The notes under the pieces were generated by a model, which was not told the DNA's origin, searched no databases, and saw only the letters and a program-made list of their open reading frames with translations. Both the position numbers and the translations under genes were made by a program. DNA of 56,526 bases, counting the filler, from Platydemus manokwari (taxonomy: Eukaryota), in assembly GCA_037951405.1 (NCBI GenBank). It is 5 parts of 5 records of this genome, joined end to end, with 100 filler letters (N's around TTAATTAATTAA, not from the genome) between each part and the next. Parts side by side here need not be neighbours in the genome. Positions count along the whole stretch, not along the records: positions 21,928 to 33,031 come from JBBMOY010906642.1; positions 33,132 to 42,854 come from JBBMOY011213211.1; 3 more parts are not named here. The stretch is one strand, 5' to 3'. The first letter of the stretch is position 1. Each line of letters opens with the position of its first letter. Positions 1 through 56,526 of the stretch are shown here, piece after piece.

Positions 1-1520
1 TTTTATTTGATTGTTTCGAGGTAAATTTGTATAATTGTGATTAATAGATTATTTATAATTGTTTGCCATTTTTATATCCAACAATTTCACACCATGAAAT
101 TCGGAATTAATAAGTGATTTTCAAAACCATGACAACGGCTTAGATTAGATAAGTTGATCACAATTGCAAATCGGAAAATATATCTTATGATTTGGGTATT
201 ATGACAGGATGAGTTCGAGAATGAATGCTTGGATTTGTGCTCAAGTAAAGTCTCTGTTAAATTTTAGTGCGTGATTATTGTGAAAATTTTGTGCATAATT
301 AATGTGCTATTTCTTATCTAAGGTATCTTTTTTTTAAAGGTTTCCGATTTTTGGGCGTGATAATTAATTTTCGGAATTTTCCTTTTCCTCATGGTGATTT
401 CTTATGTTAACACGGTGAATTTCAATTCAATTCATATAAAATTCAATTCATTTGAAATATCTCACACACCGATTAACAGTTTTTGCAATCTTTTTCTTCC
501 CAGAGTGGGGTAGAGCCTAGATCCAATCATACAATAATTCATGTATAATTTCATTACAATTTTTATCTCTTGATCGTTGTTAAGTACTTGTTGTATTTGC
601 ATTTCATATCAAGGTAACCAACTATAAAATTCGATAATTAATTGTTACAGAATATTATAATTATCAAATATTAACAATAATAATAATAATCTTGATTTAT
701 CGATACCACAATAAATACAACATAGTGTCTATTTCGTGAATTAAATAATAATTATAATGAAAATTGATCAAAATTGTAGGTAAACAAGTTTGTTTATTGT
801 CCGCCACTAGATGGATCGTTGATAAAATGAAACCCAATTTCATTTAGCCATAATAATTGATAATTGATTAGGACATAAATTAATTCATGAATGAGTGATA
901 GATTGAAATGAGATCGATGGATATCCAATACTCGAAGTGAAAAAATCATCAATAAACGATATGATAAAATATAATTTACAGTGTTTTGAAATAATATCAC
1001 TTGACATGGAATATTTTACTTGTAATTTTTATTTTGTTAAACCAAATTCGCTTTTATAAAGAATATATTCCAGGCTAATTCTTCTTTCACACAGACGATA
1101 TATGGTGAGGTAGTCCTTTCTTCATTGATAGATTGTGACCAAGTAGAATTAAACAGATGAGGAGTAAATCAATTTGAATTATTTATGAATTACAGTGTAA
1201 AAATCAATTGTAAAGAAGATCATTAAACCGAAAAAAATACAAAATATTATTCTAAATTCCAAAATTTAGAAATCACGTTTTATATGCAAATATGAAAATG
1301 AGAAATTAAATGAAGCTATTCAATGAGTAGCATTGAAACCTTATAATTTTTATTTCTCTGCCATTCAGGTGTTGCTGAATAAAAATGCGACAATTAATAT
1401 TTTAAATTGATAAGATCATTATCGAAATCGCTTACTGAGATAAAAAAAATCTAATTTACTGAATCCAGGTAAACCAATTTAATGTATGAAGATCAATAAA
1501 TTTTGCTAATATGTGCCTAC

Positions 1521-4500
1521 CGTGAAATTCAAAAATGAAGCATATCATTTATTATCGTTATTTTGAATGACATGTCACAGCGAATTATTGTAAAAATCCA
1601 AGTAATAAGTGCCATTATAAATTAGTAGACTAATTATTGAATATTATTTGGAACACATCAATTTATAAACAACTCAATAATTGAAATCCAATAAAAATGC
1701 TATAAAACCCTTTATTTTAAAATTATTTGTTGTTCTTGTGTCTGGGAGCAATTTCTATATGTGACTGCGGGTCTCATCTTTTTATCACTCATGGAGAAAA
1801 CCATTTCAGAAAAAATTTCGCCATGGAGATGAGTTTTATTACTGTTACATAACTGTATTCTGTTTTTTAGATTTTTGCCTTGTAATTGATGAAGTGAGGA
1901 GTGATCGCAGAACGAAAAGATTAAACCAAAGAAAAGCACACAGTAAGCATGTTCATGCCTGTGAAAACCGACTACGACTTACAAAATTTTGACTATAAAA
2001 ACCAGAATTTCAAACTTTGATTTTCAAAAGAGATAATAAATAATAAATAGATAATAAATCAATGCATTTTCATAGAGGTTTGGAAATTTTTTAAAATAAT
2101 GACATAAGTGATGAAAATATTAATAAAATCAAAATAAAAAGGTACATGAATATGATGTACCAAGTGATAGTTAAATAAACTTACAGTGTAGGTATAAGAT
2201 TCCATTAGACATTATTGGAGGTGTCGCCAATGTTTTTAAAAATGAAATACTATTGAGTACAATAATTTTCAAATTGTAGCTAATGGAAACAAAACGTACT
2301 TGTTGATGCTCAATGGTTAGAGTTGAAAGTACTAGTTGTGAAATGAAAAAAATAAATAAAATGCATGTTACTAGTGGTTAAATTAATACCTAGCCAAAGG
2401 ATTGCTCTACCATTTCCAAATTTAAATCTGAACTAGTATTGAAGGTAAAGTAATTGTTTTGTTTTGATAATAAAGGTAAATATTCAGTGGTTATTATTAT
2501 CGGTGATATAGTAAGAGTATAATAAGAGTAGTCAGCGTTTAAATAAATTATTATATTAAATATATTATGTGAAAGGTAAGACTTTATTAGGCAGTTTTAA
2601 ATTTGTGCAGGAATGTTATGACTAATTAACATATGATGCTTGACCATTTCTACTTATTTTATCGTGCATAGCTCGGTCAGATAAATATATTTTTAAAAAT
2701 AGAATTCGACTTATCAATGAGAAATTTATAGAGGAACAGAGTCTGATCAAATGGCCAGATGAGTTCGTTGGTTGTGTCAAACTTAAGAATATTATCAAAG
2801 CCATATCAGATTGATAAATAACGAAAATAATTTATTTGAATATAAGTTGAGAATAGATTTCAATGAAATTAGTAATAATATCGAATTATGAATAAAATTT
2901 TAGTGAAATCCAAGATCTGTCTTTATTATATCGATAATTATAATAGTAATTTTAACATCGAAGATTATATTATACTAATAATAAAGATGTGGTATTAATA
3001 AAAATACTATTGTCAGTTATGGTGTAGAAATTTATTTCCGTCAATTTGTTATTCAAACTTCCGAATTTAAAAACGACTTCAAAGTACAGAAAACCTTTGT
3101 TTTAATCTTAATATTTATTGTAATTATTATAATTTCAGAACATCAAAAATAAAAAAATTAAGTTGAAACTTCTAGCCGTATGGAAATATATTCACAATAA
3201 AAGTTTTTTTGTTCTACTTATTTAAATAATGACAGTAAGTGTTTTGTCCATTCCAATCATTCATTGTTTCTTTTCTATTGATAATTAACACCTGATTCGT
3301 CAAGAGCATCAATTAATTGAGGAACAGGTGAATTTCTTAAAAAAATAATTGTATAAGTTTTTCTTCATCAAGTAGTGTTTTTATTATTATTATTATGTGC
3401 TCTATTAAACAAAAATGACGTTAATAGTTATACAATAATCAAGATATTTTACGTATGTGTTCGAGAATATATTTCACATCTATATAAACCTTGAAATCTT
3501 TATAATATTATTTCATTGGTTATAATTCGAATTTTAAATTTTCGTTAAATTTTCTAGGATGTTGTGTACTTCATATAGTATTTATCATTTAGTGTTCTTT
3601 GGCAGAATACATTACTTTATGTTTTATTTGTTGAGTATAATCTGATTTCACGGCATTTAATTTCGATAATAATAATTTTACTTTATTTCACTACTTATCA
3701 ATTAAAGGAAATATTTGAACAGCTTTAAAAATGAATTTAAAAATTAAATAATAATAAAATAAAATAATATTATAAAATATAATATATTCAAATATGATTA
3801 TTAGTTGATTGCACGTTTTATCATTCTTATATTCTACTTGTCATACCCGGCCACGCATTGCTTAAACGCAATCTGGTTAAGTTAAATAATCTTTTTACTT
3901 CTTTTTAGTGTTTATTTCGTATATATATATAAAGACAATATTTAGATTCAAACACAGATGAATTGAAAAATCATAAAATTATATAGATGTATAACCGGTG
4001 ACAGTTAAAAACATACCGGGACTCGAATGAAACTTGTGCCAAAATATTTTCGGCGATTTTCGACTTTGAACAAACGAACTTGTATATGTTTATATAAATA
4101 GATTTTTGTAATACTTGTTTGGATAGAAATTTGAATCATATCAACATGTTTGATATATTTAGTATTCAGTCCATAATATTGAATTAAAGCATCACGATCA
4201 CGATGTTCAGATACCATAAAAAATTGCAAAGAAAATAATTAAGATATTTCCATATTATAATTTCTATTAATTTTATTAATATTAATATTATTATATCTAA
4301 TAAATTGTGTATTGATAAATTATTTTTTATTATAAAAATCAAAACTGAATATTATAACAATTTCTATTCGACAATATTCCAATTTAAATCATTTTTAGCT
4401 TATCTATTTCCATTGAACATATACGATGGGATTTTATTCCAAAAAGACAATTTCCCATAAGAAATTTTAAAAATATTCAAATAAATAATTCTACGAATGG

Positions 4501-7165
4501 ATTGAATTATTTCTATGAATTAGAATTTTTGTTTCCTATTGGTCAATAATTTATTCGACAGGCTCATAAGCCATTAAAACATAAAATAAAAAGCTTTTAA
4601 AACGATATCAGTCACGTTGAGATTAATTAGTACTGCATCGCAATCGAAGAATGATAAGAGGTGAGTGGATTCTTGAATTCGTATATTATATTGATTAAAC
4701 GAAGTGAATTTTAATTTTATTGTTCATTTTATCAGATGTTTTAAATTAAGCTTTGTCCATTGAACAGACTCCACCGTGGATAATTTTCTTTAATTAAAAT
4801 GCGTTTCGTTTCATACCATAGATTAGATGAAAGATATCGTGTAGAACGAATAATGGGAAATATTCAATATAGATATAAACATATATTTATAATTTTGATT
4901 TACTAAATAAGGTTGATTTAAACGAAAATTAATTTTTTCAAAAAATCTAATTAACATAGAGTGTTTCTGTCAGCGGCAATGAAATTTCACGATCATAAAG
5001 TGAATTCGAATAATGTAATAAAAGTTAAAATATTAATTAAAATCACAGTTGTTTTATCAAATATATGGCAAGAAATTATATTCATTGGAGCAATAAATTC
5101 TTGGGGAAAAATTCTAATAAATAATCAAGCAAAAATATTAATAAATGTATTTTGTATTTTTAATATTTATTTATAATTTTTTTAAATAAATCATTCATAA
5201 TGTTGTTGGCAAATAATTTTTCCGATAATTTTAAATAATAAATTTATAAAAATTTCTTTGTTAATTTATTTTGGTTTATGCAATAAATTGGTGATTAAAA
5301 ATCAAAACCAAATATTTTGAAATAAGAATAAATAATAAGTAATTGTAATAAGTTAGAAAAATAATTCTCAGCCAAAATTCCGCGGAATTCAGAGACTAAT
5401 GGATGATGGATTAAGCACCGTGAGGTACTTGGCTTCATGTGGTTTTCAGTTGGATATAAGAACAACACAGAAACTGCATCGTGTATTGCTTTTCTACACC
5501 ACATGTCACGTTCTGTAAGATTTTTCTTCAAAAATGTTTTCTATTTCTTGTCTTGATTCGATAGTAAGATGGATTACTAAACTAAATCTAGAACATTCAA
5601 ACAATAATTCTCAATGTATTTACTAGTATTATTCACATATAATATTAGAAATAAGATTAATGGCGTGTGAATTTCGATATGAACTGGGTGTTTTTAATTG
5701 ATTTCATACCGACAAAATGGTCGAAAAACAATGTCTTATATTAATAGATTGAACATCATACAGTAAGAGTTATATTTTGATATTAAATATATTTATAAAC
5801 TCTAAAAAGTAATTTTGATCGAGTGTAAGACTTCCTTATCGACAAATATAATGCTATAGGTTACCTAAGTTTCTCCATGTACATTATAGAATCTTTGATG
5901 AATTCGCAAACCTTTAATGAACAGTAGATGAAATTCAGTATTATATGATTTGAATAGTTCTTTGAATTTATCATTTATAAATCCATAATAAGCTATAATT
6001 ATTGCCGAAATTGTATGTTCCATTTGTAAAGAAAATAAAAAAGGATTTGGTGCTTTAAAAATAGGGTAGTGATATTTCAATATTTATGGAAAAACGAAAA
6101 TTAGATGCTTCTCTATTCTAACAGAATCAACCATAATATTACATTTACACGACTGTTTCATAAGTAAGTATTTTTTCATTGAATTCTTTTTCATTTCATT
6201 GAATATTCTCGCCTTTCAATGTATATAAATTCTATTTTTGATAATTATTAAACAAATTTAATGAAAATGAGTTATATGAAATTTTAATCCCACGAAATTT
6301 CCTCTTTTTAACGAATTTTGTTCGCAGAAAAATGATAATAACAAAACAAAATGAGTATGAAATACAAGAAATTAAAACTTTTTATGAAAATGAGAATTTG
6401 CATTCTGAATAGCAAGCATCAACAGCTATCAGCCTCATATGTGAATTATTTTTGTTCGATTTCCATACTAAATAAAATAAACACTTTTTTGTCAGAACAC
6501 ATGTGTACACACAAAGCAAATTGGCCTTTGATAATAATAGATTATGATTTATCTCTCATCTTCTAATAGACATTCTGATACATTATAAAAATCAACCAAA
6601 TAACATTGTACAGAATATATAATCAACGTGAGAATATCTTGAAGATCAATTAATTCGTAAAACCAAAAACAAATAATTATACAAATATTCTGTCTTTGCA
6701 ATGCATTTATTTATCGGTTAAATCTCCCACAGATGATAAATTATGAGCATCAATAGGATTTATTTATGAGTTTAATTATCCTGTAAATGTGCCTTGAACT
6801 CGAAGTCTTTATTCGGGGCCAGCATGTAATGCAGGACTAATGGAGCTTTACTTGTAAAATGGAGTAATTCGTTTATCATATGGAGAAGAGGAAATATTTG
6901 AGAAAAACAATTTAAAAATAACTTCTTTCAAAAATAATTTACCGATAATTAAATGGAAATTTGATTTATTTAATTACATTTTTATACTGTGAGCGGTTTT
7001 ACAGTTTGTTGATTGGACTGATGACATTTCCAACAAGTATTCCACCCGATTGACTGATTTCGTAAATGTTTCATTATTCGATGTTAAGGATCTGGTATCA
7101 AATATTTCACGATTTGCTTACGAGTAGTTGCAAACTCATCATCACTGACTGACCTAGACTGCCAT
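1521..7165 (-). other. Putative recoded (stop/+1) multi-exon gene; candidate exons 7165-5865, 5587-4956, 4902-4017, 2331-2185, 1992-1521
   Basis: ATG at 7165, GT-AG boundaries, several open stretches of 40-80 codons in changing frames. Exon 2331-2185 is fully open. No homolog recognised. Confidence 0.55.
3833..3885 (+). mobile_element. Possible non-autonomous Helitron-like end fragment
   Basis: GC-rich island TACCCGGCCACGCATTGC in an intron; resembles invertebrate Helitron/DINE-like termini from memory. Confidence 0.3.
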
Positions 7166-7287
7166 TATAATTGCATTTTATTTTCAAATCAGTTTATCTC
7201 TCACAATGTAATCCATTGTATAAAATTAAAAAAAAAAACATAAGTCCGAAATTAAATCCATATCTTTATATCCAACAAATTTATACG

Positions 7288-8972
7288 ATGAAAATTATCA
7301 AATTAAAGTTCAAAATAATTCTAAAAGCATATTTATTGTGAATTTTTTGTGAATAAGAAAACGATCTACTTCACAATTCACAGAATAAATGACATACATT
7401 CGTTGATGTATTTGGGCAATATGAAAGAAAATTGATTTTTCGACGTCTTCATTAATTAAATTTCGATTGTCTCATAAGCAAAATTGTAACATATTTTTGT
7501 CACAGTTATATTAGTTCATTTAAGTGGACAAAACATGTCAATTATTAATATGCTCTTATTCTATGAAAGAATTTCAGTTCTCATCATTTCAATTAATTAT
7601 TAACCAGTAGTTGAATTTTGTTTTCAAAAATATATTTTTGTTTCATAATCAATATCAAGAATATTTAATATATTAACTCGAATATTATGATAACAAGTGT
7701 AAAAAAAATATTTATGCAATCATTTTTGTGAGTGAAGAGCTGTTATGGAACCTTAATCCAATTACAACAGTTGACAACGACCAATAGGATGATGACAACA
7801 AATTTCAGTGAAATGGTTATGGGTTTGATAGAACTAAAACCAACTTATCGGCTAGAAATGTGTTGATATCACTAATAATTCAATAAGTAAATTCCCATAA
7901 TCTTTAATATCAATAATATTTGATAATTATCTTAAACTATTAGCCCTTGCGCTTGCTGGATAGTATTTTGTTAAAAATTGGAAAACATTATTTAATAAAT
8001 GACAACGAATATGAAATCATTCAAGTCGCTTTAATAATTATTATAACTTAATTTATATAAAATATCCATCATTGATTTATACAAGGTTTTTTGTGTCATT
8101 TGAATATTCAAATTAATATTATTTCTCACATCGGCGGAAAATTTCAGCTTTTGATAATGATTTTCTAATATATCATTTTAAACTAATTATTTTTCTCTTA
8201 TGAATATCAATGGAAATTCAATGTCAATTCAACCAATGGGAGAGGTTTGTGGGAAATTTAAAAAGAGTGTTTTGAATAAATGTATTGAAATTAACGTTTC
8301 GTTATATTTTTATTCAATAACGGTGGACCCTAGACTTTGATTTTGGTATTTTAGGTGAAAATATGATTCTCCCAAGTTAATCAAGAAAGAATTATCTTTA
8401 ATTATCTTAAGGACATTCTTAATTTTTAAGAATGATCCTTAGTTAATAGTACAATTTGACCTGGAAATACTATTTGTTTTAATATTAATTATATATATCA
8501 GAAAGGAAGTAAATAACACAGTTCAATATATCACTTTCCTGTGTATCTTACTTAATCAATATAGACATACATATACTTATTGATCTTTATTAAAAAATTC
8601 TTGTGAGTTTTCTCTGGTTAATTTGATTGAAAATATTGGATCTCGTAAGAACCACATTACGAAACATTATGCTTCCAGTCACCCCCATTTAAGGCAGTCG
8701 TAAGAGCCAGCCTACTCGAAATGCAATGACCAGACCTCACCATGAGGAGTACAAATCTTCATTACGGCAAAAAAACTAAAACTTATTAAGCATAAACAAT
8801 AACATCTTCACGACATGGTAGCACAAGTCCTCACGTTGGCTTATATTTCGATATAATCAGTTTATTATATATATAAAATATACGTTAGGTGCTCCCTCTG
8901 TTTGGATGATAAGAACAATACACTATGTTGAGAGGAAATCATTCGCATAAATTTCGTTTTTTATGTACATCA
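7288..8972 (+). other. Putative recoded (stop/+1) exons, divergent from the 7165 gene; possibly the missing 5' part of CLK
   Basis: GC-richer blocks with a 54-nt GT-AG intron (8835-8888). Protein-like only under the +1 rule. Confidence 0.4.
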
Positions 8973-10123
8973 GTATAATTTTGTCAATCTTTTAACGAAT
9001 TATATGATTACATATAATGTTAATATTGTTATTTGTTTCTAAAAATGTAATATCGATTTTTAATTGATATTCTGTTTTTTGGATTATATTTACGAGCTAA
9101 TATGTTTTATTATGAATACAATTTCAACAACATATAAACTTATATCCACCGCACAAATTCGATATCAATGATGATTCAAATTTGAAAATAAGGAAAAGAT
9201 TAGAATTTCAATTTGATTGTTTTGCTTGACAACGTGTCTGTATTTTATTATAAAGTCAATATTATGTTTATCTGACGACAAATAGAAATGATGTGGCAAA
9301 AGAATCTTCAACAAAATATATATATCTATCTATATTGAAGAAAATTTCAATTATTAGCTGGACAAATATTGATGGAATGTTATTTGCTTTATACAATTGA
9401 AAATTCCTTCTCTCACTAGACCACATAAACGGATTTCCACAAATCTTTTGGAAATGCAATATTTTGTGAATCAATATTAATTTCTACTTGTTATGAAGTT
9501 ACTAGTAAAATGAAATAATTAATTGACATATGTTGATGTTTCTTCGCTAAACATCTGTTGCATGCATCACTAAGGTGATTTTAGATTTTTTTTTCAACTT
9601 TTAATTAAAAGACAAAATTAATTAATATTTCAACTTTGAAAAAATGAGGGAAAAAATTACCTAGCAAATTTGTGAATGATATTCGAGAAGTTGATTGCAA
9701 AACTTGACGAATGTAATTTCGATGATTGTAGAACTATTAGAAGGAGAAAAAAATAAGCGGTTTACTGTCAAATTATAAATAGTAAGTCTCTCAAATCTTT
9801 TTTGTCGAATATCGTAAGCTGATCTTAATTCTGATATAAGTAGCAGTATATACAGTTGCCTAGTTTGGTTTTTATTTACCGATATATTAGGAGAAATATT
9901 TCTAAGCTTTCTAAGTGATAAGCAAATATAAGATTATTTATCAACATCCATTTAATTATTAATGTGTTAAGTAATTAATTCAATTGAATAACCCCTTGAT
10001 AACTTAATATTATTAGGAAAGAATATTGAGATATTACTTTGAAAGTAAAGGAAAAAATAGTAAAATTCTTATGAAAATAGTAATGTTATTAATTCAATAA
10101 TTCATTGATGGTATTTAGGTTAA

Positions 10124-10196
<73 letters not shown>
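10124..10196 (+). repeat. (ATT)n microsatellite at a contig end
   Basis: Seen directly; runs into the N gap. Confidence 0.97.
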
Positions 10197-10296
10197 NNNN
10201 NNNNNNNNNNNNNNNNNNNNNNNNNNNNNNNNNNNNNNNNTTAATTAATTAANNNNNNNNNNNNNNNNNNNNNNNNNNNNNNNNNNNNNNNNNNNN
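10197..10296. other. Artificial assembly linker N44-TTAATTAATTAA-N44
   Basis: Exactly 100 bp, identical at four sites, stops in all six frames. Confidence 0.97.
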
Positions 10297-10365
10297 TTGA
10301 TTGATAATATATCAATCAAAATTTGAAATTGTCAAAACGGACATTACTTTTCGGATGACCTAATA
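10297..10365 (-). mobile_element. mariner/Tc1 terminal inverted repeat remnant at the contig edge
   Basis: Reverse strand reads TA-TTAGGTCATCCGAAAAGTAATGTCCGTTTTG, similar to mariner TIRs (TTAGGT...AAAAGTAAT..CGG). A 10-bp hairpin lies at 10297-10319. Confidence 0.55.
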
Positions 10366-10828
10366 TATTAATTTGTTAGAAATAACTGAAAAAATAAATG
10401 ATGAAAAGTAAATTACTAACCTTGTGAAGATGTTATAATAATTCTGAGATATTTATTTTTTAAATAAAATTACAAATGCTTCGAAAAAATGAATATTTAT
10501 AACGAGTCTGTGATAATTGTAATGAAAGATGTCAAGTGTATTCAAGTGGGGAAATATTCCTATATATTCATAATCATTATCAAATGAAAATCAGTATTAA
10601 ATACCTATCGCATCAGCTTGTTATTTATGTTTTGTTTTTAAACACAATTCCTACAAACCATTGCAATAAGACCAAAAACCTAATAATTTTGCAATATTAA
10701 CAAGGTTTTTCAAAATTCTATTAAACAATTAATATAAGCCATTGAAATCATTCACAACAACTCTCAATGATTGTTATTATTATATGAATCATATTTATCA
10801 TATTTTATTTGAATATCCTTTATTTAAG

Positions 10829-13800
10829 AGAAATAATTTGGCAGTTGAAGATGATGAGAGTGGTCATCTCATGTATAAAGTCGGAGATAAATTGAATAAC
10901 AGATGTAAGATATCATTAATATTTCACTTTTTATCAATGAGGATATCAAATATTTGTGTAGATGAAATAAATACTACACTCGGAGAAGGCACATTTGGTA
11001 AGGTTGTTGAATGCACAGATCTAAAAAGGTAGCTTTGATTTCCTTTCACAATTTTATATCGTTCATTTCATTCATAAATTTATTGAACACACATATATCA
11101 ATAATATTTAGAAAACATGATAAAGTTGCTGTAAAAATTATTAAAAATATTGAAAAGTATCGCGAAGCAGCTATGCTGGAAATTAATGTTTTGAAATTTT
11201 TACAAGAGAAAGATCCTGATGGAAAATAGTACGTTTATTATAGATGAAGTTTGATAAAATTTGATTTGGATTTTTTCAGTCTCTGTATCAAAATGTATGA
11301 TTGGTTTAATTTTAATGGTCATATTTGTATATCTTTCCAACTTCTTGGTCTCAGTGTCTTCAATTTTTTGGTAATTATTGATTTCTTGTGTTATCATGCA
11401 ATTTTCAGTAGTGAAATTTATTTCAATTTAATTTTTTAATGACTTAATCTGATAATTTTTACTATTTATATACAAATAAGGTTTCAACAATCTTATAAGT
11501 AGGTGCTCAAATGAGCTTTACATTTGATATTAAGATCTTTTACTATAAGGCAGCGATTTGGGATACAGGATCTACTGCAAAACTATATTTTTGTAACGTA
11601 ATCGCTCTTTTATAAATGTAATTTGAAATGTTTCATAAAAGTCGACAGCCGAAAAATTGATGCAGAATTGTACACTAAATTTATTAAATTTAAATGATTT
11701 CTGCGACAGAGTCGATATTAAGGTGAATAACAATCTATTTATTGAATAATTCATAAAATGTTTTGGCGACCTTGGGACAGAACTAATTTTTCGATGAAGA
11801 ACATAAGGTGACTGATTTGGATTCACAATTATTGGAAAGGAAAATTTTTATTTATTTATTATGTAATACTGTACTGAAATGATAGTCAAACCCGGATTCA
11901 GTTTGAAAAATTTACTATTTTAACTGCATGACTTGCCTTGAAATCTTTAATGCTTAAAAATGAGTTGCATATAATTCTATCATCAATGATATCTGGATTT
12001 GATAAAATGATTAACAAGCAAAAAACCTTATGTCAATTATATTCTTACCATTTTGAGTTGAACAACTTTTTACCATTACGAAAACACATAAGTTATTATT
12101 AAATTAGAAAATAGTAAGTTAAAGCTTGAGAACCCCATTGTTATAAATAAAATATAATACGTACTAAGCAAAGTTCATTTTATTATTTTATAGTGGCAAA
12201 CCAAATCTGTATATATTTCATCAGTTAATATTTCATTTGTTCATGAATGTTAAAATAATTTATCAGCCATCTTTTCTATTGTCAGGATTATTTGCAATTT
12301 TTGTAATGAATAACTTGATAAAAACTGCTATTTCCTGCATAGATATAATCACTATTCTCTGATTGATTTCAATTAATTTTTGTAGAATTATACATATAAA
12401 ATTAAAAAATGTAAAATTTTAAAATTCTTGATATTTAATAAATGATATTTCAAGTTTGCTGTTGTGTTGCTTGTCATTTGAGGATTTTCTATGAATTCTA
12501 AAAATGACATTTTTGATTGAAATTCCATTGTTAGAATTTGTCAAGGTTGTCGTCAAACCATTTTCTTTCAAGAAAACCTTTATAAATTGATTGATTATAT
12601 ACGTAAAATAATTTTATGTTTACATATCGTTTCAACATGATATGGTCTGTTATGGCATCATAATAGTTTATTGTTGCATATTAAGCATATAATTTGAGTT
12701 GATTAAAACTGTTTTGTCGAAACTCGTCTCTTTTTAAGGACAAACAAAACCAGAAGTACAATATATCTGGAATCCATGTATGTCAAAAATCGTTAATGAA
12801 TTTATTTTCCTTTTTATAGGAAACATTTTTATAAACTCTTCAAATAATTCGTAAAGGCCATATATAATAATAAATAACATTTTACTTTCCATGAAATTGT
12901 TGTGATTATTATAGATTTCGCAGGTTAATACCAATATTTCTGGTCTCGCACATATTGTATTGCATTATTTTTCATTATTATTTTGTAAAATGTACGTTTC
13001 CTTCATTTAATTAATGACACATTTTATAAGTTTAGTTCTTGTGATATTCATTATTAAGGAATAGTTTTGCAGTTAATAATAAGCATATAATGAATACATT
13101 TATGCAAAAATACCAAAATGGCAAAACTCTATCAAAAATATTATTAATCGATAAAAATAGAATTATTCAATTTGGAAACGATATGGAAGTGTTTAAAAAA
13201 GATGACTAATAGAATTAGAATATTAGATATTCATCTGGAATTGTAGAAATTAGCCATAGATTATTCTGTCATTGAATGGACTAGAATAATACCAGTGATG
13301 ATGATGTATGGTACTACATATTGAATTACATACAAGAAAATATATAGAAAATCGATTATTTTGCTTATTGGAATTGTCAATTTTCGATAATAATTTATTA
13401 TTGATGATGAATATATATTATAACAAAATTTTTAAATAGCAATTGTTTTGTATTCTCTGAATTTATCTGTCCACTGTAAAGATTGATAGAATTGATATGA
13501 ATTCACTGAAATAACAGCATCAAATTGGGCGTTATTTCATTCGATGAAATACTTCACGATCTTTATTTATTACCAGTATATATAATTTGACAAGGCTTGC
13601 GTTATTAAGATGGCAAAATATTAATTTAATAATTATTTAGAAAGAGAATGAATATGTTCCCTATCCGATGGAGCAAGTTCGCCATATTGCCTATCAAATG
13701 TGTTTCGCTGTAAATTTTTTGCACGAAAATGGGTTAACACACACAGATTTAAAGCCGGAAAATATCCTATTTGTAAATTCAGATTACAATGTCATTTCAT

Positions 13801-16800
13801 CTTCAAAAAAGAAGCAGCATAATGTTGTAAAGTCATCCGAAATAAGGCTCATTGATTTCGGATCCGCTACTTTTGATCATGAAAAACATTCTACGATAGT
13901 ATCGACGAGACATTACAGAGCTCCAGAAGTTATTTTAGGTGCTTTAGATTATTATTTTATGAAATAATATTTTATTTGATAAACATTATACGTATTTTTT
14001 CTTTATAATTTTTCTTTGAAATGGGAAAATTATATTTTCATATAAATATCGATTTGTTTGATAAAATATAAATATATGATTTGAATGAGTTTAATTTAAA
14101 AAATGATGTTCTATATTATGATAATGATTGGCATTTATTAAATATTTGCTTTTTAATGGAGTTATTATTTGTTTATAGAATTGGGATGGACCCAACCATG
14201 TGATGTGTGGTCTATAGGTTGCATTATATTTGAATTATTCAGTGGTACCACTTTATTTCAAGTAAGTTTGGTTTCATTATTTTTAAATACCAAATATAAT
14301 TATATTTAAACCCAGCAATAATTATTCTTCTTTCTCGCTATATATATAAAGTCATTTTTATTACTGTTTTCTAAAAAATTTGGATTTGAATATACATTTT
14401 CATTATATCTCGAAGTTATTTTTCTTTATTTTTGGACTTTAATTTTGGAGAAAGAATTGATTCTTTTATATTTGAATATTTTGTATAATTTTTTTACAAT
14501 CATTGTTATCATAAATTTTTTGAATGCTAGACTCATGATAACCGAGAACATTTGGCAATGATGGATCGAATTCTCGGACATATTCCTTATAAAATGACCA
14601 GGAGCACTCAGTAATGGTTCATTATCATTTGATCGTTATTTATTTTTTGATATCCAGAAAAGATTATTTCGATATTGATGGTAAACTTATTTGGAATCCT
14701 GTTGAAAAAGATGCCAAATTCGTTAGAGAAAATTGCAAAAGATTATTTGTAAGTTTTAAATTTCATATTTTTTTGTTTCGGGAATAATTTATGGAAAAAT
14801 TTAAAATTTTTCAAGTAAAGAATAATTTCCTGTAATTAGATTTTAAAATTTTTCATTTTTGATGCTCAAATAGCTATGCACGTAACTCAATGATTTTAAT
14901 TTCCCCGTTATTAAATAGTTCATTGTTATGTAATTATATGAAAATTATGATCTTGGGTAAATCTTATTGGTTCTCTAAAAATGATGTGTTTTAATAATAA
15001 TTTATTATTTTATAATCGAAGGATATGTTCCAAAACTAGGGAATCATATAAAGATATTTTAAAGAATAATTTATTATATATATTTTTAAATATTATTTTG
15101 TAAAAAAGAAATTTTTGCATTCAATTCACTGTTTTTTTTCTGTATTATTAGCTTCATGAAGTATAATATATAGGTTGCTAAAACATTTCTTTTCATAATA
15201 TTTGTGATTCATCTCCTCCAATGATTTCTAAAGTGAATTTTTCAACATATGAATTTCTTTCATCCTCAGATCATATATTCTTTCAATAAGCGATTTTTAA
15301 TAACCGATCTCAAATTGAATTTCATTAACGGATGATCCATGTCTCATTAAAGGTTGTCGATATCAGCATGTCTTCCAGCTCTGATGGCAATGCAAAGAAA
15401 ATTTTTGACAATTTTTCACCCGTTTTTAAAGTCTTTATAGATACTTCATTTTATATTTTTATTTTCAACTAATATTTAATTGCTTATGTAATTTCTAAGA
15501 ATCCTTAAACATTATTAAAGAGAATTATTAAACATGTTTCCATACAGAATCCTTATTATTTATATTAGATAAAATTATTGTCAAATAGGGAAAATTAATT
15601 TTTGTCTATTTATTAAAATAAATTATATTTTTAGCTATTAAGATAATATTGATAAATCATTTGAATTAAGTAGAGACTGATTTATAATTCCATACTCATG
15701 TTCATTCTTATTTGGGATGTTCTAATTCCATGGATTTGGATGTTATGCCTTAAATACTAAATTTTATTTTTTTTCGCATATGAAAGCTGGGCACATATAC
15801 GATACTTAATACTAATAATCCATATTTTAAAATATAGATCTCATCTTACTAAATTAATACCAGATTCTTTATTATATTGTTTGTACATATTAGAATATAA
15901 ATTTTATTGCTGATCAAACTCATAAAATGAATATATCACTTTCATCACGAGTATAATTGGAACAACTGTCTTATCGATAAAGGTAGATTGGAAATGTGCC
16001 ATTGTGTTCTTTATTTTTATTTATATGTTGATATATTTTTCTGGAGATGAAATCATTGAAAATTTTGCACAGTGGTCGAATTATATTGGGGTTTATAGTT
16101 CTTAACTCCAAAAACTAGTAAATCTAGACCAAATAATTTTTTTATAAAAATATTGGAGATGATAAGTATCTAAAGGAATAATATTTTATCGATTTGGAAT
16201 TAATAGAAATAAAAATATTATATATTATAATTTGAATTTTTTTATCTTGGAAGATTACGACAAACCTTCTGTGTCATCACAATTTTGCTCACTTTTTTTC
16301 CAGATATAAACAAAGAACCAAATTTCAATAAATCAATATTTTGTCTAACTACTACATGATTGTAGGCCTCTACTATTTTATTAAGCACGCATTTAATTAG
16401 AACTGAAAAGTTATACCACAAAATTATATTTAATTGCATTTATATTATAATTTATTTATAATTAATATTTTATCGGATTACGTCATTGTAAAATCCTCGC
16501 ATGTGAATATTTTTTATTGTTTGCAATTTTGTTTAAAACGGGAACCATAAATATCTCATGACTTATTATTAGCCGATATCATTGTTGTTCATTGTTTATT
16601 CTCCAATAAGAGTTTGTCATATTTTTCATTGATTTTTTCAAAACTGTATTCATTCAGAGTTATTGCAAACCAAATAATGAAATAGTCATGGAATTATTCA
16701 ATCTGCTATCACGAATGTTGGAGTATGACCCAAAAATTCGTGTAAAACTTTCCGAAGCCCTTAATCATCCATTTTTTGCCAGATTGCCAGCCAATCAACG

Positions 16801-16870
16801 GCTACAAGTCAATAACAAACATATGATATCAAAGGAACAAATCATCATACCAAATGTTTATCGGTTTTGA
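10829..16870 (+). CDS. CLK: CDC2-like (CLK/LAMMER/Doa family) dual-specificity kinase; exons 10829-10904, 10962-11028, 11112-11228, 11280-11370, 13641-13938, 14179-14261, 14531-14610, 14658-14748, 16658-16870; 5' exons unresolved
   Basis: All exons join in frame through GT-AG introns. Motifs: [80 protein letters not shown] at 16868-16870; AATAAA at 17018-17023. Confidence 0.97.
12160..12953 (-). other. Putative recoded gene nested antisense in CLK intron 11371-13640
   Basis: ATG at 12953; open runs of about 58, 42, 32 and 35 codons linked by +1 shifts at stops. Confidence 0.5.
14800..15449 (-). other. Putative recoded gene nested antisense in CLK intron 14749-16657
   Basis: aaaATG at 15449; the +1 path gives a Glu-rich sequence with coding-type codon position bias. 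Confidence 0.5.
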
Positions 16871-17049
16871 ATTGAAAAATGTAGTTTTGTGTAGCAAGTA
16901 TTTATTATTTTTGTACAAAAGTCTGTATTCTATAAAGATGACCACGACTTCATTCATTTGACATTTACTTTGTATTGATTTTTTATTATTGTTGATAATT
17001 ACTTGTCATTTGATAATAATAAATTTCTTCCCATTCAAAGATTTAAACA

Positions 17050-18882
17050 TTAATTTCACATTGTAAAATGTAAATCAATAATTATAGATAAAGCACATTT
17101 TGTTAATTGTTATTACATTACAACATTTGTTTTATATTTCCACAAGACTAATTGAAACTTATTCCACGAGAAAGGTAGTGCCATTCATGATTAATTAAAC
17201 CTGGTTATGGTAACTATGGATGTTGGATTTAGAATATCACCTTTGAATGAATCATTTATCTCAGTTACTGGGAAATTCTGAATGATTTACTACATGTTTT
17301 GGCATTAATGTTGGTGAATTTTTGGATATATTGTTATATCAACAACTGTTTAATGAAAATTAACTACAATCATTGCATATCTGAATTTCGATATTTTTTA
17401 TTTTTCTGACATCTTGTCTAGAAAAATTTAAAGTTCTATTGTCTATGATTCAAGTGAAGCATACATTGAACGAATAATTTTACTTAAGACCTGAATTCAA
17501 AGGTTAAATAATTTTAAAAGAAATATTTTTTAACTTACAAGATATATAACTTTGTATAATATCAACTAAATTCAAAGTAAATATTCTAAATTTATTCGAC
17601 GGTGTTTTAATATTCGACTATAAGAAATTCTGCAAAGTGATTAATTTATGATTTTATGTTGTAATTAAGTTAAATTAAAACTTCCTACACTGCAATTAAA
17701 ATTTCAATTTAGCACTTTATGAATTTTGCATATTTAGTAAACATTCATTTTATTATCTCGGATTGGAAAGTATATTACCAGTTTTGATTTTTAATCACAT
17801 ATGTAGACTACTCATTTTCTAGTTTATTCGCACTATGAAACGCTGTTGGTTTGAAAACCAAATCACATACAAATTACATACTCGGTCTTCGGAAAAATAG
17901 TTTTTTATTAATATTAAAAATTATCTGAATAAAACTAATTAAATTATTTTAACAATAATAGTTTATTTATAGCTAAATGAAAATACACCAATAATTAGCA
18001 AATGAATTTTTGATTTGTCGAACAATAACTGTCGGTTTATCATCAGGTGTTTCTTGAAACTATAAGCAGATTTCTAAGTTATATAAAACCTTTTTTCATT
18101 TATCAATGCAACTAAATTTATCCATCTTTGTGGAAATGAAAAATATCAAAAGAACTAGTTATTATGATTGAATATTAAAAGAAAATAAATAGCTCGTAAT
18201 ATATAGTAATTTGCTGATGGATTTCTAATATTAAATGAATATTTTCTTGAATTTTGGTTTTGTTTTAAATTTCAATTTATTTAATTGTATTTAAAATAGA
18301 GAGAAATTAATTTTTTTCTACTAAAAATAGTTTATCGAAACAAACACCTGTTACTAACCTAAATGAAATAATAAACCATATCAGTGAAAAGTTCGGATTT
18401 GAACAAACTAATTTCATTTATTATTAACATACGTAAATGGTTAGTTTGCTGTCTAAATTAAACGTTGAAATAGGCGAAAATCGTAAAATGTGATAACGAA
18501 ATAAACACGTTCATGTCCATGTCAAAATTAAAATTTACGAAATAAAAAAAAACAAATAAAGAATTCTGTGAATATCATTTCAACGACACTAAATAATTGT
18601 TCTTACAAAAATATATGCTATATATCAAATTATAAACGTTGGATCATAATGAAATAAAAAGGCATGGTTGATTGATATGATATCGATACAGTAGATATAG
18701 TGCCTCCAATAGTTTTTCATGGTTTGTTATTATTCTGGAATGAAAGAAATATTTATTAGTCAATACATACTATTACCATTAAATCATACACTCGAACCTC
18801 TCAATGAACTAATTAGATGGGAGTGTAAATTATCTGTTTACATTCACACCATCGGTTCGTTTTTTAAGGACTGTATGAAGGA
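17050..18882 (-). other. Seven downstream exons of the acidic IQ gene, interrupted by stops (18882-18777, 18734-18607, 18565-18433, 18358-17989, 17886-17689, 17629-17539, 17490-~17050)
   Basis: A series of short GT-AG introns (41, 42, 48, 59, 74, 102 nt) like those in CLK and NudC. Confidence 0.55.
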
Positions 18883-19018
18883 CTAGATATCATTATAAAA
18901 TGCTCATTGATAAATGTGCTTATTAAAAGAAGAAATGATTCGAAAAAATTTATTTTGTTCAATTTTTAGAGGTTCGGCTGTATATATAACAATATATATA
19001 TAAATCTGACGAACTCAC

Positions 19019-21439
19019 CAATGAAAAAATATCATCGGGATAATTGTTATCAATTTGAGAATGCTCATCCAAAATGCCATCGGTGACTAAATCATTGGTT
19101 GCATCTTTAGGAAAAGAAAAATTATTTTCAGGATCATTTTCATCATCTTCCGAATCGTGAACATCATAACTTCGATGCTGTTCACTTTCCGATTCATCAT
19201 TTTCTATATCTTTCGAAGGGTTAGTCAGTTCTTTTCGTACGAGATGACCACGAAAATTTTTCTGAATTATTTTAGCAGCATTCTCTTCTTCGTCATGATC
19301 TGGGCTTTTTTGTTGATTATTAATATCATCATTTCCAATATCAACCATTTCACTCGGTGATTTTCTTTCTACCTCGATACAATTTTCGGGTTGATCAAGT
19401 TTAATATCTACTCTATTATATTGTTCTTTGAATTCATCTTGAATTTGTTTGATCCCTCTCATACTGCTTTCTAAATCGTTTGTAGAATCATCATTGATAT
19501 TATCGGTTTCGTCATCCTTTTTAATTTGTATTTCAGACTTGTGATCTTCAGAATTTCCAGTCTCGGAATCTGGCATACTTACTTCGTTATCATATTTAAT
19601 CTCTTGTACTTCACTTAGTTCTTTATCTTTATTTTCTGTGTATTTTTCATTTTCTTCATATTCTTCCTGACCTTCTACTTCATCTTCTTTTTCTATTTCG
19701 ACATCTTCATTCTTAATATTTTCTTCTGCATTTTTCTCAACATTTTTAAATGAATCATTATCGCTAATTACATCATCTTCATCATCGACTTCATTATAAA
19801 TTTCTTTTTCTTTGAATTTATGATTGTCTCTACCAGTATCTATCATGCTTTCAGTTTCGTCTTCACTTTCATTTATATCATTGTCTTTATTTAAGTTGAA
19901 ATCATCATCTTTATTTACTTTTTCAGTTAATATGACATTGTCAATGTCATCTTTTAATTTATCACTTTCGTTTAAGTCTTTATGATAATCTTCAATCTGA
20001 TTTTCAGATTGGGAGTTGTCTTTTTGAATTTTTTCTTCATCCTTTTCATCTTCATCATTTGAATTATATTCTCTATCACTTTGTTCCTTAGATTGATCTT
20101 CTGTTTCCCTTGAAAGCATGTCTTGGGTATTGCTTTCATCTTTTAACTCTTCTACATCCTCTGAAGCGACATTTTCACGATCCTTTTCAATAAGTTCTTC
20201 AGCATCCTTGTCTGATTTAATATCTGGAGACAATTCATCGTATTTTTCGTTTTCATATTCTTCACTTTTTCTAGTTTCATTTATATTTTCATCGATGGAA
20301 TTATCAGCTGATGGATATCTTTCATCATCAGTATGCTTGGCGGAGTTTATCGCCTCATTGTCACTAACAATTTGTTTATCATTTCCTAAGGGTTCTTCTT
20401 CATTTTGCATTTTGTTTTCATCATCACCCTTTTCAATATTAACATTAGGACTTTCCGATCTCTCATTTTCTTGTTCATTATCACCATTGACAGCGTCACT
20501 ACTAATTTCGGAATGGTTTTCTTCATCATCATTTTTAACTTGGTTTTCCAATAATTTGCTGTCATCTTGATAATTTAAATCAATATTTTCTTCACATTCT
20601 ATATTTGAATCGTCACGGTCTTCTAAAACATCGTCATCTGTTCTGAGAACATCTGTTTTGTTATTTGATTCTCGATTCCCATCGTCTATATCATGTTTCA
20701 ATTCATAATGTGATTCAGATTTATCATTATCCACTCTATCATCATTTCCTTCTGATTCGTTGTCTACTTTGTATATATCATTTATCGTCTGATTAATCTC
20801 ATTTTCATTTTGATTATTTCCATCAATGGAATTATCTCTATGACCACTGTAATCTTCATTATTGTGACTTTTATCGGACTCATTTCCATCCAAATTGTCT
20901 TCTGATTTGCTTTCGGCTTTATTCGCTAAATCGGTTTTCCACATCTGATCTTCATGGGTGATATTGTCTGCCGATGAATACGGTTTCAAAACATCTAGAT
21001 GTGTTTGAAGATAATCTTTCTTATCGCAATCATCATTTTCTTCACATACTTCAGGTTTTTCATAGCTATTTTCTTCGGTTTTGACATCATCACTATTATT
21101 AATATTTTCTTCACTGTCAATAGCTTTATCTTCTTCAACAGGTTTCTCATTTTCGATTACATGTTCATCAATGTTTGTAAGGCATTCAGTTTCGTCGTTT
21201 TCATCGTTATCTTGATTTTGCATTTTATTGTCGTCCATTTCTTCTTGTTGACTTAAATCATCACTTGTCGTATTGGTTTGATCTTTCGATTGATACATTT
21301 TTAGACTATCATTTAGAAATTGGTCCATTGAACGTTGGTTTTGATTTGTAATGATTTTCGGTGATGTTTCCGATGCGTCACTGCTGACTTTCTCGTCTGG
21401 TGACTGAAGATATCCATTCGCTCCATTGAGTTTTACATT
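19019..21439 (-). CDS. Large internal exon (807 codons, phase 0-0) of a highly acidic D/E/N-rich protein with one IQ calmodulin-binding motif
   Basis: Open frame from a tttacag acceptor to a GTGAGT donor. Contains EEENAAKIIQKNFRGHLVRKEL (IQxxxRGxxxR). Confidence 0.88.
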
Positions 21440-21750
21440 CTGTAAATGATTTAGTTGTTAATAGTTCAGAGTAGAAATTAAAAATAAAAGTTATTCTGAT
21501 TTTGAAATAGTATCATTATTGTGTGAGATAAGCTGATGAATAATCATATTCAAGTGCAAATTGTGCCCAAGCTAGATAAGAATGAAATTGAGTTTATCAG
21601 TCGTCAGTTCTATCAAAAATAATGAGCTAATTATGGAATAATAGGTTACATCCAATACTTATTTGCAGAAAGCACTATGACAACGATCTATTTGTGGAAT
21701 ATTTATTAGTGTTACCAGTAGTTCTATCAATTAACTATACTAAATCTTAC

Positions 21751-21752
<2 letters not shown>

Positions 21753-21827
<75 letters not shown>
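21753..21827 (+). repeat. (ATT)n microsatellite at a contig end
   Basis: Seen directly; runs into the N gap. Confidence 0.97.
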
Positions 21828-21927
21828 NNNNNNNNNNNNNNNNNNNNNNNNNNNNNNNNNNNNNNNNNNNNTTAATTAATTAANNNNNNNNNNNNNNNNN
21901 NNNNNNNNNNNNNNNNNNNNNNNNNNN
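21828..21927. other. Artificial assembly linker
   Basis: N44-TTAATTAATTAA-N44. Confidence 0.97.
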
Positions 21928-22879
21928 AATGATGTTTGACTTCTGAAATATTTACCGATATCTTAAATTTTATTTATTTAATTTCTGTTTAAAAGTTTCA
22001 GTATTATATTTTAATACCTAATATTATAGTTTTTGTTTAACACGTATTTTAGTCACTAAAATTTCATCAGTTTTAATTTTTATTATAAATTAAGATAACT
22101 TGTATCGTTTAAAGATTCAAGAAAATTAAAAATACTTATTTAAAGTTTTTATTTTCAAAAATTTAATTCATTACCTCTGTTCTTCACCTTTGTAGGTTCT
22201 TATTCGTAGCTTTACCAATATATTATAGTTAACTTATTAAATTAGTTATTTTTATAATTATTTAAGAATTATCAAGAAAAATATATAGCGAAATCCCTAT
22301 ATGGATGTTCATAGATTGCCATTCAGTATTCACTCAGGAAATTTATTAATAATTACAGGAACTTATTTTTACCTAAACACTATCATATTTTGTATCACAA
22401 AAATTATTTTTATTTCTATTTTATGTTAAGTCAATTAAATGTAATTTTCATTAAGTATGCAATGGTTAAAAATTATTTGTTTTGCACTATTTTAGAATAG
22501 CAAGTAAATTCAATAAAACATTTTAAATATTTTTTACAGAAGCATAAACTCATATATAAGTAATTAATTTTTAAAACTGACTATTTTGTACATTATGAAT
22601 ATTATTTAGGACTTCAAACAATATTTGTTATTTTTTTATCAATAATTGCCTACGTGTGAATTCAAAGCTAATAACTGTTGACAAGACAATTTCAGACTGT
22701 GAAAAGTTCCGAATTGGACCAACAAAATTAAAAAAATAATTTATTGTGATTTCCAAGATCACAAGACTTGTTGTTTCATTGTTTCAATTACATCATTAAC
22801 ATTCAAAATAATAATATTTATTTAAAAAACTAAGAAATCCACCAATCAATTATTTAAACAAATATAACCTGTTTGTTCA

Positions 22880-25000
22880 TGTAACCACGTTACTCGCCTC
22901 CTTTTAAGGCCCCCCATCGCTTCAGTCACTCTAATCGTCTGTACTTTATCGTATGAGGGAATTAAATCTCTACTTGTCTTTCAGACTTGAATCCGGTAAT
23001 TCGTTAGGGACCTTCGTACTGGTATCCATTCTTCTTCCTCTTATGGAAATCTATAAGAACTAGCATCTTCCACCTCTGTCTCGGTTAGTCAATATGTTGG
23101 TTGCCACTTTAGAATTATTTCTAGCTGCTGTTGCAATATCATCTAGAGTCTGGTTCTTGTGACTCACATCCGTATGGACATTAATCTTCTGTTCGTAGAT
23201 CACCTCGACAGGCGAGAACTTTTTTGTTGATTGATGTGTTGAGTTGCTGCACAACTCTACTCGTGGCAACAATTCAGAACAACTTTTCTCGAGGCTTTTG
23301 CTCTTAAATCATATCTCATACTGCCCTGATGACTCTTTCTGCTAGCCCCGTTTGATTGATGCTGGTATATTGAGCTTAATTTTTGTTTGATTCCCAATTT
23401 TGAAAACGCCTTTCTCATAAATTTGCCTCCAAATTGTTTCTAATTATCAGATAGAATGCACTTTGGCTTTCCAAAACGTAAAATCTACGACTTCAAGATG
23501 ACTTGGAAGATTGCCTTTTCGTCTTCCTTAGATGTAGCAGTGAAGCTCACCATCTCGCTGAATTTGTCGATAATGACTACTAAATATTTCATCTTTGATT
23601 AGTGTACATTTCTCAGAATTCACTTTCAAAACCAACTCTTGAATTCGTTGAAATACGGATTCCAGTAGATTGTCATGCTCTTGCTGATGCTGTAGATAGT
23701 CCAAATGGGATTCTGTTGAAGCAGTATTAGCCGATTCTTGTGCTAAAAGCTGTGGAACTTATTTCGATTTGGTAATAAGCCTGCCCCAATTCTATCTAGG
23801 AGAAATATTTAGTATCCACTAAACAGTCTAGACACTTATGGTATAGAGAAACTAAATTTTTCTGTCACTCCATTGAGTCTTCGATAATCCACACACATCC
23901 GGATCGATCTGTCCTTTTTTCTTACAATGACCAGGAGTGAAATCCAAGCACTCTTGAATGGCCTTATTACTCCTATTTTGAGCAAGTTTTTGATCACATC
24001 TTCAATTTTTACTTCTAAGCGCATGGGCTGTCTTCTGGGATTCTACGAAATAGGATATCTTGGATTTATAATATCGTGAACAACTAAGTTGGTTTTGACT
24101 ATATCCAATTTCGAAGCCATTAATATTTTTCCGTATTTCTTAACGAGTCTTCAAATTCTACCTGTGTTCGCAGTCTTCATCATTTTCAGTACGTGTGTCT
24201 ATCTTTCCTCATCTGTATATTTTTCGCTACATTCTTGTGAATAGATTGTGACTTTCTCTTTCAGCTGACTCTCGAATGCATTCATTGTGTCAACACCTCC
24301 TATGAATTTGGAGCAAAGTTTTTTTTAATTACAACTCTAAATTTCCTTTTCTTTCCTTTCCACTAGCAATCACTTTTCCATAATCCAGAGGGCATTTGGT
24401 ACCCGTTGAAAGCACTCTATTAAGTGCAATCAAGGTATCCTGCAATTTTGGCCTTGACTATTTCTTCCAATAGTTCTCGCTCATCACTGTGATAGATGCT
24501 CCAGAATCCCACAACATCTCTACTTCAGCTTCGTTGATCAACACTTTACTCCAAACTCTAACGTCGTCCTTCTTAAACATCTCTTCAAGTCTGTTCACAT
24601 TTCGAATTTTTTTGTTATCTATTGATTCAACCCCAGGGACGAAATGTATGCGACGGAGTTGTTTGATATTCTACTTCGTGCATCATTGGATATTCGATTG
24701 GATCAAATTGCTCCTCAACCTCGTCATGAATACATAAAATTTTACCTTCTAATCTCTGTCTGGTGCCTCCTATTAAATGGCACGACCGGAAATGATGGCC
24801 TTCTTGTCAGCATATTAAACATTTGTGCCTAACTGGATACTGGCTTTTGTAATGTTCGCTTTGTCTCCGCGATAGCGTTCTTCTTTTTTGATCTGGCAAA
24901 GCCTCAACACTTATTGTACAGTTTCTTGGCTATGTATTTTATCGAATACACTGTTTTCTTTCTATCTTAAGTGAACTTCTGTTCTGAAGCTATTGGCTCG
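22880..25000 (-). mobile_element. Decayed Ty3/Gypsy LTR retrotransposon (gag-protease-RT-integrase remnants)
   Basis: Protease EVEMLWDSGASITV (~24485-24535); RT IVRKKDRSIRMCVDYRRLNGVT (23836-24024); integrase KYLVVIIDKFS and ILSDN*KQF (~23420-23590); purine tract near 22893-22918. Many stops and frameshifts. Confidence 0.9.
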
Positions 25001-25089
25001 GATTTCCATGTTCTGATAGTATATAGTGGTTCATAATTGCTTGATTCATTACTTTCTTTTTTGAACTGGTTATTGCACCGTTTGCTTCT

Positions 25090-26565
25090 TACAGTGAAAG
25101 ACAAGATCATATTAGAAACTAAAGCGTGCAGAAAGAAGATTTATCTAAAATTAAGTAGATCTTTTAAAGAACCTTATTTTATGGAAAAAGTAACTGAAAC
25201 AAATTATGTGATAAGCTTCCTGGGACAAAGCAAGCCAAATCTATTTGGATACACTTCAACTGTTGTAAGCGGTAAGAAGACGTATTACAATCAGAGACCA
25301 AGTCAAACAAGTCGATGAAAAACATTTATGATACAAAGAATACAGATAATAATAGTTCTGTGACCACATAAATACCTCCTACATTTCAAGTAAATGATGT
25401 TTTAATGCTTATCTGCTGTTATGCTTATGTTGAGCTACAAACGCTTGTAATATGTTCATTGTGGACATTCAAATGGGAAGAATTTTAGTTAAGTGCAGAA
25501 CCGCAGTATTATTATAGTGTTTCATTGATTAGGCAAATTCGATCCGATGTAAAATTAAACTCACGCACCCAGGATTGATCGAAGATTGAAAGCCAAACTA
25601 GACCTTTCCCATAATAATTCAACAATGAAACAGTAATCCATACTCTAGTGAAGTTGAATTGAGGACGACTAATACAGTAGAAGAAATATAGCATGTTAGG
25701 TAGATCACAAATCGATCAAAGGAGTTACAGGAACCAATGAAATAACACTAAAAGGGATCAACACACACAGATTGGATAAGCCAATATACCGTCAGTCAAT
25801 CAGATTCGCTTTAATATTAATCCATATTTAGAAGATAAGAATCGATAAGCCCATGCCTACAAATGGCAGCAAACTCAAATATCTGCCAATAGAATAAGAG
25901 ATACGAGAAAAATTTCAAACAGACCGATCTACGAATGAATTCAGGAAATTGAAAATGCAGACTCGGGACATCAAGTAGACACACCCGATGGGTGTATAAA
26001 AGAGGTTGAGTTCCATGAATAACTGCCAGTCTTTTTAATCAGTAATTTGTGCTTTAATCCTGAATTTGTGTGAATTCAATAATCAGTCTTTTCGATTACT
26101 TTTTATTCTGTTTTTGACGTTTGGATGCTGATCCCGTCTTGTGTGATTGTAAGTTGTGAAGATGTTTAACCGTATTTGTTCTGATTACGATTGTAATATT
26201 TTGCTTAATATAGTTTTCAGATCTTATTGTCAACAGACATATCAATCTAAAAATCGAAAAAGATTTGAAGATCATTTTAGTCTTCCAATGACAGCACAAA
26301 ATACGGCACAGCGGAAACGATCGAAGAACCTACATGCGACATAGATGAAGAGACTACGTCAATAGCTCTAGATCAATTGATCAACAGTGACAAAATAGTT
26401 GGTATATTCGACATTAAATTGGAAAACATTTCCTTTGATGAAGGAAAACCAAACTTGAAGAAAACGAGAATGGTCTCACTCAACCTAAGTATCAGAAAAA
26501 GCGAAAAAGGACAACCATATCTTCCAAAACAAATACACAAATTTATTGTATTCGAAAGAAGATAG
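25090..26565 (+). mobile_element. Second Gypsy-like remnant: integrase C-terminus, putative LTR and 5' leader
   Basis: KLSRSFKEPYFMEKVTETNYVI resembles the GPY/F module of integrase. Purine tract near 25470-25481 and TATAAAAG near 25995. Confidence 0.55.
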
Positions 26566-26769
26566 CATATAACCGCAATTTAATACACGTACTCCTAAAA
26601 TTTGATTATTTGAAAATGACGTCAAATTGCAATTGATTGAATAGCGAGTACCTTTTTTAGCATTAGAAGCAAATTGTAATTACTTCATAAAATGAGTAAT
26701 AATTGATTATTCAACATGCTAATTGTTTAATAAATCGATTTTTCATTTTAAAAAATTAAAAACTCAAAA

Positions 26770-27850
26770 AAAATCACATTGAAGTGTTAGAATGGGAGCT
26801 TGGTTTAATAATTTTGTTTAATCCCTATTCGACATCATTAAATGTGAGATCACAACTGAATTGTGTAAATAAATCAGCTTTCACTGAATGAAAAGCCCTC
26901 AAAATATTCAAAAACTTGATTGTTATTGAAGCCTTATATAAGTCTTCAAAACTTGGGTTATCAACATGGCACCCTGAATAATTCCAAGACATTTGTACTC
27001 TAAACATTGAATTAATTTTAAATTGAGATTTTTGTTTTTCCTGTAGAATTTAGAATCTTAAGTCAGAATATGATAAAAATATCTTTATAAATAAATTATG
27101 AAATTAATAATACACGAGAAACCGTTACTTTAAAATTACATAAAAATACTCTTTTTCTTAATTTAAGCCGAAATAAGTTATCTACTCCAATCTATCAAAA
27201 ATTCATCTTCGTACCTCCCCAATAGATAATCATTATCAATGGTCTTCGCAAAGCAGTATAATTCCAATCAAACTACAAATTATTTACAAATTAATCAATT
27301 ACTGAAACAGTAAAGCAATTCAATCTAATCAATAAGGAATGCAATTGATTTACTTAAAAATTGTAATTCCGCCAACATGCATAATTCATAATAAACAGTT
27401 CTGAATACTATCCAAGAATCTTGATATGCAGGGGGAGAATATTGTTTGTAATACAAAAAATCACTAGAAACTCGCAAATTCAATGCCAACTTGTTCTGAT
27501 TCTTTCTTTTTACATAAAACAAGGATAAAAAAGAGAGAGAAAGAAATAATAATTATCACTAATATAAAGCGCTAAAATAATCAAATATGACTAAATTATT
27601 CTACACATAATTAATATTATCCGATTAAACAGTAGAGTGAGAATTTGAAACTCTTTTGAATTTGAAGTATGATTATTTATGTGGGTTAAACAACTAATGT
27701 GTTTTATGAGGTTTCACTATTTATACAATTGATGTATAAGAAATTCTGAAACTTAGTCAGACGAAGGAACTGATCTATATAGTTCATAAAATTCATAGAA
27801 GATTCTTCAACTATTCAAAAAAAAATGAAAAATATAATCGATCTAAACAT
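26770..27850 (-). other. Putative recoded gene head-to-head with NudC; exons 27850-27114 and 27040-~26770
   Basis: The +1 path exits exon 1 in phase 0 and enters a 71-codon open frame that starts exactly at the acceptor. Confidence 0.5.
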
Positions 27851-28367
27851 TCAATGTATTTTGCAATGCAGGTAAATTTTTATTAATTATGTAGCAAATT
27901 TATGAAAAAGCAAAAGAAATGTTTCAAAACAAAATTTTCAATTATGAAAATATTAAATATATGACCTGAAAAATATCAGTTCTGTTTTCAAATTTTTTAA
28001 TTTACCCTAATGATAACTTCAATTCTTAACTCAAAATTATACAATTATTTAATAAAGCTTAAAAAATTGTATTATATGTATTTAATAATTTTCAAAGTTT
28101 GATTTATCTAAAATTAATTTTTGGAAATGTCAAAATAATATTTTGACTTTAAATTTAATGGAAATTCTTAATAACTTTGAGAAGCATTTATAAGTCAAAA
28201 TAAAATTAACTAACAACTTGTTTCTATACAAAATTAAAATTTTCTAAATTTTTGTTGTCAACCATTTAATGAAATTGTATTGTTTCGATGATTCTAAGAA
28301 TATTCTTTTATATTTGTTTATATTGTGATTAAATTTGATTTTACAATTTTATTTTAAATAGTTATTT

Positions 28368-29415
28368 ATGTCGAACGATAAGTTTGATAATTTGTTTTTG
28401 AGTATAGCCCAACAATGTGAAGACGGTGGAATAAAGGAGTTATTAAATTCATTCTTTGGATTTCTTGGAAGAAGAACAGATTTCTTTTATGGAGCTACTA
28501 AAGAAGAAGCTCTTAAAATCGTAAATGAAACTTTCGAAATTCACCAGGTTATTAATAACTATTTTAGATCACATTAATAAAAACATTCAGAAACAATCTA
28601 TTGTAAAACATAACAAGGAGAAAAAAGATCGTGAAGAAAAAGAGAAATTGAGAAAACAAAAACAACAGAATGAAATTAACAACAAAAAATTAAATGATTC
28701 TGAACCACGTGTCGTCGAATTAACCGACGAGGAAGCTGTACAGATGCAAGCTGAAATTGATGCTGAAAAAAATAAAACCCAAGAAGTCGCAGTTCCTACG
28801 CCAAAATCCGAAGATGATCCTGATGAAGATCCCAAAGATAAAAATAAACTCAAACCTAATGAAGGCAATGGAGCTGATTTACCAGAATGTAAATGGATTC
28901 AATCTTTGAAAGATGTTGAAATTCGCATTCCAACTAAAGTATGAAATAATTTTATTATGATAATACTAATTCATTTTTAATAGGTAAATTTTCAAGTCAA
29001 ATCACGAGATTTAATAGTTATCATTCAAAAAAAATATATCAGCATATCGTTGAAGGGTCAAGCACCATTGTTAGAGGGAAATCTCTACAATGATATAAAA
29101 ATCGAAGAATCTACCTGGACAATTGAGGATGGTAAGACCATATATGTATCTTTAGAGAAAGTCAATCAAATGGAATGGTGGAATCGAGTAACGGATAAAC
29201 AACCAGAAATCAATACCAAAAAAGTGAATCCAGAAAATTCCAAGTTGTCTGATCTCGATGGTGAAACTCGCAGTATGGTTGAAAAAATGATGTACGATCA
29301 GAGACAAAAAGAAATGGGACTACCTACTTCGGAAGATCAGAAAAAGCAGGATTTATTACAGAAATTTATGAGCCAACATCCTGAAATGGATTTTTCCAAA
29401 TGCAAGTTTAACTAA
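28368..29415 (+). CDS. NUDC: Nuclear distribution protein C (NudC), 319 aa; exons 28368-28547, 28591-28938, 28984-29415
   Basis: In-frame joins across 43- and 45-nt GT-AG introns. N-terminal [21 protein letters not shown], a CS/p23 domain, and C-terminal [27 protein letters not shown]...[16 protein letters not shown]. Confidence 0.97.
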
Positions 29416-31465
29416 TTATTCAATGTAGAAGCATAAATATAATTAAATTGTCTTCTTCAAGGAGGATTTCGTTTTGTTTTTAAATTAAAATAAGATTTGA
29501 TCTTCTACTTTGTAATATAAAGTTTTCACAGTCTTTATTATAAATAAAGAAATGGTAAAAAAATCAATTATTTTGACTAGTTTTCGTCTCAGATTTTGAT
29601 AATTTGTTATAATCTGCACGTTTGAAAAATGTTTTATTAGATTAAAATCTTGATTCAAAAGTACTACAAGCCACATCCACTATTGTTATGTCCATTACAA
29701 TAGTTTCGTGGCGGGTTAATTTGAATCAAATTGGTGAGGAGAATTTCCTGTAAATTCCGGTTAGTGCATAACATTTGTTGCGAAGAAATTAAATCTGGAT
29801 AAAACGTTTTATGGCTTCATTTAATAATGCCTAGATGAACCATTTTCGTTATTATTTATTTAGTATCTCTGATATGAGTGAGCTTTTCACAAACGGTAAT
29901 TTTTGGCATGCATTTTAAAAACGTTAAAACAAGCGCATGTGGAATATCCGTAGAGTTGTCATCACTATATCACTTGAATCTAAAATAAATGGAATTAAAT
30001 GGTCATTATCTACGCCGTAGATTCTACGGTATCATAATCATTTACCGTCATTAGTTAGGTGATGAATTCATTGTTGAAAAAGATCTCCAATATGTAATAT
30101 CATTGGAATCGGAATTTTCCTTTTATCTGCAGCAGAATGTGACTGGGTTTTTTGAAGAAGTGGGAATGATAAAGGTTGAAAACTGAATAAAATGAGTCCT
30201 CCAGATATTGTGTATCTGAGTTGATATAAATGTGTAACATGATCGGTTTGTGACATTTTCATGCCGTCTATCACATGCACATAGATGTCTATATTGTGCT
30301 CCTTTTCTCTTTCATATGAACATGTGTGTAGAACTTTCACTTTATTCATGGAAGCAAATTGCAGCATAGTATGAATTCCGGTAGCTTACCACATTTAAAG
30401 ATTCCAGATTAAGAGAATTTTATCTTTTCATCATGATTCAGAATTCAGTCGGATAAACGGGATTTGGGGCATTATAGGATTCGAGTTAACTAAATATTTT
30501 ATTATACAACTTCAAAATATGATGCGCGTGCAGTAAATTTTGTTCCTATTAAAAGAAATTTTAATTAAGCGGATTTCTATAGCTACATTTTAGAGATCTT
30601 AATCATTTGTAAGATATATTTAAGAATCTCAACGAGCCTAAAAGTATGAATGATCTTTTCGTAAAAATATAATGACCAATTTAATAATACAATGAAAAAG
30701 ATTTAAGTTCCAACAATAACTGCACAATTTGTAAAACGTGTTTTAATAAAAGAATCAAATTAATTTGATTTCAATATGAGGTATTCATTTAGGAAAATGA
30801 CAATCAAAAAATGGAATAATCAATTACAATTGATACAATGTAAATATCAATTAAATAATAGCAAATAATGAAAAGGAAACAGAAAATTTTCAATTAGATT
30901 ATTTAAATTTTATTAGGTTTTATTGAAATATAACTGATTTTAAAGAACGACTTCTATGGCAGTGACCGTATTAAACCTCAAAAGCCGCTGGACGCATGAA
31001 GGTGGTTAGTACAAAGAGTTCTGTAACCAGGTTATTCGCGCAGACTTTAGTCTTGATTTTATAGATTGGTTGGGGTGGGTTCAAGAAAGATAAAATAATG
31101 ATCATTAAATATTGCTTTTAAAATTATAAAGAGATAAGAAAAATGTTTATTTCACCTCACACAGAATCTCAAAGTAATGATAAGTTTTTTATTGGATTTG
31201 GTTTGTAAGAATATTATAGGACTAGTTTTCCTAAGTGAATGGATTTTTCATAATGTGTTCAGTACTTTTATATAATTCTTCCTGTGTGCTGTTTAATTAC
31301 ACAAGTATTTGATTTTTCCAAAAAATGTAGATGGAAGTAATTCAAAAATCGCTAACATTTTAAATTTGTTGGGAGATTCTTAATAATAATTTACTAGTAT
31401 TTATATTATTTTTTATTTCTTTGTTATCTCGTTTTATTATTTGTTGCACTATTTTATTAACTTAA

Positions 31466-31671
31466 CCCTTTCAATACTGCAGGGATATATAAGTCCCAGA
31501 GAATGTTCAAAAATTACTGATGCGAAAAATATTGTGTCCCAAGGCATTTTTTCAAAAAACCATATTTTCTAAAAATCTGAAATTATGTAAATATGCTCCT
31601 TTATTTATTTGCAGCACATGTAGTTCAGTTATACAAAAATATTTTTACTGGCCAAAGTCGTATTGAAAAGA
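31466..31671. mobile_element. piggyBac-type MITE (206 bp)
   Basis: TTAA on both sides (31462-31465, 31672-31675); termini CCCTTTCAATAC / GTATTGAAAAGA form a 10/12 inverted match. Confidence 0.75.
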
Positions 31672-33031
31672 TTAAAATGTAAATAAGTCTGACAAATAAA
31701 ATGACATCTCAATGTTAATTTTGCTAATCTAATGATAAAAATTTGGCACCAAATGTTAGAGAAAAAAATTAAGCAAATTAAGCTTTTGAAAAATCTCAAT
31801 TACAGCAAAACGGGTAATTGCAACTTTCATGTTTATTTTAATGGTGATGATTATGTTAATTGTAAAATTGTGCGTATCAAATCATCGTCCTCTCAGAAAT
31901 TGATTAAACGCTTATAGTTGTTAGTAGTAACTATTTCGTTTAAAGTGGGAAATTCAATAGAAATATTCATTTCGAACGTATTTTTAAATTATTTATAAAT
32001 ATCAAGTAAATTACACATTTTAAAAACAAATTATAATCTTTTCCAAAGATCTTAAACTCTCAATCTTAATCAGGTAAGCAAATAAAAATATTGAAATTAT
32101 TTAAAAGTCACTTGATATTAAATTTAAATAATTTAATAGAATTTCAAAATATTATTTTTCATTTTTAAAATTATTAAAATTATTATAAAATTGTTATTAA
32201 AATTTTTTAAATTTTCTTCACAACAGTTATAAGCAAAATCTCGTGTAAAGAAACTAACACAACTTTCAAGAAACTACCCGAATATCCGATTCTTTCTCTT
32301 GGATTAGATTTGGTACCAATGACCTGGATGCTAGCAGTTTTTCCTAAAACCAACCGTTATGGTGTGATATCTTCAACCCTTTAAATTCACAAAGTCACAT
32401 CAAATTAAAATTCTGTTATTTTATTGGTGAAATGTCATCATATCTAAGGATTTATTGTTTTGTATTATTAATAAGTTTTAGTGGCCTTCCTTATATTGAT
32501 TTACACATGCAATCCAAAACTTGAAACTAATCAAATTATTGGTGAGAAAGTCCCTATTACCTAATTCAATATTTTATTAAATAAATTTTGTGACCTATAA
32601 CACAAACGAAATTCTATTACAATTCTATAAAACCAAAATAGTTTTTACATAAAATCTGCGGATCCACTCAATTTCATTGTTCGAGTGATATTTGTGTTCA
32701 TATTTACCATATTTCTTTAGGTAAAACTGCCACCAGTAAATAATATCTTTACGTGCTTCAAACCTTATTTTCAGACGTGTAGGCCACTGTAGTGTTCACT
32801 ACTCTTGCAGGATGAGGCCTCGCTACATTTCTGTAATCAGCTATTTAAACAATTACTTTCTAAATCATAATATTTATTGCTGAGGAAATCTTTTGGATTG
32901 TCCTCGAGTTCATCAGACTTAATGTCATATAATTTCTCTTTTGTAGCAATATAATATAAATGGTGTATCAGAGTAATCCTCTAAGCTTCAATGAATTTGA
33001 AAATGGAATATGCAACACAAGAATTTATCAT

Positions 33032-33131
33032 NNNNNNNNNNNNNNNNNNNNNNNNNNNNNNNNNNNNNNNNNNNNTTAATTAATTAANNNNNNNNNNNNN
33101 NNNNNNNNNNNNNNNNNNNNNNNNNNNNNNN
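33032..33131. other. Artificial assembly linker
   Basis: N44-TTAATTAATTAA-N44. Confidence 0.97.
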
Positions 33132-35602
33132 GTTTAATTCATTGCTGATTGGTTCAATTAATAATTGTTTAATTATTTACCAAGTTAATCAATTTTTTGC
33201 TTATTTTTTCATTACATTATTTAATAATATATTATCAATTTAATTGTTTCATTCGTTATTTATATTTAATTAATTGTTAATTTATATATTATCAATTAAT
33301 AAAGGAGGAATTTTATTTATCTTCACATATTTTATCGATTTTTTTCGTTTTAATTAAATTGCACTATTAAAAAATTGTAAGCAAAGTTTATTTCTCATCA
33401 AGATTAAAAATCTGAAAGAAACAAAAATAATTATGTTTTTATTAATTGAAGCAGTATCAGTCAAACTGAAAATCACTCAATTTAACTTGATTTTGATTCG
33501 ATTGGAATTGACAGAAAAAAATGTGTTAATGCTACCAAAATACTTTTATACATCAATCAGTTTATTCTATGGATATTCTACATAAGAAAAATGAAACGGG
33601 GTTTTTAATAATATCAAATATTATTGTTATTGATAGGCGGTCTCAGTAATGTTACATTGTTAATAGTCCTCAACCTCAACGATATGCTGTGGCCCAAAGT
33701 AATTTCTCCAATGTAAATACAAGTCATTTTCAGAAATAATGTTACTTAATAATATAAATAATTAGATTCTTAAAAATGTCTCTGTTTACATTAAAAGGTG
33801 TTGTATTGCAAACTCAACAACGTGGGTTCTTATATTCAAATATTGTTTGTGGTTTTCCTTTGAAATTAACCAATGGCAAAGTTTTGTTTACTGATTGTTA
33901 AAATGGTTTACAAAACAAATTGTTAAATATTCAAGCAATTTATCTCACACCATTGAATTTACCCAAAGCAAGATTCAGATGGCTTGAAGAGTCGCGAGTT
34001 TATTGTTTCAAATAATTTTAGTTTTTTTAAAATTTAAGGTGATTTTTTTGTTATACAATTTTATTATTAATCAAAAATAAATTTTTTCTCTACTCTTATT
34101 TTTTTTTGATTTCAAAGGAATGGTTCCTAGAATAATTTCACTGCCTTAAAGTCAAATTTATTCTTGTCTATTATTATATGTATTTCGGTTATAATTGTAA
34201 AAGATATTAACCCTTAGTTTTATCGTTATTTAATCTTTCATTGTTTTTTAATACTTCGAATTATTATTAATTGTCTTATGGCTAAAATCCATAATAATCT
34301 TTCAATTATTTTAAAATAATAAATAAGAATAATTATTATATCGTAATTATGATTAAATTATATTTTTAATAAATAATTTTACAAACATTGTGAATTTAGA
34401 ACAACACAAGCGAATAAAAATACGTAATCATTATTATAAGCGGATCTAATATCGAAAGTAAAAAATCAAAATAAAATTATCGAAAATCTCGGTAAACGTA
34501 AAATGATTTTCAAAATTAACGTCGAATTGATTGATGGGTTGGTTTGAATTATTCTTATTTATTTAAGCCCTTTGTCAGTTATCGACATTCACTTTCTATT
34601 GTGTTTACCAAAGGATCTCCTTTGTTCCTCAATTTATCTATTCTCAATCCGCTTCAACTTGGCGTATGCGAAGGTAGTCCTAATTTTATGAGCACATTTT
34701 TCATGTGATGATGAATAACTACTTTGAAATGAGGGATATTTTGCTCGTGCTGCTACCAACAAACTGGTTGATATAACATAAAATAATAAAAGCCAACGAG
34801 TACAATTAAATATCGGAAACAAAACTAAGTGTATCTGACTTAGTAGCAGAACACCATTGCGAACAAAATATGACAATGAATATCTTTTACATCAATCCAA
34901 ATCGTTTTAGCTGTTGTGCTAATAGTAATTTTAACTTAGAATAATTACAGTAACCAAACTTAAATATACATAATTATTAATTATTAAAACTATTTATATA
35001 ATCTATTTTTGAAATGTAAATGTTAAATTTTTTTTGAACTGCATTGTGATATTGAAAAAAAAAATTTAACCCATATCTTATTTATAAATCTTGAGTATTG
35101 AAATAAGTCATAATCATAGGATAATTTAGCATTATTCTTTAAAATTCACAAAAATCATTAAATTAAAATATTTAAAAATTTATTCTTTATTATAAATTTT
35201 AAATTTGAGATAAATTATTAATCGAAATAGGTAATACTTAATTAAATTTATTAAATCATTAAATCTGTTAGATAAAAATTAAAATTAATTACATTAAATT
35301 TTGAAAATTTAATTAAAAATTTAATTTTAAAATTAAGATTTTAATTAATTAATTTCTTTTTAAAAGTATTTATTTTTTAATTAAATATAAGAATTTTTAC
35401 TTTCTATTTCAAATAAAAAAAAGTCCAGTATTTTTGAATTAGAATAATTTAATATAAATTTCTCTTTTAAATAAGTTTCTTTGATTTGAACACAAATTTT
35501 CAAGATTTAGTAATAGATGAAAATATTTGTTTAAATATAGTATTTTAATCTTATTTTCAATTGCAAATTTTTGTATTGTTCCGATATTATCACTCTAAAA
35601 AT

Positions 35603-37576
35603 ATGGTTTTGAAAAAAAATGAAGTGCATCCTTTACCGTCGATAACAAGTTTGGACAGTCATTTGAAAAAGAACATAGTTATACAAACAGAAGATATTCG
35701 AGGAGTTGATGACTTGTATGCGTTTTTCTTGGCGTTTTTAGCATTTCTTTGTCTTTTGACAATTGACGGAACTTCTTATACAACAGGATTATTAACAGAA
35801 CGCATTCAAACTCATTTTAATATCAGTTCTCTTCCTTTGACTTTATTACCAGGAAGTATGGTTACTGGAATATATCACATAGTTGCACCATTTGAAGATG
35901 CATTAAGTGCAGGCAAAAATAGACTTAGAAGTAAAGCGGCTGTCGGTGCCCTGATTGCTGGTATAGCGTCGTTAACTTCGGCATTTTTAAAAAATTATTT
36001 TGCATTCATAATTTTTTCTGGAATAATTATGGGAGTAGGATTGGGATTGATATTCATTCCATGCATTGCATTAATCAGTTCTTGGTTTGTCAAATACAAA
36101 TCATACGGAATTTGCTTTGCGTATTCTGGAACAGGATTTGGAATATTTATTTTTAGTCAATTCTTTCCATTCACTCCAAAAGGATTTCAATTTGAAGGTC
36201 ATTATATTGGTATATCTATCCTATGTTTCTTATGCGCTGGAGCATCACTATTCTTTAAAAAATCAGATAAATATCTTGAAGAAACTTTATATGAAAAGAA
36301 AAAGGAAAGCAGAATGGACATAATAAAAAAATTGGATTTCGAAGAAAAGTTAAGAAAGGAAAACAAAATCATTAAAACGATGTTAATAGATAAAAATCGT
36401 AAAAAATCAATATCCAATTGTTTCTTTGACGGAATGGTGCTTACAGTCAATAACGATCTAATTCCAGTAACGACAAGTACTGCAGCTTTGTACGATGAAC
36501 CTCGTCTAACAAAAGAGCAAATAGATCATATAACTGAAGTTGTCATGCAAAAACTTCAAGAGGAAAAGAAATCTGTTCATGAAGCTATACCACATGATTA
36601 CGAGGATATTGTACGGGATTATATTCAATCTAAAATTGTGATAAATAATCCTGGCGAATCTGCTTCACTAGAAATTACGAACATGGAAGAAAACAATTTC
36701 ACCATGTATGGAAAAGAAAAGGAATTAGTAATGTGTTCAATTAGAAGAGAAATAGATAAAATATCTATCCAAAGAGTCACAGAAGTAGCACAAACTGAAG
36801 AAATTACTAAAATTGAATCTTTTCAGTCTGGTTCACCCGTACAATCTATTATATCTATTAACAATACTGAATTCGGAAAAGAAATGATTGCCGAAGCCAC
36901 AAAAGAAAGTAATAATTTTTCCCAATCTTTGTGGAAGAGCCCGACATTCTTATTGATAATATTTGGATCAATTATTGCTGGATTAGAACTTGTTACTCCA
37001 TATTCATTTATTCCTCTCTTTCTAAGAGCTCATGGCATCAATGAAACCGATAGTTCAACAGTGATATCATTGATGGGTTTAACAAATATTATGGGAAGAA
37101 TTTTAGCAGAAATTTACGTTCAAAAATTAGCTGGAAGAATAAGTTATGATGATTGTCTTTGGTTTCACAATGGTGGTTTACTCGTCGCTTCATTGTCCAT
37201 TTTATGTTCGGTGTTTGTATTCAATTATTATCGGCTGTTTGTTTTTCTCTGCTGTTTACATTCTACAAGCATGATATTTTCCAATTCCATTCAAATAACG
37301 ATGGTTCTGGATTATCTTGGATCTTATGCATTAACAACCTCATACACTTACATTCTTGTGACTCAAGGTATATTTATGATAGCCGGTCCTCCTTTACATG
37401 GGTTTTTGCTTGAAAAAACTAAAGGGGACTTTACTATTGTGTTTCTTACAATTGGTGGATTAATAGCACTTTCTGCGGTGGTTAGTTGTTTTATTAGATT
37501 AACATCTTATCTAGAGAACTGTACAATAAAATGCTCGGATGATGTTGAATATGGCGATGAAAACCATAAACAATAA
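35603..37576 (+). CDS. Monocarboxylate transporter-like MFS protein (SLC16/MCT family), single exon, 657 aa from the first ATG
   Basis: Uninterrupted ORF with two bundles of hydrophobic helices separated by a long hydrophilic loop. MCT-like motifs GIIMGVGLGLIFIP...WFVKY...AYSGTGFG, MGLTNIMGRI and AGPPLHGFL. Confidence 0.9.
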   Translation: MVLKKNEVHPLPSITSLDSHLKKNIVIQTEDIRGVDDLYAFFLAFLAFLCLLTIDGTSYTTGLLTERIQTHFNISSLPLTLLPGSMVTGIYHIVAPFEDALSAGKNRLRSKAAVGALIAGIASLTSAFLKNYFAFIIFSGIIMGVGLGLIFIPCIALISSWFVKYKSYGICFAYSGTGFGIFIFSQFFPFTPKGFQFEGHYIGISILCFLCAGASLFFKKSDKYLEETLYEKKKESRMDIIKKLDFEEKLRKENKIIKTMLIDKNRKKSISNCFFDGMVLTVNNDLIPVTTSTAALYDEPRLTKEQIDHITEVVMQKLQEEKKSVHEAIPHDYEDIVRDYIQSKIVINNPGESASLEITNMEENNFTMYGKEKELVMCSIRREIDKISIQRVTEVAQTEEITKIESFQSGSPVQSIISINNTEFGKEMIAEATKESNNFSQSLWKSPTFLLIIFGSIIAGLELVTPYSFIPLFLRAHGINETDSSTVISLMGLTNIMGRILAEIYVQKLAGRISYDDCLWFHNGGLLVASLSILCSVFVFNYYRLFVFLCCLHSTSMIFSNSIQITMVLDYLGSYALTTSYTYILVTQGIFMIAGPPLHGFLLEKTKGDFTIVFLTIGGLIALSAVVSCFIRLTSYLENCTIKCSDDVEYGDENHKQ

Positions 37577-40500
37577 TTGAACTTGATAAATATCAGGCAA
37601 AATTCAGATTTTGTATATAAAAACAATTCAGATGTACATATTGATCAGTCCAAAAATTATTTTTTGATTAAAAATACAAATATTTTCGTGTGCAATTGTT
37701 GTCCTCCAGCTTATATATACATATCAATTCATTCATGAAATTGATAACAAATCACATATTCATTTGCGTTAAATATTTAAAAATTATCTTGTTCATCAAT
37801 CAAATTTTTGATTACGTAACACAGTGATTATTGTTTTTGTCGAAAATTCTTATAATGTTGCCATTTATTTCACAATTGTTTCTGTAGACAAAAATTAGAT
37901 AATCAATGTAAATGAGTGATTTTTCAATTCAATTTTAACTGAAATTTAATACAACTGAAATTCTTATAGGAAATTTTTATTTAATAGAAATATTATCTGA
38001 ATTCCAGAAAACGATGACACACTATTGATGATATATTCAGACATAATTCAGCAAAAAAAATTTACTAATTATTACATTTCACTGGAAATTTTGAATTAGT
38101 TTTGTAGATTTTTACAGCGGATAAATCTATTTTTAATTATAAATTTTATTCTGAAGACTTTGCAATACAGATTTGAGAATCAGGATGTATATTATTCAAT
38201 AAATAAGATCAATATTGTATTCCTTTAAAAGAATTTTTAAAAATCTAACGTTCTAGTAATACAAATTGAAGAGGTAGTAACTGGATACTAAAATCTAATA
38301 ATATTTATTTAATTTAACTAAAGAAATACAGTTGAAAGAATATGAACCATGTAAAATGATATTTCCCAATTAACTTATTTGGGGAAAGAAATCGTTAAAT
38401 TATAAAGAAACTTTTTCAGATCAATTATTATAGTAGTTTTAGTATAATTATTCAATTTTAGTGTTTGTATTATCAATATCCTAGAACTATCAATGAGTTA
38501 TTGCTAGGGGTTCCTCATAGTATGATTGAGGTTGTCTACCACATATTCTACCAGTGTCAAATTCACCTAATCTTTGATTTTGTAACTTAATGGTCTGGAT
38601 GTATTTCATATGTAGTATACATGGAGAGTTCAAAGAAATCTCTAACACACAAACTTCTTTCAAATGAGGTAGTTTACTTTTCTACTATGTAAAACATTAA
38701 GTAGCTATTAATTTTATCAATTGTTCAATTGAGTTTTTTACAAATTTAATATCTTCTAAATTTAATTTTAAATTTTAAAATTTTTGAAAAATAATAATAA
38801 TTGTTAAAGAAAATAAGACAAACTAAAATCTTTTTTGTTGTTTTTTCATTATTTTTTGTAAAATTTTATAAAATAAATTAGATAAAATGGGTTGAATAAA
38901 ATTTTGAAATCACATTTAATTTTTCTCAACATTTTTTGCAATTCTTTTCGGTGCTTTACTTTGTTAATATATATAGATCTCAATTTGAAGAATCTTCAAT
39001 TTTGTTTGTTTGACTTAATAATTAGTTAAATAAGTTGAAAAAAATTTATGATGGAAGATAAAGAAAATGAAATTTATTTATTGCTCACAAACGAAAGTCA
39101 AAAAGGCTTTCAATTTTATTTTTAATCAGGAAAAGTTTTGGCAATGAGTCAGGAAATTGATTTGTTGAAAATAATAAATTGATAATGGTTATTTGTCATC
39201 GTAAAATTGTAAAATATATTCATTTTTGAATCTTACAAATTTTTTACATTGTCTTTTTAAAGAGATTAATATGATTTTAAATGTTAAAAATATCAATTTA
39301 TTATAACTAATGTTACTTAACTGATAACCTTTAACCTTAACATGACACATGATTATTCGATTTGTATTAATGAAGAGGTCAATTCTGATGTGGTTTTTTG
39401 AAATGTTTGTTTATTGGTGTTGCTGATAGAATATTTATGTAGAAAAAAATTCAATTAATAAAGGAAAAATGTGGTATTTTCGAATTTCAATAAATTGGAA
39501 TGATATTTTAAAAAGGGTACCTGATGAAAATTCTACTGATAGTACTTATAATTTTCTTTATTTAATATAAATTTTTATAAGACAATATAGAAATATACAG
39601 ATTGGAGTTGGTTTATACAATTATATAACTTAATAATAATAATCAATTAGTAGAGAACATGTTTTCATGTTTCGAATTGTCATGAATTAAAGTTTTATAA
39701 GGAATTAGTTTCGTCAAGATTAATTTAACACTGAAGTCCAATTAAATAATTTATTTTTTAAAATATTTCAACCTGTACAGTTTTTAATGTAGGACTAAAA
39801 CTTTGTACTTGGAATTCAAAGCATCTGAAAGAAGAAAGGCATTATATTTAGGTAAAAAGTAGTATTTTTAAAATGTTCTGAGGCTCTTATTAAAGAAAAT
39901 TTAATTACTTTACCTTTTACTTTGAATCCTCTGACTGCAAATTGATTGAATAAATGATCAGCTGTATTACTACATTTTTCAAAATTTTCAATAATTCGAA
40001 ATGGTCATTTATAAGTTTGATTGTTTTGAATTCTAATACTAATATACATGATCATATTTCTTCTGTAGAATTGTAGTAATTCTCATTTAGGTGTTTAGTG
40101 CTTTGTTTTCTTTCAATGCCAAGAATGTATAGCGATTTAATTTACATAAATACAATTTATAGTAACTTCAATTACTATCGGTCGCTCAATGTTTGGCATT
40201 TCCATATCAAATAATGGAAATGATTCTAGACATGGGCCCTAATTTTAATGTTATTTTATCAGTTTTAAGTTAAACTTATGGTAAAGCCATATACTGAATC
40301 ATAATATTAAATTGTATGTAGCTGTTGTGATTTTGTTTTGATTAGTTCAAGTAACAGAAACGAATATAAATGTGGGAATATTGCTGTGCAATAACTATGT
40401 GAACCTCTGGGCTTACTAAAAATCGTGTACAAACTTAGGGCAGTTTCGTGGTCGTGGTAAATATTTTTTTCTTATACTAGAGCTTCACTAACCCATATGA

Positions 40501-41346
40501 TAATGTAATAACTAAAAGTAAGTATCAAAAGAGTTTCCTAAACTCTTCACTAAAATCCAGTGGATATTACAAACAAATTATAAATATATTATGAACTAGA
40601 ATAAAACACAATTTAAGCAACATATTACGAATGCTTAACCAAAAAATGGATCATTAATTCAATGAGAAGTCGTTAATACAAAAATATAAAATATTTTAAA
40701 ATGTGAAAATAAAAAAATTCAATTCAAATAAGATGAGAATCCCAAAATTTTGAATAGTTATCAAAAACTTCATTTATGTTCAAAATATTGAAATATCGAA
40801 TAAACATTTTCTTATTTTTCTGGATCACTGAAATGTTTTAATTATACTTTTTAAAAAAAGAAATTTGGAGAAAAAGAATTTTGACTTGTAAATTATAAAA
40901 TATTTTATGCTTACTAGAAATATGGGTATACATTTAGAACTCAATATTGAACATATTAATTATATTGGTTAGTAAAGTCAAGATAGTCAAAAACTGTTAC
41001 GTTTGCATGTTCTACTAAACTACGATGCAAACATTATTCTAATAGATAAGCTTAAGACTGTGTTAAAAATAAAGATTATAAAAATAAAAAATGAGCCTAA
41101 AATTTTTAAAATTACTGAAATATAAAATGTTATTAAAATATTTTTCATATATTTCTATGACGTAAGTATTGTAATTAAATATAATATAAATTAAATGGAA
41201 TAAACTTAAATTGTAATAATAGATATTATCATCCTTTACATCACATTTGTTTTAATATTTCATTTCTATAGTATTTTAATAGCTACTTATTAAACCATTA
41301 GCAAATATTTTTATATAAATTTTCTTTCTTTCATTCTTACCATAAA

Positions 41347-42566
41347 ATGTATAGCAATATCACACAATCAATTAAAAAAGATATTATCGACAAAGCATGT
41401 GTTTTTCGAATCGTTTTGGAAAAGATATCTCTGATAACTGATGGAATGTTTCTTTTACGATTGACAGTTACATCATCTAGTTCCAATGAAAAAGGAAATA
41501 TAAGATTAAGAAGCCAAAATTCCGAAAAATTCATACGGGATTATTTTGTGAACACTGAAATGATAGGGCCTGTAATTGAAAGAAATTATTATTTCTTTGA
41601 GCGTGGTGAATATAGTTTTTATCTTCCAAAAGGTTAACGAAAATAAATTAAAATTTGATAATAGACGTTAATATTTTCCAGGATTTTGTAAAAATCTCAT
41701 GGATTGTGATGTTTATTTATTAATTGAAACATTACAAATATCGAGTGATAGTAAAACTAAGGTGGTTGGCTCAACAAAAATTCCCATATATCCTCGACCA
41801 GATGTAATTATTAATTTTAATGTAGAGATCGGTGATTCATTTTATCAATTCAGAGGTACAAATAACCTCTTTTTAGTTTTAATTTCGTATTAAATATTAA
41901 TCTAGGCACATCTGATATCATTCATAGTGATGATTCCACAAAAAATGAGATTTATGGCCATCTCGTCTATCAATCGGAATTAAGTGAAATCCGAGAAATA
42001 ATTGAGAAAGATGATGAAACGGATCCAAAATTGAAACCAGAGATTTCCAAAACAAAGGATTCAAAAGCTTCAAAAGAGAAAGTAAAACCAAAGAAAATCA
42101 TTGAAGTTTCGTCTTCTACGATGGTTAAAGAAAAAAGCAAGGTTTCACCGAAAACGAAATTACCAAAGCGCAACATTCGAATGATCGAATGCGGAATGCC
42201 GCCTCTGCCATTTTTAGATATTCCTATTCACAGAGAAACAATTTTCCCACCGAGAGATGTAAATATTTTGTTTATATATTTATTGATTTATATTTATTTG
42301 TCAAACATGTTCTCTTCAGATTTTTGATCTCCTGTAATTACAATATAAATAGTCGGATAAATCTTAGATTTGTTTAAATATTCGAAAAAATCGCGTGTCA
42401 CTTTGGAAACAATAATTTTTGATGGAAACCAACGATGTTTTTACTGACAGCTAAGTCAGAAATAAATGCTCTCACGACAGCCAAATGGGAAGAGAGGCAG
42501 AAAACTTTTGTGAATCTGTGCCAAAAAACTCAGAAGTCATTGATTCTGAAGTCGTTGTTTAATAAG
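41347..42566 (+). CDS. CCDC33: CCDC33-like protein; clean exons 41347-41632, 41682-41855, 41906-42258; exon 4 (42320-42566) is open only with four +1 shifts at stop codons; the gene probably continues to the contig end
   Basis: Spliced translation contains FYLPKGFCKN...DVYLLIETL...VGSTKIPIYPRPD...DSFYQFRG, matching my recollection of vertebrate CCDC33 (FTLPKGFCKN...VGEAIFPIYPRPD...DLYRYCG). Introns are 49, 50 and 61 nt GT-AG. Confidence 0.82.
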
Positions 42567-42854
42567 GTTTATGAGGTTCAGTAAATTAAACCTTTCTAAT
42601 TCCAACCGGTAGTGTCCACCGATAAGCAGATTTAGTAGTTCTTTCTTTTAGTCAACACATACCAGATGAAATTATATATCTACGATTTAATAATCAGCTC
42701 ATCAATCGATTTGAATTTTAGCTCTCATTTTAAAACAACCATAATTTGGCTGATATCCTTCAATATAACACTGATAATATTAACAACAATATAATCTAAC
42801 GAATACAAGGTTGATTCCCATCTTGGAAATAAAAACAACCTTAATAATATTAAT

Positions 42855-42954
42855 NNNNNNNNNNNNNNNNNNNNNNNNNNNNNNNNNNNNNNNNNNNNTT
42901 AATTAATTAANNNNNNNNNNNNNNNNNNNNNNNNNNNNNNNNNNNNNNNNNNNN
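42855..42954. other. Artificial assembly linker
   Basis: N44-TTAATTAATTAA-N44. Confidence 0.97.
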
Positions 42955-43017
42955 ATTCCCATTCGCTTAACATTGTTCACTTTAAAGATATTAACAATTA
43001 TTATGATGTGCTGTTAG

Positions 43018-43218
43018 TTCCTAAAGTTCCGTTTGAGCACCCAGCATACAGTGTACATGAACCAAGTGTGGCAGACCAAGTCTCAACTGTCACGATAAAA
43101 GTAATTCGCACTGGCTCCACTAATGAGACAGCAAATGTCAGATGTAGCACCAGAGATGGATCTGCAATATCTGGTTTTGACTATAATCCAAGGTCACTTA
43201 TGCTGGAGTTTAAACCAG
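43018..43218 (+). CDS. Calx-beta domain exon (phase 1-1) of a FRAS1/FREM-family extracellular matrix protein
   Basis: PKVPFEHPAYSVHEP...VTIKVIRTG...VRCSTRDGSAISGFDYNPRSLMLEFKPG, flanked by AG and GT. Other exons were not found. Confidence 0.88.
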
Positions 43219-46184
43219 GTTTGTGTGATCTATTATCAGATTATATTTGATAACGTTTATTTTCACGTTTCAACACATTAAAGACGTTCAAATACAACTA
43301 TTAAGAGATTGTTTTTAATGTTGACTTTCTTGAAAAATCATTTAGAAAGTAGCACATAAAAATTATAAAGATCAATGACACACACACACACATTGAAGTG
43401 TTTGATGAAGATTGAAACATATCAAATTAAAAATACATTGGATGAAAATAAACGGATTGATAGAATATCATGATTGATTAAAAAACAATGAGAAAACTAA
43501 ACTACCTCCACCATTTCTCATACAAAGATACGGAAATCGCAGCAAATTTCCCAAGCCAATATTGAAACCCATAACACTCATGAAAAAATCCAATTTTCCC
43601 AACCACAACTCACGATTGGTTTTCGGTAAAGCTGCCTAATTATAATTTAAAAAAAAAAACCAAATTTCTAAATCAAATACAATTCAATGAAAAACTTACT
43701 TTATCATCTGGTTGTATATGTTTGATACAACAAGCTAACATTTTTCGTTATTATGACAATTGAATTTTAACTATAATCAATACATTATATTTATTTATTT
43801 AATAATCTGATAAAAACAATAACCGATGTTCGAAATCTGAATTACAAGATGAAAATTATTATAAAATAAATTTCTAAAATCAACAATTGAATGGCGATAT
43901 AATTTGTCTGAAAATTAATCTTTAATATTTTAATATTTTCAAATCTATTCAGATCGCCAGAATCAAGATAGAGAGAGATAGACCGTCTCAAAATCGTTGA
44001 TTGATTAAACAATTGTTGTTGTAACCTTGGTTTTTCATTAAAATAAAAATGTTTTTTCTTTCCAATGAATATTACAGCATGGTTTGTTTTTATACACAAG
44101 AGAGTCAATATTATCGATGAGTAGTGTTTGGTAAATTCAATAATAGCTCAGAAAATAATGCTATAACGTGATCAAATCGAGAGAGACCATCGATCGAAGG
44201 TTAAACATATTGCGATGTTTTGTTCACATTTTGTTATTGCATTTCGACTTAATATAAAAAAATCAAAATCTGACCTTTTCTTTTACAAAGGTTTTAGAAG
44301 GATTTTCAGTGATCATGTCGAGATATCACTCAATGATTACCCACCCAATAAAAAGCATACTCAATTCATCTTCAACAAATCATCAGACATTGATTCTTGT
44401 CGATTTAAACAAATATTGGAAATACAAAATGAAACCCAGCAACTTTGTTTGAAGAAATTTCGACGAAATAAAATCCAACAATATACTAGTAAACATAATT
44501 TATTAATCTATTCAATGTGGATCGAAACGTGGACAGTGATGGAAATTTTAGTTTCAAAAAATTATCAATTTTCTTTTCAAAACCACTCGACATATGTTTG
44601 ATATTGATAATCCTAGAAAGTTAATTGTTTTCGTGTGGATTTTCAACCACGAAAATAGGCCAGCTTATTTCATATGAAATGATAAAACTGAATTTGTATT
44701 TCGAGAATTTTATATCAAAAGTCAAATAACAGATAAAATTATTGGCAAAAAAATAAATCATGATAACATGAAACTTTTGTTGATATCAAGTTCTCAGGGG
44801 TGTCTTTGGAGAAACCGTGAGAAATCCACCATCTGTCAGATATGGGAATCATTCTACCCATAATGTCCAAATGAAAAACTATAACGGTTTGCTGTGATAA
44901 ATTATTAAAGCACGAAAATAACTACAAGTGATTCCATCAACAATAATACAGGGTCATATCATTTGTTATTGAATGATGAATTATTGAGTGGTATGGATTG
45001 AATCGTCCATTCGTTGTATGTTCGCATTGTAAATAAATATTGAAATGAACAATAGAACATGTTTCAATCATGACTAAACAAACTATCATTGGATTTTTGC
45101 ATTACGAATTGGATTTATCATTATTATAAGTTTATTCATAATAATAACGAATTATGAACAACTTCAAGTACTATTTATGATTTGATTATTATATACCTTA
45201 CGATGCTATGTAACAATTAGTTTTTTGTGAACCTAATGTTGAAAAGTTTTCAAAATTTCCTCTTTCGCATAAAAATGAATTAAAAATTAAAATTTAATTT
45301 AAAAAATAAATTAAAAATCTAAATCATTATATCATTTATAATTTATATCGAAAACATAAATTATCAATTCTATTTGTTTAAATAATTTGATTAAGTATAC
45401 TTTATATGTTGTGACTTTTCAATTCATCTTCATAAGTTTCTTTATAAATAATAGCTGCTTACAAGAAAATGCTTACCACATAAATGGATTCGAATCCGAA
45501 AAGATCATTGATTTAAAACTATAGTAGCAAGGAGGAAGATATAAAAATATAGAAATGTATATCTAAATAAATATCTAGAAAATCAGATGCAGAGAAAATT
45601 CAGAGTAGATAGGAAATCAAAAATTTTAATAACAGGGGGCTGTAGGGATTTCAAAATGAATGAAAATTGATATGATTTATAATAATAATTTAAATAAAAA
45701 TATAAATTATTAATTTTATTCGTTTATAGTTCGTGCTTTATGAATAAAACGCAGCGTGGAAGTAAGTTCTATCGGAGGGGTTATTATATCCACACTTTAT
45801 TTGTTTCCAGTAATTTTCTAATCAGAAATGTTATATTATCAAATTAATCCAATTTTTAAAATTAAATTCAAAGATCAAATAATTAAAAAATATTTGATCA
45901 CAAAAAAGCTTTCTTTCAAAAATAATTACGTGTTGTGATTTCATTCACATATGTCGTAATTGTTGGAATAGCTGTAAAATAAACCCTTTTATCTGCGAAT
46001 GTTTTCATAGAAATTTCCTTTGCATCATTCTTGTGATGATTTTATAATTTAAATTTAAAAGATTTTATTTATTAATACCAAACGACATTAATTTGTATCA
46101 AAAACTGCAGTTGAACAAATAATTTTGTGCTGTAATTTCTCATTTGGTTTCCAATACATTCTTTATTAAACAGTGATGGCTTAC

Positions 46185-46655
46185 AATTCTGATTCATAAT
46201 TTGAGATGCCGATAGATCAAAACTAATTGTGATTTTTGAATGGTTATAATATTTATAATATATTTAATTTTTATAATCTATATTATTTAAAATCATTACT
46301 TATAGGTCATTTCGTCAAATTCGAATCGAGCACTCACGTACCCTTACTTGTTTGAGCTAAAATCGGGTTTTTTGTAGATTACGTAACTTAAATCAATAAT
46401 TGTTAATAGTAAATTATTTGGAAAAGACTGTAATTTGTTTTTGATTTCCAATAGCAGACTTTTCCTATAAAAGTGTTTTTGGTTTTGATTTATTATTTAA
46501 TAATTGTTTTTACGAATTCATATAGTTGTGATTTTGATCGATAATATATTTTCACATAATTATTTAATAATAGACTGATAGTCGAGAGAGTTGATTTGAA
46601 TTCTGATTCATAATTTGAGACGCTGATAGATCAAAACTAATTCTGATTTTCGAAT
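46185..46655 (+). repeat. ~57-bp direct repeat (46185-46241 and 46599-46655)
   Basis: AATTCTGATTCATAATTTGAGAyGCyGATAGATCAAAACTAATTsTGATTTTyGAAT occurs twice. Confidence 0.9.
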
Positions 46656-46908
46656 ATTTATAATTTCTATAAACATTTTAAAGTGATCTTAACAAACAGT
46701 TTCAAAAAACAACAGAGAGTTAGGTTTGAAAGATATGAGTTCTTTAATAGAGATTGTGAGAATTTTAAATTAAATTAAAATATTTTAAGATTTAATTTTA
46801 TATAAAATTATATTAATTTGTTAAAAATAATTGTCTTTAAATATATTTTGGTGTCGTGACTTTTCAGTTGGTTTTCGATGCGTGTTTTAGAAAATAATAG
46901 CGGCTTAC

Positions 46909-47610
46909 AGAGATGATTATTTAAAACGCCATTGTTGTGTGCTACAAGATCAAACACTATTTCATATCATTTGAAATTGTCATTATTGTCGCAAATGAAA
47001 TGAAGATCGAAATCTAATCAGTATTTTTAACAATAAATTGAAATAATCTCATGGAAAATGAAACGAAAATTCGTTTCGGTACAATTAAAATTTGTCGAAA
47101 TGTACAATTATCATATTTCGATATCTCATTCATTATTATTAGGAAAATATTCCAATAATCATGGAAATTTTTTTAGAATATTTATTCATTAGATTTAATT
47201 ATTCATAATTATTTAGAAATAAAATATTGTACCTCATAATAACTAATTTAGAAATATTAAATATCATGGGATATTGTGAGTTTGCAATGCAAAATGAATT
47301 CTGACTTGAATTATTTATTGTTCCCAATAACCAGATAAAAACCTGAATATCCAATAATGGCCGAGATAAAAATCTATTCATCTTCTACTTATCTTCAATA
47401 TTGGTCCGTCCAATATTGGTGATGTTTAAAAGTGATGTTTAGACTGTTTTTCTGTGATGGGATAAATAGTCGTTCCGGTTTCTTGCTCTGTACTGGTTGT
47501 TTAATAAATTTCGAATGAGTTCACCTGTTTAGTATGAGTTTCCATTGATCAGTGCATGTACTTGCTCAGTGTTGTACATGTAGTGTCTTTGTGCCCAATA
47601 TTTTAATCAC
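46909..47610 (-). other. Putative recoded exon
   Basis: CAG acceptor to GTAAGC donor; open runs of 35, 58 and 48 codons separated by clusters of 4-nt stop units. Confidence 0.5.
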
Positions 47611-50600
47611 CTGATTTTTATTTTGGTTAATAGATGTTTTTCTTTTCACTTAATAAATGCATGTGTGTATAATTTTCATAAAACAGTTTTCAAATTCAGA
47701 AAAAATCAATATTTGAACTCTGCCTAATTCTATGTTTAATTGTTATGCTAATACAAAGGACAGATGACATCATAAGAAGTGTTCCAAAATTTTATGATAA
47801 TTTAGTAATGCGAAGAAATTTTTAGGTAAAAAAAAACTTCAAATCGTTTTTAAAATCCGTCAAGTAATGTGATGACAGCTGAAAATAATTGATAATTAGA
47901 AAAAAAATAATTCATCGAGAAAATGTAGTAAGACAGTAAATATTAAACGATGTCACCATAAATTTCTTAATCCGATTATTTTGCTCTGCTATTTTGATAG
48001 TTCTAATCTTTTTTCATTTGCAGAGAAGTTTTAAAAAATTTCATTTATTGTAATGAGATTGATTTTTTGCATTAGCGCTTGAAATTTATTTCATTCTGAT
48101 TTATATGACTTGTTATTGATTTAAAATTTTAAAAAAATAAAATGAATCAGTTAAATAAATTGACGATTTGTTAGAGTTCGAGTAAATTTAATGAGTCGAG
48201 TAAGCATTATAAAATTATGTGTGTAGATATTCGTAGATATTCAAATCAAGAACAAATGATTCGTTAAGATGAAATAACTATTTAACTGCAAATTAGTGAT
48301 GTCTTTGCGAAAAATGATCAACTTAATCGTTTCGATTCTCTAATCTTCAATTGGTTCATTTATTCTCGAATATGTCGAAATTTGCAAACTCATTTTCAGT
48401 TTCCCGAACTAATTGACAGAGTTACATTTTTCAGCTGGATATTTCAACTCAGAAGGAACATAAGCAAGGTTCATAAAACAATATAAACTGTACGTTCCTA
48501 CTTGCTAAAGCAGAATAAAAATTAAAGATAATATAAAAGATCACGGACATTAACATTTTAAATAATAATATATTTCAATTATATTGCTAATACTTATGCT
48601 ATTTTTATCCAATAAAATATCTATTAATTAATTTAAAAATCTCCTATCAGTGAATAATAATAATCAACTGAAAAGAGACTTTAAATTTAAAATCGAAGTA
48701 ATATTAATAAAAAATNNNNNNNNNNATACCGACACAACAGAACGTATTGCAAATATCAGAGAATATAAATAGATATATGATCTTTGTTCTGATCTCAGAG
48801 ATAAATTGATTTGTTTCTTATTTTTTTTTAATAAAGTCTTTATAAATGTTAATGATAAACAAAATGTCGATAATTTCATAATAAATACAAAATCAATTTT
48901 CATCATCCCAGAACACAGATCAAATGATACGCTTTTTTTCCCATAGGTATGGAAAATTAATTAACAATCTCAGGGATTTAATAAAAGATTTAATAAAAAA
49001 AAGATTTTCCTTTTCTCCAGATATTGTTAGCGAATGTGAAATTAATTGATTTTTTAAAGTATTTATTATGGGAATTGACGAACTTTATCTAAAGTATGTG
49101 ATTTATCAAATAAACGGTACTACTCGTCAATATCAGACAAAACATCAAACATCGACCAATCAAAGGTCATGTGTCATCATCGGAATCTAAGCATTTCGAA
49201 TATTGACTCATCGTAGATTTTATTTAATAAAATTTTCAACGATAAAATTCACATAATTAAAAAAAAATATTTCAAATTCGTCATTATAATTTTTAAAAGC
49301 TTTTTTGAAAAAAAAAATGAAACTATTATCAATTAATAAATAGGTTTCACCACAAGTTATTCGTACAAGTTGAATGCCTTGTAAAATATCGGATAATTAT
49401 TGAGAGATTTTCAGACTTTGTCTCATAGATGAAATAATGCTGATATTAATCACAGTCGACTAGGAAAAAAGAGAATGTCTTATCAACTAATTAAATGGAT
49501 CGGTTACGCTATGGGTAAATGAGATGTGAATAATTCAAGGCATGGATTATGGAATTAAAAATATCACCAGATATATATAAATTATAAAATATAAAATATT
49601 TGATATATAATCTTTTAATGAATCATACAAATCATAATATTTTCGATTCAAAGCGTTTCAATTTTCATTTTGTAATGCGTTTTTGTGAAATTTGAAAAAT
49701 TGCATTTTGTGTATTAAGAAATTTAATTTTACAAATTCAATTCGGGACATTCCATAAAACCAATCAGTGTTGATGTGAATCTAAAAAAAGAAATATCAAA
49801 AGTTACACATGGATTCAGAGATTTTTATGGTGGAGAAATAGATTTTAAATAAATTATCTTTCCACTGACTACTCGATCACAGGAATCTTAAGATTTGAGA
49901 AACAAATCAGTATGTAGGAATAAAAGTTTTTAATGTGCGAGCTTTATGCTGATGAGGACTCGCAATGCCATTAGAAAGGGTGTCCACCGTTTGGTGATGA
50001 TGAATGGAGCAGATAGTGAAAATATAGGTTGGACATTCTGTCCCGTAGTAATGAGAATCATGAGTATAATCTCTCTCTCAATCGTATTTGATGGTCAGGT
50101 TCAAAAGGGCTGGTTATACTGGATACTATATGATATCATATTGAATAAAACACATTTTCTAATAATTAGAAAACTAGAAAATTACAAAAACTAAAAACCA
50201 TAAAATAAAAACCTTATCAATAAATAAATCTGAAAAATGAATGAACACAAATGTCAAATTTGTGAAATCTCATTTAATAAACTATTGAGGCTCTAAAAGT
50301 TCATGAAAAATTATAAAAAACAAATGACGAAATTTAATCAAAAAGACCTCTCCATTAAGGAGACAACTTTATCTGATAATAGATATGAAATCCTGAAAGA
50401 TATTTACAAAACCCATAAGATTATTAAAAAATCCAAATCTACCAAAAATATAATTCCCCAAATCGTGGAAGATTCAGAAAAAATTCTAGAATTTGTAAAT
50501 AAATACTCAAATATTAAATTTCAAATAGTAGTTTAAATATTATTAATGAGAGTCAAAAGGAATACAATATCGATTTATCAGGGTATACCTTATGGAATTT

Positions 50601-53600
50601 TCATTATCGTAACTAGTTGTATTTTGGTATCTTTATGATTGTTATACTGCACTGAAAGCATTTACAAGATATCCGTTTCAGCAGGAATGAGAAGTCACTT
50701 TGTCATCGAATTCTAATCATAAAACAATAAAATAAAATTTCAACAAAAAACAAAATTTATAATATTATATATTAAAATTATAATGTATTATTAAGACGAT
50801 TAATGATAAATATTATATATAATTAATAATATAATTAATATAATCTGAAACAAATAATAATGGCAACATTGAAATATATGAACATTAATAATAAAAACTG
50901 CCTCGAAATGTAATTTCTCATTGATAAACATTATTAATTATGCTGACATCATAATAATTACTATAATTTTATTAATGATTTTCCTAGTTTTGTACGATAT
51001 TTCTAGATTAACGACTGCGAACGAAAGAAATATTAAAGCAAAACAGAATTTCTTTCCTTATCATTAATTATCATATTTAATTTAAATAAATTAATACAGA
51101 TAAAATTATTATTAACATGGTTATAATATCAATTATAATTATAATTATAATTATTATTTTAAAAAAATTTATTAACATTATTCTTTTAAAATAATAGATG
51201 ATGATCGATAGATATAATTAATGACTCTATATTTTCAAATTCAGTGTAGTACGCCGTGATTAATGATCACTGAACAAGAAAGAAGAAAATCCACAATTGA
51301 AAACAATTCATGACAAAACATTTTTAGCAAAATCATTTTAATTGTAAACTTAAAAGTTTGTTAATGAAATGAAATTTAATTATCTCTTTTGAACTGGGTT
51401 TTGTTCTTTTCAAACAAATACTGAAAGATGATTGAGATGATCATGATTTTCGATTTGTTGTTTTGACTTACAAATTTCATTGATTGAGATGAATAAATTA
51501 ATATTTTGTTTTGTTTTAAATAATTATTTGTTCATCCTCATTGCTGTGGTTTAATTAATGATAACAATTTAGTTTATTAAATTTGAATTTTTATATTTAA
51601 AAAATGAAAATGGACTTCAATTAAATTAAATAATATTCTTAAAATATTATCAAGAAATATAATTAAAATATAGATGATAATTTGAAGTAAATGCGGATTC
51701 AATATTCTAGCATTGAACACAACACGCAATCAATATTATGTGTTCTTATCCGTTAACTGTGTCGATTACTAAAGAATAAATCAAAATAACCCCCTTGCAC
51801 CAAGCCTAATTTTATATATTATCAATAGATTTGCAATATTTATTGTTTCATTGGATTATTATCTATTCTTGTTTAGACTGGTATTTCCATTATCATAACA
51901 AATGTTATATATAATATTATACAAAGCGCCATGAAAGTTTTTAGAGTTCAACCGTTTCTTGCTTATTAAATTTTAGATTTAAATATTTTCCATATATATA
52001 TAATTTCTTTTATATATTAAAAATAATATTAAAAATAATAATTTAGAATTATAAATTAAGAGAATTTTTCTAACACAAATAATTTTCTATTATTCTTATA
52101 AATATATAAATGTATCAGCAATATTTTATTGCAGTGTAGGTCAAATATTTGTGTTTCTTAATATTACATTGACAATAATAATTAATAAACAATTATAATT
52201 GATAATGATAAAATTATTATTATGATGAGTTATTAACCATTTATAAATATAAGTGTAATAGACTATAAACTGATTGCTCGCAATGCATTGATTACTACAA
52301 ACTATAGGATGACTAGTATGATTATCTAACGCTACAAATGTCTTGCTTTGTAGAATTTAAGGATTAAACGTTTGGGACCATCGATGTTATCATTGTAGCA
52401 TGGATTAATAATATCTATCATAAAATAAAAACAAATTATCACCAAATAAATCACAAAAATCAACACTTTTAATCCAAAGATCTTTCAGATTCTGAACCGC
52501 AGCTCTGATAGGTACAAGAATCATTCTTGTTAAGAAAATAGAGTGCATATATATTTACATGGGTACCATATTATCATGTTCGTCTCAAGAATTAAATAAA
52601 TAATATCATTGTTAGTCGCTTCTATTTATAAAAGACGCATCAAAAAACTAATTGAAAAGACACGACAACAGATAATCTATTCATTTACAATTATATAAAC
52701 AAATAAATAATTTTTACATAAAATTAAATATTATACCAAATTAAATTCTGTTTAACCTTAAATTTTATGTAAAATTAATTACAAAATTAAAATTACAAAC
52801 AAAATTAAATCGGTAAAAAATTAATTAAATATTAAGATTCTCGCATCTCCTTTTTTAAAAAATATTTTATTTTATTTGTAGATTTTGTAAGTCGCTACTA
52901 TTTTAGAAACCAGACATTAAAAACGAATTGAAAAGTCAAGACACAAAAAACCTACTTAAATACAAATATTTAAGAAAATAAATTTAATTATATGATTTTA
53001 TTTAAAATTGAATTAAATTAGAATTTAAATAGAATTTAATTATTTTAAAATATCTAACAGTCTTAATTGACATTGTATCTATTTATTTATCTACTTAAGA
53101 AATCTCTATTTCTTCTGTCTATTTATATCTTCTCTAAATCTTCTTTATATCTAATCTACATCTTTATATATCCTCTATATATGACCTCAACATCCTCCTC
53201 CCACTTTTCCTTAATTTAGTCATTGATCTTCTCAGAATCGAATCCAGACTCGTTGTCACCGTGTTAGTCGCCATTATTTTATAAAATGCGCATCAAAAAA
53301 CTAACTGAAAAGACACGATAAATACAAAATTTGTTATCTAAGCAAATAAATATAATTTTATATAAAATTAATTAAATAAAATTTTAATCCAGTACAAAAA
53401 AATTAAACCTGTAAAAATTTAATTATATTTTAATATTGTCACAATTCTTAGTACTTTTCTAAATTTATCTCTAGCAAATGGCTTCTAGTACGGTTTGTTT
53501 AAGTGCAACACTGATATAGAACCAAAATTTCAATGCAGCAATAATTAATATTGTTTTAAAATAACCAATTCTTTACTGGAATTTGAAAGAGAGAGAATCT

Positions 53601-55021
53601 CAACTGAATTTTAAATGGATGACAACATTCAATTCCATTTTCTTAATTAACGATTTCACTACAAATCGTGTGACTGCAATAAGCACATTAAATTGATAAA
53701 TATAGAGTAAAAAATGTTTCAATTTCAGTTTGTATTGTCCCTCTTGAAAGCAATACTTATAACTCTAATAAATACTCTTCAAAAACGAATCTACATCAAT
53801 ACAACTCCAAATCATCAATCTAATCGCACATTACAACAGATGGTCTTGGACTAATTTAAATGACACCGAAATTTCGAATCTATTTACTTTTCACATTCAG
53901 TAAAGATTCTGATGCAATGTTGTGTACAATGTTTATCGAATTATTCTCAATCCAGACATGAATGAGTTCAACCCAACGCATTAACTTATCTGATAATGTC
54001 ATAATTGAGTTTATATATGCCTTCCAGATTTCGGCTATTTTAAAGATTAGAACCGCATCAATTTAATCGACTTTTCAATTTTATAAGCTTTGAAAACAAA
54101 ATCGCCAAAACAGCAATAACATTCAATTTTACTATTTTCAACGAATTTTCTATGCTTTTCTTATAGTTGAGCCAATTGATGGGATAAAATTTTTATTAAA
54201 ATAATAATTCAATTTTTATCAAATGACAAATTATGTAAATAGATTTTAAATTTTAATTCATAATAAGGATTGATAATTTTATATGATAGTTATATATCTT
54301 TTCCACTCACACTTTCATCCCACATATGTTAAATAAATGATCATTGTAGGACAATACATTTTACTGTAGATATTTTAATTTTTATCACTATCTTCATTGT
54401 CCAACATTGGGTTGCTTTTATTTTTATTGCATATTACATATTGCGTCCTTCATACTTGTAAGCTACTATTAGTTTATGTGGCAAGCTTTTAAAATGGACT
54501 GTAAAGCCACGACATCAAATCATATATTTAAATATAATTAAATAAATAAATTAATATAATTATAAATAAAATCTGAATTAAATATTTAATAATTTAATTC
54601 ATTTAAAAACTCTCACATTACTCTTTCTTTAAAATCTTTGATTTTATTTGTATTCTTAATCGTCTCGGTATTCTCTACATATTTATCTCTACATAAAAAT
54701 CTCTAATTCTTCTATTTTCTTTATATCGTTCTTTGTCTCTTTTATATCTTCTCTACAGCTTCTTTATATCTTCTCAATATTTGCCTCCTTCTCTTCCATA
54801 GTTTTCAGTCATTGGTCTTCCTCAGATTCGAGTCCCGATGCGTGGTGACCACATAGTTATTACTATTTTTAAAAGCACTCATTAAAATTGATCTGAAAAT
54901 TCACGGCACCAAAATATCTATTAAAAACGATTATTAAAACAAATTAATATAATTTTATATAAAACTTGAATTAAATTTTTAGAAAATGTAATTCGTTTAA
55001 AAATTCTTACAATAATATTAA

Positions 55022-55092
55022 CACATTGACGGACAGTAGGAACAAATTAAGTTCGAAATTGACGGCTATAAACGCATTTTTCCGTCAACGTG
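55022..55092. mobile_element. Tiny piggyBac-type MITE (71 bp)
   Basis: TTAA-CACATTGACGGA ... TCCGTCAACGTG-TTAA; 11/12 inverted match. Confidence 0.75.
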
Positions 55093-55602
55093 TTAATAAA
55101 TGTCTTCAAAACATTTTATGAAATTGTAATTTTAAATTCAGTTTTTAAATTTAAATTAAAATTTCATTTTTATCATCAGTATGTCAAAATCGTGGACTGC
55201 ATATTTCTTTTGATTTAAAATTTATTTCTATGACATGAAGATTGTAGTTTGAATTGGAATTGATTCTAAAATTACATTCAATTAATTATCATTAATGATA
55301 AATTTATTGAACACTACTTTAATTAGACATTTTCTAAATGGGCAGATAATTTCAGTGGTTCCAGTATAAAATTTTAAAAATTTTTTCAATCCATTTTGAA
55401 AATATTAATATCATATATATTCTTAGTTAAATAAATTCATACTTTAAAAAAATGATAAAATAATACCAGCTTATCTAAATCAAAATGATATCTTCAACAG
55501 CATAACAAAACAAAGTTGAGCTATACAAAAATCATTCAAAAATCCATTGATTTGATTAATCCGACAACTGAGAAGTTGAATAAAAAATTTAAATAAATAA
55601 TA

Positions 55603-56292
55603 AATCAACCGATTCTTCTCTTCATCGTATATTTTCGAATTATTGTCTCACAACATATGCATGATAGATTCCCAATTGAATGCAATGTCGGAGGAAATAT
55701 TTATAAGTTATGTTAAAAGAAATATCAATAGTAATGAACGATACAATGCATTTTCTGGAAAAAATCGAATTATCTTGAAGTCATCTTGAAAACAATATCA
55801 ATGTTACAGTCAATAAGATTGTCCTAAGTGTCGAGAGAATAAGTTGGCTTTAGTTATTTTTCCGTATGGAATGTGGAACGTTTCACATTGAATGTACTTA
55901 TCATTTTTGAACAAAAATATTCCGCAATATCATCAAAGAAGCCTTAATTCAATTTCCACTAAGAAATCATCTACATCATTAAATAATAATTGTCAATTTA
56001 TCCATTAACATATATATTAGAGATTTTCCTACAATTCGTCTTTATTGTTTATAATTGAGAATATTATGCTCGAGAAAATTGTTCGAGATGAGCTATTTTA
56101 CAACAAATCCAAAAAATGCCAATCCAAATAAAATGAGAGACATAACGAATCTTTGTGTCGCTCATCAAACAGAATTTCAATTTCTGATGGAAGATTGATT
56201 GATGGAAAAATGATTGCGATATATTGGCGAAAAGAGTTATTATATTTATTTTCTAAATATTTGTATTACTGGAGCGATGGTTTGCATTTGAT
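55603..56292 (+). other. Putative recoded exon
   Basis: Successive +1 segments of about 37, 24, 21, 31, 20, 15, 1, 24, 22, 1 and 30 codons, ending at a GT donor. Confidence 0.5.
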
Positions 56293-56526
56293 GTATTTAT
56301 TCAATATAGAAATTAAATGAATGAAGCCGATTTATTGGTCCTTTAATATTAACAGTATTGAGTTCACTCATTAACAAACACTTTTAGAAAAAATAATTAA
56401 AAAAATAATTGAATATTGGCGATATAATTAATTAATTACAAAGTGGTAAAATAAAAAATAAGAAAAAAAGAATAATAATGATAATAATAATAACACTGGT
56501 AATCATAATAAATTAAGTATTTATAT

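Follow-up and report, generated by a model that had tools for sequence, protein, structure and literature searches.

Minus-strand exon-like blocks interrupted by stops around an intact transporter gene in Platydemus manokwari, read as possible gene relics

We analysed a 56,526-nucleotide stretch of the Platydemus manokwari genome (hereafter the window), composed of five parts joined by artificial linkers, in which a preliminary description had read one large recoded minus-strand gene at 29485..40595 hosting an MCT gene. NudC (28368..29415, plus strand) is intact and ends at 29415, tail-to-tail with the minus-strand blocks as had been claimed; its best matches stand at 73-74%, and a close relative was not found. 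The presumed guest, at 35603..37576 on the plus strand, is an intact single-exon transporter of 657 codons without a stop, whose ORF (35549-37576) gave an intact MFS_1 match in a profile search. It is MCT-like and presumably belongs to MCT/SLC16. Head-to-head with the blocks lies a second plus-strand neighbor (41347..42612) with three open exons, followed by a GC-rich stretch (42320-42612) stopped in all three frames. We presume that it resembles CCDC33, only the first part being on this contig; sequence searches of its exons (Pfam, PDB, ESM Atlas and a word search) gave no confirming match for its identity. PMC12796433 gives CCDC33 three C2 domains and a coiled coil and places it at the tip of motile cilia. 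A CCDC33 motif search across papers and the available supplement text of that article found nothing. Across 2,487 codons, the identified genes of the window (seven genes or gene pieces) are free of internal stops, and they terminate in TAA or TGA, on which grounds a stop-to-sense reassignment was rejected; an IQ ORF of 832 codons, for instance, terminates in TGA.

The linker that had been noted at 33032..33131 is present and consists of 44 N, a 12-base stop-in-all-frames spacer and another 44 N. A linker of the same type at 42855 interrupts an SLC6 gene recognized by profile search: the exon at 43471-43635, 516 nt from that linker, matches profile positions 1-41 of 524, and its continuation was absent beyond it in 85 of the 90 minus-strand ORFs scanned. 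Because such a linker cuts the SLC6 gene, the join across 33032 is unproven. A single large gene hosting the transporter would have to cross this linker and to use acceptors at 38681, 34934 and 30545, which score at most 2.0 (candidates near 34934 at most 1.7) on a scale where 13 known acceptors, each left out in turn, score 1.5-8.5; that proposal is not supported.

What remains is a series of exon-like blocks on the minus strand. At the 5' end, pieces within 39760..40595 are stopped in all frames; they include a 62-codon open run (40004-39819) with an in-frame TGA just before it at 40007, and an intron-like GT-AG gap at 39913-39825 (donor 6.9, acceptor 6.5). A weak AT-rich block at 39150..39545 (GC about 21%) carries a 73-codon run (39410-39192). 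The first block of the preliminary description, 38330..38681, is open over 38681-38493, meets TGA TAG at 38492-38487 and continues as a +1 run at 38491-38378; the run lengths around TGA 38492 were reproduced, with 63 open codons upstream and, downstream, 38 in +1, 5 in +2 and none in frame. Next come 34424..34934, where an 85-codon run (34891-34637) of weak codon signal is followed by dense stops, and a weak block at 33560..34030, where frames 0 and +2, and not +1, give the best junctions. Past the linker, the contig-edge block 32649..33031, at single-copy depth, contains runs at 32980-32840, 32844-32761 and 32795-32628 and a donor-like site at 32707, and a small block at 30930..31120 holds a 48-codon run (31117-30974). 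The strongest block, 30046..30545, has a fresh-looking run of 105 codons (30385-30071) that ends at TGA 30070 and whose codon signal (31 bits) is of the kind seen in real exons. An intron-like GT-AG segment of 66 nt (29980..30045; donor 6.7, acceptor 6.7; GC 30%, above the 13-26% of known short introns) follows, and then a 3' block with dense stops (29485..29979) in which codon signal often favors frames other than those proposed.

Several properties make these blocks look like exons. Their GC content is 30-35%, compared with 13-26% in nine known short introns, long minus-strand stop-free runs exceed chance (P = 0.004, 500 shuffles), and the minus strand is preferred in seven of eight GC-defined blocks. 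Both GT-AG gaps, 30045-29980 and 39913-39825, score within the range of known sites. The claim of exon-like blocks on the minus strand is thereby supported. Codon signal in the 16 segments originally delimited was 0.067 bits/nt. Chance open runs gave 0.053 and held-out real exons 0.106; an intermediate value is what coding DNA should show if it is eroded or partly mis-framed. No ordinary spliced ORF covering the blocks was found; the best ordinary gene models span 132-346 nt, and their scores in the three parts (16.8, 2.5 and 16.9) compare with 100-162 for the control genes of the gene finder's own training. Tiny introns at the stop sites were considered and rejected, since known introns are at least 43 nt and AT-rich, a 16-nt GT-AG at 32856 being the lone case.

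Read depth was 12-24 at 90% identity over 29348-31202 and 32316-33031, indicating single-copy sequence. Contigs of run X1, possibly the window's own source, showed no differences and no gaps at 28307-31489 and 32295-33020, and assembly indels were rejected as the origin of the stops given this agreement where compared and the clean neighboring genes. A high-copy repeat occupies a supposed intron at 31203..32315 (summed contig depth 18,000-22,000, then 347).

As had been reported, no homolog of the blocks was recognized, here in profile, PDB, phmmer and ESM Atlas searches with single-frame pieces as queries; as these do not represent a protein read across shifts, they could have overlooked a distant family. 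Pfam searches on 28, 29, 90 and 74 pieces returned weak unrelated matches only, an SNF exon excepted, and NCBIfam on 13 pieces, Rfam over 28300-40600 and a tRNA scan were blank. PDB sequence search gave no homolog for the blocks, and the ESM Atlas no usable match for the 105-residue run or for CCDC33-like exon 1, which is weak evidence. The sole phmmer match to 30490-29927 (X at stops, 1.84 billion representatives), P0001, was discarded as a tandem-repeat sequence on the intron-like part. The word-search tool is weak here because the intact transporter and the CCDC33-like exon also gave nothing. An AlphaFold2 model of the single 105-residue sequence (pLDDT 44) had no fold match at E<=0.001 and carries no weight. 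Neither synteny nor a match to the blocks was seen at 80 NudC metagenome loci, and a tree of NudC relatives gave no resolution. No parent or ortholog of the blocks was found with tools that also missed the CCDC33-like exons and the intact transporter.

We then examined the stops themselves. All 17 quoted stop sites were located by DNA context, and the pieces quoted can be read in standard three-frame translations of 33031-32600 and 30620-29440. Ten of the sites are TAA, seven TGA and none TAG (p = 0.025, post hoc). The +1 frame is the longest continuation at 5 of the 17 and stops again after one codon at 5 (base rate 15/143, p = 0.027). Among the junctions of the blocks, frame 0 continues best at 40474, 40007, 33816 and 29644, and +2 does so at 39355, 33744 and 33616. 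At TGA 30070, one in-frame break suffices where three shifts in nine codons had been proposed. AAA precedes 5 of the 17 stops, three of these being created by the preceding skip, and none of the 14 listed +1 junctions.

Coding-like junctions nevertheless lean toward +1 at strict thresholds, with 0/+1/+2 counts of 6/14/6 and 3/9/2. Shuffles give P = 0.02 and <0.007 for these counts, and real control DNA gives p = 0.11 and 0.03; at a looser threshold (13/17/12) the excess fades. In the blocks picked by the preliminary description, on which this result rests, stops after at least 25 open codons are followed by a mean run of 25.2 in +1 versus 12.4 in +2 (18:8 of 26). A looser definition gave 24:22 of 46, and GC-defined blocks gave 23:20 of 43 (P = 0.16) and 10:7 (P = 0.43), showing that the +1 preference varies with block choice and threshold. 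A model left free to call frames switched to +1 at 38495, only 3 bases away from the TGA, and made 10 +1 versus 4 -1 switches. Upstream overlap is short (1-2 codons) at 38492, 32839, 40139 and 34933. Upstream of the 14 +1 junctions, the open stretch in +1 averages 12 codons, which equals chance, versus 22 expected for random insertions (p = 0.02). The strict-threshold excess was attained in 1-4% of runs simulating decay and in 9-11% of those simulating T-insertion recoding, which favors recoding over decay only about 2-3:1, with low power. The proposal of recoding is left with a modest +1 excess among the most coding-like junctions, and is not borne out at the quoted sites where +1 is not the longest frame or at the several junctions that favor frame 0 or +2.

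Stop-coupled +1 recoding would have the ribosome slip at internal TAA or TGA, or an extra U removed, to yield one or two long proteins. The precedent is Euplotes, for which PMC10235951 describes a non-triplet code with +1/+2 frameshifting at internal stops: shifts occur at UAA and UAG, mostly after AAA (+2 after AUA), UGA encodes Cys, and about one-fifth of genes carry up to eight sites each. The decoding assumed at our locus is this very mechanism, an extra T making a stop at which the ribosome resumes in +1, and the excess at strict thresholds, the longer runs in +1, the short overlaps, the switch at 38495 with its 10:4 balance, the missing TAG and the lean of the minus strand of contig 1 (5/18/10) all speak for it. 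In contrast with Euplotes, seven of the 17 sites are TGA and none TAG, AAA not made by a skip stands at only 2 of 17, and sites are far denser, with 17 in the quoted text alone against the maximum of eight per gene given there, while neighboring genes have none; the absence of sites from the 2,487 codons of identified genes covers few genes if about one-fifth carry them. Programmed +1 frameshifting at a stop is also known from ornithine decarboxylase antizyme and prfB (PMC10235951), where shifting and terminating are likewise alternatives at an in-frame stop, but each such gene has a single site that is conserved, regulated and helped by stimulators, whereas here there are many sites with no shared context. 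The fading of the excess under looser or blind definitions, the junctions favoring frame 0 or +2 and a similar lean in CLK introns on the plus strand (4/12/6) argue against recoding as well, and a literature search found no case in animal nuclear genes, for which a stop-triggered frameshift code would be new; it is unlikely. We give little credence to a spiralian that decodes a subset of its nuclear genes in non-triplet fashion, shifting to +1 at internal TAA or TGA or editing out a U, with sites denser than in Euplotes and housekeeping neighbors read in triplets; that subset might consist of ciliary or germ-line genes such as this one, the CCDC33-like neighbor and a gene in contig 1. If true, Euplotes-like non-triplet decoding would, by the literature search, be new to animal nuclear genes, genes would be hidden from annotation, and position- or tissue-dependent termination would be testable.

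Less exotic readings are also on the unlikely side. Two or more small ordinary genes could have genuine terminators in TGA TAG 38492, placing one tail-to-tail with the transporter, and in TGA 30070, placing one tail-to-tail with NudC, the GC-rich DNA beyond being 3' UTR or relic; we consider this improbable. In its favor, the last bases of the best gene-finder models fall precisely on 38490 and 30068, and these models beat all eight shuffles (16.8 versus a maximum of 11.5; 16.9 versus 14.1), the stop at 38492 is double, good splice sites lie at 39913, 39824, 38594 and 32707, and the 43-nt first intron of NudC carries a stop followed by the +1 frame, mimicking the claimed pattern. Against it, these models span just 246 and 346 nt, one takes exons within the repeat, the 3' part yields a better score (21.7) when modelled antisense, and GC around the 17 sites (28-38%) exceeds that of known short introns. 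Remnants of old transposons that have diverged beyond the reach of profiles are similarly improbable: decayed elements do occur (a retroviral-type protease match at 24461-24670 and high-copy repeats at 22.7-26.4 kb and 31.2-32.3 kb), as do 26 further GC-rich blocks outside known genes, but a host gene is the better fit to blocks that share a strand and are separated by intron-like gaps. A match to known transposons, which had been named as refuting the claim, did not appear among the 28 ORFs scanned, which contained no transposon Pfam family (transposase, RT and integrase absent at E<=1 and in a further Pfam set); the depth-covered blocks are single-copy, and no second copy lies within the window. 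We doubt even more that the majority of blocks are plain non-coding DNA with somewhat raised GC, in which only one or two runs (30385-30071, 38681-38493) were ever coding. Codon signal does fall near chance without the best segment (0.063 versus 0.053), the frame model gains more on the plus strand in 3 of 11 blocks and nearly equally in several more, and the gene-finder score of the middle part resembles shuffles; the minus-strand enrichment weighs against this, and simulations with no coding reached the +1 excess in just 0-2% of runs at two stricter thresholds.

Altogether, the observation is partly confirmed and its interpretation partly supported, and our preferred reading, for which our confidence is moderate, is that the blocks derive from exons of at least one former minus-strand protein gene, now decayed and probably no longer translated as one protein. 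Unprocessed pseudogenes, whether unitary or duplicated, are recognized by disabling stops, exon-intron remnants, homology to a parent and neutral evolution. The blocks resemble such relics in lying on one strand with splice-like sites, mixed breaks, eroded signal and a single copy; their stops and frame breaks are not removable by ordinary splicing, and the two GT-AG gaps look like exon-intron remnants. They differ from a typical pseudogene in that no parent or ortholog was identified, because of which decay is not demonstrable by alignment, and in that +1 breaks are somewhat over-represented. Exon-like GC, minus-strand runs, stops in all frames and single-copy 3' blocks are what was observed in its support, and the mixed lesions, with best continuations in frame 0, +1 or +2, count for it too. 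The +1 excess counts against decay, as does its unevenness, the 105-codon run looking fresh and the first three CCDC33-like exons open. Under decay, the exons would once have been coding and would have been broken by a mixture of nonsense changes and small indels after selection relaxed, perhaps jointly with the CCDC33-like gene lying head-to-head, in which exon four is broken too. Any sequence can be read onward once each stop has its T dropped, and this gives rise to the "recoded" text. Relics would have little import beyond a hint of ciliary gene pair loss and a warning that skip-at-stop readings, together with stop-in-all-frames linkers, create false giant genes. The two sides of the 33032 linker would then be separate loci, and the transporter gene would merely sit between or beside the relics.

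The minus-strand blocks at 29485-40595 are real exon-like DNA, probably decayed. Their GC content is 30-35% (for comparison, 13-26% across nine known short introns), and when blocks were set by GC alone the longer open runs lay on the minus strand in seven of eight; the minus-strand enrichment in long runs had P = 0.004 (500 shuffles). The run 30385-30071 carries a codon signal of 31 bits, similar to that of real exons, and the GT-AG gaps 30045-29980 and 39913-39825 score comparably to known sites. All 17 internal stops quoted in the preliminary description were located, and its account of the TGA at 38492 held: there are 63 open codons upstream, and downstream the +1 frame stays open for 38, the +2 frame for 5 and the stop's own frame for none. 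Contigs of the read data set X1 span 28307-31489 and 32295-33020 with no differences and no gaps, which excludes assembly indels; X1 looks to be DNA data and is possibly the window's own source, so its agreement adds no independent evidence.

An ordinary gene does not account for the blocks. A simple gene finder gave the kinase, NudC and CCDC33-like genes 100-162, these controls being also its training genes, while three parts of the region scored 16.8, 2.5 and 16.9, with models spanning 246, 132 and 346 nt. Homology searches with single-frame pieces of the blocks (Pfam, PDB, ESM Atlas, NCBIfam, phmmer and AlphaFold2 fold matching) were all blank, which carries little weight, since the intact transporter and the CCDC33-like exons likewise escaped some of these tools.

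The blocks had been described as a single 11-kb gene hosting the transporter, an extent that was not borne out: it crosses the linker at 33032, and the acceptors needed at 38681, 34934 and 30545 score at most 2.0, compared with 1.5-8.5 for 13 known acceptors, each left out in turn. With scores this low, nesting of the plus-strand transporter in a minus-strand gene is only weakly supported. Linkers of 100 bases join contigs at 10197, 21828, 33032 and 42855. An SLC6 exon at 43471-43635, matching positions 1-41 of a 524-position profile, faces the 42855 linker 516 nt away, and no continuation was found beyond it in 85 scanned of 90 minus-strand ORFs of at least 20 codons. This linker therefore joins unrelated contigs or conceals a large gap, and by inference the same applies at 33032. 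Within 42855-43635, a plus-strand Calx-beta exon and this first, minus-strand SLC6 exon both need partners past the linker, which suggests that the linkers join non-adjacent contigs.

The window is AT-rich animal DNA (GC ~26%). Its identified genes are a kinase, which we take to be a CLK, an IQ-motif ORF, NudC, the MFS transporter, and the Calx-beta and SLC6 exons; the gene at 41347-42612 is presumably CCDC33, hence CCDC33-like. The best named relatives of NudC are molluscs and trematodes (73-74%), and its tree gave the window sequence no firm placement; the animal is probably a spiralian, and the collections searched contain none closely related to it. The IQ ORF (18959-21457, minus strand) is intact and acidic, with 832 codons and one IQ motif near its end.

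We further investigated whether the blocks are recoded by stop-coupled +1 shifts, which would be very surprising if true. The original decoding dropped the T of each internal stop and continued in +1; removing the first T of any stop always yields a sense codon, so this procedure cannot fail on its own. A +1 excess at strict thresholds leans towards recoding, and several counts speak against a uniform rule: +1 was the longest continuation at just 5 of the 17 sites and halted after one codon at 5/17, against a base rate of 15/143 (p = 0.027). The best coding-like continuation was frame 0 at 40474, 40007, 33816 and 29644, and +2 at 39355, 33744 and 33616. At 30070, three shifts within nine codons restore the same frame, where one in-frame break suffices. 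Codon signal over the 16 decoded segments was 0.067 bits/nt (chance runs 0.053, held-out exons 0.106), and the absence of internal stops across 2,487 codons of identified genes also counts against uniform recoding.

After at least 25 open codons, stops in the originally described blocks were followed by 25.2 codons in +1 and 12.4 in +2 (18:8, n = 26), but at a threshold of 15 the split was just 24:22 (n = 46), and GC-defined blocks gave 23:20 and 10:7. Junctions filtered by codon signal favoured +1 at three thresholds (frames 0/+1/+2: 6/14/6, 3/9/2 and 13/17/12), with P = 0.02, <0.007 and 0.23 against shuffles; when real control DNA served as the reference, p was 0.11, 0.03 and 0.31. Control junctions themselves vary, with 4/12/6 in the CLK introns (plus strand) and 5/18/10 in contig 1 (minus strand). 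At the 14 +1 junctions the +1 frame was open upstream for a mean of 12 codons, where random insertions predict 22 (p = 0.02); the observed value, however, equals chance. Synthetic sequences reached the strict excess in 9-11% of runs with recoding, 1-4% with decay and 0/90 without coding, a calibration of low power whose loose threshold did not discriminate. After three thresholds tried, the junctions favour recoding over decay by a factor of about 2-3, too little against a low prior, so that recoding stays the less likely reading and, overall, a decidedly doubtful one.

Short introns can mimic such frameshifting: NudC intron 1 (28548-28590, 43 nt) contains a stop, with the +1 frame following that stop. 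The quoted sites, at 28-38% GC, lie outside the range of such introns. The skip-T rule operates like decoding in Euplotes, where UAA or UAG, mostly after AAA, shifts the frame by +1 in about one-fifth of genes, at up to eight sites (PMC10235951). The window sites do not match two defining features, the AAA context and the stop set, and are therefore not classed as Euplotes-type. Titles and abstract openings in a literature search yielded no case of stop-coupled recoding in animal nuclear genes.

The likeliest reading, at roughly even odds, is that the blocks derive from one or several minus-strand genes that lost selection, whose exons, now relics, would then have accumulated stops and small indels. 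Small ordinary genes with true ends at 38492 and 30070 are an unlikely alternative reading of the open runs there. Old transposon pieces are about equally unlikely; the 3' blocks occur in single copy, and a high-copy repeat (31203-32315) separates them. That the blocks are mostly chance is about as improbable as recoding. Exon 4 of the head-to-head CCDC33-like gene (42320-42612, plus strand, GC 33%) has stops in all three frames while exons 1-3 are open; it may be a truncation that left a relic tail, or else a candidate recoded exon, and may share the decay history of the blocks. CCDC33 works at the motile cilia tip (PMC12796433), and loss of a ciliary gene pair is our guess.

Elsewhere, the minus strand of 1-10150 holds exon-like blocks with many stops, open runs at 5540-5298, 4238-4008 and 1978-1715, the +1 lean noted for contig 1, and no match in Pfam or PDB. 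Plus-strand open runs at 44167-44601, 26281-26565 and 49934-50194 (144, 94 and 86 codons) had no Pfam match. A broken, high-copy LTR-retroelement remnant occupies 22700-26400, with a gag-type aspartyl protease match at 24461-24670. The 31203-32315 repeat is very high-copy; read-contig joints tie 27171, 28052 and 28090 to 31981, 32198 and 32463, and a self-search of the window found no direct match underlying them. Dispersed AT-rich repeats of 110-170 nt, 71-77% alike and in both orientations, lie at 45303-46909, 52609-53388, 54861-55011 and 16361-16473, a family that we would guess to be MITE-like.
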